This document shows positions 1 through 64,000 of a stretch of 64,000 bases of DNA, piece by piece. A program made the translations under genes and the position numbers. The notes beneath the pieces were generated by a model. That model ran no database searches and was not told the origin of the DNA. It saw only the letters and a program-made list of their open reading frames with translations. Within the stretch, counting starts at the first letter, position 1. Each line of letters begins with the position of its first letter. The stretch covers positions 37,565 to 101,564 of the forward strand of contig CASFNB010000001.1 in NCBI GenBank assembly GCA_949295915.1. Reading direction: 5' to 3'. The DNA is from an uncultured Pseudomonadota bacterium (GTDB lineage Bacteria; Pseudomonadota; Alphaproteobacteria; RF32; CAG-239).

Positions 1-462
1 ATCAAGAGCCAAAAACTGTTGAGCTTGGAGCTCCGGCAAAGAGTTGGCATGAGCATAAACTTTTTTCACACCGGCAACGGCTAAGATATTAGCCACGATG
101 CCGCCTTGCCCACCCATCTGCAAACGATCATAGCCCAAGTTTTTGACCATCCAATCATAAACGAGTTTATCCTCAGTCAACCACTCTTCGGCAATACCTT
201 TTGAGAAGCATTTAAAAATGCCTTTAATTACATCTTGCGGGGCAGAAAGTTTGGTTTCTTTAATATCTTGAAGTTGTTTCAATGACAGATTTTGTTCTTG
301 AGCCAACTCGGCTATTTTTTTACCGCTGATTTTTAAGACCGCATCAACATTGGTATTAAAAGCGGTTGCCGCGGTTTCCACCTTTTGAACATTTTGTAAA
401 GTTTGCGGCACAATCTTATATTTTTCAAGCCAAGCGGCTTTAGCATTAGCAAAATCTGTCAT
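1..462 (-). CDS. ADP-dependent phosphofructokinase/glucokinase family protein, N-terminal 154 codons (gene runs off the left edge)
   Basis: Own translation of the minus strand from ATG at 462-460 (GGAG 9 nt upstream): MTDFANAKAAWLEKYKIV...LGYDRLQMGGQGGIVANILAVAGVKKVYAHANSLPELQAQQF. The MGGQGGIVAN block and following segment match the GG(N/Q)AGI(M/I)AN signature region of archaeal ADP-PFK/ADP-GK. It is absent from the ORF track because it has no stop inside the window. Confidence 0.6.
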   Translation of the reverse strand, partial: MTDFANAKAAWLEKYKIVPQTLQNVQKVETAATAFNTNVDAVLKISGKKIAELAQEQNLSLKQLQDIKETKLSAPQDVIKGIFKCFSKGIAEEWLTEDKLVYDWMVKNLGYDRLQMGGQGGIVANILAVAGVKKVYAHANSLPELQAQQFLALD

Positions 463-476
463 ATCAACAATCTCCG

Positions 477-1937
477 TTAGTCATCATCTTCTTCATTTTC
501 GAGAGCCGGAATTTGCTCTGCCACGTCTTGCGGAACTTCGGCAAATTTAACACCTTCATTTTTTTCAATATAGAGATGCCATTTTTTTGTACCGAAAGAA
601 CCGCATTTGTCGCAAACGGCTTCCCATTTATCGGAAACTTCGCCGCAATCTTCACAAACCCAACCGGAATCTTCATCACAAGATTTCATGCGTTGTTTCC
701 ACTCTGCGGCAGTTTTTTTATCTTTATTGGCTTTTTCTTCGTATGTTGCCAAGAGAGAGCAAATTTTCTTAGTACAAGGATTGTTAATGATAAACATATC
801 AATTTCGGTTTTAGCTTTGTTCCACAAACCGGCTTTAACAGCCAATTCGGCAATCAATCGATTATTCAAAGACGGACGCAAGCTGTTCATATTAGCCCAA
901 CCCTCAACACGTTTGATTTGGTCTAAAATATCATCTTCGGGCCAGAGATTCATATATTCGTAAGCCAGCTCATCAACCGGATTTCTCTTCCAAGCCTGTG
1001 TTAAAATATTAGCGGCTTTTCTAACCTGATTGTCATGTTCCTTGTAATAACGAGCCAAAGCAATGGCAGCAGCGACCAAGGTTTCATCCGCTTCAAAAGA
1101 TTGGGAGGCAAATTTAAAGAAGTTAACCTCATCTTTTTTGGCTTTGAACTCAAAAGCTCTTTCCAAAAGCACAATAGATTTAAATCTGTCATAATTAACT
1201 TTATTAATAATTTTCTTTTTCAAGCCGGCATCAAGCACCTGCATTGCGCCTTCCCAATCTTTAGCTTTGGCGCGCAGTTCGAAAGCACTTTCAATAACCC
1301 AATACAAATCTTGACGCAATTCATAAGCCTTATTAACAGTCGCCAAAGCTTCTTTAAATTCTTTTTTCTGCATTTGGGCTTCGACGGCAGCTTTCAAGCC
1401 GATAAGTTGGACATTTTCGTTTTTCATCATTTTACCGGAGAGTTTTTCCATCTTATCAAAGTCTTTTTCACCTTTGTAAATTTTCATTTTCAAGACATCA
1501 ATAATTGGGTCATCACCGATAATTTTTTTGAGCTTAGAAAGATTGGAGCGCGCTTCTTTCATATCACCTGCGGTAATAGAAGTCATAGCCTGCAAAACAA
1601 GAAGCATGGAACTATCAAAATCATGACGATTAATAATCATTTTCTCGCTGATTTTTCCGGCCAAAACATCGATAGCAGCATTTTCATCGGTATTATCTCT
1701 AAAGACGGATGTTCTGTAAACTTCTTTAAGCTGAGCTTTTTGCACGGAACGAATAATTCTGGTCAACAAATCGATAATGGCAAAAATCACCAACAAGAAG
1801 AGCATGGCTTCAGGAATGGAAAACTCAAAATAGACCTTACGCCAACTCACGGCAACAAGGCTGGCTCTGTCCATCATCCAAATAACAAAAGTAAAAATAA
1901 GTCCGAGAAAAATAAATATTGAGGTTTTTCTAGTCAT
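477..1937 (-). CDS. HemY-like inner-membrane TPR protein (HemY_N-type N-terminus) with C-terminal zinc ribbon
   Basis: 486-aa ORF with two N-terminal TM helices, helical TPR-like repeats and a C-terminal CEDCG...CDKCG pair. It overlaps the upstream gene by 8 nt and stops 15 nt before the next start on the same strand. Confidence 0.7.
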   Translation of the reverse strand: MTRKTSIFIFLGLIFTFVIWMMDRASLVAVSWRKVYFEFSIPEAMLFLLVIFAIIDLLTRIIRSVQKAQLKEVYRTSVFRDNTDENAAIDVLAGKISEKMIINRHDFDSSMLLVLQAMTSITAGDMKEARSNLSKLKKIIGDDPIIDVLKMKIYKGEKDFDKMEKLSGKMMKNENVQLIGLKAAVEAQMQKKEFKEALATVNKAYELRQDLYWVIESAFELRAKAKDWEGAMQVLDAGLKKKIINKVNYDRFKSIVLLERAFEFKAKKDEVNFFKFASQSFEADETLVAAAIALARYYKEHDNQVRKAANILTQAWKRNPVDELAYEYMNLWPEDDILDQIKRVEGWANMNSLRPSLNNRLIAELAVKAGLWNKAKTEIDMFIINNPCTKKICSLLATYEEKANKDKKTAAEWKQRMKSCDEDSGWVCEDCGEVSDKWEAVCDKCGSFGTKKWHLYIEKNEGVKFAEVPQDVAEQIPALENEEDDD

Positions 1938-2940
1938 GCTGCGTCTCCTTTTTAATAAAGTTTACTTTTAAAGCCGCTAAATAATAAGTTGCAATTTGCG
2001 AAATGGCTTCATCAAAAGCAATTTTAGTCTGAGCTTTTTCCATCCAAGCCAAGAGCAAAGATTCTTTTTGTAGATTCGCATTGGAAAGATGCTGTAACAA
2101 TACAACAGCTTTTTTAATATTTCCTGAATTTACCAAAATTTTTATATTATCCAACTCTTGAATACTCTGATTGGTTGGCGTTTTTTCACCGTTTTTCTGC
2201 ACTTTAATATATTCGCTGATTTTGCTGTTCAGACGGTCTTTCCATGTTTTTTCGGATTCTTGCTTGGTCTGTGCAATTAAGGAAAGATAAACTTCATCAA
2301 AAGACTTCATCAAATAAGCATTATTGTAAATTCCGTCAATGGCTGCTTTTTGCACCACATCCAAAGCAGGCTTTAGTTTAACATTATCAGCGGCAAGTTG
2401 GTTCAAAACCTCAGCCTCATAAATAAAACTACCGCCTTTTTCAGCAGCGTCTTTTACCATCATTGCTGCTGTCAAAACGACGGCACCCTGATCAGTGATT
2501 CGGCTCAAAACATCTAACTGTTGTTCTGCGGCATCAAGGCGCGTCAGCATTCCCAAAACTATCGCCACATCTGCTTTGGAATTAATCACGTTTTGATTAA
2601 ATTTTTCGAGTGTTTCAAAGCGTTTTTCCAAAGTAGCGGTATCTTGTTTTTGCGCTTGTAAACTCTGCAACAAAGCAATTTGGGTTCTTAAATCGCTCAC
2701 CTCTTGTCTAAGCAAAGCTACTTGATCAACTTCAGGTGTTGCGGATTCGCTATCTGTGTTTGCCAAAAGCTCTTTTGTTTTGGCAGATAAATCATCAACT
2801 AAATTCGGATTTTTCCAAAAGGCATATCCGCCGCCCAAAACAAGCGCAATCAACAAAACTCTAAAAGTAAATTTACCGAAAGCATGCGTTTTAACGGGCA
2901 AATTTTCGGTCTGTTCTTTTTTCTCTTTCGTATCAGCCAT
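1930..2940 (-). CDS. HemX/Mic60 (mitofilin)-like membrane-anchored coiled-coil protein
   Basis: 336-aa ORF with one N-terminal TM (FRVLLIALVLGGGYAFW) and a long Q/L/E-rich coiled coil. It lies immediately upstream of the HemY-like gene and divergent from tsaD, the alphaproteobacterial mic60-orf52 arrangement. Confidence 0.5.
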   Translation of the reverse strand: MADTKEKKEQTENLPVKTHAFGKFTFRVLLIALVLGGGYAFWKNPNLVDDLSAKTKELLANTDSESATPEVDQVALLRQEVSDLRTQIALLQSLQAQKQDTATLEKRFETLEKFNQNVINSKADVAIVLGMLTRLDAAEQQLDVLSRITDQGAVVLTAAMMVKDAAEKGGSFIYEAEVLNQLAADNVKLKPALDVVQKAAIDGIYNNAYLMKSFDEVYLSLIAQTKQESEKTWKDRLNSKISEYIKVQKNGEKTPTNQSIQELDNIKILVNSGNIKKAVVLLQHLSNANLQKESLLLAWMEKAQTKIAFDEAISQIATYYLAALKVNFIKKETQHD

Positions 2941-3025
2941 TTTCCCAAATTCCTTATTTGCTATTTTTATTTTCTTAGTGTATATAAATAAAAAAAACTT
3001 TCAATAAAATAACGGAAAAAAAACA

Positions 3026-4105
3026 ATGTTGGTATTAGGAATAGAGAGCAGCTGTGATGAAACCGCAGCGGCAATAGTCAACGAAAAGAAAGAAATTTTG
3101 GGAGAATGCTTGTGGACACAGATAGAAGACCACAAGGTTTTTGGCGGTGTTGTACCGGAAATTGCCGCTCGCGCCCATTTGGAACACATTGACGAGATTG
3201 TTGAACACACCTTAAAGAAAGCCAAATTAAAACCCGAAGACATTGATGCCTTTGCCGCATCTTCCGGTCCGGGATTAATCGGCGGTGTTGTCATTGGTGT
3301 TATGGCAACCAAAGCCTTGGCTTTAGCTTTGAACAAGCCTTTTATTGCCGTCAACCACTTGGAAGGACACGCTCTGGCGCCGCGTTTGACCGGAGATGTA
3401 AAATATCCATACTTGCTGTTGCTCGTTTCCGGCGGACATTGTCAAATTTTAATCGTTCGCGGCGTTGGCGATTTTGAAAGACTTGGCACCACAATTGACG
3501 ATGCGGCGGGAGAAGCTTTTGATAAGGTATCCAAAATGCTCAATTTAGGCTACCCCGGCGGTCCGATTATTGAAAAAATGGCAGAAACCGGTGACGAAAC
3601 CCGCTTTGTTTTGCCGCGTCCGTTAGCCAACTCCGGCGATTGCAACTTGTCTTTCTCCGGCTTAAAAACGGCGGTTAGAAAAATCATTGAATCTTACGCT
3701 GTTGACGGCAATATCGAGCATGTCAGCTTAAACAAAAAAGACACGGCAGACATTTGCGCCAGCTTCCAATTAGCCGTTGCCGATTGCTTGATTCATAAAC
3801 TTGAAAAAGCCATCAAAATTTTCAAAAAAGAATGCCCTGAAGGTAAGGATATTGTTGTTTCCGGAGGTGTTGCCGCCAATACTTATTTGCGTAAAAAAAT
3901 GGCAGCTTTGGCTGAAAAAGAAGGTTTAATTTTCTCAGCTCCTCCTATCCGTTTTTGCACCGACAACGGTGTCATGATTGCTTGGGCAGGCTTAGAGCGT
4001 TTTCAAAAGGGCTATACCAACGAGCTCGACTTCAAACCTCGTCCGCGTTGGCCTTTAGATGAAAAAGCACCCAAGGCGGCAGGAGCCGGAGGCGTTAAAG
4101 CATGA
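3026..4105 (+). CDS. tsaD: tRNA N6-adenosine threonylcarbamoyltransferase TsaD
   Basis: LGIESSCDETAAAIV N-terminus, HLEGH and VSGGHCQ motifs, 359 aa. Confidence 0.95.
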   Translation: MLVLGIESSCDETAAAIVNEKKEILGECLWTQIEDHKVFGGVVPEIAARAHLEHIDEIVEHTLKKAKLKPEDIDAFAASSGPGLIGGVVIGVMATKALALALNKPFIAVNHLEGHALAPRLTGDVKYPYLLLLVSGGHCQILIVRGVGDFERLGTTIDDAAGEAFDKVSKMLNLGYPGGPIIEKMAETGDETRFVLPRPLANSGDCNLSFSGLKTAVRKIIESYAVDGNIEHVSLNKKDTADICASFQLAVADCLIHKLEKAIKIFKKECPEGKDIVVSGGVAANTYLRKKMAALAEKEGLIFSAPPIRFCTDNGVMIAWAGLERFQKGYTNELDFKPRPRWPLDEKAPKAAGAGGVKA

Positions 4106-4737
4106 GAAACAAAAAAGAAATCTTGGCAATTATGGAAATCTTCCAAAAAGAAGATCCTAATCCTCGTTGTGAGTTAGATTATAAAAATGCTTTCACATTG
4201 CTTGTTGCCGTTGTTCTTTCGGCACAAAGCACCGATAAGGGAGTTAACAAAGCCACCAAATCTCTGTTTGAAGTGGCAGACACACCGCAAAAAATGGCTG
4301 ATTTGGGATTAGAAAAAATCAAAGAATATATCAAGACCATCGGTCTGTATAACAACAAAGCCAAAAACATTTTGGCTCTAAGTCAAGAGCTGGTTGCAAA
4401 ATATAATGGTGAAGTTCCGGAAAACCGTGAAGCTTTGGAAAATCTCCCCGGTGTCGGACGCAAAACGGCCAATGTTGTCCTAAATGTTTGGTTCAATCAA
4501 CCGACTTTAGCCGTTGACACCCATGTTATGCGCATTTCGCAAAGACTAGGTTTCAGTGAAGGTAAAACCCCTTTGGCCATTGAACAAGATTTAATGAAAG
4601 TTTTGCCGACCGAATATGTTAAAAATGCCAATCACTGGTTGGTTTTGTTCGGACGCTATATTTGCAAAGCACAAAAGCCCGATTGCGAAAAATGTCCGAT
4701 TGCTTCATATTGTCATAGCAAAGATAAAAGAATATAA
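4102..4737 (+). CDS. nth: Endonuclease III
   Basis: HhH-GPD fold (LPGVGRKTANVVL) and C-terminal 4Fe-4S cluster CKAQKPDCEKCPIASYC. ATGA overlap with tsaD. Confidence 0.95.
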   Translation: MRNKKEILAIMEIFQKEDPNPRCELDYKNAFTLLVAVVLSAQSTDKGVNKATKSLFEVADTPQKMADLGLEKIKEYIKTIGLYNNKAKNILALSQELVAKYNGEVPENREALENLPGVGRKTANVVLNVWFNQPTLAVDTHVMRISQRLGFSEGKTPLAIEQDLMKVLPTEYVKNANHWLVLFGRYICKAQKPDCEKCPIASYCHSKDKRI

Positions 4738-4763
4738 ATATCCCCTAGTAAAAGACAACTAAT

Positions 4764-4793
4764 AAAAAAAGGCTGATTTCTCAGCCTTTTTTT
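4764..4793. terminator. Bidirectional intrinsic terminator between nth and the LptF/G gene
   Basis: AGGCTGA-TTTC-TCAGCCT hairpin flanked by an A-run on one side and a T-run on the other. Confidence 0.6.
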
Positions 4794-4794
4794 A

Positions 4795-5904
4795 TTAACC
4801 ATCTTCCAAATGCAGCAGAACCGAAACACTGATAAGCGTTGCCACCAAAGTTGGCGTACACACGGCTAAAAACGCCGGAATAGTACCGTTCAGACCAAAA
4901 GCATAAATCAGTTGAGACATAAAATAAACAATAAAACCTGTGGTAATACCCCCCACAATCAAAAACATTACCCCGCCGCGACGGTTATTAGCACGCAAAG
5001 CAAACAAAGCTGCCACCAAAACCATTGAACAAAGCAAGAAAGGCGAAACCAACAAAGAATAATAACGCATCAAATGTTTTTGCGCCGAGAAACCGGCATT
5101 TTCATAAAAACGAATGGTATCCGGCAAATCCCAAAAAGAAATAGCATCTGGCTCAACAAAGTTTTCTTTGATTCTATCCACGGTCAAAGCGGATTTATAT
5201 TTCATACTGTTAAGTGTTTGGGTTGGCTTTCCTGCTTCATAAACACGCACATCTTTCAAATCAAAATAACCATCATGAAGGATGGCGGCAAAAGCTTCAA
5301 TGGTTCTTTGCGGCTGCGATTGTCTGTCCATTTCAAGAATGCTGACATTTCTAAGCAACAAAGAATCATCACCTTCCTGACGAGCCGATTTTGCCTGCAT
5401 CACTTGGAAAGTGTCTTCATCAACGGCTTCACGTGTCCACAAACCTTTATCGGAAAACAAAACCGCATTTGGATTTCTGGTATCAAAGCGATAATCCAGC
5501 GTTTCGTAAATTTCATACAGACGAGCGGCAATTGGGTTCACCAAAGTAATGTTTAATACGCCCAAAACAAAAACGGCAAACAAAACCGGTGTCAAAAAGC
5601 CCCAAATGGAAACACCTGCCGCACGAATAATCACAAATTCGTTACTTTTGCTCACGCGCCAAAAAGTGACCATAGCTGCAATCATCATCACAAACGGAAA
5701 AACCATATCAATGGTTTTAGGCATTTTGGTCAGAGCAATTTCCAACAAAAACCAAAAAGTAACATCTTCACGACCGGAGGCCTTACGCAAGAGCTCAACC
5801 ATCTCAAACATCAAAACCACGCCGACCACCATCAAGAGGACGGAAAGGAAGTTGACAACAATTTGTTTGGCCAAATAACGACCTAAAATGGACTTTGGGT
5901 TCAT
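4795..5904 (-). CDS. LPS export ABC permease, LptF/LptG (YjgP/YjgQ) family
   Basis: 369 aa. LGRYLAKQ N-terminus, three TMs, a large periplasmic beta-jellyroll segment, then three more TMs. Confidence 0.8.
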   Translation of the reverse strand: MNPKSILGRYLAKQIVVNFLSVLLMVVGVVLMFEMVELLRKASGREDVTFWFLLEIALTKMPKTIDMVFPFVMMIAAMVTFWRVSKSNEFVIIRAAGVSIWGFLTPVLFAVFVLGVLNITLVNPIAARLYEIYETLDYRFDTRNPNAVLFSDKGLWTREAVDEDTFQVMQAKSARQEGDDSLLLRNVSILEMDRQSQPQRTIEAFAAILHDGYFDLKDVRVYEAGKPTQTLNSMKYKSALTVDRIKENFVEPDAISFWDLPDTIRFYENAGFSAQKHLMRYYSLLVSPFLLCSMVLVAALFALRANNRRGGVMFLIVGGITTGFIVYFMSQLIYAFGLNGTIPAFLAVCTPTLVATLISVSVLLHLEDG

Positions 5905-5974
5905 TGCAGCAATCTTTTAACAGTTAATATTAACGACAAAATATATCATCATATATAAAATATCAAACTAAAAA

Positions 5975-6901
5975 TTAGTCTTGAAGCATGGATAGATAAC
6001 GTTCCACGCTGTCTGGCAAAATGATGATAATATTTTTTCCTTTCATTTCCGGACGTTGACCGAGTTTAACGGCGGCGGCAACGGCAGCTCCGGCAGAAAG
6101 ACCGGCAGAAACACCTTCGAGCATACCGAGCTGTTTGGAGAAGAACTCGGCATTTTCATCGGTTATATCCATCACCTCATCAACCAAAGACTTGTCATAA
6201 AATTCCGGCACAAAACCGGCACCAATTCCGGGAATTTTATGAGCTCCGGCCTGTCCACCGTTCAAAACCGCACTTGAAGCAGGCTCCACGGCAACCACAT
6301 GCAAATCAGGATTATATGTACGCAAAGTAGAAGCAATCCCTGTTAAAGTTCCTGAAGTTCCGACCGAGCAAACAAAAGCATCCACCTCACCGGCCGTATC
6401 TTCTATAATCTCAATGCTTGTGGTAAAGCGGTGTGCATCTGGGTTAGCTTGGTTAGAAAATTGACGAAGAAGAATAACATTCTCATTTTTTTCTGCCAAC
6501 ATATCCGCCTTGGCAATAGCACCTTGCATTCCATCTTCGGCAGGGGTCAAAATCACTTCTGCTCCAAAATGGCGCATAAGCATAATACGTTCTTTAGTCA
6601 TATTTTCCGGCATGGTAATAACGAGTTTATACCCTTTGGCAGCACAAATTCCGGCCAATCCGATACCGGTATTCCCGCTTGTTGCTTCTACAAAAACGGT
6701 TTCATCGGTAATTTTATGTGTTTTTTCGGCTTGTTCAATCATATTCAAAGCCACGCGATCTTTAATGGAAAAGAGAGGATTCAAAAACTCACATTTAGCC
6801 AAAAGATGTGCTTTAACATGAAAATGTTTTGCCAAACGGGAAAGTTGCAACATCGGCGTTTTTCCGACCAATTCGGTAACTGAATTATAAATTTTTTTCA
6901 T
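5975..6901 (-). CDS. cysK: Cysteine synthase A (O-acetylserine sulfhydrylase)
   Basis: 308 aa with the PLP lysine motif SIKDR, the TSGNTGIGLA loop and the GTSGTLTG loop. Confidence 0.85.
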   Translation of the reverse strand: MKKIYNSVTELVGKTPMLQLSRLAKHFHVKAHLLAKCEFLNPLFSIKDRVALNMIEQAEKTHKITDETVFVEATSGNTGIGLAGICAAKGYKLVITMPENMTKERIMLMRHFGAEVILTPAEDGMQGAIAKADMLAEKNENVILLRQFSNQANPDAHRFTTSIEIIEDTAGEVDAFVCSVGTSGTLTGIASTLRTYNPDLHVVAVEPASSAVLNGGQAGAHKIPGIGAGFVPEFYDKSLVDEVMDITDENAEFFSKQLGMLEGVSAGLSAGAAVAAAVKLGQRPEMKGKNIIIILPDSVERYLSMLQD

Positions 6902-7011
6902 AATATAACCTCAAAACCATTCTAAAATGTTCATAAAAGGCAATTTATACTTTCATTAGGAGTAACATTGAACTACTATTAACACAAGTTTTAAAAACAT
7001 AAAATAAAGAA

Positions 7012-7566
7012 ATGAATAAAAAACTAAAAATAATTTTGGGATTAGTCATATTTTGTTCATCAATCCAAACCGGACAAGCCGCTAGTTTGGATGATATTTA
7101 TCGTGACATAGTGAGAGATGATAATAGCGGTTATCTCCCGATTTTTGTCAGAAACCGCAACCGTCCCGAATTATTATTTGAAGACAAATTACCCAAAGCA
7201 GAAACAAAAGCAGAGACGAAAAAGGAACAGCCGGTAGTTAAACTTCTGGATGAAAGAAAAATCAAGCAAGATGCCATCAAAGCGGAAGCTGAAAGATGGC
7301 AAAATGCCATCAAAGCCATTCAGGCAAATAAATTTACTGCTAAAGAACTAAAAATCTTGGACGAATATGTAGCCAAAGACGACCCCAAAGCCGTTGAAAT
7401 TAAAGCATGGATGCTGGCCAAAGGATACGGAGTTAAAACCAATTTAGTTGAATCTTTTTTACTTTATCGCAAGGCAGAAAAACTTGGTGTTAAAGATGCC
7501 AAAAAGAATGCGGCGCAAGTATACCGAGCCATGAACCGCGATCAAAGAGAAAGTCTGGCCAAATAA
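7012..7566 (+). CDS. Secreted Sel1-like repeat protein
   Basis: Signal peptide (MNKKLKIILGLVIFCSSIQTGQA). The C-terminal part has a Sel1/SLR-like pattern (AWMLAKGYGVKTNLVESFLLYRKAEKLG). Confidence 0.5.
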   Translation: MNKKLKIILGLVIFCSSIQTGQAASLDDIYRDIVRDDNSGYLPIFVRNRNRPELLFEDKLPKAETKAETKKEQPVVKLLDERKIKQDAIKAEAERWQNAIKAIQANKFTAKELKILDEYVAKDDPKAVEIKAWMLAKGYGVKTNLVESFLLYRKAEKLGVKDAKKNAAQVYRAMNRDQRESLAK

Positions 7567-7568
7567 AC

Positions 7569-8066
7569 CTACTCCTTATCAGAAAACAAATTTTGCACCG
7601 CCAACCAATGAGTATAATTGATTTTAACTTTTTGCGAAAGAATATTATTAACGGTCACCCATTCGGCTTTACCGTTTTCCGGTGTTCGCCATATACTTTT
7701 TTCGGTATCAAAACCATAGGAAGAAGCATCATAAACAATAAACATTTGCTCATAAATACAATAAGCCCCGTTTGGTTTAGCATCGTCGGCAAAATAATTT
7801 ATGGTTTGCGAAAATTCTTTTGCGCCGTAATCCAGCATAAAATCTATTCCGGTTTCTTCATAGAGCTTGCGATACAAACAATCTCTGAAATCTTCTCTGC
7901 GGCTGACGGAACCTCCGGGAAATTCAGGCAAATCCACCTGTGGCGGATAGGTAAGCAAAACCTTATCATCCTTGACCAAAATGGCAAAATAGCCTTTCTG
8001 GTGCATGGGAATAATGTCCTCACCGTATTTTTGCTTTCCGTGTCTGTCAAAAAAGATATTATTCAT
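7569..8066 (-). CDS. NUDIX hydrolase
   Basis: Nudix box GGSVSRREDFRDCLYRKLYEETGI. 8-nt overlap with gmk upstream. Confidence 0.8.
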   Translation of the reverse strand: MNNIFFDRHGKQKYGEDIIPMHQKGYFAILVKDDKVLLTYPPQVDLPEFPGGSVSRREDFRDCLYRKLYEETGIDFMLDYGAKEFSQTINYFADDAKPNGAYCIYEQMFIVYDASSYGFDTEKSIWRTPENGKAEWVTVNNILSQKVKINYTHWLAVQNLFSDKE

Positions 8067-8724
8067 GAGCGGAAGCTTCTTTAATCAGTTCGTTAACAAA
8101 ATCATCCAAACCGGTTTGGCGCACGCGTTTCATACGCTCTCCGGAAATAATTTTTTGTACTTTTTTAATGGTTTCTTCCACATCTACATTAACAATCACA
8201 TAATCAAACTCTTTCCAATGGCTCATTTTATCCAAAACCATATTCATACGCTTATCAATTTGTTCTTGGCTATCGGTAGCTCTTTTTTCCAAACGCTCAC
8301 GCAAATCATGAATGGAAGGCGGCAAGAGATAAATCGTGACCACATCATCGGGAGCTTTTTGACGCATTTGTCTTGCCCCGACCCAATCCATATCAAAGAG
8401 CACATCTTCACCCACATTCAAAAAACTATCAACTTCTGAACGCAAAGTACCGTATCTGTTACCATATTGAGAGTCAACACATTCATAAAAAGCATCTTCT
8501 TTCATATATTGATTATATTGTTCATCAGAGATAAAATAATAATCCACCCCATCAACCTCGCCCTCTCTTTTGGCACGTGTTGTCACCGAAACCGAAAATT
8601 TAATATTCGGGTCGCGTTTCAAAACTTCTTTGGCAATCGTTCCCTTACCGACACCGGAGGGACCTTCAATAATAAACATGGCACCGCGGCGAACTTGTCT
8701 TAATTTATCAATAATGGCACTCAT
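8059..8724 (-). CDS. gmk: Guanylate kinase
   Basis: P-loop GPSGVGKGT, TTRAKREGE motif, 221 aa. Confidence 0.95.
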   Translation of the reverse strand: MSAIIDKLRQVRRGAMFIIEGPSGVGKGTIAKEVLKRDPNIKFSVSVTTRAKREGEVDGVDYYFISDEQYNQYMKEDAFYECVDSQYGNRYGTLRSEVDSFLNVGEDVLFDMDWVGARQMRQKAPDDVVTIYLLPPSIHDLRERLEKRATDSQEQIDKRMNMVLDKMSHWKEFDYVIVNVDVEETIKKVQKIISGERMKRVRQTGLDDFVNELIKEASAHE

Positions 8725-8735
8725 TTTGGTTCTCT

Positions 8736-9641
8736 CTATTCAATATTTTGTACTTGTTCTCTGAATTGTTCTATTAAAGTTTTTAAATCCATTCCATAAT
8801 TTGTCAATTCAATATCGCAAGATTTTGAACAAGTTGTATTAGCTTCACGATTAAGTTCCTGACACAAAAAGTCAAGTCTACGTCCGACCGGTTCATTAGA
8901 AGATAGTAAATTTTGCGCCGTTAGAATATGTGCTTTGAGACGGTCAATTTCTTCCTGAATATCGGCTCTTGCCACATATAGAGCCACTTCTTGCGCCAAC
9001 CTTTCTTCTGAAACCGGATTAGTCGGGTCAAGAAGCAAATCGAGTTGCACTTGCAATCGATTTTTAAGTTTTTCCGGTTGTGTTTTGGCAAAAGCATCAA
9101 TTTTAGCAACAACGACCGCAATATTTTGCAAAATATCAAGCAAAGCCTGTCTGATTTTCTCGCCTTCTTCTTTTCTGTCATGCTGCAGTTTTTGGCAAGC
9201 TTCATCAAAGCTTGCAAGCAAGGTTTTAACTAAAATATCCGTTTCTTCTTCACTCAAAGAAACATCTTCGGTTTCGCACACCCCTTTAATCGCCAAAAGT
9301 TCGGATGTGGTTGGTTTTTGCAAAACATCTGTATGAGATTGATACAATTCAATTGCTTTTGTTGTCAAAGTATTGAGTAAATCTTCATTAATTTTCAACT
9401 GTTGTCCGGAAACATTGGAAGACAAATCCAAATAGAGCGAAAAACTGCCACGTGCAAAATTTTGCATCAAAACATTTTTACAAGGCAACGTCAAAGCACT
9501 ATCCAACCAAGCAGGAACCTTCATTTTAATATCAATAGATTTGTTGTTCACGCTTTTCACTTCCCAAAACCAACTAAAATCCATTTTATCAAAATGGAAC
9601 TCACCGTTTTTACGAGAAAAACCGGTCATACTGGCAACCAT
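8736..9641 (-). CDS. yicC: YicC family stress-induced protein
   Basis: SMTGF N-terminus and C-terminal DUF1732-like EEIDRLKAH...CQELNREANT segment. Conserved yicC-gmk neighbourhood. Confidence 0.85.
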   Translation of the reverse strand: MVASMTGFSRKNGEFHFDKMDFSWFWEVKSVNNKSIDIKMKVPAWLDSALTLPCKNVLMQNFARGSFSLYLDLSSNVSGQQLKINEDLLNTLTTKAIELYQSHTDVLQKPTTSELLAIKGVCETEDVSLSEEETDILVKTLLASFDEACQKLQHDRKEEGEKIRQALLDILQNIAVVVAKIDAFAKTQPEKLKNRLQVQLDLLLDPTNPVSEERLAQEVALYVARADIQEEIDRLKAHILTAQNLLSSNEPVGRRLDFLCQELNREANTTCSKSCDIELTNYGMDLKTLIEQFREQVQNIE

Positions 9642-9725
9642 ACCCTCAATCCTCCTTAAACTTTTTATTAGTATTTACTCATTATAATTTCCAATCGTTA
9701 ATAGTAATTTAAGGAAAAAAACAAA

Positions 9726-10616
9726 ATGCAAAACCGCAATTTAAATATATTGATTACCGGAGCCTCATCCGGTATAGGCGAGGCTCTGGCCATACATTAT
9801 GCCAGAACAACCGCCAAAAATTTATTTATCTGCGGAAGAAATCCCGACCGGCTTAAAATTGTAGAAAACAAATGCCGCAACTATGGTACCGTTGTGTATA
9901 GCAAAATTGTTGATGTAACAGATAAAGAAACCATGTCCGAATGGATAAAAGAGTGTAACGATGTTGCTGAATTAAACTTGGTTATCGCCAATGCCGGTAT
10001 CGGAATGGTAAACGAAACCGATCAAGCTGTTTATGATACGTTTAATACCAATGTCTTGGGCGTGTTGAACACTGTTTTACCAACCTTAGACATTTATAAA
10101 AATAACATTATTAACAAGAAAAAAGAAACCTCTTCTTTAGACCGCTTTATAACCAATATGAAAAACAAAAAACAAGCTTTTTATATTCCTTTCTGGGATA
10201 AAATTCGCTTGGGTAAAAAAGGCAATGAATTTTATCATTTACACAATCATAGCATTGCCATTGTGAGCTCCATAGCCGGTTACCATGGCTTAGCCACCTG
10301 TCCGGCATATAGTGCAACCAAAGCCTGCGTTAAGGCATGGGGCGAAGCCTTAAGAGTAAAACTCCGCAAAGACGGAATCAACATCAGTGTCATTTGCCCC
10401 GGATTTGTTCGCTCACGTATTACCGACCAAAACACTTGCCCGATGCCTTTTTTTATGGAGGGTGATGTTGCGGCCCAAATTATTGCTAAAGGTTTGAAAA
10501 AGAACAAAGGCATTATTGCTTTTCCGTGGCAACTCAGATTCGCCACTTGGCTTGTTTCTATCCTGCCCAATTGTCTGAGCGATAAAATCTATGCCAAATT
10601 ACCCAACAAAGCCTGA
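9726..10616 (+). CDS. Short-chain dehydrogenase/reductase with an internal ~50-aa lysine-rich insertion
   Basis: TGASSGIGEA cofactor motif, NAG motif and YSATKA catalytic motif. An unusual insert (KNNIINKKKETSS...GNEFYHLHN) precedes the catalytic Ser region. Confidence 0.85.
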   Translation: MQNRNLNILITGASSGIGEALAIHYARTTAKNLFICGRNPDRLKIVENKCRNYGTVVYSKIVDVTDKETMSEWIKECNDVAELNLVIANAGIGMVNETDQAVYDTFNTNVLGVLNTVLPTLDIYKNNIINKKKETSSLDRFITNMKNKKQAFYIPFWDKIRLGKKGNEFYHLHNHSIAIVSSIAGYHGLATCPAYSATKACVKAWGEALRVKLRKDGINISVICPGFVRSRITDQNTCPMPFFMEGDVAAQIIAKGLKKNKGIIAFPWQLRFATWLVSILPNCLSDKIYAKLPNKA

Positions 10617-10620
10617 GAAA

Positions 10621-11910
10621 TCAGGCTTTTTTGTTTTTTATTTTTTTCTGCAAATAAAACAAAATCAAAAGACCCGGAAGTGCCATCAGGGTTGTGATGA
10701 TAAAGAACAAACTCCAGCCTGTCACTTTAACCAGCGCACCGGAAGTTGAAGCAAGTAAATCTCTCGCCAAAGACATAAAAGAAGAAAGTAACGCATATTG
10801 CGTTGCCGTATAAGCCGTATTGCACAAAGAAGAAATATAAGCCACAAATGCGGTTGTACTCATTCCCCCAGCCAAATTATCGAGAGAAACCGTACCCATC
10901 AGCAAATATAAATCATTACCGGCTTGAGCTTGCCAAACATACATTAATGTTGTCAACCCCTGAAGAATACTTCCGAGATACAAACTTTTAACAATACCGA
11001 AACGATTGACGATAACGCCGCCCAAAATACCGCCGATTATGGTTGCCGCCATGCCGTAAAATTTGGTCACAAAAGCAATTTGCCCTTTGGTAAAGCCCAT
11101 TGCATCATAAAAAGGCATGGTCATCGGCACCATGTAGGCATCACAAAGCTTATAAAACATCACAAAGAGCAAAACAATAAACCAAGACGGACGGGTGATA
11201 AAATCAGCAATCGGACTTTTAACTGCCGTCTGATAAAAGTTTTTCAATCTTTGGATAAAATTGCCTTCAAATTTAAGTTTCTGTTCTTTGCTTTTTTGCG
11301 GTTCACGTGAACATAAAATTGTTACCATACCTAAAACTGCACCCAAAGCCATGCAAACATAAACTTCATTCCATGTTAAAATGGTAGCCAAAAGCAGAGC
11401 AACCGCGCCGGAAAATACCGAACCGATACGATATCCTAAAATAAACATGGCCGTTCCGGCTGCTTGGTCACGGTTATCAAAACTCTCCACACGATAAGCA
11501 TCAAGAACAATATCTTGCGTAGCCGAAGCAAAAACGGTTAGAAGAGCCAAAAACATCATCAAATAAACCGACTGTTCAGGTTCAACCGAAGCCATACTTA
11601 AAATGGCCAAAAGCAAAAATATCTGCGAAAAAACAGCCCAACCGCGCCGCCGCCCGAGTTTTGAAAATAAAGGAATATTAAATCTATCCACCAGAGGCGA
11701 CCATAGCCATTTGAAACTATACGGTGTTTTAACCAAAGAAAACAGCCCTATCATCTCAAGCCCCACCCCGGAATCAGTCAGCCACAGAGACAAAGTGCCG
11801 CTTACGAGCAAAAAAGGAAAACCGCTGGAAAAACCCAAGCCGATCATTGTCAGCATGCGCCAATCAAAATAAACAGCCAAAGCATTTTTCCATTTTTGAA
11901 TCATTTTCAC
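10621..11910 (-). CDS. ampG: AmpG-family muropeptide MFS transporter
   Basis: 429 aa, 12-14 TM MFS protein with an AmpG-like N-terminus (LGFSSGFPFLLVSGTLSLWL). Confidence 0.8.
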   Translation of the reverse strand: MKMIQKWKNALAVYFDWRMLTMIGLGFSSGFPFLLVSGTLSLWLTDSGVGLEMIGLFSLVKTPYSFKWLWSPLVDRFNIPLFSKLGRRRGWAVFSQIFLLLAILSMASVEPEQSVYLMMFLALLTVFASATQDIVLDAYRVESFDNRDQAAGTAMFILGYRIGSVFSGAVALLLATILTWNEVYVCMALGAVLGMVTILCSREPQKSKEQKLKFEGNFIQRLKNFYQTAVKSPIADFITRPSWFIVLLFVMFYKLCDAYMVPMTMPFYDAMGFTKGQIAFVTKFYGMAATIIGGILGGVIVNRFGIVKSLYLGSILQGLTTLMYVWQAQAGNDLYLLMGTVSLDNLAGGMSTTAFVAYISSLCNTAYTATQYALLSSFMSLARDLLASTSGALVKVTGWSLFFIITTLMALPGLLILFYLQKKIKNKKA

Positions 11911-11940
11911 TCCTATAAAAAGAGAATAACATTAAGAAGT

Positions 11941-11980
11941 TAAATAAATAATAATGGTCGATTATAAAAAATCGACCATT
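11941..11980 (-). terminator. Intrinsic terminator downstream of secB
   Basis: 10-bp stem AATGGTCGAT/ATCGACCATT with an 8-nt loop, followed on the minus strand by a U-rich tract. Confidence 0.6.
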
Positions 11981-11986
11981 ATAAAA

Positions 11987-12001
11987 AACAGTGTATTTAA
12001 A
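11987..12001 (+). repeat. One-mismatch copy of the 15-mer (AACAGTGTATTTAAA)
   Basis: Read directly. It lies between the secB stop codon and its terminator. Confidence 0.6.
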
Positions 12002-12469
12002 CTAATTTTTGCCGTGAGCAGATTGTTTCTTTGCTTGATAAAGGAGAGCAAAATCAATAGGATTCAGCATAAACGGCGGCAAACCTGCCTCGGTTAAAGA
12101 AGTTGTAATAATCTGACGAGCAAACGGGAAAAGCATTCTTGGAATTTCAATCATCAAAACCGGCTCAACATGTTCCTGCGGAACATTAAGTTGAACCACG
12201 GCAGAATATGTTAATTCAATAATAAAAAATTTTTTGCTTTCGGCATCACCGTTAATGGAAAAAAGCAAATCGACATTAAAATAATTATCTTCCAAAGACT
12301 TGACATCAACATTAACATCAACACTTACTTCTGGATTTTTCTTAATTTCTTTAAAAATTTCGGGAGCATACGGAATTTCTAAAGAAAAATCTTTAATATA
12401 TTGGTTATTTATCACAATAGCCGGCAATTGTTGTTTGTTTTCATTTTGCGGCTGATTATCTTGTTGCAT
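12002..12469 (-). CDS. secB: Protein-export chaperone SecB
   Basis: 155 aa, typical SecB core (QYIKDFSLE...FPFARQII). Confidence 0.9.
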   Translation of the reverse strand: MQQDNQPQNENKQQLPAIVINNQYIKDFSLEIPYAPEIFKEIKKNPEVSVDVNVDVKSLEDNYFNVDLLFSINGDAESKKFFIIELTYSAVVQLNVPQEHVEPVLMIEIPRMLFPFARQIITTSLTEAGLPPFMLNPIDFALLYQAKKQSAHGKN

Positions 12470-12636
12470 TATTTTCTCCTCAACAACATTAAAACTAAAA
12501 TTATATCAAAATTACACTTAAAAAATGCGCAGGTCAATTACTTAGATATTTTTTAATAAAGATATTTTATATTGCGAAGAAAAGAAAAAACACCTATATT
12601 ATTTTTATCGAAATATGAAAGAGGAAAAAGATAAAA

Positions 12637-13287
12637 ATGGGACAATATATTGACATCATAATACTTTTGTTGGTTGTTGTGTTTATTTTGCAACGCTTAA
12701 AATCTGTTTTGGGCACACGTCCGGAAGGAGAAAGCACAAAATTATCGGAAGAAAGTGCCGCTAAAATCTTTGATATTATCATGAAAGAAGCTGAAAAACA
12801 CAAAAAAACAGAACAAAACAAAGAAGAAATTAAAGATGTCAATTTGACCGAAACTCAAAAAACTTTGGCACAAATTCCCAATTTTGAAGAAAACAACTTT
12901 TTATCAGGTGCTAAAAAGGCTTTTGAAATCATCTTAACGGCATTCAGTAAAGCTGATTTAGAAACTTTGGAAATGTTGGTTAATAAAACCATTTATAACA
13001 AATTCAAAGACATTATCGAAAAAAGAAAAGAAGAAGGCATCACTGCCGAGTTAGATTTTATCGGTTTTGACAAAGCAGAAATCGTTGATGCCAAAATAAA
13101 TAAAAACAACATTGCCAAAATCACGGTAGAGTTCATTTCGCAACAAGTTAATTTACTCAAAGATAAAGAAGAAAAAATCATTGAAGGCGATGATCAATAT
13201 ATTCAAACCATCACCGATAAATGGACATTTGAAAAAGCCATCACCTCAACCAACCCCAACTGGATTTTGGTCTCAACAAAGAAATAA
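12637..13287 (+). CDS. Tim44-like domain protein
   Basis: N-terminal TM and C-terminal Tim44-like domain. Conserved alphaproteobacterial position between secB and mltA. Confidence 0.8.
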   Translation: MGQYIDIIILLLVVVFILQRLKSVLGTRPEGESTKLSEESAAKIFDIIMKEAEKHKKTEQNKEEIKDVNLTETQKTLAQIPNFEENNFLSGAKKAFEIILTAFSKADLETLEMLVNKTIYNKFKDIIEKRKEEGITAELDFIGFDKAEIVDAKINKNNIAKITVEFISQQVNLLKDKEEKIIEGDDQYIQTITDKWTFEKAITSTNPNWILVSTKK

Positions 13288-13291
13288 AAAT

Positions 13292-14443
13292 ATGAAACAT
13301 ATTGCTTTTATTTTAGGTTTAAGCCTGTTTTTAAGCTCTTGCGGAGAAGAAACCTCAACACCGACAAGTATGGAAGACTTAAGTTTGAAAAAAAGCAAAT
13401 ATACAGACCTCATCAACTGGCAAGAAGATGATGTCAGTATGGCGATTAAAGCCTTCAAAAAATCTTGCGAAAAAATAAAAGATAAGAAAAATGAATATAT
13501 AGACAGCTTATCTGCCATCAAAATTTCTACGGCAGATTATAAAAAACTTTGTCACAATCTAAAAAACGTGCGCCCAACCAAATATAAAGACTTTTTGGAA
13601 CAAAACTTCACACCTTATTTAGTAGAATACCAAGGCTCACCTGAAGGAAAATTCACCTCATACTATGAAACCGAGTTACATGCTTCATATCACAAATCAG
13701 ATAAATACAAATATCCGGTCTATGGTCGCCCCTTTGATATGATAGAGCTCAACTTGCAAGATTTTGATAAATCTTTACCCAACAAAAGATTAGTCGGACG
13801 AGTCAAAGGCAACACGTTCATTCCTTATTACACACGTGCCGAAATTCACGATAAACCTTTAAATGCGCCGATAATTTTGTGGGCAGATAACGAGGTTGAT
13901 ATTTATGTTATGCAAATTCAGGGTTCCGCCGTTGCCAAAATGGAAGACGGTTCAAAGGTTCGCATTGGCTATGCCGACAACAACGGCAGAACCTTCAAGG
14001 GCATCGGCAGCATCTTATTAGAAGAAAAACTCATCAAACCCGGACAAGCATCCATGGGCAAAATCAAAAAATGGCTCAAAGAAAACCCTGATAAAGCTCT
14101 TTCACCCATGAACAAAAATGAAAGATATGTTTTTCATCGCTTGGTCAATGCCGATGGTCCGATTGGCGCGCAAGGTGTTTCTTTAACCGCCGGCAGAAGT
14201 TTGGCGGTAGATAGAAAATATATTCCTTTGGGAGCATTATTATGGCTGGAAACAACCGGTCCGGACAAAGAAAGCATCAACAAATTGGTTGTTGCTCAAG
14301 ATGTCGGCGGAGCCATTAAAGGTGCTGTTCGCGGAGATTATTTCTGGGGTTCTGGCGGAGACGAAATTTTGGAAAAAGCCGGTCGAATGCACGCCAATGG
14401 ACAATATTACATTCTTCTACCCAAATCAACTGAGGTAAAATAA
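13292..14443 (+). CDS. mltA: Membrane-bound lytic murein transglycosylase A (lipoprotein)
   Basis: I start it at the internal Met at 13292 (MKHIAFILGLSLFLSSCGEE, lipobox LSSC). MltA and 3D domains are present (AQDVGGAIKG...DYFWG). The upstream part of the 13181 ORF overlaps the Tim44-like gene. Confidence 0.85.
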   Translation: MKHIAFILGLSLFLSSCGEETSTPTSMEDLSLKKSKYTDLINWQEDDVSMAIKAFKKSCEKIKDKKNEYIDSLSAIKISTADYKKLCHNLKNVRPTKYKDFLEQNFTPYLVEYQGSPEGKFTSYYETELHASYHKSDKYKYPVYGRPFDMIELNLQDFDKSLPNKRLVGRVKGNTFIPYYTRAEIHDKPLNAPIILWADNEVDIYVMQIQGSAVAKMEDGSKVRIGYADNNGRTFKGIGSILLEEKLIKPGQASMGKIKKWLKENPDKALSPMNKNERYVFHRLVNADGPIGAQGVSLTAGRSLAVDRKYIPLGALLWLETTGPDKESINKLVVAQDVGGAIKGAVRGDYFWGSGGDEILEKAGRMHANGQYYILLPKSTEVK

Positions 14444-14444
14444 C

Positions 14445-14939
14445 ATGGCAACAAAAGCAGACAAAATGGTTTTCAGAGCCTTAAAAACAGCCGTAGAAAA
14501 AGACCAACTCCGTTTATATATGGATTATGGTAAAGTCAACCGCCCCGGCTCACCTATATATAATCCGTGGGAATGTTTGCTTCCAATTCTCATCCCCGTA
14601 CTCATTGGCTTAATGCTCATCATTTTAGTCGGAGTCATCTTCGGATTATTGTTTATTGTTGCCATGATTATGGTTTACAGCACTTACTTCAAAAAAAAGC
14701 TCTATCATAAAGTCATAGAAAGAACCAAGGCCTATCTCATTTCGTCATACGAAAACTGCGAAAATTTATGGAAATTCGGCGGCATTGTTTTGGTAAATGC
14801 CGAAAACAAAAAACTTGGCTGTGTTGCGCCTGAAGGCGATTGGAAAGAGTTTGTCATTTTAAACTTTTCCGATTATATGTTGGATAAAAAAACGGAAGAA
14901 ACCAAAAAAGATGAAAAACAACCAACCGAAAATAAGTAA
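14445..14939 (+). CDS. Hypothetical membrane protein (two TMs)
   Basis: 164-aa ORF directly following mltA. Hydrophobic core LLPILIPVLIGLMLIILVGVIFGLLFIVAMIMVY. No family recognised. Confidence 0.5.
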   Translation: MATKADKMVFRALKTAVEKDQLRLYMDYGKVNRPGSPIYNPWECLLPILIPVLIGLMLIILVGVIFGLLFIVAMIMVYSTYFKKKLYHKVIERTKAYLISSYENCENLWKFGGIVLVNAENKKLGCVAPEGDWKEFVILNFSDYMLDKKTEETKKDEKQPTENK

Positions 14940-15453
14940 AGAAGATCTAAGCCTGTGGTTTGAGACCACCAAAGACATACAAACCATTCCGCAAACAGAA
15001 GAAATTGAGCGTCCGACAAAAGAATTTCCGCCCATTCGCAATAGTATTGACAATTCTGCGGTTTATCATGGCAACAAATTAAATGATTTAGCCATCGGAC
15101 AAATTGCCGATTTAGATAAAAACACGGCAACCAAATTCAAACGCGGCGAATTCAAAATTGAAAGAAGATTAGATTTGCATGGATATACCGAAGATGAAGC
15201 ATGGGAAGCCGTAACCAACTTTGTAAAAAACGCTTATATTGACAATTTGCGTTGTATTTTGATTGTCACCGGCAAAGGTCGTCCGCATCCGGAAGATGAA
15301 GAAATCATACCGCGCCGAGGTATTTTGAAAGAAAAAGTCCCGCAATGGCTCAATTCCCGAGAATTAAGACCATTAATTTTAAGTATCAGCTATTCACAAA
15401 TCAAAGACGGCGGCGAAGGCGCTTTATACATCCTGCTAAGAAGAAAAAGATAA
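14911..15453 (+). CDS. Smr domain protein
   Basis: C-terminal Smr domain (LDLHGYTEDEAW...ILIVTGKG). Confidence 0.8.
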   Translation: MKNNQPKISKEDLSLWFETTKDIQTIPQTEEIERPTKEFPPIRNSIDNSAVYHGNKLNDLAIGQIADLDKNTATKFKRGEFKIERRLDLHGYTEDEAWEAVTNFVKNAYIDNLRCILIVTGKGRPHPEDEEIIPRRGILKEKVPQWLNSRELRPLILSISYSQIKDGGEGALYILLRRKR

Positions 15454-16173
15454 CTATTGTTTGTTTTCACATTCAGGTTCTGCCAGCCAAATAGCACCTT
15501 TTATCTTATTTTGCAAAAATTCGTTATGCAAATTAATTTCCTCTTCAGATAAAGGAAAATGCCGTACTGCTCTAATCTTTCCGTCTGTCGCGCCAAACTG
15601 AACTTCTGCTGTTTGTTGAGATATTTTTTTCTTCTCATCAAACATCATAGACGGTTCTTGACCGCCAATCAGTTGCAAATACACTTCGGCCAAGAGCTCA
15701 GCATCAAGCAAGGCGCCGTGTTTGGTACGGTTTGAGTTATCAATATTAAAACGTTTACAAAGCGCATCCAAATTAACACGTGTTCCCGGAAACATATTAC
15801 GGGCAATTTCCAACGTATCAATCACTCTATCCCAAGAGAATTCAGGTTTATTCAGAGCCTTTTGCTCAAAATTGCAAAAAGTAATATCAAATTTAGCATT
15901 ATGCGCCACCAAAATTCCGTCATCACCGACAAAATCGAGCCATTCATCAACTATCTTGTCAAAAGTCGGAAAATCTTTCAAAAAGTCATAAGAAAGCCCA
16001 TGTACTTTAAAAGCGTCTTCGGGGACTTCACGTTGCGGATTAATATATTTATGAAAAGTTTTTCCGGTCGGAACATGATTAATAAGTTCAACTGCACCGA
16101 TTTCGACCAATCTATCACCTTTATCAGCATCAAAACCTGTTGTTTCCGTATCAAAAACAATCTCTCTGACCAT
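15454..16173 (-). CDS. dnaQ: DNA polymerase III epsilon subunit (3'-5' exonuclease)
   Basis: Exo motifs FDTETTG, VAHNAKFD and HGALLDAELLAEVY. Confidence 0.9.
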   Translation of the reverse strand: MVREIVFDTETTGFDADKGDRLVEIGAVELINHVPTGKTFHKYINPQREVPEDAFKVHGLSYDFLKDFPTFDKIVDEWLDFVGDDGILVAHNAKFDITFCNFEQKALNKPEFSWDRVIDTLEIARNMFPGTRVNLDALCKRFNIDNSNRTKHGALLDAELLAEVYLQLIGGQEPSMMFDEKKKISQQTAEVQFGATDGKIRAVRHFPLSEEEINLHNEFLQNKIKGAIWLAEPECENKQ

Positions 16174-16182
16174 TATATAATC

Positions 16183-16764
16183 CTATCCGTTCAAACCATT
16201 AATAATTTCCAAAGCCGAAATTTTAAGCAAATTCATGGGAACATCTGTTTCCACCACCCAATCGGCTTTTGCCACTTTTTCTTTTTGGCTCATTTGCTTA
16301 TCTATAATCTTGTCGACATGCTCTGCGGAGACCTTATCTCTTTGCATAACGCGTTGTTTTTGCACTTTTTCGTCAACATTAACGGTAATAACAAAATCGC
16401 AATATTTATCCCAACCGAGTTCAAACAAAAGCGCAGCATCTAAAAACAACAAATCATTTGTCTGCGCATTTTTTCTGATAAGAGCTTTGAGTTGTTTTTT
16501 TAAAAAAGGGTGAATTAAATTTTCCAATTTTTGCAATTGCAGCTTATCATCAAACACCAGCATACGCAATTTTCTTTTATCAAAAACACCATCTGTTTGA
16601 GCTTGCGGGAAGTTTTGCAAAATAACATTAATAAATTCAGGCTTAAAATAAAGTCTTCTCACCCAAGCATCGGCATCAAAAACCGGATATCCGAGTTTTT
16701 TAAATATATTTGCCAAAGTTGTCTTTCCGCATCCGATAGAACCGGTAATCGCCGCCAAAATCAT
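16183..16764 (-). CDS. coaE: Dephospho-CoA kinase
   Basis: I start it at the internal Met (MILAAITGSIGCGKTT P-loop), which has AAGG 8 nt upstream. The 62-codon N-terminal extension in the ORF track runs into the AT-rich intergenic region. Confidence 0.85.
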   Translation of the reverse strand: MILAAITGSIGCGKTTLANIFKKLGYPVFDADAWVRRLYFKPEFINVILQNFPQAQTDGVFDKRKLRMLVFDDKLQLQKLENLIHPFLKKQLKALIRKNAQTNDLLFLDAALLFELGWDKYCDFVITVNVDEKVQKQRVMQRDKVSAEHVDKIIDKQMSQKEKVAKADWVVETDVPMNLLKISALEIINGLNG

Positions 16765-16929
16765 AATTCTTACCTTAAACATTTGATATATAAAAAAAAA
16801 CGGAGTTATTAACAGAATATTAACTTTTTGTGCATAACTATCTCGCTTTAATGTCCTTATACAATTTAATCCGCGTATTGCAAAATCCAAACTCAGAGTT
16901 ATATACAGGCACCAAAACTTATCCCTCCT

Positions 16930-16938
16930 TGTGGATAT
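16930..16938 (-). promoter_or_regulatory. DnaA-box-like 9-mer (ATATCCACA on minus strand)
   Basis: One mismatch to TTATCCACA. Confidence 0.35.
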
Positions 16939-17018
16939 TAAAAAAATCAAAAATTAAAGTTTTGAATCCGGTTATGGTGTTTATGAGGTTGAAAAAGAAT
17001 CCAAAAAGCTAAATTTTA

Positions 17019-17033
17019 TTAATCTTTTGTTAA
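17019..17033. promoter_or_regulatory. CtrA-type site TTAA-N7-TTAA
   Basis: TTAATCTTTTGTTAA read directly. Confidence 0.3.
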
Positions 17034-17056
17034 CGATTCGTTTTAAAACAAACATT

Positions 17057-17065
17057 TGTGGACAA
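17057..17065 (-). promoter_or_regulatory. DnaA-box-like 9-mer (TTGTCCACA on minus strand)
   Basis: One mismatch to TTATCCACA. Confidence 0.4.
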
Positions 17066-17081
17066 CTCTGTTTATGAAAAC

Positions 17082-17090
17082 TTATCCACA
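17082..17090 (+). promoter_or_regulatory. Consensus DnaA box TTATCCACA
   Basis: Exact 9-mer read directly. Confidence 0.5.
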
Positions 17091-17154
17091 AAACTCACAG
17101 AGATATACAAATAACTACAAAACTTTTTTAAATATTTTTAGCCCTGCGGGGCTG

Positions 17155-17169
17155 TTAATAAAAAATTAA
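17155..17169. promoter_or_regulatory. CtrA-type site TTAA-N7-TTAA
   Basis: TTAATAAAAAAATTAA read directly. Confidence 0.3.
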
Positions 17170-17238
17170 CTTAATTATTTAATATAATCTCGGCAGGTGA
17201 AAATATTTTTTTACATTCTTCTTCTTTGCCAAATATAA

Positions 17239-17267
17239 TTGACAAAAATGAAATAAAAGAATATATA
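17239..17267 (+). promoter_or_regulatory. Sigma70-like promoter candidate for rho
   Basis: TTGACA-N17-TATATA about 85 nt upstream of the rho ATG. Confidence 0.35.
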
Positions 17268-17352
17268 AAAAATTACCTACCGAACATATTTATTAAAAAT
17301 ACTTAATAAATTCTTTACAGCAGAAATTTATTCCCAAAAATTTAAGGTAAGC

Positions 17353-18606
17353 ATGAATTTACAAGAACTAAAGCAAAAATCTCCGAAAGAACTCCTAACA
17401 GAGGCAGAGGACCTTGGTATTGAAGATGCTTCTTCAATGCGTAAACAAGACTTAATGTTTGCAATTTTAAAGAAAGTTGCCAGCGAAGACAATATAATCT
17501 ATGGAGAAGGCACAATCGAAGTTCTGCAAGATGGCTTCGGTTTTTTAAGATCCAGCCAGTCAAACTACCTTGCCGGTCCGGATGATATTTATGTTTCTCC
17601 TTCTCAAGTTAAAAAATTTGGTTTACGAACCGGCGATACCGTAGAAGGAGAAATCAGAGCTCCCAAAGACAATGAACGCTATTTTGCCCTGACAAAAGTA
17701 AACAGAATAAATTTTGCTGATCCTGAACTTTCCAAACTCCGAATAAATTTTGATAACCTTACTCCTCTTTATCCTACTGAAAAATTAGATTTTGACATTA
17801 TTTGCGGCGACAAAGACTATACCACCCGCGTGATAGATTTGATTGCCCCGCAGGGTAAAGGTCAACGTGGTTTGATTGTGGCACCCCCGCGTACCGGTAA
17901 AACCGTTATGTTGCAAAACATAGCTCACGCCATTGCTACCAATCACCCCGAAGCCTATTTAATGGTTTTGCTGATTGATGAACGTCCGGAAGAAGTGACC
18001 GATATGATGCGTTCCGTTAAAGGTGAAGTTATTTCTTCTACCTTTGATGAGCCGGCATCACGTCACGTTCAAGTTGCCGAAATGGTCATTGAAAAAGCCA
18101 AAAGATTGGTTGAAACCAAAAAAGACGTTGTCATTTTGCTTGATTCTATCACCCGTTTAGGGCGCGCTTACAATACAGTTATTCCATCATCAGGAAAAGT
18201 TTTGACCGGTGGTGTTGATGCCAATGCTTTGCAACGTCCGAAACGCTTGCTCGGTGCCGCTCGTAATGTAGAAGAAGGCGGTTCTTTAACCATTATTGCC
18301 ACAGCTTTGATTGATACGGGTTCACGTATGGATGAAGTTATTTTTGAAGAATTCAAAGGTACCGGTAACTCAGAAATCATTTTGGATAGAAAATTAACCG
18401 ATAAACGCTTGTTCCCGACCATTGATATTACCCGTTCTGGCACCCGAAAAGAAGAATTGTTGGTTGATAAAGCAACCTTGTCCAAGATGTGGGTTTTGCG
18501 CCGCGTTTTGATGCAGATGGGCATGACCGACGGTATGGAATTCTTGCTTGATAAGCTCAAACAGAGCAAAGATAATCAAGATTTCTTCAATAACATGAAT
18601 TCTTAA
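17353..18606 (+). CDS. rho: Transcription termination factor Rho
   Basis: 417 aa with an N-terminal RNA-binding domain, Walker A PPRTGKT and a conserved C-terminal ATPase. Confidence 0.95.
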
Positions 18607-18616
18607 AAATTAAAAA

Positions 18617-18641
18617 AGCTCCTGAAAAGGAGTCTTTTTTT
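18617..18641. terminator. Intrinsic terminator after rho (shared with the convergent HAD gene)
   Basis: CTCCT-GAAA-AGGAG hairpin, A-run before and T-run after. Confidence 0.55.
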
Positions 18642-19347
18642 ACCCGAAGATGAAATGATAAATTTCATCCATGGTTTTGAATATATGCTTTATGCCTAGG
18701 GCTTTAACCTGAGCAATATATTCTTCATTATTGTTCATTTTACTACCGACAAAGGCAATAGTTTCCATTTTTGCTGCCAAACCGGCTTTGAGTCCGGCGA
18801 GTGAATCTTCAATAATCAAGCAATTTTCAGGTTTTTCTCCCATTTTTTCGGCAGCAAACAAAAATAAATCAGGTGCGGGCTTTCCCTGAGCAACCATTTC
18901 AGAAAGAAAAACTTTATCCGGCGTAAATAATTTATCTATTCCCACAGACTTAAGTTTCACTTGGGTTTTTTCTTTAGAGCCGCCGGTAGCAATACATTGT
19001 TTAATATCTGTTCTGGCAAAAATTTTTTCAATATTTGGCGTAAGCGAAATACCTTTGCCTAAAACTTGTAAATCGAGTTTGGTTCCTTCGTCTTCAAATT
19101 TTTTATCAACGTCAAAACCCATTTTTTGCAAAGTTTGCAATCTGGTAGTCCAGTGCATTCCGCCAAGATAGTGATTAGTGGTTTTTAAATCCCAATCGAT
19201 ATTAAAATATTTTTTGAGGAGTTGACGTCGATTTTCCATCCACAAACATTCGGTATCGGCAATCACGCCATCGAAATCCCAAACTATTAATTTTTTAGAA
19301 AGATTATTCATTGCGCAATTCATAGTAGAAAAAATTGAGTCCGTCAA
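18640..19347 (-). CDS. HAD-superfamily hydrolase (beta-phosphoglucomutase-like subfamily)
   Basis: Motif I WDFDGVIADTE, plus motifs ATGGS and EDSLAGLKAG. The true start may be an internal Met (MNNLSKK). Confidence 0.8.
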   Translation of the reverse strand: MTDSIFSTMNCAMNNLSKKLIVWDFDGVIADTECLWMENRRQLLKKYFNIDWDLKTTNHYLGGMHWTTRLQTLQKMGFDVDKKFEDEGTKLDLQVLGKGISLTPNIEKIFARTDIKQCIATGGSKEKTQVKLKSVGIDKLFTPDKVFLSEMVAQGKPAPDLFLFAAEKMGEKPENCLIIEDSLAGLKAGLAAKMETIAFVGSKMNNNEEYIAQVKALGIKHIFKTMDEIYHFIFG

Positions 19348-19457
19348 AAGCCCGTAGAAGCACTTTTCAAAAATTCTACGATAGTTTTATTAAAAAAATA
19401 TAAACCCCCTCTCAAAAGTCAAAAAATCGGCTTTTTTTTAGAGTCGTTTTTTAAAAC

Positions 19458-19486
19458 TTGCTTTCATAAAACAATCTCGCTATAAA
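19458..19486 (+). promoter_or_regulatory. Sigma70-like promoter candidate for mnmE
   Basis: TTGCTT-N17-TATAAA, 23 nt upstream of the ATG. AAGGAG RBS at 19495-19500. Confidence 0.3.
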
Positions 19487-19508
19487 AACACCATAAGGAG
19501 ATATAAAA

Positions 19509-20852
19509 ATGACAAACCAAACCATTTATGCATTATCTACTGTTTACGGTAAGTCTGGTGTGGCAGTGATTCGTGTTTCTGGAGCCGAGGCATTAAAAGC
19601 CATTGAGCTGATGACGAATATTGACGTTAAGAACATCAAACCGCGCTATGCTTATTTTGCCAAGTTGCATAATTTGGATAAAACTGAGAACTTGGATGAA
19701 AGTTTGGTTTTGTATTTTAAGGCACCTAATTCTTTTACCGGAGAAGACATTGTTGAGTTTCAAACGCATGGTTCCAAAGCCGTGATTAGCTCGGTAATGA
19801 ATTGCCTGAGCCAAATTGAAGGTTTTAGAATGGCTGAGCCCGGTGAATATTCCAAACGTGCCTTTTACAATGGCAAAATGGATTTGACCGAAGCTGAAGG
19901 TTTAGCAGATTTGATTGATTCGGAAACATCTGAGCAACAAAAATACTCCATGCGCCAAATGGAAGGCGGATTAAAGAACTTATATGAAAATTGGCGTGCC
20001 GAGCTGGTTAAGATGTTAGCACACTTGGAAGCTTTTATTGATTTTCCCGATGAAGATATTCCATCTTCTGTTATTGATAACATGAATAACACTGTATTTA
20101 AACTTGAAAACGAGATAAACAGCCACTTGAACAGTGATTCAATCGGTGAGAGATTGCGTGAAGGTTTCAGGGTTGTGATAGTTGGCGCGCCCAATGCCGG
20201 AAAGTCAAGTTTATTAAATGCCATTGTTAAAAGAGATGCCGTAATTGTATCTGATATTGCCGGTACCACGCGTGATGCTATTGATGTTCATTTAGACTTG
20301 AACGGTTATCCGGTGATGTTTACCGATACGGCCGGTTTGCGTGAAACTGAAGAAGAAATTGAAAAAATGGGCATTGATATTGCTTATAGCAAAATTCATG
20401 ATGCCGATTTAGTTATTTGCTTGTTTGATGCTTCTGTAGACACTGTTCAAGTCTTTGATAAAATAAAAGATTCATTTAAAAACAAAGCTTTGTTTGTTGC
20501 AAATAAAAGTGATAAATTAACATCTGAACAATGTTCAGAATTAGAAAAATCTGGTTGTTTGGTTATATCAGCCAAGCAAAAACAAGGCGTTGATAAAGTT
20601 TTGCAAGCCATTTCAAAAAATATACAAGAACGCTTTACTTCAAACTCCAACCTTTTGATTACGCGAAGCCGATATAGAGAAGCTTTGCAAGATGTTCTGG
20701 AAAATCTGCAAAACTTTGGCTTTGATAAAGAAATTGAATTGACGGCTGAAGATGTTCGCCTTGCTGCCCGCGCTTTGGGTAAAATCACCGGAAGAATAGA
20801 AGTGGATGAGATTTTAGATAAAATCTTTGGCGATTTCTGCATCGGTAAATAA
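19509..20852 (+). CDS. mnmE: tRNA modification GTPase MnmE
   Basis: G-domain GAPNAGKSSLLN, DTAG, NKSD, and C-terminal FCIGK. Confidence 0.95.
   Translation: MTNQTIYALSTVYGKSGVAVIRVSGAEALKAIELMTNIDVKNIKPRYAYFAKLHNLDKTENLDESLVLYFKAPNSFTGEDIVEFQTHGSKAVISSVMNCLSQIEGFRMAEPGEYSKRAFYNGKMDLTEAEGLADLIDSETSEQQKYSMRQMEGGLKNLYENWRAELVKMLAHLEAFIDFPDEDIPSSVIDNMNNTVFKLENEINSHLNSDSIGERLREGFRVVIVGAPNAGKSSLLNAIVKRDAVIVSDIAGTTRDAIDVHLDLNGYPVMFTDTAGLRETEEEIEKMGIDIAYSKIHDADLVICLFDASVDTVQVFDKIKDSFKNKALFVANKSDKLTSEQCSELEKSGCLVISAKQKQGVDKVLQAISKNIQERFTSNSNLLITRSRYREALQDVLENLQNFGFDKEIELTAEDVRLAARALGKITGRIEVDEILDKIFGDFCIGK
20088..20102 (+). repeat. Exact copy of 15-mer AACACTGTATTTAAA
   Basis: Read directly. Inside mnmE (codons N-T-V-F-K). 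Confidence 0.9.
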
Positions 20853-20951
20853 TTGTCACATTTCTTTAAAATCTAAAAACTTGACTCTCTGCCTGTTTTA
20901 GCTTATAAAACAATCACTATCTTTTATTATTAACCTTTAAAGCATTATTTT

Positions 20952-21398
20952 ATGGAAAAAAGTTTTGAAAATTCAGTTTTTATCGAATTAAAAAATTACA
21001 AAGGTTTTGTCTTCAATCCTATGCGGATTTTTAATGTTTTGTATGACGAAAGTTCAGAAAACAGAACACCTGTGATAGAAGATATAATCCAGAGAGAAGC
21101 TTTTTTGGCATTTACTGACAAGTTGCATACATTCAGAAGCGGTGGTGCTTTTGAATCATTCACTGAGATAAGTTTTGTGAAGAATTCAAAAAGTAAAGAT
21201 TTGCAACAATTGTGTGAGTATTTTGCTGCAGTTGTTGACGATTTTAAGTCAACATACGACGAAGAAGATCCGTACTATTCATATAGTTACGCTGTCTTAC
21301 TTATTTCAATAATCACAGCAACGGGAGGCTACTTTCCAGATTCTTTATTATACAAGTTTGTGCATTTCTGTCGCAAGAATGCCATCCTCAAAATTTAA
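20952..21398 (+). CDS. Hypothetical protein (orphan, 148 aa)
   Basis: Only long ORF in the mnmE-mnmG gap and followed by a strong terminator. No recognisable motif. Confidence 0.45.
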   Translation: MEKSFENSVFIELKNYKGFVFNPMRIFNVLYDESSENRTPVIEDIIQREAFLAFTDKLHTFRSGGAFESFTEISFVKNSKSKDLQQLCEYFAAVVDDFKSTYDEEDPYYSYSYAVLLISIITATGGYFPDSLLYKFVHFCRKNAILKI

Positions 21399-21417
21399 AA
21401 CAGAGGTATATGGATTT

Positions 21418-21448
21418 AAAAGACTGTCTTTTGACAGTCTTTTTTTTA
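21418..21448 (+). terminator. Intrinsic terminator
   Basis: AAAGACTGTC-TTTT-GACAGTCTTT hairpin followed by a T-run. Confidence 0.65.
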
Positions 21449-21527
21449 TGCCTTTTATTGATTTCTAAATTTTTTTGATTATAATGCCGGCAAGAATTAA
21501 ATAAAATTTTTTAAGGCCTTATAAATA

Positions 21528-23375
21528 ATGAATAAAATTTACGATGTAATTGTAGTCGGTGGTGGACACGCCGGCTGCGAAGCCTGCGCGGCTGCTGCCA
21601 GAACCGGAGCCAAAACCGCTTTGGTAACTCACCATATTGATACCATTGGCGCCATGTCATGCAATCCGGCTATTGGTGGTTTGGGTAAAGGACATTTGGT
21701 CAGAGAGATTGATGCTCTTGATGGTTTGATGGGACGCGTGATTGATAAAGGCGGCATTCAATTCAGAATGTTGAATGCTTCCAAAGGTCCGGCCGTAAGA
21801 GGTCCTCGAGCCCAAGCAGACCGAGAATTATATAAAAAATACATGCTTGAGGCTTTGCAAGAACAAGATGATTTGGATATTATCGAAGCAACCGTTGAAG
21901 GTTTAATCATCAATGACAATCAAGTTGAAGGTATCATCTTAGCAAACGGAGATGAAATCAGAGCTAAAGCCACGGTTTTAACATCAGGCACCTTTTTAAA
22001 TGGTGTTATGTTTGTTGGACATCAAGCCACGGTTGGCGGTCGTATCGGTGAAGAAAGTTGCACCGGTATAACACCGTATTTAAAGCAATTAGGCTTAAAA
22101 GTCGGTCGTTTGAAAACCGGAACCCCTGCCCGTTTGAACGGCAAAACCATTCATTGGGAGAAGTTGGCGACACAAGACGGTGATAACCCGCCTGTTCCTT
22201 TTTCTTATTTAACGGATAAAATTACCAATCCGCAGATTCAATGTTATGTCACTCATACCAATGAAAGAACCCACAAAATCATTCGTGATAATTTTGACAA
22301 ATGTGCTTTATTTTCAGGTTTGATTACCGGTATCGGTCCGAGATATTGCCCGAGTATTGAAGATAAGTTGGTCAAGTTTGCCGATAGAACCAGCCACCAA
22401 ATTTTCTTGGAACCGGAAGGTTTGAACACCGATGTTGTTTATCCGAACGGCATTTCCACTTCTCTACCGGCAGATGTTCAAGATGCTTTCATTCATACTA
22501 TGGAAGGTTTGGAAGATGTTGAAATTTTGCGCTATGCCTATGCCATTGAATATGATTATGTTGATCCGCAAGAATTGGATAACAGATTAGCTGTTAAAAA
22601 AGTTCCCGGATTATTCTTGGCCGGACAAATTAACGGTACAACAGGCTATGAAGAAGCCGGAGCGCAAGGTTTGGTTGCCGGTGTCAATGCGGCTTTGTAT
22701 GCTGAAGGCAAAGGCCGAGAATTTGTTGTTGACAGAAGTGAAGCCTATATCGGCGTAATGATTGATGACTTAATCACCAAAGGTGTTGATGAACCGTATC
22801 GTATGTTCACTTCTCGTTCAGAATATCGTTTGTTCTTGCGTGCTGATAATGCCGATCGCCGTTTGACTGAAAAAGGTCATGAAATTGGTTGTGTCGGCGA
22901 ACATAGATACAGTGTATTTAAAGCTAAAAAAGAGCAAATCGAACATTATTCCGAACTCTGCCAAACTTTGCAAACAACCTACAAAGAGATTGATGCTTTG
23001 GGTTTGAATGTCAAACGTGACGGGACCAAAAGAACACCGTTTAACTTGATGAGTTATGAAGAAGTTTCACGTGAAACAATCAATAAACTCTTTCCTGAAT
23101 TAGCTGATATGCCGGATGTTGTTTATGAGGCAATCGAGATTGAAGCTCGCTATGCCGGATACATCAAACGCCAAATGGCGGATATTGAAGTTTTCAAAAA
23201 AGATGAAAATCTTAAATTGAAAGAAGATATTGATTATAGCAAAATTGGCGGCTTGTCACGAGAGATGGTTGCCAAGTTGAGCAAGGTCAAACCTTCAACT
23301 ATCGGTGAAGCTTCTCGTATCCCCGGCGTTACGCCGGCGGCAATAACCGCGATTTTGGGTTATGTAAAGAAATAA
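21528..23375 (+). CDS. mnmG: tRNA uridine 5-carboxymethylaminomethyl modification enzyme MnmG (GidA)
   Basis: FAD motif [19 protein letters not shown], 615 aa. Confidence 0.95.
22070..22084 (+). repeat. One-mismatch copy of the 15-mer (AACACCGTATTTAAA)
   Basis: Read directly. Inside mnmG (T-P-Y-L-K). Confidence 0.6.
23063..23078. promoter_or_regulatory. parS-like site AGTTTCACGTGAAACA (one mismatch)
   Basis: 15/16 match to the parS palindrome TGTTTCACGTGAAACA. Inside the 3' end of mnmG. Confidence 0.7.
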
Positions 23376-23377
23376 AT

Positions 23378-23392
23378 AACACTGTATTTAAA
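23378..23392 (+). repeat. Exact copy of 15-mer AACACTGTATTTAAA
   Basis: Read directly. It starts 3 nt after the mnmG stop and abuts the terminator stem. Confidence 0.9.
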
Positions 23393-23424
23393 GAGGCTAT
23401 GATAAAATTTAGCCTCTTTTTTTG
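23392..23424 (+). terminator. Intrinsic terminator after mnmG
   Basis: AGAGGCTA/TAGCCTCT stem followed by T7. Confidence 0.7.
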
Positions 23425-23492
23425 TGTCAGATTTACCAAAAATTAAAGAGCAGATTCTATAATAAAAAAACATTCTGAATATGGAGTCTGTA

Positions 23493-24911
23493 ATGAGTGA
23501 AAATTTCTTTATTCCTGATAGCTTGAAAGTCAACGGCGGAAATCCGATTTCGGGCGACATTAAAATCAGCGGGGCCAAGAACTCAATTTTGGGATTGATG
23601 GCTGCTTCTTTGTTGACCGATGATGTGGTAACGCTACGCAATGTTCCCTATATTACCGATGTTTTGGAAATGGGGCATATTATGCGTGATATTGGCGTTG
23701 ATGTACAATACAATCCGCAAAAAAGAATTTTGAAACTCCATGCAAGTAAAATCGTAAAAAATGAAATTTCGCACCAAGCCGCACATTTCAGAGCAAGTTA
23801 CTATCTTTGGGGATCACTGCTGGCACGTTTTTGCAGAACAAAAGAATTTAATAGTTTAAAAGTTTGCCTTCCTGGAGGATGTTCTTTTGGCGGAAAACGC
23901 CCCACAGACTTTCATGAAGAGTTGATAAAAACAGTTTTTGGCGCAACAATCAGTGTTGAAACCAAAGAAAATGAAAAATACTCCTATTTAAAGTTTCAAT
24001 TGCCTAAAAAAGAGAATAGTGAGCTATGTCCGGTTTACACAACATTTAAATCATCACATGGAGCAACGTTCCACTGGTTATTATCAGTTGCCGGTTCTGA
24101 TAATTGCAAAATGATGTATAACGCATCTTTAGAGCCGGAAGTTTCAAACCTGATTGCTATGTTACAAAAAATGGGTTTGGGCTTAATTGGCAACGAAAGA
24201 ACCGGTATCATTTATGATGGAAAAAACCGCAAATTATTGAAGGGGGTAGATTTTGAAGTTATCCCTGATAGATTAGAGGCAGCGACTTATGCTTTGCTCA
24301 CATTGTCAACCAAGGGGGCAGTTGAGTTGAATGGAATTAATTTTGAACATTGTTCTCCTTGGCTGGGACAGTTGGAAAGAATGTTCTCACGCGGAATTTA
24401 TTATTCAACCGACCGCAAAAAACTCTATTTGGATTTTAGAAAAGCCAAACCCTATGACGGTTTTATCATGCAAGTAACACCCTTCCCCGGATTTGAAACC
24501 GATTTACAACAAATCTGGACACCCATTTTGGCACAAGCCAAAACCGGTTCTGTTATTTCAGACTTAATTTGGCCCGGGCGCTCTGCTCATTTGGTGCAAA
24601 TGGCAAAATTTGGTTTACAAAGTAAGTTTTATCAATTTGATGTAAACAGCGGGCAACAAGGAAGTGTAAAAAACTTATATATCAATGTTGAGCCGTCTTC
24701 ATTTCATGCTGCCAAAGCTCAAGGTACGGATTTACGCGGAACCATGGCGACAATAATGCTGGCTGTCACGGCAAAAGGCGAAAGCATCATCGATAATCCG
24801 AGTTTTGCACTGCGAGGCTATCCAAATTTGTTAAAAAATTTACAAGACCTTGGTGTTGATATTTCTGCATCAACAGAAGGAAGAAAAATTCAAGCTTTAC
24901 CGGAGTTATAA
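23493..24911 (+). CDS. MurA-like enolpyruvyl transferase (EPT family), divergent, with insertion
   Basis: ISGAKNS (Lys22 equivalent), FRAS (Arg91), LPGGCSFGGKRPTDFH (Cys115 loop, Arg120), FETD (Asp305) and TDLRG (Arg397). Start chosen at the second Met (GGAG 8 nt upstream). The ORF track starts at 23481. Confidence 0.8.
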   Translation: MSENFFIPDSLKVNGGNPISGDIKISGAKNSILGLMAASLLTDDVVTLRNVPYITDVLEMGHIMRDIGVDVQYNPQKRILKLHASKIVKNEISHQAAHFRASYYLWGSLLARFCRTKEFNSLKVCLPGGCSFGGKRPTDFHEELIKTVFGATISVETKENEKYSYLKFQLPKKENSELCPVYTTFKSSHGATFHWLLSVAGSDNCKMMYNASLEPEVSNLIAMLQKMGLGLIGNERTGIIYDGKNRKLLKGVDFEVIPDRLEAATYALLTLSTKGAVELNGINFEHCSPWLGQLERMFSRGIYYSTDRKKLYLDFRKAKPYDGFIMQVTPFPGFETDLQQIWTPILAQAKTGSVISDLIWPGRSAHLVQMAKFGLQSKFYQFDVNSGQQGSVKNLYINVEPSSFHAAKAQGTDLRGTMATIMLAVTAKGESIIDNPSFALRGYPNLLKNLQDLGVDISASTEGRKIQALPEL

Positions 24912-25736
24912 ATGCAAAATTTTACCTTACATTGTCACACGCATGCACTTGATTGTTTTGATGGTCATAACGCGGCTGATGAAATGATTAGCCAAGCCGA
25001 AAAAATGGGCTTTGACGCAATCGGTATTTCCAATCATTTTTGCTATCACCCGAACATGATTTTGTGTAGTCCGATGTTTTTCAATGATGAAAACAAAGTC
25101 TTGGATGCGCATTTAAGAATTATTGATGAAGTAAGGTCAGCAGCTGTTGAACATAAAATCAAAGTTTATGTTGGCGCTGAGGTAGATTTCTTTCCTTCTG
25201 CCGTTTGGCGAAATGCTTTTGAACGTCTGATGAAAAAGCTCGATTTTGACTATTTGATAGGATCAAACCACTATATTCGCACGGCAGATGAATCGCAAAT
25301 TTATAACATTTATCACTTAGATTGCTTGCCCCCTAACCTCTCTGCCGAAGAGTTTAGAGAGTTAGTGCAACAACATTGGAATAACGTGGTTTACACGGTA
25401 GAAAGCGGCTATTTTGATTTTTTGGCACATCCCGATTATTGCGTGGTTAAAATTCCTGATGTTCCGGAATTTGAAGAAAACCGTTGGAAGATTATTGAAG
25501 CATTAGATAAAACAAAGATGCCGTTTGAAGTCAACACAAGTGGCTACAATCGTATAGATATGCAACATCCATGCGATTGGATGTTACAAGAACTTTGCAA
25601 AAGGAAGATACCAACATTGTTGAGCGATGATGCTCATTCAACCGCCATGATAGGACAGCATTTTGAAAGAGCTGAAAATCTGCTTCAAAAATTTGGCTGC
25701 AAAGAACGTTTGAATTTGGATTTTCTTCAGAAATAG
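24912..25736 (+). CDS. PHP-family phosphoesterase (HisJ/histidinol-phosphatase-like)
   Basis: HCHTH metal motif, GISNH, and downstream His/Asp motifs (LAHPDY, SDDAHS). Its ATG directly follows the MurA-like stop, so the two genes are translationally coupled. Confidence 0.8.
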   Translation: MQNFTLHCHTHALDCFDGHNAADEMISQAEKMGFDAIGISNHFCYHPNMILCSPMFFNDENKVLDAHLRIIDEVRSAAVEHKIKVYVGAEVDFFPSAVWRNAFERLMKKLDFDYLIGSNHYIRTADESQIYNIYHLDCLPPNLSAEEFRELVQQHWNNVVYTVESGYFDFLAHPDYCVVKIPDVPEFEENRWKIIEALDKTKMPFEVNTSGYNRIDMQHPCDWMLQELCKRKIPTLLSDDAHSTAMIGQHFERAENLLQKFGCKERLNLDFLQK

Positions 25737-25855
25737 ATTCAATGAATATGGTTTAAGTTTTTGTATTTAGATTCTTTTCTTTTTATTTTAAAATATGTGT
25801 TTATAACTGTTCTTTTTGTATTTTAAATTTTGCAAAAAAAATCTATAAATATTTT

Positions 25856-26482
25856 ATGCAAAATTTTATGGGAAAATACAATGTTTCACGTGAAACATTT
25901 GAACTGTTAAAAGCCTACGAAGCCAGCTTGGTTGAGTGGCAAAACAAGTTCAATCTGGTCAGCAACTCTTCTTTACAAGATTGCTGGAATCGTCATTTTG
26001 TTGACTCTGCACAGTTGTTTAAGTTTATTCCGGAAACCGCTAAAACCCTGCTGGATTTTGGTTCTGGGGCTGGCTTTCCGGCTATGGTAATTGCTATAAT
26101 GGCAAAGGAAAAAACACCGTATTTAAAAATAAGCTTGGTGGAAAGTATTGCTAAAAAAACACTGTATTTAAACGAGGTGAAAAAAATCTGCGGCCTTGAT
26201 GTTGAAATTTTGAACCAAAGAATCGAATCTTTGCCTAAAAAGAAAGTTGATGTCATCACTTCTCGTGCGATGGCATCTTTAAAAGAGTTGTTAAAATACA
26301 CGCAAGCTTTTTGCTCAGATAAAACTGTTTGCATCTTCCCCAAAGGCAAAAAATATGCCGAGGAGATAGAAGAAGCAAAAAAAGACTGGAATTTTGATTG
26401 TCAAGTTTTTGACAGTGAAACCAGTGATGAAGGAAAAATTTTGGTTATCAAACACATATTGAAGAAAAAGGGAGGTAAATAA
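25856..26482 (+). CDS. rsmG: 16S rRNA (guanine527-N7)-methyltransferase RsmG (GidB)
   Basis: SAM motif LDFGSGAGFPA and the typical NLVS...HFVDS N-terminal region. Confidence 0.9.
   Translation: MQNFMGKYNVSRETFELLKAYEASLVEWQNKFNLVSNSSLQDCWNRHFVDSAQLFKFIPETAKTLLDFGSGAGFPAMVIAIMAKEKTPYLKISLVESIAKKTLYLNEVKKICGLDVEILNQRIESLPKKKVDVITSRAMASLKELLKYTQAFCSDKTVCIFPKGKKYAEEIEEAKKDWNFDCQVFDSETSDEGKILVIKHILKKKGGK
25882..25897. promoter_or_regulatory. Consensus parS site TGTTTCACGTGAAACA
   Basis: Perfect 16-bp palindrome read directly, within the first codons of rsmG. Confidence 0.85.
26113..26127 (+). repeat. One-mismatch copy of the 15-mer (AACACCGTATTTAAA)
   Basis: Read directly. Inside rsmG, 45 nt upstream of an exact copy. 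Confidence 0.6.
26158..26172 (+). repeat. Exact copy of 15-mer AACACTGTATTTAAA
   Basis: Read directly. Inside rsmG (K-T-L-Y-L-N frame). Confidence 0.9.
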
Positions 26483-27262
26483 ATGCCAAGAGTAATTGCT
26501 ATTGCCAATCGAAAAGGCGGCGTGGGAAAAACCACAACCACCGTTAATGTTGCCACAGCCATGGCTGCTGCCGGTAAAAAAGTTTTGGTTATTGACTTGG
26601 ATCCGCAAGGCAACGCTTCCACTTCAATGGGTGTGAACAAACGCGGTCGCATGTCTTCTTCATATGAAGTTTTGATTGGTGAAGCAAAATTGTCTGAAGC
26701 AATCGTCTGGACGGAGATTCCAAATTTTTCAATCGTCCCCTCCTCTCCAGATTTGGCTGGTGCTGAAATCGAATTGGTCGATGTTGAAAAAAGAGAATTT
26801 CGCCTGAAGAATGCTCTTGCAGAACAAGCAGTCAATTATGACTATATTTTAATTGACTGCCCTCCTTCATTAAGTTTGATAACGATTAATGCTTTGGTTG
26901 CAGCAAATGCCGTCATTGTTCCGTTGCAATGTGAATTTTTGGCTTTGGAAGGTATTACCGATTTGATTCGCAACATCAATCAAATCAAAAAAATCTTCAA
27001 TCCCGATTTGGAATTGCAAGGCGTTGTTTTAACCATGTATGACAAAAGAAACAATTTGTCTCAACAAGTTGAAGATGATGTCAGACACTTCTTTGGTAAA
27101 AAAGTTTATCAAACCGTTATTCCGAGAAATGTTCGCATTTCGGAAGCTCCGTCACATGGCAAGCCTGTATTAATTTATGACTTTAAGTGCCCCGGAGCAC
27201 AAGCATATATCAGTTTAACCGGTGAAGTTTTGAAAAGAGAAAAGGAATTATTGGCATGTTAG
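26483..27262 (+). CDS. parA: Chromosome partitioning ATPase ParA
   Basis: Deviant Walker A NRKGGVGKTTT, 259 aa. Starts directly after the rsmG stop. Confidence 0.95.
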   Translation: MPRVIAIANRKGGVGKTTTTVNVATAMAAAGKKVLVIDLDPQGNASTSMGVNKRGRMSSSYEVLIGEAKLSEAIVWTEIPNFSIVPSSPDLAGAEIELVDVEKREFRLKNALAEQAVNYDYILIDCPPSLSLITINALVAANAVIVPLQCEFLALEGITDLIRNINQIKKIFNPDLELQGVVLTMYDKRNNLSQQVEDDVRHFFGKKVYQTVIPRNVRISEAPSHGKPVLIYDFKCPGAQAYISLTGEVLKREKELLAC

Positions 27263-28245
27263 AAGATAATAAGAAAAAAAGTTTGGGGCGCGGTTTGGGA
27301 GCGTTGCTCGGCGGAGATGATGTTGATTTAGATGTATTGATGGAAATGCCGGTTGAAAAACACCCAAGCGAAAATGTACAACCCCGTAATGTCAATACAA
27401 TTAATATAAATGATTTGCGCGCCGGAAAATATCAACCGCGTACCGAGTTTGATAAAGAAGCCTTAGACGCCTTGGTTGAATCCATCAAAGAAAAAGGAGT
27501 TTTGCAACCCCTTCTGGTTAGAAAACAAGGTGATAAATATGAGATTATTGCCGGTGAGCGTCGTTGGCGCGCAGCGAAAGAAGCCGGTTTAAAAGAAGTT
27601 CCTGTAATTGTTAAAGAATTTTCCGATCAAGAAGCCTTAGAAGTTGCTTTGGTTGAAAACTTGCTGCGCGAAAACTTAAGTGCCATTGAAGAAGCCGAAG
27701 GTTTACAGAGATTGATTACTGAGTTTTCTCACACACAAGAAGCCTTATCACAAATCGTCGGCAAATCCAGAAGTCATATTGCCAACACATTAAGATTGTT
27801 GAATTTGCCGCAAGAAATTCAAAATATGGTAAAAGAAAACAAACTTTCTGCCGGACACGCCAGAGCTTTGGTTGGCTTAGATAATGCCGTTGAGTTGGCT
27901 AAACAAATTATTGCCAAAGATCTGAACGTCCGTCAGGTTGAAGAACTGGTTGCAAAACAAAAAGAACCGAAAAAAGAAAAAGTTGTCGTAAAAAAAGACC
28001 AAGATTTAACCGATATTGAAAATGATCTAAATAAAGAACTCGGCTTAAGAATCAAAATTACACCGAGCAAAATGGGTGGTGGTAAAGTTGTGTTACAATA
28101 TGCCTCTCCTGCAGAGTTGGATATGATTATCGAGATTTTAGATAAAAGCAAAAAAAATATGAAAAATCAAAACTCGAACACTGTATTTAAATCAGAGCCT
28201 GTTGCTCAAAGCAACGAGAAATTTACAATTAAAGTGGTTGACTGA
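27256..28245 (+). CDS. parB: Chromosome partitioning protein ParB
   Basis: LGRGLGALLG, GERRWRAA box and an HTH segment. Carries a non-conserved C-terminal tail that contains a 15-mer copy. Confidence 0.95.
   Translation: MLEDNKKKSLGRGLGALLGGDDVDLDVLMEMPVEKHPSENVQPRNVNTININDLRAGKYQPRTEFDKEALDALVESIKEKGVLQPLLVRKQGDKYEIIAGERRWRAAKEAGLKEVPVIVKEFSDQEALEVALVENLLRENLSAIEEAEGLQRLITEFSHTQEALSQIVGKSRSHIANTLRLLNLPQEIQNMVKENKLSAGHARALVGLDNAVELAKQIIAKDLNVRQVEELVAKQKEPKKEKVVVKKDQDLTDIENDLNKELGLRIKITPSKMGGGKVVLQYASPAELDMIIEILDKSKKNMKNQNSNTVFKSEPVAQSNEKFTIKVVD
28177..28191 (+). repeat. Exact copy of 15-mer AACACTGTATTTAAA
   Basis: Read directly. Inside the parB C-terminal tail (N-T-V-F-K). Confidence 0.9.
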
Positions 28246-28556
28246 TGTTTTTGATAAAATATTTCATCATAGCTTTAATTGTCATCGGCACCTTTGTTGC
28301 CGGTTCATTGGGAATAGGAGGAGAAGACTGGCTTGCCAAAATCGGCTGGGCGCTGTTTTTTATAATCGGTTTTCTCATTCTGAATTTTATTGCCAAAATT
28401 GCATGGCGGATATTATTTTTAATTTTGAGTGTGTTTTTTATGATTTATTTGTTGAGCTATTTTGAAATAATAGAGTTCAGCTTGCCGGGAATAAATCATG
28501 CCACGCAAGAATTGATAGAAGATGTAGATATTAGAAAAGGTCTTACCGAAAAGTAA
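28245..28556 (+). CDS. Small membrane protein (3 TMs), paralogous to the N-terminus of the next gene
   Basis: 103 aa. FFIIGFLILNFIAKIAWRILFLIL resembles FILFLIGLVVLYIFVKMAWRAMGCL in the downstream nuclease. Confidence 0.5.
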   Translation: MFLIKYFIIALIVIGTFVAGSLGIGGEDWLAKIGWALFFIIGFLILNFIAKIAWRILFLILSVFFMIYLLSYFEIIEFSLPGINHATQELIEDVDIRKGLTEK

Positions 28557-28566
28557 GACCTTTTTT
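28538..28566 (+). terminator. Intrinsic terminator
   Basis: AGGTCTTAC-CGAAAA-GTAAGACCT hairpin followed by T6. It overlaps the stop codon. Confidence 0.65.
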
Positions 28567-28653
28567 AATTAAATTCGGTAACCATATATTTACTAAAGCA
28601 GAATATAAATGTAATATTCAATAGAAGTTACAAAAAAGATGTAGGTGAAGAAA

Positions 28654-29643
28654 ATGGGCTTTCTGAAAAAAATTTTAACGGCATTAGGTGCTTTTCTCCT
28701 TATTTTTTGGGGCGGAGCCGGAACACAAAGCAAAAGTTTGATGATGCAAGGCGGCGGATTTATACTTTTCTTAATCGGCTTGGTTGTTTTATACATCTTT
28801 GTAAAAATGGCATGGCGTGCCATGGGGTGTTTGCCGTCGTTTTTAATTTTTGCCGGTATAATAACCTTCATTGTCTATGCAATCGGCGGCTTTAATAATG
28901 GTATTAACGGGGTTATTCCGACATTAAAATCTTTTTTGGGGCAAAGTGACAAGCAAGCAGCTCCGTCGATGATGGTCTTAACGGAAGAAGAAATAGATGG
29001 CTTGGATGCTTCGGAAGAGGGAATGATAGATGGTGCCGAACTAAATGATGTTCCGCAATTACGACAACCGACACCACACGCCCAAACCGCAAAAACATTT
29101 GAACAAGTTTTACAAAACTTTGGCGGTAAAAAACAACAAGCCCAGCGCCCAGCAAGCCCGCAAGATTATCCGTCAATAATCGGACCTGTTCGCGTTGTAA
29201 ACGGCGATACTTTGATGATGGAAGGTCGGTATATTCGTCTGTTTGCCATCGATGCTCCGGAAGCCGACCAAACATGCGCCAACAAAATGGGCAGAGCTTA
29301 TCATTGTGGTCGCGTAGCTGCCACTTGGTTGCGTGATTGGCTGATGGATAATCCGGTAGAATGCCACATCATGCAACAAGATAAAAAAGGCAATATGATG
29401 GGCGTTTGCTCCTTAGGGCAATATGATATCGGCGCAGCATTGGTTAATGCCGGTTGGGCAATTGCCTACACCAAATACTCGGATGTATATGTTCCTTATC
29501 AAGAGCAAGCAATGAGCCGCCGAGATGGTTTGTGGCAAGGAAAATTCTATAGTCCGGAAGATTGGCGTAAAATGAAAGCCAGAAAACCAAATATCAAAAT
29601 CACCAAGCCTAAAAAAGAGCGCAAAAGCATGCTTAACTTTTAG
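28654..29643 (+). CDS. Membrane-anchored thermonuclease (SNase) family protein
   Basis: N-terminal TM module plus C-terminal SNase-like domain (VVNGDTLMMEGRYIRLFAIDAPE...GLWQG). ATG at 28654 is preferred (AGGTGA 6 nt upstream). The ORF track uses GTG at 28645. Confidence 0.8.
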   Translation: MGFLKKILTALGAFLLIFWGGAGTQSKSLMMQGGGFILFLIGLVVLYIFVKMAWRAMGCLPSFLIFAGIITFIVYAIGGFNNGINGVIPTLKSFLGQSDKQAAPSMMVLTEEEIDGLDASEEGMIDGAELNDVPQLRQPTPHAQTAKTFEQVLQNFGGKKQQAQRPASPQDYPSIIGPVRVVNGDTLMMEGRYIRLFAIDAPEADQTCANKMGRAYHCGRVAATWLRDWLMDNPVECHIMQQDKKGNMMGVCSLGQYDIGAALVNAGWAIAYTKYSDVYVPYQEQAMSRRDGLWQGKFYSPEDWRKMKARKPNIKITKPKKERKSMLNF

Positions 29644-29651
29644 GAGCCGAG

Positions 29652-30116
29652 ATGGAAGCGGTTTATTCATATTTATCAAAAACGGAAGCCGACACGGTTT
29701 CATTGGGACAACGAATTGCAAAAATAGCTCAAAAGGGCGATATCTTTGCTCTTGATGGAACTTTGGGCATGGGAAAAAGTGTTTTTAGTCGAGCTTTTAT
29801 ACAAAGTTTAGTTGGCAATACGGATGTTCCGAGCCCAACATTTACCTTGTTGCAAACTTATGATGCTCCGGATTTTGAGATTTATCATTTTGACCTGTAT
29901 CGCCTAAAAGACCCTGACGAGATTTTTGAGCTTGGTATGGAAGAAGCGATGTATCAAGGTGTTTGTTTGATTGAGTGGCCGGAAAAAATGGGAGGTTATT
30001 TGCCTCGTCGCGCCATTACAATAAAAATAACACCTTTGGATGAAGGTCGTTTGTTTGAAATTTTTGCGACGGAACCGGAAAGAAAAAAACGTTTTGGATT
30101 ATTGAACGGTAAATAG
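29652..30116 (+). CDS. tsaE: tRNA threonylcarbamoyladenosine biosynthesis ATPase TsaE
   Basis: GTLGMGKSVFSRAF P-loop, SPTFTL, HFDLYRL. Confidence 0.9.
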   Translation: MEAVYSYLSKTEADTVSLGQRIAKIAQKGDIFALDGTLGMGKSVFSRAFIQSLVGNTDVPSPTFTLLQTYDAPDFEIYHFDLYRLKDPDEIFELGMEEAMYQGVCLIEWPEKMGGYLPRRAITIKITPLDEGRLFEIFATEPERKKRFGLLNGK

Positions 30117-30118
30117 AA

Positions 30119-30535
30119 ATGGCAAACATTCATGCAACATGTGTTTCTTACTTTGGCAAGGGGATTTTAATCAGAGGCAAATCGGGCAGCGGTAAGTCGG
30201 ATTTAGCTTTACGCTTGATTATGGACAAAGGCTGCACGCTTATAGGTGATGATAGAGTTGATATTTTTGCCAAAAGAGGCAAATTGAAAGCCTATGGTAT
30301 CAAAACCATAGCCAACATGCTGGAGGTAAGGGGCATTGGTTTGGCGCATTTTTCTTCAAACAAATCGGCAGAAGTTCATTTGATTGTAGATTTAGTCAAA
30401 GATTCGAGTGATATTGAACGTTTACCTGAGCCGTCAACCGAAGAGTTGGAAGGAATTTCCGTTCCCAAAATCAAAATTTGTGCTTTTGAAGTTTCTGCCG
30501 TCAATAAAATCATTTTGGCTTTATCGATAAAATAA
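30119..30535 (+). CDS. hprK: Truncated HPr kinase/phosphorylase (C-terminal domain only)
   Basis: 138 aa with P-loop GKSGSGKSDLALRL, GDDRV and LEVRGIG. This is the alphaproteobacterial short form. Confidence 0.8.
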   Translation: MANIHATCVSYFGKGILIRGKSGSGKSDLALRLIMDKGCTLIGDDRVDIFAKRGKLKAYGIKTIANMLEVRGIGLAHFSSNKSAEVHLIVDLVKDSSDIERLPEPSTEELEGISVPKIKICAFEVSAVNKIILALSIK

Positions 30536-30637
30536 AATTCTAAAGGTTTGATAAGTTTGATAAGTTTGTTGATTTATCAAAGATGAAGTCATAATATAGC
30601 ATCAATCTAGATTAATCTGTTTGAAAGTATATATACA

Positions 30638-31417
30638 ATGATTCAAAAATTTTTACGTAAATTGGGAAAACCTTTAGTAAAATTTTTCTCAAGTTTGGGC
30701 GAGTTGTCCATTTTTATCGTTCGTTCAGTAGCAAACTGCTTTTTACCCCCGTTTTATCTGCGCAATTTCATGCGTCAGGTCATGGATATAGGCTTTTATT
30801 CTTTACCGGTTGTTGGCTTAACCACCATTTTTGCCGGTATGGTTATTGCTATTCAAAGCTATTCCGGCTTTTCGCGCTTTGGTGCAGAAAGTGCGGTTGC
30901 ATCCGTAGTTTTAATTTCCGTTACGCGTGAGTTGGCACCGGTGCTGTCAGCATTGATGGTTGCCGGACGTATCGGCGCCGCTATGGCTGCCGAAATCGGT
31001 ACTATGCGAGTAACCGAGCAAATCGATGCTTTAACTACCTTATCTACCAATCCGTATAAATATTTAATAGCTCCGCGTATTGTGGCCGCTGTTATAGTTT
31101 TACCTTTGTTGGTTTTGATTGGTGACGTTATCGGTATTTATGGTGGCTATGTTGTCGGTGTTTATCAATTAGGCTTCAATCCGGCAAACTACATCAAATC
31201 TACCATTGATAACTTAGAGGCTTTGGACATCACCACCGGTGTTGTTAAAGCGGCGGTATTCGGTTTTATCATTGCCGTTATGGGTTGCTACAACGGGTTC
31301 AAATCCAAAGGCGGAGCTCAGGGTGTGGGTGATGCCACAACCAATGCCGTTGTATCTTCATCAATTTTGATTTTGATTTTCAACTATATCATTACCGGTA
31401 TGTTCTTTTCCAAATAA
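30638..31417 (+). CDS. mlaE: Phospholipid ABC transporter permease MlaE
   Basis: 259 aa with an MlaE-type core (VTRELAPVLSALMVAGRIGAAMAAEIGTMRVTEQIDAL). Confidence 0.9.
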   Translation: MIQKFLRKLGKPLVKFFSSLGELSIFIVRSVANCFLPPFYLRNFMRQVMDIGFYSLPVVGLTTIFAGMVIAIQSYSGFSRFGAESAVASVVLISVTRELAPVLSALMVAGRIGAAMAAEIGTMRVTEQIDALTTLSTNPYKYLIAPRIVAAVIVLPLLVLIGDVIGIYGGYVVGVYQLGFNPANYIKSTIDNLEALDITTGVVKAAVFGFIIAVMGCYNGFKSKGGAQGVGDATTNAVVSSSILILIFNYIITGMFFSK

Positions 31418-31438
31418 GCTTCAAGTGGAGAAAATAAA

Positions 31439-32203
31439 ATGAGTGATACAAAAATAAAAATCAGCAATCTTCACAAAGCGTTCGGTCGTAAGGTTGTTTT
31501 GGATGGAGTTGATTTAGAAATCAAAAAAGGAGAATCTCTGGTTGTTATCGGAGGGTCGGGAACAGGAAAATCGGTTTTGATTAAATGTATTCAAGGCATT
31601 TTAACACCGGATAGCGGTTCCATTTTGATTGATGATGAAGAAGTTGTCGGTGTTTCTGAGAAAGAAAAAGAGAAACTTCACGCCAAAATGGGCATGTTAT
31701 TTCAAGGCGGTGCTTTGTTTGATAGCTTGAGCGTTTGGGAGAACGTGGCTTTCGGTTTGTTGGAAAACAAAAAAATGGATAAGAAAAATGCCAAAATGGA
31801 AGCCATAAGAGTTTTGCGTCAAGTCGGCTTAGCACCGGATGTAGCTGATTTAGCCCCATCCGAGTTATCCGGCGGTATGCAAAAGCGTGTAGGTTTGGCA
31901 AGAGCCATTGCCACAAGACCGGAAATCATCTTTTTTGATGAACCGACCACGGGTTTGGATCCGATTATGTCGGATGTGATAAACGGTTTGATTATTGAAT
32001 CCGTTAAAGGTTTGGGCGCAACGGCATTAACCATTACGCATGATATGGCCTCTGCCCGCAAAATTGCCGATAGAATTGCCATGTTGTACAAAGGCAAGAT
32101 AATATGGCAAGGAACGGTTAAAGAGCTTGATAAAACCAATAACGAATATGTCCGTCAGTTTATCAACGGCAGTTCGGAAGGTCCGATAAAAGTGGAGGTT
32201 TAA
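31439..32203 (+). CDS. mlaF: Phospholipid ABC transporter ATP-binding protein MlaF
   Basis: Walker A GGSGTGKS, signature LSGGMQKR, Walker B IIFFDEPT. Confidence 0.9.
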   Translation: MSDTKIKISNLHKAFGRKVVLDGVDLEIKKGESLVVIGGSGTGKSVLIKCIQGILTPDSGSILIDDEEVVGVSEKEKEKLHAKMGMLFQGGALFDSLSVWENVAFGLLENKKMDKKNAKMEAIRVLRQVGLAPDVADLAPSELSGGMQKRVGLARAIATRPEIIFFDEPTTGLDPIMSDVINGLIIESVKGLGATALTITHDMASARKIADRIAMLYKGKIIWQGTVKELDKTNNEYVRQFINGSSEGPIKVEV

Positions 32204-32206
32204 GCT

Positions 32207-33580
32207 TTGGCAAAGAAGGGAACAGATTTTGTCTGCCAAAATTGCGGAGCGATATATCCCAAATGGCAAGGTAAATGCGATGCTTGCGGAGAATGGAACA
32301 CCATAGTTGAAGAACGAGTTGGCGGAGAAGGATTTTCTAATCTCACACCCAAGCGCAAAGGCAAAATGATAGACTTTGTTCCTTTAACCGGAGCTGAAGA
32401 AAATTTAGAAAGATTATCCACGGGAATAAAGGAACTTGACCGCGTATGCGGCGGAGGTTTGGTTGCCGGTTCGGTGATTTTGGTCGGCGGAGACCCCGGC
32501 ATAGGGAAATCCACCTTGCTGTTGCAAGCCTGCGCTAAAGTGGCGGAATTGCCGAGCAAGCCGGAAGTATTTTACATTTCCGGAGAAGAAGCGATAGATC
32601 AAGTGAGAATAAGAGCCAAAAGATTGGGGCTGGAAAAAGCACCGGTGCATTTGGCTTCGGCAACCGATATCAGAGATATTGTTGCCACTTTAGAAAAAGC
32701 CAATGCCAATGTGGTGATTATAGATTCTATTCAAACCATGTACTTGGAAGATGTTGAATCCACCCCCGGAAGCGTAACGCAGGTGAGGGCATGTTCTTAT
32801 GAGTTAATCAAACTTGCCAAAAGAAAAGGTTTTACCTTATTTGTGGTCGGGCATGTAACCAAACAAGGCGCTATTGCCGGACCTCGAGTTTTGGAGCACA
32901 TGGTAGATACCGTGCTTTATTTTGAGGGGGAAAGAGGGCATCATTTCCGCATTTTGCGTGCGGTAAAAAATCGTTTTGGTGCCACCGATGAGATTGGTGT
33001 TTTTGAAATGCAGGATCAAGGCTTGGTAGAAGTTGAAAACCCGTCAGCTTTGTTCTTAGCAGAAAGACAGGGGAATATTTCCGGTTCTTGCGTTTTTGCC
33101 GGCATTGAAGGTTCCAGACCGGTATTAGTGGAGATTCAAGCACTGGTCAGTCCCACGGGCTATGCCAGCCCGAAGAGAGCGGTGGTTGGATGGGATTCGA
33201 ACAGATTAGCGATGGTTTTGGCTGTTTTGGAAGCCAGATGCGGCATGAATTTGAGTTCGCAAGATGTTTATCTGAACATAGCCGGAGGATTAAGAATAAC
33301 CGAGCCGGCGGCAGATTTAGCAGTAGCCATGGCGGTTATTTCTTCCATGACCAACAAACCGTTGCCGCATGATATGGTTATTTTTGGGGAGATTGGTTTG
33401 TCCGGCGAGATAAGAGCCGTAACCCAACCTTCTTTAAGATTAAAAGAGGCTCAAAAGTTGGGATTCGCAAGCTGCATAGTTCCACCGACACATAATAAAG
33501 ATAAAAAATCCGGTCTGCATACCGATATGAACGTGTATGAAATCGGAAATGTTCAACGCCTGATAAATTGGTTTAATTAA
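32207..33580 (+). CDS. radA: DNA repair protein RadA
   Basis: N-terminal zinc finger CQNCGA...CDACGEW, Walker A GDPGIGKST, KNRFG motif and a Lon-like C-terminus. TTG start. Confidence 0.95.
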   Translation: MAKKGTDFVCQNCGAIYPKWQGKCDACGEWNTIVEERVGGEGFSNLTPKRKGKMIDFVPLTGAEENLERLSTGIKELDRVCGGGLVAGSVILVGGDPGIGKSTLLLQACAKVAELPSKPEVFYISGEEAIDQVRIRAKRLGLEKAPVHLASATDIRDIVATLEKANANVVIIDSIQTMYLEDVESTPGSVTQVRACSYELIKLAKRKGFTLFVVGHVTKQGAIAGPRVLEHMVDTVLYFEGERGHHFRILRAVKNRFGATDEIGVFEMQDQGLVEVENPSALFLAERQGNISGSCVFAGIEGSRPVLVEIQALVSPTGYASPKRAVVGWDSNRLAMVLAVLEARCGMNLSSQDVYLNIAGGLRITEPAADLAVAMAVISSMTNKPLPHDMVIFGEIGLSGEIRAVTQPSLRLKEAQKLGFASCIVPPTHNKDKKSGLHTDMNVYEIGNVQRLINWFN

Positions 33581-33592
33581 AGGAAAAAATCA

Positions 33593-34357
33593 ATGAATAG
33601 TCTGGATATTGCAATTTTAATCATTGTAGCCATCTCTGCGCTGATTGCGTTGGGTAGGGGGCTGATTAAAGAAGTATTATCAATAATCGGCTGGGTTTTA
33701 GCAATTATTGCCGTTATTTATCTCATGCCGATTTTAACACCTTTTGCCGAAAAATATATTGATAACGGTTCAGCGGCAGCGGTTGCCACGGCGTCTGGCA
33801 TTGTCATTTTGTTTTTCATTATCTGGATTATTCTCACCTCCAAGATAATCGGTTCGATAAGAAAGAGCAAATTAAGCGGATTAGACCGAGTTTTAGGTTT
33901 ATTCTTTGGTATATTCAGAGCATGTTTATTGGTTATTTTGGTTTATATTTTAATCAACTGGATGGTTCCGAAAGAAAATCAAGCCAAAGTAATGCAAGAG
34001 TCCAAATACTTTAACATTGCGGGTTCTTTTGCCAAACCGATTGAAGATTTGATACCTGAATCAACCTTGGCCAAGATAAGAGATAAAACCAGAGCCGTAA
34101 GCGGGGTTGAAGAAGATGAAAATGAAAAAGTTGAGTATGATGAGAAGAGCAAAACCGATATAGATGTTTTGTTTGAGATGTTAGCTCAACCCAAAGTCGC
34201 CAAAAAGAAAGAACCCGTTAAGGTTATAGATAACAGCAAAGCCAATCAAAAGCTTGAGGCCGAAAAGAAAAAGAAAGAAGAAGCCGCCAAAGCCAAGAGC
34301 TATAATGATAGTGAAAGAGGCAATTTGGATAGGCTGATAGAAAACACGGTTGAATAA
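33593..34357 (+). CDS. cvpA: CvpA family membrane protein with lysine-rich C-terminal extension
   Basis: Four TMs of CvpA type. radA-cvpA adjacency is typical of alphaproteobacteria. Confidence 0.8.
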   Translation: MNSLDIAILIIVAISALIALGRGLIKEVLSIIGWVLAIIAVIYLMPILTPFAEKYIDNGSAAAVATASGIVILFFIIWIILTSKIIGSIRKSKLSGLDRVLGLFFGIFRACLLVILVYILINWMVPKENQAKVMQESKYFNIAGSFAKPIEDLIPESTLAKIRDKTRAVSGVEEDENEKVEYDEKSKTDIDVLFEMLAQPKVAKKKEPVKVIDNSKANQKLEAEKKKKEEAAKAKSYNDSERGNLDRLIENTVE

Positions 34358-34363
34358 GAAAAA

Positions 34364-34388
34364 AGCTCCTCAAATGAGGAGCTTTTTT
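34364..34388. terminator. Bidirectional intrinsic terminator (cvpA / XRE gene)
   Basis: AGCTCCTC-AAAT-GAGGAGCT hairpin with an A-run before and T6 after. Confidence 0.7.
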
Positions 34389-34390
34389 GT

Positions 34391-34633
34391 TTATTGTGCA
34401 TCCAAGGCAAGGTCAATTTTCATATCAAAAGCACGAGCAATTTGGTTAAGGTTGCCAAAATTGATTTCGGCGAGCCCAAGCTCAAGTTTTTCAATATAAG
34501 CAGAGGGCACGCCGGTTTGGTTTGCAAGCTCTAAAATAGTCATTTTATGCAAACGTCGGAGTGTAGTAATTTGCTCGGCAAGGGCGAGTTTGGTTTGTTT
34601 GAGATTAATTCGGGCTTGTTTTTTGTTTAACAT
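34391..34633 (-). CDS. XRE-family helix-turn-helix transcriptional regulator (80 aa)
   Basis: HTH_3-like segment LRRLHKMTILELANQTGVPSAYIEKLELG. AAGGAG RBS. Confidence 0.75.
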   Translation of the reverse strand: MLNKKQARINLKQTKLALAEQITTLRRLHKMTILELANQTGVPSAYIEKLELGLAEINFGNLNQIARAFDMKIDLALDAQ

Positions 34634-34674
34634 TATTCAACTCCTTTACAGATAACAGACGATTGTTTGTTAAA

Positions 34675-34838
34675 TTAAACCGCCGAGAGAAGAATCTCAA
34701 GGCGGTGGAGCTGAAAAACTGTATAGAGTCAGTCACCCTTATTCGACCAATAAATTGGCTTATATCGGGCACTCCACCATAAAGTGGATTTCTCTATAAT
34801 GATGTTTTTCAGACACCACAGGCTATCTCTAACCTGCA
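34675..34838 (-). ncRNA. Candidate structured small RNA or cis-regulatory leader upstream of the XRE gene
   Basis: It is bounded by a TTGCAT-N16-TACAAT promoter (34872-34845, minus strand) and a hairpin plus UUUAAUUUA terminator (34705-34671). A long interrupted closing helix is formed by CUGAAAAAC/GUUUUUCAG plus UAUAGAG/CUCUAUA. No family recognised. Confidence 0.3.
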
Positions 34839-34844
34839 AGGAGC

Positions 34845-34872
34845 ATTGTAGAGAAAAAGGGAAAAAATGCAA
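34845..34872 (-). promoter_or_regulatory. Sigma70-like promoter candidate (minus strand)
   Basis: TTGCAT-N16-TACAAT read on the minus strand. Confidence 0.35.
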
Positions 34873-34910
34873 ATATTTTTTGTGAACGAGGTACAAAACA
34901 CTACCTAAAC

Positions 34911-34968
34911 GTCATGCTGAACTCGTTTCAGCATCTCATGAGATCCTGAAACAAATTCGGGATAACAA
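34911..34968. repeat. Nested-palindrome (double hairpin) repeat element
   Basis: ATGCTGAA-N5-TTCAGCAT (34914-34934), central palindrome CTCATGAG (34935-34942), then ATCCTGAA-N5-TTCGGGAT (34943-34963). The two halves are imperfect reverse complements of each other. Confidence 0.5.
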
Positions 34969-35090
34969 CGACGAATGAACAAGGCACTTTTGCTCCGCCT
35001 TGCACATAGACAGCAACGCGGCTTCAGGGCACGGACAGCAAGGCAATCGATTAGGGCGGTCAAGCTGGCTCAGCTTGCGCGCTGCGTTTA

Positions 35091-35684
35091 TTAGAGGAGT
35101 TTGCGGGAGTTGAGAGCAAGCTGAATGGTGCCTTCGTCCATATAATCAAGTTCGGCACCCATCGGGATTCCCTGTGCTAAGGTGGTTATTTTGACGTTAG
35201 AGTCCTTAAGGCGAGAAACCAAATAGTGAGATGTAATTTGTCCGTCAACCGTTGCCGGCAAGGCTAAAATAACCTCTGTAATGCCCTCAGAGCAGATTCT
35301 TTCAATCAGTGGCTCAATATTCAGGTCTTCGGGTGCTACACCATCCAGAGCTGATAAAACACCGCCTAAGACATGATATTTACCTTTGAAGAAGGAAACA
35401 CGTTCCATCGCCCAAAGGTCAGCCACATCTTGCACCACGCAAAGAAGGTGCGGTTCACGGAGAGCTGAAGCGCAAATCGAGCAAGGAGAGGTGGTGTCAT
35501 AGTTACCGCAAATTTCGCAGGTCTTGATATTATCCGCTACTTGCATCATCGCCTCAATCAAAGGCAAAAGCAAGGATTCGCGCTTTTTTATAAGTTGCAA
35601 AACAATGCGGCGTGCCGAACGCGTGCCTAGAGACGGAAGTTTGGATACCAATTTTATCAGTTTTTCAATATCTTGACCTGCCAT
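35091..35684 (-). CDS. recR: Recombination protein RecR
   Basis: HhH N-terminus, C4 zinc finger CEICGNYDTTSPCSIC and a Toprim domain. Confidence 0.95.
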   Translation of the reverse strand: MAGQDIEKLIKLVSKLPSLGTRSARRIVLQLIKKRESLLLPLIEAMMQVADNIKTCEICGNYDTTSPCSICASALREPHLLCVVQDVADLWAMERVSFFKGKYHVLGGVLSALDGVAPEDLNIEPLIERICSEGITEVILALPATVDGQITSHYLVSRLKDSNVKITTLAQGIPMGAELDYMDEGTIQLALNSRKLL

Positions 35685-35693
35685 GACGCTACC

Positions 35694-36014
35694 TTAGAAA
35701 GGAAGTTTTAACCCCGGAATATTCAAACCGCCGGTAACCGAAGAAATGGTTTTGTTCAGGTTTTCATCAACCTTATTTTTGGCGTCATTGTAGGCAGCCA
35801 TAATCAAATCTTCCAAAATATCAACTTCATCGGCATTGATGAGAGATTTATCAAGAGAGATTTTTTTCATTTCAAATTTGCCGTTAAGCGTAACATTAAC
35901 CATGCCGCCGCCGCTAGAGCCGTTCACTTCTTCTTGAGCAGCTTTTTCTTGAGCTTCTTCCATTTTCTTTTGCATCATTTGCGCTTGTTTCATAATGCCT
36001 TGAATATTCATCAT
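35694..36014 (-). CDS. ybaB: Nucleoid-associated protein YbaB/EbfC
   Basis: 106 aa, MQKKMEEAQ...GGGMV...NGK pattern. Sits between dnaX and recR. Confidence 0.9.
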   Translation of the reverse strand: MMNIQGIMKQAQMMQKKMEEAQEKAAQEEVNGSSGGGMVNVTLNGKFEMKKISLDKSLINADEVDILEDLIMAAYNDAKNKVDENLNKTISSVTGGLNIPGLKLPF

Positions 36015-36016
36015 TG

Positions 36017-37729
36017 TTAGAGTTCCTCATCAAAATAAGTTTCTGGTTCATCAGAAAGCTGAGCGCCTTCTTCTTCATCCAGTTGTTTAATACGTGTTAA
36101 TAAATCAATTTTAGAGCCTTTAAATTCGGCTAAAATGGCTTTAACCAAAGGATATTCGGAAACACTGCGTTTATTTTCTTCTTCGGCAGCATACTCTTTG
36201 GCAGCAAGAGTTTGCCCCATTTGTCCGCGGAGTGTTTCAATCTTCCATGTTTTGCCGGTTGCATTTTCCAATTCTTTATGCAGATTTAATATAAAATCAT
36301 TGGAGATTTTTTCCGAAATGGTCATTTTGATAAAGCCATCGGCAAACTCTTGAATGGCAATATCGTTTTTTATGGCGTAGGAAAGTAAAATCTTTTTGTG
36401 CTGCTCAAAAAAAGCAGCCATTTCTTCGGGTGATTTGAAAGAAACTTTAGCTTCCGTAGCGGCCAAGGCGTTTTCATTTTCAGCCAAAGCGGCAGCATGA
36501 GATGCAATCAGCACCGAGGGGGCGGATTCAGTTTTTTTTTCAGCCGAAAAGCTTAAGCTAGAGTTTTTTTTTACGTCGTTCAAAATCTCAAAAGGCGTCG
36601 GAAGAGAGGCAGAATACGCCACGCGAATGAGTATCATTTCCAAGGCATCTATTTGCACCGGAGCAATAGCTAACTCGGAAATACCTTTGAGAAGCATTTG
36701 CCAAATTTTAGAAAGAATGGCAATCGAGATTGAGCCGGAAAGTTTGCGGCAAAGCTCTTTTTCCGATTCAGCCAAATTATCATCATCAATGGAAGAGGGA
36801 ACAATTTTTGCCTTGGCAACCATGTGCGTAATATTAACCAAATCTTGCAACAAGGTGGTGGGGTTAGCACCGTTTTTATATTGTTCTTTAAGGTTTTTCA
36901 AAACCTCATCAACTTTACCGGCAACCAAAGATTCAAAAAGCTCAAAAGTTTGGTTGCGGTCAGCCAAGCCGATCATGTTTTTAACCGTTTCGGTTTTAAT
37001 CATGCCTGAGCTCAAAGAAATGGCTTGGTCAAGCAAAGACAAACCGTCACGACAAGAACCGTCGGCAGCTTTGGCAATAATCTGCAAAGCCTCATCTTCG
37101 GCTTGCAAGCCTTCTTTGCCGATAATGTTTTTGAAGTGGTTAAACAAAGTATCAACGGTCAAACGTTGCAAATCAAAGCGTTGGCAACGAGAAAGTACGG
37201 TAACCGGAACTTTTCTGATTTCGGTTGTGGCAAAAATAAATTTGACGTGTGATGGCGGCTCTTCCAAAGTTTTGAGCAAAGCATTGAAAGCGCTTTTGGA
37301 GAGCATGTGTACTTCGTCGATGATATAAACTTTATAACGCGCATTGGTTGGCTTATAGCGCACACCATCCAAAATTTCGCGAATATCATCCACACCGGTA
37401 CGAGAAGCGGCATCAAGCTCTAAAACATCAATATGTCGCCCTTCGGCAATAGCTTTACAATTTTCGCAAACGCCGCAAGGATGAACGGTCGGACCGTCAT
37501 GAGCATCTGGACCGATACAGTTGAGAGCTTTAGCGATAATGCGAGCCGTTGTAGTTTTGCCCACACCGCGGATGCCGGTGAGAATATAAGCATGATGAAG
37601 ACGATTATTTTTAATGGCGTTGGTCAGAGTTTGCACCAAAGCATCCTGCCCGAGCAAATCTTCAAAAGTTTGCGGGCGATACTTTCTGGCAAGCACCACA
37701 TATTGATTATCAGTATTTTCTTCAGCCAT
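36017..37729 (-). CDS. dnaX: DNA polymerase III subunit tau (gamma candidate by slippage)
   Basis: Walker A GIRGVGKTTTARI, zinc module CGVCENC, DEVHML and SRCQRF. Two A9 tracts on the mRNA at 36572-36564 and 36540-36532. Confidence 0.95.
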   Translation of the reverse strand: MAEENTDNQYVVLARKYRPQTFEDLLGQDALVQTLTNAIKNNRLHHAYILTGIRGVGKTTTARIIAKALNCIGPDAHDGPTVHPCGVCENCKAIAEGRHIDVLELDAASRTGVDDIREILDGVRYKPTNARYKVYIIDEVHMLSKSAFNALLKTLEEPPSHVKFIFATTEIRKVPVTVLSRCQRFDLQRLTVDTLFNHFKNIIGKEGLQAEDEALQIIAKAADGSCRDGLSLLDQAISLSSGMIKTETVKNMIGLADRNQTFELFESLVAGKVDEVLKNLKEQYKNGANPTTLLQDLVNITHMVAKAKIVPSSIDDDNLAESEKELCRKLSGSISIAILSKIWQMLLKGISELAIAPVQIDALEMILIRVAYSASLPTPFEILNDVKKNSSLSFSAEKKTESAPSVLIASHAAALAENENALAATEAKVSFKSPEEMAAFFEQHKKILLSYAIKNDIAIQEFADGFIKMTISEKISNDFILNLHKELENATGKTWKIETLRGQMGQTLAAKEYAAEEENKRSVSEYPLVKAILAEFKGSKIDLLTRIKQLDEEEGAQLSDEPETYFDEEL

Positions 37730-37752
37730 GGTTAATTATCGTTTCATTCAAC

Positions 37753-37850
37753 AAAAAAGGTGGAGGACATATAGCCTTGATTAAAATCGTTACGGCTGCT
37801 TCCTTCCGGACCTGACCGGGTTGGCGACAAATCAACCCAACGTCCTCCTT
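37753..37850 (-). ncRNA. ffs: Signal recognition particle RNA (4.5S type)
   Basis: The minus strand reads GGAGGAC...CCGGUCAGGUCCGGAAGGAAGCAGCC...GUCCUCC followed by U6. This contains the universally conserved SRP domain IV motif. The 5'/3' ends pair. It lies directly upstream of dnaX, as in many bacteria. Confidence 0.85.
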
Positions 37851-37913
37851 TGGGTAATATTGCCGAAAACTAAAGAGATTTCAAGCAATATTTCAATTTT
37901 CAGACAAGAATTT

Positions 37914-39380
37914 TTAGTTGCCGACCATAATATTCATTTTTTCAAGGCTGCGGCGGATACTATCGCGTTCTTCGGCTTCATACAAATCTTCTTGGTTATC
38001 TAAATTGAGTCTATGACCGTAAATAAGAGATTCAGCCAAAGTTTTGTCTTTGCCGAAAATGAGCGGAGCGCGATATGTTTCTGTTATATCAACTTCTTCC
38101 GTAAAGACAGAAACATCTGCGGCATCAAAGCGTGTCGGAGCTTGATTGATAACCGTATCTCCGGTTTTTTTCACCTCGACAATATCCATGCTATGTTGGT
38201 TACGTCCGTTTTCAAACAGGCGGAACATGCCGTTGATTCCGACATAGCCGTCTGGGTTGGTAATAACCGAGGTTGGATTATTTCCGCCTTGTCTGGCAAT
38301 GGCATTGGCAAGAGCTACGGCATCATATCCCAAAGCATAGAGAGCTTGAGGGCGCTCACCGAAAACATAAGCATATTTGTTTACAAAGTAGTTGCTATGA
38401 CTACGGGAAATTGCCGGATACCAACTGCCGATAAGAGTTGATTCATTATTGAGTTTTGAGTTTTCCCAAAGAGAAGTTCCCAAAAATTTAACGTCGGGAG
38501 CAAAAACATCATAGTAGCCAAACATGGCAACGGCAGATTTGAGTTGAGCCCCTTTTTCGGGAATGAGAACCATGTCAAAGTCAATTTCACCCAAAGTATC
38601 ATGTGTAGAAACGCGTTTCAGAGCTTTGGCAGATTCGGCATCACCGGCATCGGCTTTAGCTTTGAGAGATGCTTTGAGTTTTTCCATACGAGCATAGCGT
38701 GTATTATAATCCGTCATTTCTCTTAAAATGTTGGAAAAATCAGAAGTGTTAGGCGGATAAAAGGCAATACGAGAGACCACAATACTGTTTTTCTTGGCAG
38801 CTTTAACGGCAGCTTTGGCAACGGCAATGCCGGTAGCATTATCCGGCACCAACAAAGCTAAGCGCGAACGCCCTTGTTTAACCGCATAAGAGATAATACG
38901 GCTGACTTGTTCATCAACAAGCAAACCCAAAGTATAAACACTGGGTTGCAACACATCTTCGGTGGTAGAAAAAGCAATTACGGGAATGTTTTTACGTGTT
39001 GTTTCATCGGAGATGGCGCGAACGGAAGAACTTTTCAAAGGACCGATAATCATTTGCACATTTTGGTTGAGAGCATTTTGCACGGCAGTTCTGGCGCCCT
39101 CGGCAGAGCTTTTGGTATCATAATATTGCAAAATGAGATTAGGATTTTTTACATCGTCAAGAGCAAGCATGGTTGCATTTTTCAAACCGTTTCCGTAACG
39201 AGCGGCATCACCGGTAAGAGGAAGCAAAACGCCAACTCTGAAACTTGTTTTTTCAGTAAGATTAATTTCTGAAAAATCGGTAGAAGAAGCATCGGCGCCG
39301 CCTAAATGGTCAACATTTGAAGAAGTTGAGCAACCGGCAAGAGCCAAGCCGAGAAATAACGCAGAAAATTTTTTTAACAC
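37914..39380 (-). CDS. LpoA-like penicillin-binding protein activator / periplasmic binding-fold lipoprotein
   Basis: Lipobox LALAGCS and a type-I periplasmic-binding fold. It is divergent from rsmI-yraN, as lpoA is in E. coli. Confidence 0.65.
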   Translation of the reverse strand: MLKKFSALFLGLALAGCSTSSNVDHLGGADASSTDFSEINLTEKTSFRVGVLLPLTGDAARYGNGLKNATMLALDDVKNPNLILQYYDTKSSAEGARTAVQNALNQNVQMIIGPLKSSSVRAISDETTRKNIPVIAFSTTEDVLQPSVYTLGLLVDEQVSRIISYAVKQGRSRLALLVPDNATGIAVAKAAVKAAKKNSIVVSRIAFYPPNTSDFSNILREMTDYNTRYARMEKLKASLKAKADAGDAESAKALKRVSTHDTLGEIDFDMVLIPEKGAQLKSAVAMFGYYDVFAPDVKFLGTSLWENSKLNNESTLIGSWYPAISRSHSNYFVNKYAYVFGERPQALYALGYDAVALANAIARQGGNNPTSVITNPDGYVGINGMFRLFENGRNQHSMDIVEVKKTGDTVINQAPTRFDAADVSVFTEEVDITETYRAPLIFGKDKTLAESLIYGHRLNLDNQEDLYEAEERDSIRRSLEKMNIMVGN

Positions 39381-39473
39381 TTGCTTTTTATCCTAAAATA
39401 TATTGTTCTGTTATATAACGATAATATATTATAAAAATTAGTTTAAAAAAAAACTAATGTAAAGAGAAGAGAT

Positions 39474-40310
39474 ATGAAAAACGGTTTATACATCGTCGCC
39501 ACGCCGATAGGAAATTTGGGAGATATTTCACCAAGAGCCATAGAAGTCTTAAGGGAAGCAGACACAATAGCTTGTGAAGATACCCGAGTGACTAAAAAAC
39601 TTTTTTCTTTGTTGGGTATAAGTTTGCACAAAACCTTCATAACCTTGCATGACCATAATGAAGATGAGCAAGCGCAGAAGATTATAGATTGCGTGTTATC
39701 GGGACAAACTGTAGCTCAAGTCAGTGATGCCGGTTCTCCCTTGATATCAGATCCCGGATATAAGCTGATAAAAAAATGTAAAGAAGCCGGAATTTATATC
39801 ACCACTCTGCCGGGGTGCTGTGCCCTGATTTCGGCTTTACAACTTTCGGGTTTGCCGACCAATCGTTTTATGTTTGTCGGCTTTATTCCCAATAAAGATA
39901 AGGCCAGAACGGATTTATTTGCCAAATATAAAAATTTGGATGCAACTTTGATTTTTTATGAAACGGCACCGAGATTGCTCAAAACCTTAAATGCGGCAAA
40001 AGAAGTATTTGGTAATCGAGAAATGTCTGTTGCTCGCGAAATCAGCAAGGTTTATGAAGAATGCCAAACGGCATGTGTGGAAGATTTGATAGAGTTTTAT
40101 ACGCAAAACCCGCCCAAAGGGGAGATGGTTTTTATGGTAGCCCCCTGCGCTGAAGACGAAAATCAACAAGAAATAGATTTGGCTACCATATTAAAAGATA
40201 AACTCAAAGAAGTCAGTTTAAAAACAGCCGTCAAAGAAATAGTTGAAACCTATGGTTTGAATAAAAACGAAGTTTATGAACATGCTTTAAGGATAAAAAA
40301 TGCAGAGTAA
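39474..40310 (+). CDS. rsmI: 16S rRNA 2'-O-ribose C1402 methyltransferase RsmI
   Basis: LYIVATPIGNLGDIS N-terminus, CEDTR, SDAG.P.ISDPG. Confidence 0.9.
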   Translation: MKNGLYIVATPIGNLGDISPRAIEVLREADTIACEDTRVTKKLFSLLGISLHKTFITLHDHNEDEQAQKIIDCVLSGQTVAQVSDAGSPLISDPGYKLIKKCKEAGIYITTLPGCCALISALQLSGLPTNRFMFVGFIPNKDKARTDLFAKYKNLDATLIFYETAPRLLKTLNAAKEVFGNREMSVAREISKVYEECQTACVEDLIEFYTQNPPKGEMVFMVAPCAEDENQQEIDLATILKDKLKEVSLKTAVKEIVETYGLNKNEVYEHALRIKNAE

Positions 40311-40671
40311 TTATCATAACGGAAAATTAGCCGAATATATCGCCTTGTTTTATTTGTTGTTTCATGGTTACTTTCCGGTTGCCAAAAATTATATCACCGG
40401 CAAAGGAACGCATGCCGGAGAAGTAGATTTAATTGTCCGCAAAGGAAAAACCATTGTTTTTGTAGAGGTTAAAGAACGTCGCAGTTTTGAAAAAGCCGCT
40501 TATGCCATTTCGGAAAAACAAAAACAACGCATTGTCAGAGGAGCAGAAGTCTTTTTAGCCAAACATAAGCGTTACGATGCTTTTGATATTCGTTTTGATG
40601 CCATATTGGTAGAATATCCGTTCAAAGTCAGACATTTGCGCAACGCTTGGATCGCAACTAAGCTATTTTAA
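40300..40671 (+). CDS. yraN: YraN family endonuclease-like protein
   Basis: 123 aa, G...E..A...L...G, GEVDLI, VFVEVK motifs. Confidence 0.85.
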   Translation: MQSNYHNGKLAEYIALFYLLFHGYFPVAKNYITGKGTHAGEVDLIVRKGKTIVFVEVKERRSFEKAAYAISEKQKQRIVRGAEVFLAKHKRYDAFDIRFDAILVEYPFKVRHLRNAWIATKLF

Positions 40672-41896
40672 GCCCTTGCAAACGCTCTAACAAATCTTGC
40701 TTTGAAAGAGAAAAGCCGCTTTCAATCCACATATCTTCCAAGTTGCTCAAAACTTGACCGATGTGCGGACTGCCTTGAATGCCGGCATTGATAATATCTT
40801 GACCGCGCAAAGGAAAAGTAGGTTTTTCAAAAGCCAAAATAAAGTTCAAAATTTCTTTAAAATCGGGCAAAATTTGTTTTTGCAGAGCTTGGATAATCAT
40901 TAATTTATTGCGCGCAAAATCTTTGCCGTAAGTATAGATAATTCGGTTAAGACAACGTATAACTTCAAAATCTCTGAGAGGCACGGAAACCCGAGCCAAA
41001 TCAACAAAATCTTGCTTTTGCTTTTTGCTGAACTTCATACGAACGGCAATGTTGTTGGCAAAAGCTTCATCAGGGTTAAACAAAATAAATAAACGGGCAA
41101 TGGCGTTTTTGGGCAAATTTCCCTGATTGATTTGCTTATCCAAAAAGTCCAAACATTTAATATTTTCATCTTTCGGCACCGGCAAAATATAGCTCAAAAT
41201 TTCATTATCAGCCATAATTTTGATGGTTTCGGCGGCTTTCGGAGTAACCAAAATTTTGCACAATTCATCACGGATTCTTTCCATGGAAAGTTCTTGCAAA
41301 CCTTCAGAATTTTCTTTGCAAGCGAGAAGAGCTTTTTTATCAATCGGTGTTTTGGCAAAAATAGAATAAAAACGGAAAAAGCGAAGGATTCTGAGATAAT
41401 CTTCCTTAATGCGCTGGGACGGATTACCTATGAAACGAACAATGCCTTTTTCCAAATCATCAATCCCGTTATAATAGTCAAACACGTTTCCGCGTTCATC
41501 GGCATAAACGGCATTAATTGTCAAGTCGCGGCGACCGGCATCGGTTTCCCAATCGGTAGTAAATTCCACTTCGGCATGGCGTCCGTCAGTTTTAATATCT
41601 TTGCGCAGAGAGGTTACTTCCAAAACCTTGTCATCAATCATCACGCCGACCGTGCCGTATTTAATACCCAGAGGAATGGTTTTTAAGCCATTGTCTTCGC
41701 AGGCTTCAACCAACTCATCAGGGCTCAAATCGGTTGCCAAATCCAAATCAAAACCTTCCAAACCGGCAAGGGTATCACGCACCGCACCACCGACAAAGCG
41801 CAAAGCACCGCCGTGTTCATCAACAATGTTAAAGAGTTTGAGAACGTTTTTACTTTTAATCAGTTTGTTTATATCTATATAATTATCGCGCATCAT
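40658..41896 (-). CDS. cca: CCA-adding tRNA nucleotidyltransferase / poly(A) polymerase family
   Basis: FVGGAVRD, DLDLAT and RDLTINA motifs, 412 aa. Confidence 0.85.
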   Translation of the reverse strand: MMRDNYIDINKLIKSKNVLKLFNIVDEHGGALRFVGGAVRDTLAGLEGFDLDLATDLSPDELVEACEDNGLKTIPLGIKYGTVGVMIDDKVLEVTSLRKDIKTDGRHAEVEFTTDWETDAGRRDLTINAVYADERGNVFDYYNGIDDLEKGIVRFIGNPSQRIKEDYLRILRFFRFYSIFAKTPIDKKALLACKENSEGLQELSMERIRDELCKILVTPKAAETIKIMADNEILSYILPVPKDENIKCLDFLDKQINQGNLPKNAIARLFILFNPDEAFANNIAVRMKFSKKQKQDFVDLARVSVPLRDFEVIRCLNRIIYTYGKDFARNKLMIIQALQKQILPDFKEILNFILAFEKPTFPLRGQDIINAGIQGSPHIGQVLSNLEDMWIESGFSLSKQDLLERLQGLKIA

Positions 41897-42001
41897 GATT
41901 GTTAACCCGTAAAATTTTTCTAGAAATTAACAGTTTTTAGATATATTTCAAATATTATTATCAAATAATGAAATAAATTTTAATAAAGAGAGAATGTAAA
42001 T

Positions 42002-42520
42002 ATGAAAAAAGGACTATCTTTTCTTGTTTTGAGTGCTTTTTTAGCCACAAATGCACATGCGGTTCAAACCATAAAACCGCAGCAAATCGGAGAATATGAT
42101 GATTGGGTTGCATACTATTATCAAGATGCTTCGGGCTTAACTTGTTATATGGCTTCCACACCGAAAAGAGATGAAGGAAAATATACCAAACGTGGCAATA
42201 TTTACACTGTTATTACCCATCGTCCGGCAGATAAAAGCTATGATGTTGTAAATATCACGGCAGGTTATACTTATAAACCGGAATCAAAAGTAGAAATTAA
42301 AATCGGAAATAAGACTTTTGATAAATTGTTTGTTAACGGCGATAAAGCTTGGGCAACAAGCGAGAAAACCGATAAAGAGATTGTTGAGGCCATGAAAAGA
42401 GGTTCAAGAATGATTGTTCACGGCACTTCAAGCAAAGGCACCGCCACCAAAGACACCTATTCTTTGGCCGGTTTTTCTCAGGCTTATAAAGCCATTAGTG
42501 CAAAATGCAAAAAGAGATAA
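42002..42520 (+). CDS. Secreted invasion-associated locus B (IalB)-like protein
   Basis: Signal peptide ending NAHA. Size, the conserved W..Y...C pattern and the C-terminal Cys are consistent with the IalB family. Recognised from memory only. Confidence 0.5.
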   Translation: MKKGLSFLVLSAFLATNAHAVQTIKPQQIGEYDDWVAYYYQDASGLTCYMASTPKRDEGKYTKRGNIYTVITHRPADKSYDVVNITAGYTYKPESKVEIKIGNKTFDKLFVNGDKAWATSEKTDKEIVEAMKRGSRMIVHGTSSKGTATKDTYSLAGFSQAYKAISAKCKKR

Positions 42521-43596
42521 TCATGACGGATAAAATTGAGTTAATCGGCTTAAGCAAAGAAGAGTTGGCGGAGGCTATTGCCGAAATAGGTGAAAAACCT
42601 TTCCGTGCCAAACAGGTTTGGCAATGGTTGTATCACCATGGCGTTACTGATTTTGAAAAAATGAGCAACTTAAGCAAAGATTTGCGCGCTAAGTTAGCTG
42701 AAAAATTTACTATCACCCGCCCAAAAATCGTAGCCGAGCAAATTTCTTCCGACCAAACCCATAAATGGTTGCTGGAGTTTGCCGATGGTCAGCGAATTGA
42801 AACCGTTTACATTCCGGAAGAGGATAGGGGAACGGTTTGCATTTCCACCCAAGTCGGCTGTGCCGTTGGTTGCACCTTTTGCCATACCGGCTCACAAAAA
42901 ATCACTCGTAATCTGACGGTAGGAGAGATTGTCTCACAGTTTTTGGTTGCCAGAGATGCTTATAATGAATGGCCAACTCCCACAGATGAAGTCAGATACT
43001 TGTCCAATATTGTGGTGATGGGCATGGGTGAGCCGCTGCACAATAAAGAAAATACCTTTAAGGCATTAAAGATATTATCAGATGGCGACGGCGTAGCCAT
43101 TTCGCGCCGTAAAATCACTTTGTCAACTTCCGGTATCGTGCCGCATATTGCCGAGGTGGCAAGCGAACTCGGCTGCCGTCTGGCAATCAGTCTGCATGCG
43201 TCAAATAACGAGCTTCGCACCCGTATCATGCCGATTAATAAACGATATCCGATAGAAGATGTTTTAACCGCATGCCAAGAGTTTCAAAAAAGAGCCGGCA
43301 GTTGCAAATATATCACTTTTGAATATTTGCTTTTGAACGGTTTGAATGATTCGCTGGAAAATGCACACGAACTGGTCGATTTGATGAAAAAATATAAGAT
43401 TGACGCCAAGTTTAACTTGATTCCGTTCAATCCGTGGCCGGGGTGCGATTATCAGCCATCTTCCAAAAATAGAGCCATGGCTTTTTCCAAAGAGTTGGGC
43501 AAGTTTGGCTATGCTGCACCGATTCGCGTAGCACGCGGACAAGATATTCTGGCCGCCTGCGGACAACTAAAGTCTAAAAAAGAACAACAAAAGTAA
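42505..43596 (+). CDS. rlmN: 23S rRNA/tRNA m2A methyltransferase RlmN (radical SAM)
   Basis: FRAKQVWQW, radical-SAM CAVGCTFCHTG, GMGEP. The true start may be Met at 42523. Confidence 0.9.
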   Translation: MQKEIIMTDKIELIGLSKEELAEAIAEIGEKPFRAKQVWQWLYHHGVTDFEKMSNLSKDLRAKLAEKFTITRPKIVAEQISSDQTHKWLLEFADGQRIETVYIPEEDRGTVCISTQVGCAVGCTFCHTGSQKITRNLTVGEIVSQFLVARDAYNEWPTPTDEVRYLSNIVVMGMGEPLHNKENTFKALKILSDGDGVAISRRKITLSTSGIVPHIAEVASELGCRLAISLHASNNELRTRIMPINKRYPIEDVLTACQEFQKRAGSCKYITFEYLLLNGLNDSLENAHELVDLMKKYKIDAKFNLIPFNPWPGCDYQPSSKNRAMAFSKELGKFGYAAPIRVARGQDILAACGQLKSKKEQQK

Positions 43597-43602
43597 AATA
43601 AA

Positions 43603-43633
43603 AAATCCCTTTGATAAGAAAAGGGATTTTTTT
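43603..43633. terminator. Intrinsic terminator after rlmN (shared with the convergent orphan gene)
   Basis: AAATCCCTT-N9-AAGGGATTT hairpin followed by a T-run. Confidence 0.65.
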
Positions 43634-44216
43634 AATGTCTTTCTCGACTTCCTCGTTCCAATTCAAGAAACCGCATATTTTGCATCTGTCTTTGCCTTTC
43701 ATAATTGCGGATACGTTGTTGGCGTTTGCGTTCTTCATCAGGCGTTTCACGCTGGTTGGAGTTAATTTCGCGCAAAGCCGTAATGCGTTTGATAACCTCT
43801 TGCGCACTTAATCCGTCCGCCAAAGTACGGATTTGCCCAATAATATTTTTCGGCGTCAGGCTTTGTTGAATGAGCTCCATATTCAAAAATTGTTCATTGG
43901 CAATTACGCGGTTTATTTCCACTTCCAAATTTTCATCATAAAAATCCTCATCTTCATAAGGATTATGGTTGGGCATGTTTTTAACTGAACCATGAATAAT
44001 TTTGACAATATATTTTTTAAACTGCTTTGCCACCAGTTTCATAAAGTTTGGTTTTGTTACGGTTGGGTTTTTAGAGGCACGCATGAGTGAAAACAGCAAA
44101 AGATTTTTCAAATATCTTTTCTGTGTTTTTTTCATCGGAATATTTGTCTGAATGCCGTTTCTGACCATGGCCAGAATTTCTTGGCGTTCTTCTTCAAATT
44201 TGTTTACTTCGTCCAT
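43632..44216 (-). CDS. Hypothetical protein (orphan, 194 aa, Arg/Gln-rich C-terminus)
   Basis: Long ORF with no competing conserved gene. No motif recognised. Confidence 0.45.
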   Translation of the reverse strand: MDEVNKFEEERQEILAMVRNGIQTNIPMKKTQKRYLKNLLLFSLMRASKNPTVTKPNFMKLVAKQFKKYIVKIIHGSVKNMPNHNPYEDEDFYDENLEVEINRVIANEQFLNMELIQQSLTPKNIIGQIRTLADGLSAQEVIKRITALREINSNQRETPDEERKRQQRIRNYERQRQMQNMRFLELERGSRERH

Positions 44217-44286
44217 GCTTTTTCCTCAAAATGCAAGCTAATATACCACAAAAAGCGGGGCTCTTCAATCAGCTTTTAAAAAAAAC

Positions 44287-44314
44287 TTGCAAAATTAAAC
44301 AAAAAAGCTACAAT
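44287..44314 (+). promoter_or_regulatory. Sigma70-like promoter candidate for the 495-aa orphan
   Basis: TTGCAA-N16-TACAAT, about 50 nt upstream of the ATG. Confidence 0.35.
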
Positions 44315-44366
44315 CGACCTACTTTTTGATTATTAATCTTATTACTAATTTAAATTTTTTTAAGTC

Positions 44367-45854
44367 ATGGAAAAGATTCTATCTAAAGAATTGCTTTTGC
44401 AAAATTTGAACAGTACAAATTTATTTGTTGTAAAAAACTGTATGTTGCGCATTTTTGATGAACTTTTGAAAGGAAATCAAGGGTTATTGTCAATGCAAGA
44501 CATCATTTTTTCTCAAAAAAGTGAGTTGCGTCCGGAAGAGTTTTTTAAGAATTTAGGCTTGTATTTTGTTGAAGATACACAGCGAAATGCAAAAAAATGG
44601 GACAATTTTTTCAATGTATTAGAACAACGCCGAGGTTATATATCCATATGTCGTTTGATAGTATTGGATATGTATCTGAGCGACAAGCTTAATAAACAAG
44701 AAAAACACAGATGCTGTTTTTGGTTGAACAATCATTGCCAGCTGGGTAATCATCAAGAGCTGATCTTGAAAATGTTATCCTATCCTGAAGACGGCAAATT
44801 ATTACTTTTGGCAAACAAATATATTGCGCAGGAATATTCTTTGAGCAAGCAAGAGTTGGATAAAATCTGCTCTTTGCCATTAAAAGCATCAAGAAAGCTA
44901 GACGCATATTCGTTGTTTATAAAGCAACGAAACCCCAAATATGACTTTGCCATATTGTCGGTGCTGTTACAAGATTTGTTAAATCCGTCAAAGAGTATTA
45001 ACTTAGAAGAAAAAGAAAGAATATGGGCGCAGGTTGTTTTTTTGTTGCAAAATAATCCGCTGAATGAAATCAACAATGATTTGTCAATAAATATTGATAC
45101 CTTCGGAAAGATGTATCAAGAAAAGAAAATGACCACAGATACATATTTGGATATTCTGGATGTATATGCCGAGCAAATAGCATTCAATATTACCTGTTTG
45201 CAGAAAATACTGAACGGGTATTATCAAGTGCTGATGGTTGAAAATCAACAAAGCAAATTGCCGCGCATAAAAGAAAGTTTATTCTCTTTGTTAGATATGA
45301 AAAATCCGAGTATATCGGATCAGGTATTGTCTATGATGTTGAAACTAATGTCCACACAAAAAGAAGAAGAACAATTCAAATTATACTATCTGCCGGAATT
45401 TGTTGCTACGGTATATAAACATGCTATCTCAATAAAAAAAGTAAAAGTTTCTGTAATGAAATATTGCTTAAAGGTAGATGAAAATTTGTTTTTGCTGCTT
45501 CTGGGTAAGAATATTGAGGGAGACATCAAGTCAATGCTGAAAGAGGTTGTGTATGACTATCCGCAACTTTGGGAAGATTGTGTAGAAAGCATGTTTTCCG
45601 GAACCTTAAGAAATCCTTTGCCGATAATAAAAATGATAGCAGAGCTATATGAGGCTTGTCGAGATGAGGAGGTACAAACAAAGCTCGGGAAAACGATAGA
45701 GAAGCTATTAAATAACCTTCCGGAAAAAGAAAATGTTGTAGCCAATTCTGATGAAGATTTAACATTTATGTACGGAAATGAAGGGTTAAAGGTCATAGCA
45801 GACAATTATCTCAGTCAAGCTCAAGAAGCAATGGCAAATTATCTGATAGGATAA
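44367..45854 (+). CDS. Hypothetical all-helical repeat protein (orphan, 495 aa)
   Basis: Long uninterrupted ORF with Leu/Lys/Glu-rich helical character throughout. No signal peptide or known motif recognised. Confidence 0.5.
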   Translation: MEKILSKELLLQNLNSTNLFVVKNCMLRIFDELLKGNQGLLSMQDIIFSQKSELRPEEFFKNLGLYFVEDTQRNAKKWDNFFNVLEQRRGYISICRLIVLDMYLSDKLNKQEKHRCCFWLNNHCQLGNHQELILKMLSYPEDGKLLLLANKYIAQEYSLSKQELDKICSLPLKASRKLDAYSLFIKQRNPKYDFAILSVLLQDLLNPSKSINLEEKERIWAQVVFLLQNNPLNEINNDLSINIDTFGKMYQEKKMTTDTYLDILDVYAEQIAFNITCLQKILNGYYQVLMVENQQSKLPRIKESLFSLLDMKNPSISDQVLSMMLKLMSTQKEEEQFKLYYLPEFVATVYKHAISIKKVKVSVMKYCLKVDENLFLLLLGKNIEGDIKSMLKEVVYDYPQLWEDCVESMFSGTLRNPLPIIKMIAELYEACRDEEVQTKLGKTIEKLLNNLPEKENVVANSDEDLTFMYGNEGLKVIADNYLSQAQEAMANYLIG

Positions 45855-45882
45855 ATTTTTCAAAAGAAAAAGCAAAGTTCTG

Positions 45883-46380
45883 TTAAGAGCTTTGCTTTTT
45901 TTGTTGTGAAACAAAAGGCTTAAAATAAGCACAAACTTTTTGATAAACCTCACGCTTAAAATCAACCACACGTGCAGGTGCTTCTGTAATGTCTATCCAT
46001 TCAAACGCCTTAAATTCGATTTCTTGCGGATTCGTTTTGAAATCTATCTCGTCATCATTTCGGGAAAACAAAAACAAAAACCAATATTGTTCTTGCCCAA
46101 TATTATTACGCCCGAGCTTTTTGAATTTTTCAATAATTTCATCAGAAAATTTATAGCGAAGCGGCTGGGGATATTGAGCAATCAATTTAACCTGTGTCAG
46201 TCCGGTTTCTTCTTTTAGTTCACGGTAGGCAGCTTCAAGAGGGGTTTCGTTTGCTTCTATTCCGCCTTGAGGAAATTGCCAGTTGAAATCATAATTTTCC
46301 ACACGTTGGCAGGAAAGAACTTTCCCTTGAGGGTTACATACTATAATTGCTGCATTTTTTCGATATAAGTCTGACATCAT
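45883..46380 (-). CDS. rppH: RNA pyrophosphohydrolase RppH (NUDIX)
   Basis: Nudix box GGIEANETPLEAAYRELKEETGL and the WQFPQGG motif. Confidence 0.85.
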   Translation of the reverse strand: MMSDLYRKNAAIIVCNPQGKVLSCQRVENYDFNWQFPQGGIEANETPLEAAYRELKEETGLTQVKLIAQYPQPLRYKFSDEIIEKFKKLGRNNIGQEQYWFLFLFSRNDDEIDFKTNPQEIEFKAFEWIDITEAPARVVDFKREVYQKVCAYFKPFVSQQKKQSS

Positions 46381-47528
46381 TCTACGACCAAATTAGAAAT
46401 CGGCACCAAGGCAAACGGACGCTCGATAGAGGTTATGTTTTGTTCTTTCATCTGTTCATAAGAAAGCTGCGGAGAGAAAGATTCTGCCCAATTTTTAATT
46501 GCCGTAATCACAATAGGTTTTGGTGTTGCCACAATCAAAACCTGACCTTTGTCCTGAGCAATTTGTTCGGCCTGTTTTAAAAGATATTGGATATTTTCGT
46601 TCGTAAAATTATCGCTAATGACAATGTCGGCTTTTTTTCTCGGAAGTTTGGGCATTTGGATATTTTCCACCTCATTTCCGCTGGTTGCATCCACAATCAA
46701 CAAGCCGCGATTTTTAAGTTCTTCTAAAGCCGAAAGCAGCAAAGATTTTGTTGTTTCATCAATCATCCCATCGACAATAGTCATGCCTCCGATTGGTGCA
46801 TTAGAAGACAAGGCCGTATAAAAACGACGCATATTTTCTTCTTCGCCAACGGTCAAACCCATAGCCAGAGGACCGTTATCGGCTTTTAAAACGTCTCTTG
46901 AAGCAAGGAGCAAATCCATATAAGTTTCATGTCCGAGTTTTCTGGCATCGGTAATCATTTCAGAAGCATTAATTGTATACGGAGAAAAAGAAAAAGAAAT
47001 TTCCGAAGGCAACGCTTTGTTCATGGATTCGAAAGTTCTGACATCGATACCGGTATTTTTAAAGACAACGGACACTTTATAAAAATTAGGAGCAATTTGT
47101 ACCTGATGTCCATATTCCATCCAAGGTTTTTTAGCCTTTTCTGAGACCTTCGGTAAAACAAAATTACCTTTTTGTTCATATAAATCTGGATTTTTCTCAA
47201 CCAGATTAAGAGAATAATGACTTTTATGTTCTTTAAGCTTGGCAACCAAAGGAGCAGCATTAACAAAATCTTCGAGGGTTTCCAATTTTTGAGTTTTTTG
47301 AACGGCAACATCATCTTTCTTAAAGGAAAATTTTTTCTCTTTTTTTTCAGGTAAAGTTAAAATATATTTAGGTGATTTATTTTTCTTTTCAAACATAATC
47401 CTTTCAATTTTTGTCCGAAATTTAGGTTCGCTTTTTTGTTTTGCAAAGAAATAACCGGACAGTGTCATAAGAATAATAGCAAACAAAACAGCAATGGTTA
47501 GTTTTGACTTTTGACTATGTCCGCTCAT
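46377..47528 (-). CDS. Divergent polysaccharide deacetylase (YibQ-like) protein
   Basis: N-terminal TM and a C-terminal YibQ-type domain. Conserved position after envC/ctpA. Confidence 0.7.
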   Translation of the reverse strand: MSGHSQKSKLTIAVLFAIILMTLSGYFFAKQKSEPKFRTKIERIMFEKKNKSPKYILTLPEKKEKKFSFKKDDVAVQKTQKLETLEDFVNAAPLVAKLKEHKSHYSLNLVEKNPDLYEQKGNFVLPKVSEKAKKPWMEYGHQVQIAPNFYKVSVVFKNTGIDVRTFESMNKALPSEISFSFSPYTINASEMITDARKLGHETYMDLLLASRDVLKADNGPLAMGLTVGEEENMRRFYTALSSNAPIGGMTIVDGMIDETTKSLLLSALEELKNRGLLIVDATSGNEVENIQMPKLPRKKADIVISDNFTNENIQYLLKQAEQIAQDKGQVLIVATPKPIVITAIKNWAESFSPQLSYEQMKEQNITSIERPFALVPISNLVVE

Positions 47529-47540
47529 ATCTTCCTCCGT

Positions 47541-48845
47541 TTATTTTTGAGATTCAATACCTGATTTATAAATATTCAAAGCTTTAACCAAATCAACGGC
47601 GCGAGAAAGTTGATAATCTTTTTTCAAAGAATCATCTTTTTTAGATATTTTGTTATGAGCAATGTTTTGAGCATCATTTTTCAAAGCATTACCGAATTCT
47701 GCTTCACTAAAATTCATTCCTTTATCAATTTCTTCAATTTTAGCCGGTTTAACTTCCACATCAGGAACGATACCTGTTGCTTGGATGGAACGACCGGAAG
47801 GGGTATAATAACGAGCCGTTGTTAAGCGCATGGCGCCGTAATTTCCGAGCGGAATAATGGTTTGTACGGAACCTTTACCAAAAGTTTTTTCACCTAAAAT
47901 AACGGCACGTTTGTGGTCTTGTAAAGCGCCGGCCACGATTTCGGAAGCAGAAGCAGAACCGTCATTTACCAGCACGACAATAGGTAAATTTTTAGCAATA
48001 TCACCTTCAGTTGCCGTATATTTAACCGTATCTTCGGGATTTTTAGAGCGTGTAGAAACAATCTCACCTTGATCTAAAAACAAGTCAGATACGTTAACGG
48101 CTTGGTCAAGTAAACCACCGGGGTTATTCCGCACATCCAAGACAATACCGGCGGGTTTACCTTTAAGCTGTTTTTTTAATTTATTATAATCTTTTTCAAT
48201 CATTTTATCGGTATCTTCGGAAAAGGAGGTAATACGGATGTAAACCACATCATCGGCTTTAATTTCAGATTTAACCGACTGAATTTTAATTTCTTCGCGT
48301 TTTAAGGTCACATCAAAAGGTTTGGCATTAACGCGGCGGATGGTTAATTTAACTTTTGTTCCGACTTTACCGCGCATTTTATCCACGGCATCATTGAGGC
48401 TCATACCCACCACTTGTTCTCCGTCGATATGGGTAATATAGTCGTTAGGTTTCAAACCGGCTTTGGAAGCAGGAGTATCATCGATCGGAGAAACAACTTT
48501 AACCACGCCGTTTTCCATAGTTACTTCAATACCCAAACCGCCGAATTTTCCTTTGGTTTGTTCATTCATATACTTAAAACTTTGTTCGTCCAAATAGCTG
48601 GAGTGAGGGTCGAGAGAAACGAGCATACCGTTTAGGGCAGATTCTATGAGTTTTTTATCGGTAACGTCTTCCACATATGAAGTTTTTGTTCTTTCCAAAA
48701 CTTCACCGAAAAGGTTGAGCATTTCATAAGTATCTGCAGGATTTTCTTTATCTTGTTTATCTGCGGCAGCGTATGCCGGAGAGAAAAAGACGGAAGCAGA
48801 AATCAGAGAAGCTGTAAAAATCGACCATTTATTTTTCATTTTCAA
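47541..48845 (-). CDS. ctpA: Carboxy-terminal processing protease (S41)
   Basis: Signal peptide, PDZ domain, catalytic GSASASEI and KTFGKGSVQ motifs. Confidence 0.9.
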   Translation of the reverse strand: MKMKNKWSIFTASLISASVFFSPAYAAADKQDKENPADTYEMLNLFGEVLERTKTSYVEDVTDKKLIESALNGMLVSLDPHSSYLDEQSFKYMNEQTKGKFGGLGIEVTMENGVVKVVSPIDDTPASKAGLKPNDYITHIDGEQVVGMSLNDAVDKMRGKVGTKVKLTIRRVNAKPFDVTLKREEIKIQSVKSEIKADDVVYIRITSFSEDTDKMIEKDYNKLKKQLKGKPAGIVLDVRNNPGGLLDQAVNVSDLFLDQGEIVSTRSKNPEDTVKYTATEGDIAKNLPIVVLVNDGSASASEIVAGALQDHKRAVILGEKTFGKGSVQTIIPLGNYGAMRLTTARYYTPSGRSIQATGIVPDVEVKPAKIEEIDKGMNFSEAEFGNALKNDAQNIAHNKISKKDDSLKKDYQLSRAVDLVKALNIYKSGIESQK

Positions 48846-48855
48846 TTCCAGTCAT

Positions 48856-50118
48856 TTAGTTAGTATACCATGGCATCGGATCAATCGGTTGATTATTCCG
48901 ACGCAATTCCACATAAAGTTTGGCATCACGACTATCGGGCATTTGACCGATAGGTTCACCGGCAAGGAGCATCTGCCCGACATCGCAGTCAATATCTTCC
49001 AAACCGGCAAGCAAAGTCAAATATCCGGCGCCATGTTCAATAATAATCATATTTCCGTATCCTCGGAATGGACCGGCAAAAATTACTGAACCGTCAAACG
49101 GCGAAATAACCTGTGCCATATTGCGGGTTTTGATAATAATACCTTTGTTGACAACACCTTTGCTTTTTTCTTCGCCAAAGGTAGCTACAATCGAGCCTCT
49201 TGCCGGCATGGGCAATTTTCCTTTAGCTTTGATAAAAGCCTTACCTACATCTTTTATAATATCGGAAGAATATTTAATCAAGTCAGCTCTTTGAGCTTGT
49301 TCACGTTTTTTCTGTTCAGCCAATTTTTTTTCTTCTTCGGCGCGGAGTTTTGCCAAACGTTTACGCTCTTCAGCTTCTTTTTTTTCCTTGAGCTGTCTTT
49401 CTTTTTCCAATTTATTTAAGAGGTCGCGGAGGTCATTGGCTTGAGAAGCCAATTTTTCCACTTTCTTTTTAGCCTCCGCTGTCTGAATTTCAATTTTATT
49501 TCTGAGTTGAGATTTTTTCTGCACCAAAGCTTTCATATTTTCATGTTCTTGTTCAAGTTGGTGCTTTTGAGATGTAATTCTGGCAACCTGCTTTTCTACC
49601 TGAGTTTTTTTACTGGTAATATCTGCAAGCTTTTTACGGATGTTAGCTGCATTATCTTCCAGATAGGGTACGGATTCTCTGAGCAAAATGGCACTGCGGA
49701 TGGTTTCCACCGGAGAAAGCGGCTGCACAAATAGAGCTTCGGTCGGTTTCAGAGCCAAATTTTGCAAAGCAGAAAGAGTTTTGATAAGGTGTTGATCTTG
49801 AGATAAAAAACCTTCTTCGGCATCTTTAAGCTCTTGTTGCAGTTCTTTGAGCTGCTTTTCCATTGAAGAAATTTTATCTTCATTATTTTGAATTTTTTTT
49901 GCGGTTTGAATCATCTCGGAGCTGACTTCCGAGAGTTCTTTATTTATTTTTGAGGCTTGTTCTTTGAGTTTTTGGTGTTCTTTGTTTTGGAGAGCCACTT
50001 GTTTTTCCATGCGCTCCAGCTCTTGCTTGGAAACTTTGGCGGCCATAGCATCAAAACTTGCGTTTGCCAAGACAAACAACAAAGAAAATGCAAAAGTTAT
50101 GACCGCCTTTGTTTTCAA
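48856..50118 (-). CDS. EnvC-like murein hydrolase activator (coiled coil + degenerate LytM/M23 domain)
   Basis: Signal peptide, ~270 aa of coiled coil, and a C-terminal LytM fold. The usual metal-binding H..D and H.H positions are replaced (GIIIKT, LLAGL). Confidence 0.8.
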   Translation of the reverse strand: MKTKAVITFAFSLLFVLANASFDAMAAKVSKQELERMEKQVALQNKEHQKLKEQASKINKELSEVSSEMIQTAKKIQNNEDKISSMEKQLKELQQELKDAEEGFLSQDQHLIKTLSALQNLALKPTEALFVQPLSPVETIRSAILLRESVPYLEDNAANIRKKLADITSKKTQVEKQVARITSQKHQLEQEHENMKALVQKKSQLRNKIEIQTAEAKKKVEKLASQANDLRDLLNKLEKERQLKEKKEAEERKRLAKLRAEEEKKLAEQKKREQAQRADLIKYSSDIIKDVGKAFIKAKGKLPMPARGSIVATFGEEKSKGVVNKGIIIKTRNMAQVISPFDGSVIFAGPFRGYGNMIIIEHGAGYLTLLAGLEDIDCDVGQMLLAGEPIGQMPDSRDAKLYVELRRNNQPIDPMPWYTN

Positions 50119-50132
50119 GATTTTTCCTTTAC

Positions 50133-51665
50133 TTATTTTTCAATCAAAGAATTACCGTTCATTTCGGAAGGTTTTTCAATGTTGAGGAGTTCAAGCAAAG
50201 TCGGAGCAATATCAGCAAGTTTACCGTCATGCAAGCCTTTAATCGGAGTTTGGCAGTTGACCAAAACACCTTGGACTTTACCGACGGTATGAGCCGTATA
50301 AGGTGCGCCGGTTTTTTCATCAACCATTTTTTCAACATTGCCGTGGTCTGCTGTAACAAAGAGCACGCCGCCGACTTTTTTAATGGCGGCAACGACTTTG
50401 CCCAAACATTCGTCAACGGCGGCAACGGCTTTGAGCGCAGCTTCCATAATACCGGTATGACCGACCATATCACCATTGGCAAAGTTGCAGATAATGGCAT
50501 CAAAGCGTTGATTTTCAATCGCGTCAACCAATTTCTCAGTCACTTCGTAAACACTCATCTCCGGTTTAAGGTCATAAGTTGCAACTTTTGGCGATGGAAC
50601 AAGGATTCTTTCTTCGCCTTTGAACTCGCGTTCTTCACCACCGTTAAAGAAGAAAGTAACGTGAGCATATTTTTCGGTTTCGGCAATACGGAGTTGAGTA
50701 AGCCCATGGTTGGCAACCACTTCGCCGAAAATATTGGTGAGCGCTTCCGGACCAAACATGGTTTTCATAAAGCGCTGGTGGTCAACGGAATATTCGGTTA
50801 AGCCGACATTGATAGAGGTTTGAATTGTTTTCTTGCGCGCAAAGCCGGTGAAGTCTTTGTCAGCCAAAGCATAAAGAATTTCGCGAGCGCGGTCGGCACG
50901 GAAATTCATCATCAAAACGGCATCTCCGTCTTGCATCCCTTGATAATCGCCGACAACGCAAGGAACAACAAATTCATCATTCACGCCTGCGGCATAAGAA
51001 GCTTTAATGGCTTCATCAGAGGAGGCATATTTTTTACCCTCGGCAAAAGCCATGTTGTTGTAAGCAAGCTCAATTCTATCCCAGCGTTTATCTCTATCCA
51101 TGGCATAGAAACGACCTTCAATTGTGGCAAGCTTAACATGAGCCATATTAGCGATAGATTTTTCAAATTCAGCCACAAAATCAACGGCAGATTGCGGTGG
51201 TGTATCACGACCGTCTAAGAAGGCGTGTACATAAGTTGTAATACCATTGTCATTCAAAACTTTGCAGGCGGCAACAATGTGATCTTGAGAGGAGTGAACA
51301 CCGCCGGGGCTCATCAAGCCCATCACATGGCAAGCTTTGCCGTTGGCTTTGAGGGTATTGATAAGTTCATTCAAAACCGGATTCTTGGCAAAAGAGCCGT
51401 CTTTAATGGCTTGGTCGATTCGAGGCAGGTCTTGCATCACGACGCGACCGGCGCCCAAATTCATATGTCCGACTTCGGAGTTTCCCATTTGACCGTCGGG
51501 CAAACCAACGGCAAGACCGGAAGTTTCAACAAAACAATGCGGGCAAGTTTTCAAGAGATTATGCCAATTTGGCGTAATACCTTGTTCAATGGCATTATCT
51601 TGAGTAATTTTTTCACGATATCCCCATCCGTCAAGGACGAGCAACATAACAGGTTTTTGAGTCAT
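50133..51665 (-). CDS. gpmI: 2,3-bisphosphoglycerate-independent phosphoglycerate mutase
   Basis: LLVLDGWG, GNSEVGHMNLGAGR, ADHGN motifs, 510 aa. Confidence 0.95.
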   Translation of the reverse strand: MTQKPVMLLVLDGWGYREKITQDNAIEQGITPNWHNLLKTCPHCFVETSGLAVGLPDGQMGNSEVGHMNLGAGRVVMQDLPRIDQAIKDGSFAKNPVLNELINTLKANGKACHVMGLMSPGGVHSSQDHIVAACKVLNDNGITTYVHAFLDGRDTPPQSAVDFVAEFEKSIANMAHVKLATIEGRFYAMDRDKRWDRIELAYNNMAFAEGKKYASSDEAIKASYAAGVNDEFVVPCVVGDYQGMQDGDAVLMMNFRADRAREILYALADKDFTGFARKKTIQTSINVGLTEYSVDHQRFMKTMFGPEALTNIFGEVVANHGLTQLRIAETEKYAHVTFFFNGGEEREFKGEERILVPSPKVATYDLKPEMSVYEVTEKLVDAIENQRFDAIICNFANGDMVGHTGIMEAALKAVAAVDECLGKVVAAIKKVGGVLFVTADHGNVEKMVDEKTGAPYTAHTVGKVQGVLVNCQTPIKGLHDGKLADIAPTLLELLNIEKPSEMNGNSLIEK

Positions 51666-51743
51666 TATTTTTCCTTTTACAAAATCAAATCAATCTTCTG
51701 CGTATTATATATAAATATTTTGAACAAAAAAGCACTATCTTTT

Positions 51744-51902
51744 TTATAATTTATAAAAGTTTTTTAAGACCGAAATCTTCATGGGACTGCTTTGCAAAGA
51801 GTTCAAAGTTTCGGCTTGTTCTTCATCTTGCAACATGCCGAGTAAAAAGACGGCGCTCAAACAAAGAAAGATAATGACAAATAGCATGAGAATTTTTTTC
51901 AT
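51744..51902 (-). CDS. Possible small secreted/membrane protein (52 aa)
   Basis: Own translation: MKKILMLFVIIFLCLSAVFLLGMLQDEEQAETLNSLQSSPMKISVLKNFYKL. Same strand as the flanking genes and too short for the ORF track. Confidence 0.25.
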   Translation of the reverse strand: MKKILMLFVIIFLCLSAVFLLGMLQDEEQAETLNSLQSSPMKISVLKNFYKL

Positions 51903-51912
51903 AAACATTTTC

Positions 51913-53715
51913 CTAATTAAATTTTTGTGCTGCAGTCATAATTTTCTGCCAAATTTCGGCAGGCAGGTTGGAGCCGGAAACATTTTTCATCGGCGAATTA
52001 TCGTCATTTCCGAGCCAAACCGCGGCAACAAGGTCATTGGTAAAGCCAACGAACCAAGCATCGCGGTTGTCTTGGCTGGTTCCGGTTTTTCCGGCGGCAA
52101 AATCACTGATTCGCGCACGTTTTCCGGTGCCTGTGGAGATAACTTCTTGTAACATAGAAGTCAGTTGTTCTACATCATGTTCATCAAGAATTTGATTCTC
52201 GTCATCAATGTTTCTTTGATAAAGTTGATACCCGTCTTTGGTATAAATTTCTTTAATGGCATAGGGAATAACGGCATAGCCGCCGTTGGCAAGCGTGGTA
52301 TAAGCCGTCGCCATATCCATTACTTTGACTTCTGAAGTACCGAGAGCAATGGCGGGAGAATTTTCAATTTCGGTGGTAATGCCCATGCGATGTGCATTTT
52401 TGATAATGTCGCTGCGATTAAGCATTTCCGAAAGATGAATGGTAGCAAGGTTGTAAGAATGAGCCAAAGCTTGTGTTAAGGTTACTTCTCCATGATATTT
52501 GCGGTCGGCATTTTCGGGCTTCCATTTACCGATAGAAAGCGGAGAGTCCATAATTTTATCATCCGGAGCAAAACCTTCTTGCAAAGCCGTGAGATAAACA
52601 AAAGTCTTGAAAGAAGACCCCGGTTGACGCAAAGCCTGTGTGGCACGGTTAAATTGACTTTTGGCATAATCCACACCGCCGACCATGGCTTTGATACCGC
52701 CGGTTTTATCCATAATTACAATCGCTCCTTGGTGCACGTTGCGGGAAGCTGCATATTTGTTGATGGTGCTTTCCAAAACATCGGAGGCGGCTTGTTGCAA
52801 ATCTTGGTCAAGCGTGGTTAAAACATAAATATCGTTGGTGCGTTCACCGATATAAGAATTAACGTCATTATAAACCCAATCGGCAAAGTGCATGGCGTCT
52901 TTCACATTATATTTTTTTTCGGGACCAAGGCGCATTTTGAGCGCGTTGTCCGCTTGCATTTGCGTGATTTTGTCATTATTAACCATATTGTTGAGAACAA
53001 CTTTGGCGCGCTCAATTGCACGTTTTTCCGAGGCAATCGGGTTGTAGCGAGACGGTGCTTTGAGCATACCTGCAATCACGGCAGCTTCTTTGAGGTTGAG
53101 GTCGCGAGAAGACTTTTGAAAATATTTCTGACTGGCAGCCTCAATACCGTAAGTTCCGGCGCCGAGATAAACACGGTTCAGATAAAGTGCCAAAATCTGG
53201 TCTTTGGTAAATTTGGATTCGAGCCAAAAGGCAAGCAACAATTCTTGGGTTTTGCGCTTGATATTTTTATTTGGGGTTAAGAATAAGTTTTTTGCCACTT
53301 GCTGGGTGATGGTGCTTCCGCCTTGCGCATAACGCCCAAGGAACATATTGGTCAGCATGGCACGCGTAAAGGAAATGACATCAAAGCCAAAATGAGAATA
53401 AAAACGTCTATCCTCGGTGGAAAGAATGGCATCAACCACATAAGGAGGAAGTTCGTCCACGGTAATCACTTCCGAATAAACACTGCCGAAAGTGGTAACC
53501 TCATTGCCATTTTCGGCGGCAATGGTGGTAGAGGGTTGACGGGTGCGATTAACCGCCTCATCAATATCGGGAAGAGTGAGAATGCAATAGCCGATATAAG
53601 CTAAAAAAGTTATCACCAAGCCGATAAAAATTTTTAGCTTGATGTGCCGATTCTTAAGTTTTTGTTTTGACTCTCTTTTTTTCTTTTTTGTTGTCTTTTT
53701 CTTAGCTTTTGCCAC
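51913..53715 (-). CDS. Class A penicillin-binding protein (PBP1A family, transglycosylase + transpeptidase)
   Basis: GT51 motifs EDRRFYSHFG and GGSTITQQ. Transpeptidase motifs SSFK, SxN region and KTGTS. Confidence 0.9.
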   Translation of the reverse strand: MAKAKKKTTKKKKRESKQKLKNRHIKLKIFIGLVITFLAYIGYCILTLPDIDEAVNRTRQPSTTIAAENGNEVTTFGSVYSEVITVDELPPYVVDAILSTEDRRFYSHFGFDVISFTRAMLTNMFLGRYAQGGSTITQQVAKNLFLTPNKNIKRKTQELLLAFWLESKFTKDQILALYLNRVYLGAGTYGIEAASQKYFQKSSRDLNLKEAAVIAGMLKAPSRYNPIASEKRAIERAKVVLNNMVNNDKITQMQADNALKMRLGPEKKYNVKDAMHFADWVYNDVNSYIGERTNDIYVLTTLDQDLQQAASDVLESTINKYAASRNVHQGAIVIMDKTGGIKAMVGGVDYAKSQFNRATQALRQPGSSFKTFVYLTALQEGFAPDDKIMDSPLSIGKWKPENADRKYHGEVTLTQALAHSYNLATIHLSEMLNRSDIIKNAHRMGITTEIENSPAIALGTSEVKVMDMATAYTTLANGGYAVIPYAIKEIYTKDGYQLYQRNIDDENQILDEHDVEQLTSMLQEVISTGTGKRARISDFAAGKTGTSQDNRDAWFVGFTNDLVAAVWLGNDDNSPMKNVSGSNLPAEIWQKIMTAAQKFN

Positions 53716-53816
53716 GATTCGCCCCTTTTTTATCCTTGCGTCGATTCTTAAAATATTTTAAAACAATGTTCATAGATAAATTAAAGTTTTAACATCAAAA
53801 GATTAAGGAACATTTT

Positions 53817-54017
53817 ATGACTGACATTTCTCTTAAAATAAATGAAGATTTGTTGCAAAAACTGGCAAAAATCGCCGAGAAAAGCGGTCAAAATGTAAAT
53901 GAAGTTGCTATATCGGCACTTTCAGCATATGTTGAAGATTATGAAGATGTTTATAAAACCGATTTATGCTCGGTAGACAATTTGGAACGCTCATTCTTTT
54001 TATCCATTGGTGAATAA
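53817..54017 (+). CDS. Ribbon-helix-helix (CopG/antitoxin-like) small protein
   Basis: 66 aa. ISLKINEDLLQKLAKIAEKSGQNVNEVAISALSAYVE fits a beta-strand/helix/helix RHH pattern. Confidence 0.45.
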   Translation: MTDISLKINEDLLQKLAKIAEKSGQNVNEVAISALSAYVEDYEDVYKTDLCSVDNLERSFFLSIGE

Positions 54018-54051
54018 GTTTTAAATCCTACTGGCACAAGCAGGAGGAAAA

Positions 54052-56808
54052 ATGACAAAAACGGTTTGTTTGGTAGACGGCTCGGGCTATATTTTCAGAG
54101 CTTTTTACGGTATTCCCAATTTAACCGCGCCGGATGGCAAGCCGGTTAATGCCGTTTACGGTTTTACCAATATGTTTTTGCGTTTAACGCAGAATATCCC
54201 ATGTGATTATTCTTTGGTTTTGTTTGATGCCAAAAGGCAAAATTTCCGCAACGATTTTTTTCCCGAATACAAAGGCACCAGAAAAGAGATTCCCGAAGAG
54301 CTGATTCCCCAATTTCCGATAATAAGAGAAGCCGTCAAGGCTTTGAACTTGAACCAACTCGAGATGGAAGGCTATGAGGCGGATGATTTGATAGCCACTT
54401 ATGCCGACCAAGCTTTGAATAAAGGCTATGAAGTGGTGGTGGTTTCCGCCGATAAAGATTTAATGCAGCTGATTCGCCCCGGCGTTCGCTTTTATGATCC
54501 GATGAAAGATAAGTTCTTTACTCCCGAAGATGTGAAGGAAAAATTCGGTGTTTATCCCGATAAAGTAGTCGATGTTCAGGCTTTAGCCGGAGATAGCATT
54601 GATAATGTCCCCGGCGTTCCCGGAATTGGTTTGAAAACCGCGGCGCAATTGGTGAATGAGTTTGGCTCTTTGCAAGAAGTGTTAGACCGCGCCGGAGAAA
54701 TCAAGCAAAACAAAAGACGTGAAACCTTGCTTGAAAATAGAGAAAATGCGCTCATTTCTTTGCAACTCGTCACTTTGAAAAAAGATGTTCCGGTCGAAAA
54801 AGAGATAGAGGCTTATGCCTGCCATAAACCGGTGTTTGAAGAGATAGAAAAGTTTGTTGATTTATATGGATTTTTGAGCTTAAAACCACGTTTGCAACGC
54901 TGGGCAGAGGTTAGATGCAATAGTCTGCCGGATGAGGAAAATCAAGACCTGAACACTGTATTTAAAGAGGTGGAAAAGCACTATGAGTTGGTGCAAGATG
55001 AGCAAAGCTTAATGCGCTGGGCGGATATGATAAAAAACAAGGGCGCCTTTGCTTTTGATACCGAAACCACCGGCATTGACCCCACTTTTGATAAAATCGT
55101 CGGCTTTTCCATGGCGGTAGAAGAGGGCGTTGCTTGCTATGTGCCTTTGACGCATAAACCCCAAAATCGTGATTTGTTTGCTTTGGAAAGCGATGAGATT
55201 AAACAGCTTGATTTTGCCACCGTTGCCAAACATTTAGCCCCGATCATGACCGATAAGAGCATTTTGAAAATCGGGCAGAATATCAAGTTTGATATGCACT
55301 TCTTTGCTCAAGTGATTGGCGAAGATAAAGAAATTTTTCCGATTGAAGATACGGCAGTGCTGTCTTATGACTTGGATAGCTCCGAGCACGGACACGGCAT
55401 GGATGAACTGGCAGAAAAGTTTTTGTCTTATAAAACCATTCATTATGAAGATGTTTGCGGCACCGGCAAAGATAAAATCACCTTTGACTATGTGCCTTTG
55501 GACAAGGCTTTGGACTATGCCGCCGAAGATGCCGACATCACCTTGCGTTTGTATAATGTTTTGAAACCAAGATTGATAAAAGAGAAAAAAATTGCCGTTT
55601 ATGAGAACTATGACCGCCCGTTGATTGCCCTTTTGCAAAAAATGGAAAAACAAGGCGTGATGGTTGATAAACAAAAGCTTATGAGTTTAAGCCAAGAGTT
55701 TGATAAAAAATTGAAGGAATATGAGCAAGAAATTTATCAACTTGCCGGAGAAGAATTTAATATCGGCTCACCCAAGCAAATCGGCGAAATTTTGTTTGGT
55801 AAACTCGGTGCTAAGGGCAAAAAAACCGCAACCGGAGCCTGGCAAACCGGAGCCGATGTTTTGGAAAATCTGGCTGCCGAGGGCAATTTGCTTGCCGCCA
55901 AAATTTTAGATTGGCGCGGTTTCAGCAAACTCAAATCCACTTATACCGATGCTTTGATTAATTTGCTGGATAAAGACAGCCGTTTGCATACCACTTTTAA
56001 CCAAACCGTGGTCAATACCGGTCGTTTGGCATCTTCTAACCCCAATTTGCAAAATATTCCGATTAGGAGTGACGAAGGCAAAAAAATCCGAGAGTGCTTT
56101 ATTGCTAAAGAAGGCTGTAAGATAATTGCTTCCGACTATTCGCAGGTTGAGTTGCGCTTGCTCGCTTCTGTTGCCGATGTTAAGGGCTTGAAACACGCTT
56201 TTGATCAAGGCATAGATATTCACGCCGCCACGGCAGCAAAAGTTTTCGGTGTGCCTTATGATGAGGTGGATTCCAATATGCGCCGCCATGCCAAGGCGAT
56301 TAATTTCGGCATTGTTTACGGCATTTCACAATATGGTTTGGCCAAACAAATTGATGTCAGCAATGAAGAGGCTAAGAAATATATTGATGCTTATTTTGCC
56401 CAAATGCCCGAGATTAAAAAATATATGGAACAAACCACCATGTTTGCCCATCAATACGGCTATGTGATGACACCATTTGGGCGCAAATGTTCAATTATGG
56501 GCATTAATGATAAAAACAAACGCATTGTTGCCAATGCCGAAAGAGCCGCCATCAATGCGCCGATTCAAGGCGGTGCGGCAGATATCATTAAACGCGCGAT
56601 GATTGCCGTGCAAAGAGAGCTGGAAGAGGGCGGATATAAGACCAAAATGCTCTTGCAAGTGCATGATGAGTTGGTTTTTGAGGCACCGTTAGACGAGTTG
56701 GAAAAAGCCGCCGCGATGATAAAAAAGACCATGGAAGGCGTGGTGGATTTAGCCGTACCTTTTGTGGCTGAAGTCGGTATCGGCGATGACTGGACTCAAG
56801 CGCACTAG
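54052..56808 (+). CDS. polA: DNA polymerase I
   Basis: 5'-nuclease domain (LVDGSGYIFRAFY), 3'-5' exo domain (FAFDTETTG) and polymerase motifs (DYSQVELR, QVHDELV). Confidence 0.95.
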   Translation: MTKTVCLVDGSGYIFRAFYGIPNLTAPDGKPVNAVYGFTNMFLRLTQNIPCDYSLVLFDAKRQNFRNDFFPEYKGTRKEIPEELIPQFPIIREAVKALNLNQLEMEGYEADDLIATYADQALNKGYEVVVVSADKDLMQLIRPGVRFYDPMKDKFFTPEDVKEKFGVYPDKVVDVQALAGDSIDNVPGVPGIGLKTAAQLVNEFGSLQEVLDRAGEIKQNKRRETLLENRENALISLQLVTLKKDVPVEKEIEAYACHKPVFEEIEKFVDLYGFLSLKPRLQRWAEVRCNSLPDEENQDLNTVFKEVEKHYELVQDEQSLMRWADMIKNKGAFAFDTETTGIDPTFDKIVGFSMAVEEGVACYVPLTHKPQNRDLFALESDEIKQLDFATVAKHLAPIMTDKSILKIGQNIKFDMHFFAQVIGEDKEIFPIEDTAVLSYDLDSSEHGHGMDELAEKFLSYKTIHYEDVCGTGKDKITFDYVPLDKALDYAAEDADITLRLYNVLKPRLIKEKKIAVYENYDRPLIALLQKMEKQGVMVDKQKLMSLSQEFDKKLKEYEQEIYQLAGEEFNIGSPKQIGEILFGKLGAKGKKTATGAWQTGADVLENLAAEGNLLAAKILDWRGFSKLKSTYTDALINLLDKDSRLHTTFNQTVVNTGRLASSNPNLQNIPIRSDEGKKIRECFIAKEGCKIIASDYSQVELRLLASVADVKGLKHAFDQGIDIHAATAAKVFGVPYDEVDSNMRRHAKAINFGIVYGISQYGLAKQIDVSNEEAKKYIDAYFAQMPEIKKYMEQTTMFAHQYGYVMTPFGRKCSIMGINDKNKRIVANAERAAINAPIQGGAADIIKRAMIAVQRELEEGGYKTKMLLQVHDELVFEAPLDELEKAAAMIKKTMEGVVDLAVPFVAEVGIGDDWTQAH
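54952..54966 (+). repeat. Exact copy of 15-mer AACACTGTATTTAAA
   Basis: Read directly. Inside the polA interdomain linker (N-T-V-F-K). Confidence 0.9.
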
Positions 56809-56818
56809 AAACAAAAAA

Positions 56819-58360
56819 CTAGCGACCGCCTCTGCCCAAGCCTTGACGTGGTATGGGGCGAGGAGATGTTTTTGTTTGTGATGATTTACTTTTAGTAGCA
56901 TCTTTCTTGTTTTTCATAATTTGCAAAAAGCCTTTAAGTTTTTCATCTTGGATAGATTGGATAAACGCATCATTAAGCTCTGGCGCGCCAACCATTTGCA
57001 TGGCAGGTTTGGCTTCCATGCAGGCGAGCAGCAGGCGGGCTTTAAAATCGGGAGATTTAATATCGCCAAACTCAATGGCTGAGCCTTGTTTTTTAGCCAG
57101 AGCCACAATATCACGAAAACGCTGCATATTAGGAATTTTCGGGTTTCCGTCTTTGTCTTTGGCAGAAAGAGTAATGTTTGTGGCACTTTTAGCCACAATC
57201 TTGTCAACACTGCCGTTTGCGTGTTTAATTTCTGCGCGATAATCGGGCGCTTTAATATCTTCAACATATTCAGCTTTTTGCTTTTCTGCCGAAGGTTGAA
57301 AAATCTCCCGCAAAGTTTTTTTGAAACTGGAATCAACGACGGCATTCGACTCATTTTCGGTTGTGTTTTGATTATCGTTTCCTTGATGAACATATAAAGT
57401 TTGCAGAGGTTTGAACGCTTGCTTATAGTTTTCTAATATTTTTTTATAAGCCTCAAATTGTCCTAAGCTAAGCGGATTATTTGGGTTGTTTCCATCTTTT
57501 ATTTCAAGTTTCAAAGTTTCTGCTAAGGTTTTATTATAAGTTTTGATTTCATCAAAAAGCTTTTTGATTTCTTCTAAAGAAGGCTCTTGCGCCGTAATTA
57601 TACCGTCAGCTATCAAAGTTCCGTCCAAGTCGTTCATTCTTTCAGGCTTTTCGCGACGGATATAAGGGGCCATTATGGTTTTGAGTTCATCGATGGTTGC
57701 TTTGTCTGGCTTTTGCGTACAATAAATAACGACAGGGTCGTTTCTTTTATGCCAATTGTAAGGCGTGGCGGTTTTATAGTAAACATTGTGTTTTTTTGCA
57801 AAAGCATCCAAGTCATCAAAAAGTTTTTTATCCGGCAAAGCATTAACGGCAAATCTCTGTGCTAAATTTGAGGCTTTAAGTGAAGGAGGAAGTCTATATA
57901 TCCAACCACCGGAAAGATAATCACCTTGTGTTTTCATATCCGTGGTATCAAGCATTCTTTTAGCCAGTTCATCACCTTTCGGAGTTTGTCCGGCAGCGGC
58001 AAAATAAGTAACTTTACCGTCTTTATCTTTTGTGGCAGGGGTTTTACCGTCCCATAAATCGGTAGAATATTTTACAAATTTTTTTTCTTCATATATTTTT
58101 GTTCTAAGAGATTTTAGATTAAAAGGCTCATTCCAGTTTGTATTGCAATAATGTTTAAATTCAAAAGTATCGGGAGATAAATCTGGCTTTTTACCGCTTT
58201 GATTTGCTCCGGCATGAATGCTGGCAATCAGATACATTTTATCAAAAAACTTATCTTTATCATCACGAAATATATTATTGTCCGCTAAATATTTATCATA
58301 AGCTTCAAGGAGTTTTTTCTCTTCTTGAGTAAGATTTGCAAAATAGGGAATATTGGTCAT
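56819..58360 (-). CDS. Hypothetical protein (orphan, 513 aa, Lys-rich, Arg-rich C-terminal tail)
   Basis: Long ORF with no signal peptide. Central segment RFAVNALPDKK...YYKTATPYNWHKRNDPVVIYC. C-terminus TSPRPIPRQGLGRGGR. Confidence 0.5.
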   Translation of the reverse strand: MTNIPYFANLTQEEKKLLEAYDKYLADNNIFRDDKDKFFDKMYLIASIHAGANQSGKKPDLSPDTFEFKHYCNTNWNEPFNLKSLRTKIYEEKKFVKYSTDLWDGKTPATKDKDGKVTYFAAAGQTPKGDELAKRMLDTTDMKTQGDYLSGGWIYRLPPSLKASNLAQRFAVNALPDKKLFDDLDAFAKKHNVYYKTATPYNWHKRNDPVVIYCTQKPDKATIDELKTIMAPYIRREKPERMNDLDGTLIADGIITAQEPSLEEIKKLFDEIKTYNKTLAETLKLEIKDGNNPNNPLSLGQFEAYKKILENYKQAFKPLQTLYVHQGNDNQNTTENESNAVVDSSFKKTLREIFQPSAEKQKAEYVEDIKAPDYRAEIKHANGSVDKIVAKSATNITLSAKDKDGNPKIPNMQRFRDIVALAKKQGSAIEFGDIKSPDFKARLLLACMEAKPAMQMVGAPELNDAFIQSIQDEKLKGFLQIMKNKKDATKSKSSQTKTSPRPIPRQGLGRGGR

Positions 58361-58530
58361 AAAAAATCCTTCTTATATTATTTTTTTTCATTAAAAGCAT
58401 CATATCACAAAATAGATTCTCTGTCTATAATGATTTTTGTTCAAAATAAGCACAAAAACTTAAAAAATAAGCTTTTTTGCGTTGATATCTTTGCTTTTTT
58501 GTTTGGTTAATTTTAGATTTTGATATATAG

Positions 58531-61023
<2,493 letters not shown>

Positions 61024-61044
61024 TCAGCCAAGAAGCAAAAGAAG

Positions 61045-61080
61045 CCCCCGAGTTTAGAACAAACTTCGGGGGTTTGTTTT
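61045..61080. terminator. Intrinsic terminator after gyrB
   Basis: CCCCCGA...TCGGGGG hairpin followed by a T-rich tract. Confidence 0.65.
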
Positions 61081-61084
61081 GTTG

Positions 61085-61630
61085 TTAAATACTGGCAAAA
61101 AAATAAATATCGCCATAATTTTTTAAAAAATAAGAAATACTGATTAAGGCATTATGATTTGATTCAGTATTGCAATATATACTTCTTGTGTCCTTATCTT
61201 TTTGATTAAAGAGCAAATATTTTTTTTGAGTATAAGTTTTAGGAAATCCGGAAAGTTCCAACATTTCGGCAATTTGCAGAAAGACACGACGTTTTTCACG
61301 TAAAATTTCAATAACAGTATCGTTTAAGGGAATAGCTTTAGGATGAATTTTTTGCCCAAAAGCAAAAACATCTTTAGCCGTAACTTCAGAATTCATAAAT
61401 TTGACGTCATTCCAAGTCATAACCTTTGTATAGAAAATGGTTGTGCCAACAACAATACCCACCAATTCTCCCATATTACGATCAATTTTTTTTGTAATGC
61501 TGTCTTTTCCGTTTTTGCGAAAGACTAACTCTAAAGGAGACTCTTTTGAGATTTTTTCCAAATATTCACGCACCACCGCAACGGTAGGTTTGCAAGCATC
61601 AAAAATGCGAAAAATTTCTTCTTTTTCCAT
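61085..61630 (-). CDS. Hypothetical protein (orphan, 181 aa)
   Basis: Only long ORF in the gyrB-porin gap. No motif recognised. Confidence 0.4.
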   Translation of the reverse strand: MEKEEIFRIFDACKPTVAVVREYLEKISKESPLELVFRKNGKDSITKKIDRNMGELVGIVVGTTIFYTKVMTWNDVKFMNSEVTAKDVFAFGQKIHPKAIPLNDTVIEILREKRRVFLQIAEMLELSGFPKTYTQKKYLLFNQKDKDTRSIYCNTESNHNALISISYFLKNYGDIYFFASI

Positions 61631-61780
61631 AATAAATTAATTAAAAATAAAACAAAAAATTATCAAAGTGAAAAAATAATCTGTCATTTGAAGTTTTTTG
61701 TCAAGAAAAAAGACGGATTTTGGTTGACGAAGGAAAGAGCTTCGTTCTAAACTGAACAAAAAATTTTTAAGGTAAAAATA

Positions 61781-62896
61781 ATGTCAAAAAAGTTTAAGTT
61801 TGTTTTTCTTGTTCCGCTGTTGTGTAGTTCTGCGGCATTTGCCGGAGAATGGGAAACCGGCGGGCAAGGAAGCGCCACCGGGCTCTATGGTTATACCGAG
61901 CCCTCAAGTCGTTATGATGAGCAAAACAATCACAATCACGGTGCCGGCGATGCCAAATTGAGCGCCTATGCCAAATATTTGTTTGGTCCCGATTGGGAAG
62001 CAGGTATTTATGCCGACTTAATGCTTGGTGTCGACCACGAGTTGGAAGACTATAACCAAGGCAAATGGGGTGAAGAAGTTTATGGTATTGTCGATAGCTC
62101 TTATGGTCGTTTGATGCTGGGTCAAACTTGGAACGTAGCCGCCCAATTTCATACCGGCGCACCGGATGCCGGACCTTTAGGCATAGAAAACAGCGATATT
62201 GTTGACTTTATCTTCAATCCCAACTGGCAAAGAAAAGGCAGTAACGCTCGTTTTGCCACCTTGAACACCACTTATATCAATACCGACGGTGTAGCGCCCA
62301 AAATAAGTTATATCACGCCGGAATATTACGGGACAATGTTAGGTTTTACCTATGTTCCGGAAACCTACAACCGCCGCGGTTTGGTGAGTAAGTCGGCAGA
62401 CTATGAAGATAAAGGCGGCTATATTGTCAGTTTGTATAACTATATAGATTTTGATATTTTTAATTTAACCACCACGTTGGGTTATGCCGATTTTGTAGAT
62501 AATGACCAAGAATATTCGGCCAGCATGAGCTTGTCACACGGCAACTGGACCTTAGGCGGTGGCTGGCGTATGACTGAAGCCGATGATAAAAACCCGATTT
62601 CCGCCAATGCCGATATGCCGGAGTTCTTTGACGGTTATCGAGAAGGCTATGCTTGGAATGTGGGATTGGGTTATGAAATCGGACCATATAAAACCTCTTT
62701 GTCATACTTTGAATCTCATGCCAAAGAAAGCGACAATGAAGACAAAATCTTGATGTTCTCCAACCGCTATCAGGTCAACAAAAATTTGGATGTCTATCTG
62801 AGTGCTGCCAAGGTAGATTTCCGCGGCCAAAATCGTGAAGTTAGCCAAAACAATAAGGGCTATGCGGTCGTGAGCGGTTTGAGCCTGAATTTTTAG
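61781..62896 (+). CDS. Outer-membrane porin (beta-barrel)
   Basis: Signal peptide ending AAFA, alternating beta-strand pattern rich in G/Y/D/N, and a C-terminal LSLNF with terminal Phe. Confidence 0.7.
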   Translation: MSKKFKFVFLVPLLCSSAAFAGEWETGGQGSATGLYGYTEPSSRYDEQNNHNHGAGDAKLSAYAKYLFGPDWEAGIYADLMLGVDHELEDYNQGKWGEEVYGIVDSSYGRLMLGQTWNVAAQFHTGAPDAGPLGIENSDIVDFIFNPNWQRKGSNARFATLNTTYINTDGVAPKISYITPEYYGTMLGFTYVPETYNRRGLVSKSADYEDKGGYIVSLYNYIDFDIFNLTTTLGYADFVDNDQEYSASMSLSHGNWTLGGGWRMTEADDKNPISANADMPEFFDGYREGYAWNVGLGYEIGPYKTSLSYFESHAKESDNEDKILMFSNRYQVNKNLDVYLSAAKVDFRGQNREVSQNNKGYAVVSGLSLNF

Positions 62897-62905
62897 GAGA
62901 GAGAA

Positions 62906-63535
62906 ATGCCAAATATTTTGCTGTTGTCGGATAATGAAGATTTTGCTGCAGATTTAAGCGAACAAATCACGCTTTATGCGCATGGTTTTAATGTCCTGCC
63001 GCAAGATGATGAAAACAGCTTGATAGATATGATAATTTTGGATGAAAAAGCCAAAGATTTAGAAACTTTGCGCGCGCATCACCCCAACACGCCGATAATT
63101 TTGCTGCAACAAAGCGGGGATGATTCGGTTGAGAGTTCTGTTTTAAATCATGTTATTTTCAAGCCTTTGTCTTTGGAAAGTTTGTTGAACCAAATCCAAG
63201 CCGGTATCAATTTGGTAGATAATTCCGAAGCCGGATATTTGAACTTTAATCGTTATGAGTTGCACCCTTTGCAAAAAGAAATCTATAATGAGAGAAACGG
63301 TGAAACCATTAAGTTGACGGAAAAAGAAGTGGCAATCATCAAATTTCTATATAAAAACAAAGATAAAATTGTTTCTAAGAATGATTTGTTGCAAGAAGTT
63401 TGGGGTTATAGTCCCGATGTCAGCACCCATACCATAGAAACTCATATTTATCGCCTGCGCCAAAAGGTGGAACATGAAGACACTTCCGCACAACTGATTG
63501 TCACCGAAGACGGCGGATATAAATTGGTATTATAA
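62906..63535 (+). CDS. OmpR/PhoB-type winged-helix regulator with atypical receiver domain
   Basis: C-terminal Trans_reg_C (LTEKEVAIIKFLY...VWGY...TIETHIYRLRQK). In the receiver, the acceptor Asp (IILD) and KP are kept, but there is a DN in place of DD and a Q in place of the conserved T/S. Confidence 0.7.
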   Translation: MPNILLLSDNEDFAADLSEQITLYAHGFNVLPQDDENSLIDMIILDEKAKDLETLRAHHPNTPIILLQQSGDDSVESSVLNHVIFKPLSLESLLNQIQAGINLVDNSEAGYLNFNRYELHPLQKEIYNERNGETIKLTEKEVAIIKFLYKNKDKIVSKNDLLQEVWGYSPDVSTHTIETHIYRLRQKVEHEDTSAQLIVTEDGGYKLVL

Positions 63536-63547
63536 AGGAAAAAATAA

Positions 63548-63814
63548 ATGATAATGAAAAATGATGTTAAATTGTTTGAACAAAGCAAAATCCGCTCAGT
63601 TTATGATGAAGAAAAAGATATTTGGTATTTTTCTATTGTTGATGTCCTTGCCATTTTGATAGAAAAAGATTATCAAAGCGCGCGAAAATATTGGAACAAA
63701 TTGTCGGAACGCCTCAGAAATGAAGGCGCAGAGCAACTGGTGACAAATTGTCACCGGTTGAAATTGGAAGCAGCCGATGGTAAAATGCGTTTAACAGATG
63801 TTGCCACGGCATAA
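63548..63814 (+). CDS. BRO-N/DinD-like domain protein, short (88 aa)
   Basis: IRSVYDEEKDIWYFSIVDVLAIL...YWNKLSERLRNEGAEQLVTNCHRLKLEAADGKMRLTDVA matches the Bro-N pattern I recall from phage and DinD-like proteins. Confidence 0.5.
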   Translation: MIMKNDVKLFEQSKIRSVYDEEKDIWYFSIVDVLAILIEKDYQSARKYWNKLSERLRNEGAEQLVTNCHRLKLEAADGKMRLTDVATA

Positions 63815-63826
63815 ACAATCTCAAAA

Positions 63827-63860
63827 AAGGCGGAGTTTTCTCCGCCTTAATTTTATTTTT
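63827..63860. terminator. Bidirectional intrinsic terminator
   Basis: AAGGCGGA-N6-TCCGCCTT hairpin with an A-run before and a T-rich tract after. Confidence 0.65.
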
Positions 63861-64000
63861 CAGGATATAAATTCAAATTAACCTCTTCATCTAAATAATA
63901 CATATCGCCGGTCAAAGGGTCGATAATCAGGTAGCCGATTAGCCCGCCGATGAGGATATTTCCGGCATAATACCAACCGCTCACATGCCAATCAATGACG
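63853..64000 (-). CDS. C-terminal fragment of an uncharacterised membrane/lipoprotein-like protein (gene runs off the right edge)
   Basis: Own minus-strand translation: ...VIDWHVSGWYYAGNILIGGLIGYLIIDPLTGDMYYLDEEVNLNLYPEK*. The frame is open to the window edge. Confidence 0.4.
   Translation of the reverse strand, partial: VIDWHVSGWYYAGNILIGGLIGYLIIDPLTGDMYYLDEEVNLNLYPEK

Follow-up and report, generated by a model that had tools for sequence, protein, structure and literature searches.

What kind of signal could be carried by an asymmetric 15-base word that recurs, always in one orientation, around the parS sites of an uncultured alphaproteobacterium, within as well as between genes? The word was analysed in the window, i.e. 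the whole stretch of 64,000 nucleotides, and was compared with ~30 related species, for which the evidence rests on 8-22 kb genome pieces. The landmarks of the origin region and the sites of the word are the following:

11987..12001, + strand: site AACAGTGTATTTAAA, 5 kb left of oriC, flanked by the stop of secB (12002, - strand) and by its terminator hairpin
16829..17352, no strand: probable oriC, with four DnaA boxes (16829-17090), a CtrA-type box, an AT-rich stretch and the GC-skew minimum
20088..20102, + strand: mnmE site, amino acids 194-198 (N-T-V-F-K, frame 0), in the helical domain just ahead of the G domain
22070..22084, + strand: mnmG site 1, AACACCGTATTTAAA, frame 1 (T-P-Y-L-K)
22908..22922, + strand: mnmG site 2, TACAGTGTATTTAAA, frame 0 (Y-S-V-F-K), 155 bp before parS-1
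23063..23078, no strand: parS-1, AGTTTCACGTGAAACA, inside mnmG, with 1 mismatch to parS, at a position conserved in other species
23378..23392, + strand: intergenic site, 3 nt past the mnmG stop and followed by a terminator hairpin
25882..25897, no strand: parS-2, TGTTTCACGTGAAACA, an exact parS at the 5' end of rsmG, at a position conserved in other species
26113..26127, + strand: rsmG site, AACACCGTATTTAAA, frame 1
26158..26172, + strand: rsmG site, frame 1 (K-T-L-Y-L-N), 276 bp after parS-2
28177..28191, + strand: parB site, amino acids 308-312, in the C-terminal tail past the dimerisation domain (which ends at amino acid 295)
54952..54966, + strand: polA site, amino acids 301-305, in the linker between the 5'-nuclease and 3'-5' exonuclease domains

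An over-represented, co-oriented word

The window contains five exact copies of the word, three with one mismatch and one with two, all on the + strand, and none is present on its - strand at up to 2 mismatches; the nine positions listed in the original prediction are thus confirmed. Its gene labels are also correct, the site-bearing genes being assigned by Pfam to MnmE, MnmG/GidA, RsmG/GidB, ParB and PolA. The number of copies is, as it had claimed, far above chance: the 5 exact copies compare with 0.0001-0.0006 expected under Markov models of order 0-4, and the 9 copies at ≤2 mismatches with a mean of 0.41 in dinucleotide-shuffled sequence. When the repeats of the window are searched by an independent program, the word comes out as the leading direct-repeat family. 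Seven of the nine copies lie inside 8.1 kb (scan-statistic P ~6e-4), and their common strand is also unexpected (9/9; P = 0.004). This cluster is located 3-11 kb right of oriC and surrounds both parS sites, and two copies lie apart from it, at +38 kb (polA linker) and at -5 kb (behind secB). In this species, the ~78 kb around oriC contain exactly the nine copies, seven in 8 kb and two in the other ~70 kb.

Comparison with the related species refines the word to AAC-N3-GTATTTAAA, 15 bases of which the outer 12 are specified and invariant and the central three vary. A palindromic core, ACA(C/G)TGT, followed by a palindromic TTTAAA had initially been recognised; TTTAAA is indeed self-complementary, but the first block is not a conserved unit, since positions 4-6 vary freely and the fixed part is restricted to AC-N3-GT plus ATTTAAA. 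AC-N3-GT and TTTAAA are the only self-complementary sub-blocks, the complete 15-mer being asymmetric and strand-specific. By inspection, AC-N3-GT in single-stranded DNA could fold into a mini-hairpin of 2 bp whose loop would consist of the variable bases.

The word is short, in agreement with the original prediction. The flanks of the copies are unrelated to one another, the repeat finder detects only a weak A/T preference 2-6 nt upstream of the 15-mer in the window, and no column outside the 15-mer is conserved among 66 aligned sites. A mobile repeat (REP, MITE or IS end) was rejected, as there is no longer repeated unit, and so was a sigma-70 type promoter (-35/-10 hexamers, 16-18 bp), given the absence of any conserved flank column in the 66 sites; a promoter scan of the window did not single out the word sites. 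Neither the DnaA box (a TTATCCACA-like 9-mer) nor the CtrA box (TTAA-N7-TTAA) can be acceptably aligned with the word, and canonical boxes of both are present in oriC, the CtrA-type box TTAA-N7-TTAAC being TTAATAAAAAATTAAC, near 17157. The word is not parS either, as it shares no block with the 16-bp inverted repeat TGTTNCACGTGAAACA and true parS sites are present separately. No described motif matching it was found in the literature, as had been anticipated.

Selection on the word as DNA

Copies of the word occupy orthologous places across species: the middle and the stop of mnmE, two places and the stop of mnmG, two places in rsmG, the ParB tails and the polA linker. At five orthologous positions, each compared over 4-10 loci, the outer 12 bases are 100% identical while the central three vary, and the third-codon positions flanking the orthologous sites are only 34-51% identical. 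The mnmE site at 20088 has an orthologous copy in 11 species, with outer blocks 100% identical. The same 15-mer as at 22070 is found at the orthologous place of mnmG in the 7 species with coverage (31-45% G+C), a set to which the copy of locus L251, a mnmE-middle site, does not belong. The 22908 site is found at five loci, always as TAC-N3-GTATTTAAA, two of which, L102 and L333, do not differ within the 105 nt compared and could belong to a single species. Like the intergenic site at 23378, a copy of L334 is located just past its mnmG stop, at 5 nt. In rsmG, the 26158 site has orthologous copies in 7 species, and the pair of copies with 45-bp spacing recurs in L040, L065, L116, L102 and L333. 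Finally, the 11987 site behind secB is identical in 10 strains of the species.

Segments of proteins that tolerate change also host copies, namely the polA inter-domain linker and the N-terminal linker or C-terminal tail of ParB. The parB copy is at the same place of the C-tail in L084, L102 and L333 and in the N-terminal linker instead in L042, L069 and L114, so that it is retained within the gene while its place shifts between species. At the polA linker position, N-x-V-F-K is present in 106/120 PolA homologues, and the DNA of two species that were found solely by protein similarity reads AACGCT.../AACGTT...GTATTTAAA.

These observations bear on whether the word could be a by-product of coding, through shared peptides and shared codon usage, or of chance. 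Such an origin is plausible for a few isolated hits, e.g. T-L-Y-L-N in a PBP1A glycosyltransferase motif (L071) and the DnaE hits Y-Q-T-L-Y-L-K and N-G-V-F-K (L077, L114). However, the word is read in frame 0 (N-x-V-F-K) and in frame 1 (T-x-Y-L-K/N), serves as a stop codon (L100) and is also intergenic; its bases at synonymous positions are identical across genomes of 27-49% G+C in which the flanks are randomised; the amino acid of the central codon changes where the outer bases do not; and the chance expectation is below 0.001. For the cluster copies, coding or chance is effectively refuted, and its probability is negligible. As the outer bases are fixed over this range of G+C content, the flanks diverged, and two frames as well as intergenic DNA used, the word is selected as DNA and not as peptide. 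Judged from these alignments, purifying selection acts on it at the DNA level and at fixed places. Invariant blocks around a free 3-bp centre are typical of protein-DNA contacts and not of continuous base pairing.

Restriction to a clade and concentration in the origin region

The concentration of copies beside parS and oriC, first noticed in the window, is much strengthened by the other species. In an unbiased exact-word scan of reference genomes, 20 of the 28 clade loci are orthologues of the region of the window. In clade loci anchored on rho, 14-18 strict sites lie within 10 kb to the right of the origin and 0 within 10 kb to its left. In every species, all copies of the origin region are on one strand. 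The density is ~1 per 1.2 kb within an 8-10 kb stretch and roughly 1 per 30-100 kb elsewhere; in two other species, the surroundings of polA contain one copy per ~22 kb. In contrast, 79 rho/origin loci of other Alphaproteobacteria (855 kb, some of 28-32% G+C) contain 0 copies. The word is thus, in the genomes compared, specific to one clade of uncultured gut and rumen Alphaproteobacteria. Its family is not exclusive to the origin region, since clade copies also occur elsewhere, three of them in tandem behind a gene in L055 and others in ccrM, trmB, rsmB and an efflux gene.

The placement of the copies is reminiscent of the USS of Haemophilus and the DUS of Neisseria: they occur inside genes, in several reading frames and in tolerant segments of the proteins, just past stops, beside terminators and at orthologous places, and they are clade-specific, as are DUS dialects. 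They are often in genome-maintenance genes, in which uptake sequences are also said to be frequent. The word could then be a signal for DNA uptake, transfer or recombination (USS/DUS-like, a pac-/oriT-like entry site or a recombination hotspot), favouring the exchange of origin-proximal core genes between strains, and the strains of the species are indeed mosaic exactly here, a block at 19.5-22.7 kb being 6-10% divergent between otherwise near-identical strains. However, USS and DUS number hundreds to thousands of copies, at ~1 per kb around the whole genome and about equally on both strands, and their intergenic copies are often inverted pairs forming terminators, whereas the word reaches a similar density only within its 8-10 kb and forms no inverted pairs. 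In addition, the edges of the mosaic blocks are not significantly tied to the sites, and viral contigs contain chance singletons only. Both the scarcity of the word outside the cluster and its single orientation contradict the uptake role initially put forward, and signals of this broader type are quite improbable.

The region also contains variable gene slots, which could have been created by a site-specific recombination or integration system using the word as target or crossover site. The content of the slots beside copies changes from species to species, the genes being unrelated to one another: mnmE is followed by a hypervariable 148-aa ORF, by a GNAT gene, by a 109-aa ORF or by no such gene, and mnmG by an HDOD gene, by a NUDIX gene or by none. 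In L056, an inserted GNAT gene is even bracketed by direct copies at 6500/6531 and 7096. Nevertheless, most copies are situated well inside essential genes and have no insertion near them, the variable ORF of the window is not bracketed by copies, and no recombinase is linked to the sites, which makes such a system very improbable.

Possible roles of the word

The genes repeatedly hit are replication, segregation or RNA-modification genes, and a regulatory element common to this set (mnmE, mnmG, rsmG, parAB and polA, plus ccrM, trmB and dnaE in some species) would be either an mRNA motif recognised by a protein or a small RNA, or a site of a monomeric transcription factor, serving as operator or internal promoter element. 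The cluster copies read in the sense direction, several of them just 5' of the next gene (mnmE stop/next ORF, mnmG stop/aroA, rsmG/parA, parB tail/next gene). Other copies are at variance with this, as the mid-gene ones (mnmE middle, mnmG site 1, polA linker) are 0.8-1.9 kb from any downstream start and antisense ones exist. A -35-like block or any other flank conservation is missing, and the 12/12 base invariance is unusual for operator sites. As to an RNA motif, the transversions at the centre are not wobble-compatible, the window contains no complementary word, and no Rfam family matches the word, the sole match of a covariance-model search of the window being SRP RNA at 37756-37851. We consider regulation of this gene set improbable.

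Asymmetry and a strictly one-way arrangement across the region in every species could rather indicate a polar signal for a machine travelling along DNA and limited to the first kb of the right arm: the replisome, with a Ter-like barrier or pause; RNA polymerase, with an ops-like non-template-strand element recruiting a NusG paralogue; or a KOPS-/Chi-like translocase or nuclease. The intragenic cluster copies are all sense and co-directional with replication, and the possible mini-hairpin described above also speaks for this reading. The word also resembles the Tus-Ter and ops/RfaH sites in being an asymmetric site of the 12-23 bp class with a possible orientation effect, ops having in addition a fixed-variable-fixed structure, but the sequences are unrelated.

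The orientation of the word, however, strictly tracks neither the gene strand nor the replichore. The 11987 copy, placed between the secB stop and the secB terminator hairpin and hence antisense to secB, is left of oriC and keeps its strand; L072:958 is antisense within a gene and yet co-oriented with the cluster. These copies break the rules of both Tus-Ter and ops. A skew following the replichores was likewise rejected, the only strict copy left of oriC, a single site conserved in 10 strains, keeping its absolute orientation. Ter sites are moreover in the terminus half, in two opposed groups, whereas the sites of the word are 3-11 kb from oriC in a single orientation, which does not fit a fork trap of the Tus-Ter type; ops elements belong to 5' leaders and are not repeated inside coding regions. 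Finally, KOPS, Chi and skewed architecture words are short (5-8 nt), very frequent and genome-wide, whereas the word, with its 12 specified bases, is present in low copy number. The genome-wide KOPS/Chi-like polar word of the original prediction is contradicted by this copy number, by the 12 specified bases and by the conserved left-of-origin copy that does not flip; a travelling-machine signal restricted to the region is unlikely.

Among the three roles originally proposed, origin-proximal binding sites fit best. We tentatively favour that the copies are sites for a sequence-specific protein which would mark or organise the centromere-proximal origin domain in a polar way, both the binding and the origin/centromere role being our inference. 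The candidate protein would recognise the duplex by two contact blocks, AAC and then GTATTTAAA three bases on, and its action would follow the same logic as parS/ParB, ram/RacA or maoS/MaoP. As the site is asymmetric and all regional copies point one way, the complexes are probably assembled or read with polarity, for instance by head-to-tail stacking, by bridging of parallel sites or by presenting one face to passing machinery. No binding protein was identified for the word, the genes adjoining the sites coding for ordinary or membrane proteins, and a purely architectural role would not obviously need a single orientation.

Likeness to chromosomal parS sites (PMC7333895) argues for the origin-domain role: both are short, high-information sites, nearly invariant across species, with few copies clustered within ~10 kb of oriC at conserved positions inside the same housekeeping genes (here mnmG and rsmG). 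As far as their positions can tell, the intragenic parS sites of these very genes thus behave as the word does. parS is nevertheless a 16-bp palindrome without orientation, whereas the word is asymmetric, co-oriented and unrelated in sequence. maoS of the maoS/MaoP system, which acts in cis on the organisation of the E. coli Ori macrodomain (PMC5441646), is likewise a short, coding-independent DNA site close to oriC. It is, however, a single 17-bp site beside its own gene in enterobacteria, as against 5-9 co-oriented copies of the word per origin region, and the word, unrelated in sequence and with no partner gene identified, is found in a different bacterial class. Like RacA ram, Noc NBS, SlmA SBS and MatP matS, the word is regionally restricted, and its chromosomal distribution, not its neighbour genes, carries the meaning. 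These are reportedly all regional site families, the ram sites being said to be origin-proximal. They are inverted repeats bound by dimers, present in either orientation and in tens of copies over hundreds of kb; the word shares their regional restriction but is no palindromic dimer site, points one way and has most of its copies within ~10 kb. To our knowledge, the known origin and centromere site families are palindromic and orientation-free, and all known origin-proximal families are symmetric or single-copy.

One more specific possibility, which we hold as doubtful, is that the co-oriented array is a second, ParB-independent element of the centromere or origin domain. A clade-specific protein would bind the sites head-to-tail and impose an intrinsic direction on the first ~10-40 kb of the chromosome; this direction could serve segregation, polar anchoring or the directional loading of a translocating complex.

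Meaning for chromosome organisation

These results point to a previously undescribed chromosome signal, in a widespread, uncultured lineage of the gut and rumen. Region-specific site families (parS, matS, ram, NBS, SBS and maoS) are the main bacterial handles for chromosome organisation and segregation, and the word adds a high-information, asymmetric and strictly co-oriented family, with 12 bases fixed inside essential genes from 27 to 49% G+C. It can also be used as a precise bait in DNA pull-down or DAP-seq, and to recognise the clade in metagenomes. The strength of the selection implies a new protein, and possibly a directional principle, at the centromere region; a ParB-independent oriented array, if true, would be the first oriented origin-proximal site family described in bacteria.

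Occurrence and Setting of the Word in the Window

The word, a 15-mer of sequence AACACTGTATTTAAA, is present in five exact copies in the window, together with three one-mismatch copies and a two-mismatch copy; our recount places all nine on the + strand and none on the - strand, in agreement with the original prediction of nine co-oriented copies (one-strand bias, P = 0.004). Chance had been dismissed for the five exact copies, and rightly so, as Markov models of order 0 to 4 expect only 0.0001-0.0006. When up to two mismatches are allowed, nine matches are observed vs. 0.41 expected from dinucleotide shuffles. The word is the commonest repeat among the 11- to 15-mers of the window, and an independent repeat finder returns it as the leading direct-repeat family. 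Around the copies, the sequences share nothing beyond a slight A/T preference immediately upstream, which upholds the view of a short word and rules out its being part of a longer, mobile repeat.

The segment at 16.83-17.3 kb, flanked by coaE and rho, is the most probable replication origin (oriC): the cumulative GC skew has its minimum here, and the segment carries four DnaA boxes together with a CtrA-type box of the form TTAA-N7-TTAAC. Seven of the nine copies fall inside 8.1 kb from mnmE to parB (scan P ~6e-4), as had been proposed, and this cluster, at +3.0 to +11.1 kb from the putative oriC, indeed includes both parS sites, the centromere sites of ParB. Pfam agrees with the labels given earlier to MnmE, MnmG, RsmG, ParB and PolA.

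Copies of the word and neighbouring features in the window (position, strand, description)
11987, +: one-mismatch copy, -5.1 kb from oriC
17150-17175: CtrA-type box TTAATAAAAAATTAAC, perfect match, beside the DnaA boxes in the putative oriC
20088, +: exact copy, +3.0 kb from oriC
22070, +: one-mismatch copy, +5.0 kb from oriC
22908, +: two-mismatch copy, +5.8 kb from oriC
23063: parS-1, within mnmG
23378, +: exact copy, +6.3 kb from oriC
25882: parS-2, start of rsmG
26113, +: one-mismatch copy, +9.0 kb from oriC
26158, +: exact copy, +9.05 kb from oriC
28177, +: exact copy, +11.1 kb from oriC
37756-37851, -: small SRP RNA, sole Rfam match in the window
54952, +: exact copy, +37.9 kb from oriC

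Sequence of the same species reaching 10 kb beyond the left end of the window and 4 kb beyond its right end contains no further copy, even with one mismatch allowed in the outer blocks (the 12 fixed bases at positions 1-3 and 7-15).

Conservation across Relatives

The host of the window is an uncultured alphaproteobacterium from animal guts, with identical ParB genes in ENA and Logan metagenome assemblies, and its relatives are MAGs from gut samples of human, deer, goat and others. A scan for the exact word, using one genome per species, gives at least 120 matches. Among those listed, about 28 come from the clade carrying the word, each from a gut alphaproteobacterial MAG of a different species; the non-clade matches are lone chance hits across all phyla. 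Searches by tblastn with the window proteins show that 20 of the 28 clade matches listed belong to regions orthologous to the window, namely mnmE, the stretch from rsmG to parAB, the end of parB and the surroundings of polA.

Alignment of the clade loci, anchored on GTATTTAAA and complemented with loci found solely by Rho or PolA similarity, gives the consensus AAC-N3-GTATTTAAA. The outer blocks are essentially invariant, and the centre (positions 4-6) is variable (ACT, ACC, AGT, GGT, GCT, GTT, AAT, GAT or GCC). Comparison of species at five orthologous positions shows 100% identity in the outer 12 bases, vs. 34-51% at flanking third-codon positions, and the genomes hosting the word range from 27 to 49% G+C. 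Frame 0 translates the word as N-x-V-F-K, where x shifts with the central codon, and frame 1 as T-x-Y-L-K/N; one copy provides a stop codon, and others immediately follow the stops of mnmE and mnmG.

The protein segments hosting the word are tolerant ones, such as the inter-domain linker of PolA and the C-terminal tail of ParB past the dimerisation domain, and in other species the ParB copy lies in the N-terminal linker. In the window, this ParB tail (28141-28245) extends for about 35 aa past the dimerisation domain (...NTVFK...EKFTIKVVD). N-x-V-F-K is found at the PolA linker in 106 of 120 homologues (73-100% identity), within an otherwise hypervariable stretch, and the linker DNA of two such species, chosen independently of the word, reads AACGCTGTATTTAAA and AACGTTGTATTTAAA. 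Because frame-1 and intergenic copies exist, N-x-V-F-K as a protein motif is ruled out. The whole pattern is the textbook footprint that selection on a DNA element, and not on a peptide, would leave, and the probability that coding or chance explains the word is negligible.

One alternative is a transcript-level or operator element serving the replication, segregation and RNA-modification gene set. It is distinctly unlikely; the Rfam scan of the window gives no RNA family at any site. A sigma-70 promoter is likewise rejected, the second conserved block being missing among 66 aligned sites.

Orientation of the Copies

In each species examined, the strict copies of the origin region share one absolute orientation: 9/9 in the window, 6/6 in locus L333, 5/5 in L102 and L056, and 4/4 in each of L072, L114, L331 and L334. 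The antisense frames (F-K-Y-x-V or L-N-T-x) are equally codable; coding therefore does not impose the single orientation. Nor is the rule simply one of sense strand: the copy at 11987, identical in ten strains, is antisense, between the secB stop and the secB terminator, and a copy of another species (L072:958) is antisense within a DUF4340 gene and still co-oriented with its cluster. The copy at 11987 furthermore lies to the left of oriC, on the other replichore by GC skew, yet points in the same direction, so that, on the basis of this one well-conserved site, the rule is not simply one of leading strand either. The secB terminator hairpin itself (11951-11982) is inverted as a whole among strains, with a TTTTATA or an ATAAAAA loop.

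Single orientation could also be expected of a polar signal read by a travelling machine. This possibility is unlikely, and its KOPS/Chi-like form, put forward in the original prediction, is contradicted, the word being too long and too rare and its strand not flipping.

Distribution beyond the Window

In four further genomes, of which two are near-identical, loci anchored on Rho each contain 4-6 strict copies within the 10 kb rightward of oriC; these copies all follow gene direction, and the 10 kb leftward is devoid of any. A Rho-based scan of JGI metagenomes, nearly all of whose matches are non-clade Alphaproteobacteria, provided outgroup loci: the word is absent from 79 other alphaproteobacterial rho loci (855 kb, very AT-rich marine lineages included), and the sole clade member of the set carries two copies. 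The boundary between carriers and sister lineages devoid of the word lies between about 81% and 90% Rho identity. The surroundings of polA hold exactly one copy per ~22 kb, and viral contigs yield chance singletons only. The word family is therefore clade-specific and low-copy; as no array-bearing phage is found, a phage promoter or pac origin is unsupported.

The mnmE-parB stretch is roughly hundred-fold denser in copies than the remaining clade DNA examined. Some clade matches, a minority, sit elsewhere: (i) three tandem copies in L055 (3338-3384, - strand), spaced by 13 and 19 bp, which immediately follow the stop of a 218-aa gene and overlap the end of a convergent trkA, with an HU gene nearby, (ii) two at the 3' end of a CcrM-type methylase gene, (iii) one in trmB, and (iv) antisense copies in rsmB and an efflux gene. 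A few isolated matches look like coding coincidences (T-L-Y-L-N in PBP1A; Y-Q-T-L-Y-L-K and N-G-V-F-K in DnaE).

Strain Mosaic and Variable Gene Slots

Three blocks of the window (19491-22716, 23327-24641 and 26002-26884) are mosaic, with 2-10% divergence between strains that are ~100% identical elsewhere; 22717-23326, which holds the site at 22908 and parS-1, has zero SNPs in 9 strains. A signal for uptake, transfer or recombination might be considered here, as the word is threaded through coding DNA in a manner similar to USS and DUS. It is very unlikely: the mosaic block edges have no significant tie to the word sites, and the genome-wide uptake type that had been suggested is contradicted by the density, the single orientation and the lack of inverted pairs. 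The idea that the word is a target of site-specific recombination that generates the region's variable gene slots has only a faint probability.

As for these slots, the one between mnmE and mnmG harbours in the window a hypervariable 148-aa ORF (20952-21398) with no Pfam match, whose protein is 60-70% identical between strains having 100% identical ParB; in other species it contains unrelated genes (GNAT in L056, a 109-aa ORF in L334) or is empty. The post-mnmG slot is empty in the window (23375-23481) and occupied by an HDOD/HD protein in L331 (15501-16127) and L333, and by a NUDIX protein in L334 (18622-19191). A PHP-domain gene that, along with aroA, is inserted between mnmG and rsmG occurs in one copy in the window (24912-25736), in two in L333 (16857-18504) and L102, and as four tandem paralogues in L331 (17630-20951) and L332.

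A Putative Recognition Site and Its Likenesses

With its fixed-free-fixed layout, its parS-like invariance and conserved positions, and its confinement to the parS-bearing flank of oriC, the word is best read, tentatively, as the recognition site of a sequence-specific DNA-binding protein, which would mark or organise the origin domain near the centromere. Given the single orientation, the complexes might be assembled or read with polarity.

No candidate binder is found among the neighbouring genes examined. ORFs located between mnmE and mnmG lack conservation across species, and the 103-aa ORF overlapping the parB stop (28245-28556) appears specific to the window's species. In the clade, parB is followed immediately by a conserved staphylococcal-nuclease-like gene (28645-29643 in the window), whose product is membrane-anchored, with an N-terminal anchor region of ~100 aa. 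The OmpR-type regulator at 62906-63535, a 209-aa protein with a winged-helix domain and no recognisable receiver domain, adjoins a porin gene, with no word site nearby; this adjacency is conserved in relatives L347, L349 and L350. The conserved genes at 477-2940 resemble TPR or coiled-coil membrane proteins.

The word is not itself a parS, DnaA box or CtrA box, each of which occurs separately in canonical form. To our knowledge, from an informal comparison by eye, it has no convincing match to DnaA, CtrA, IHF, LexA, NrdR or marbox sites, nor to Ter, ops, T7/SP6 promoters, HUH nick sites or type I/IIB restriction sites. Neither the word nor its sub-words are found in the searched literature, which is consistent with the earlier claim that it matches no described motif, and the same literature yields no oriented or non-palindromic origin-proximal motif.

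The word family is like parS in distribution and conservation, and like maoS/MaoP in being a short site near oriC, maoS being single and its mechanism unexplained (PMC5441646). It nevertheless fails the defining features of parS, maoS/MaoP and USS/DUS, and is related in sequence to none of them. We classify it among the regionally restricted chromosomal site families; it could be categorically new if its orientation encodes a directional mechanism.
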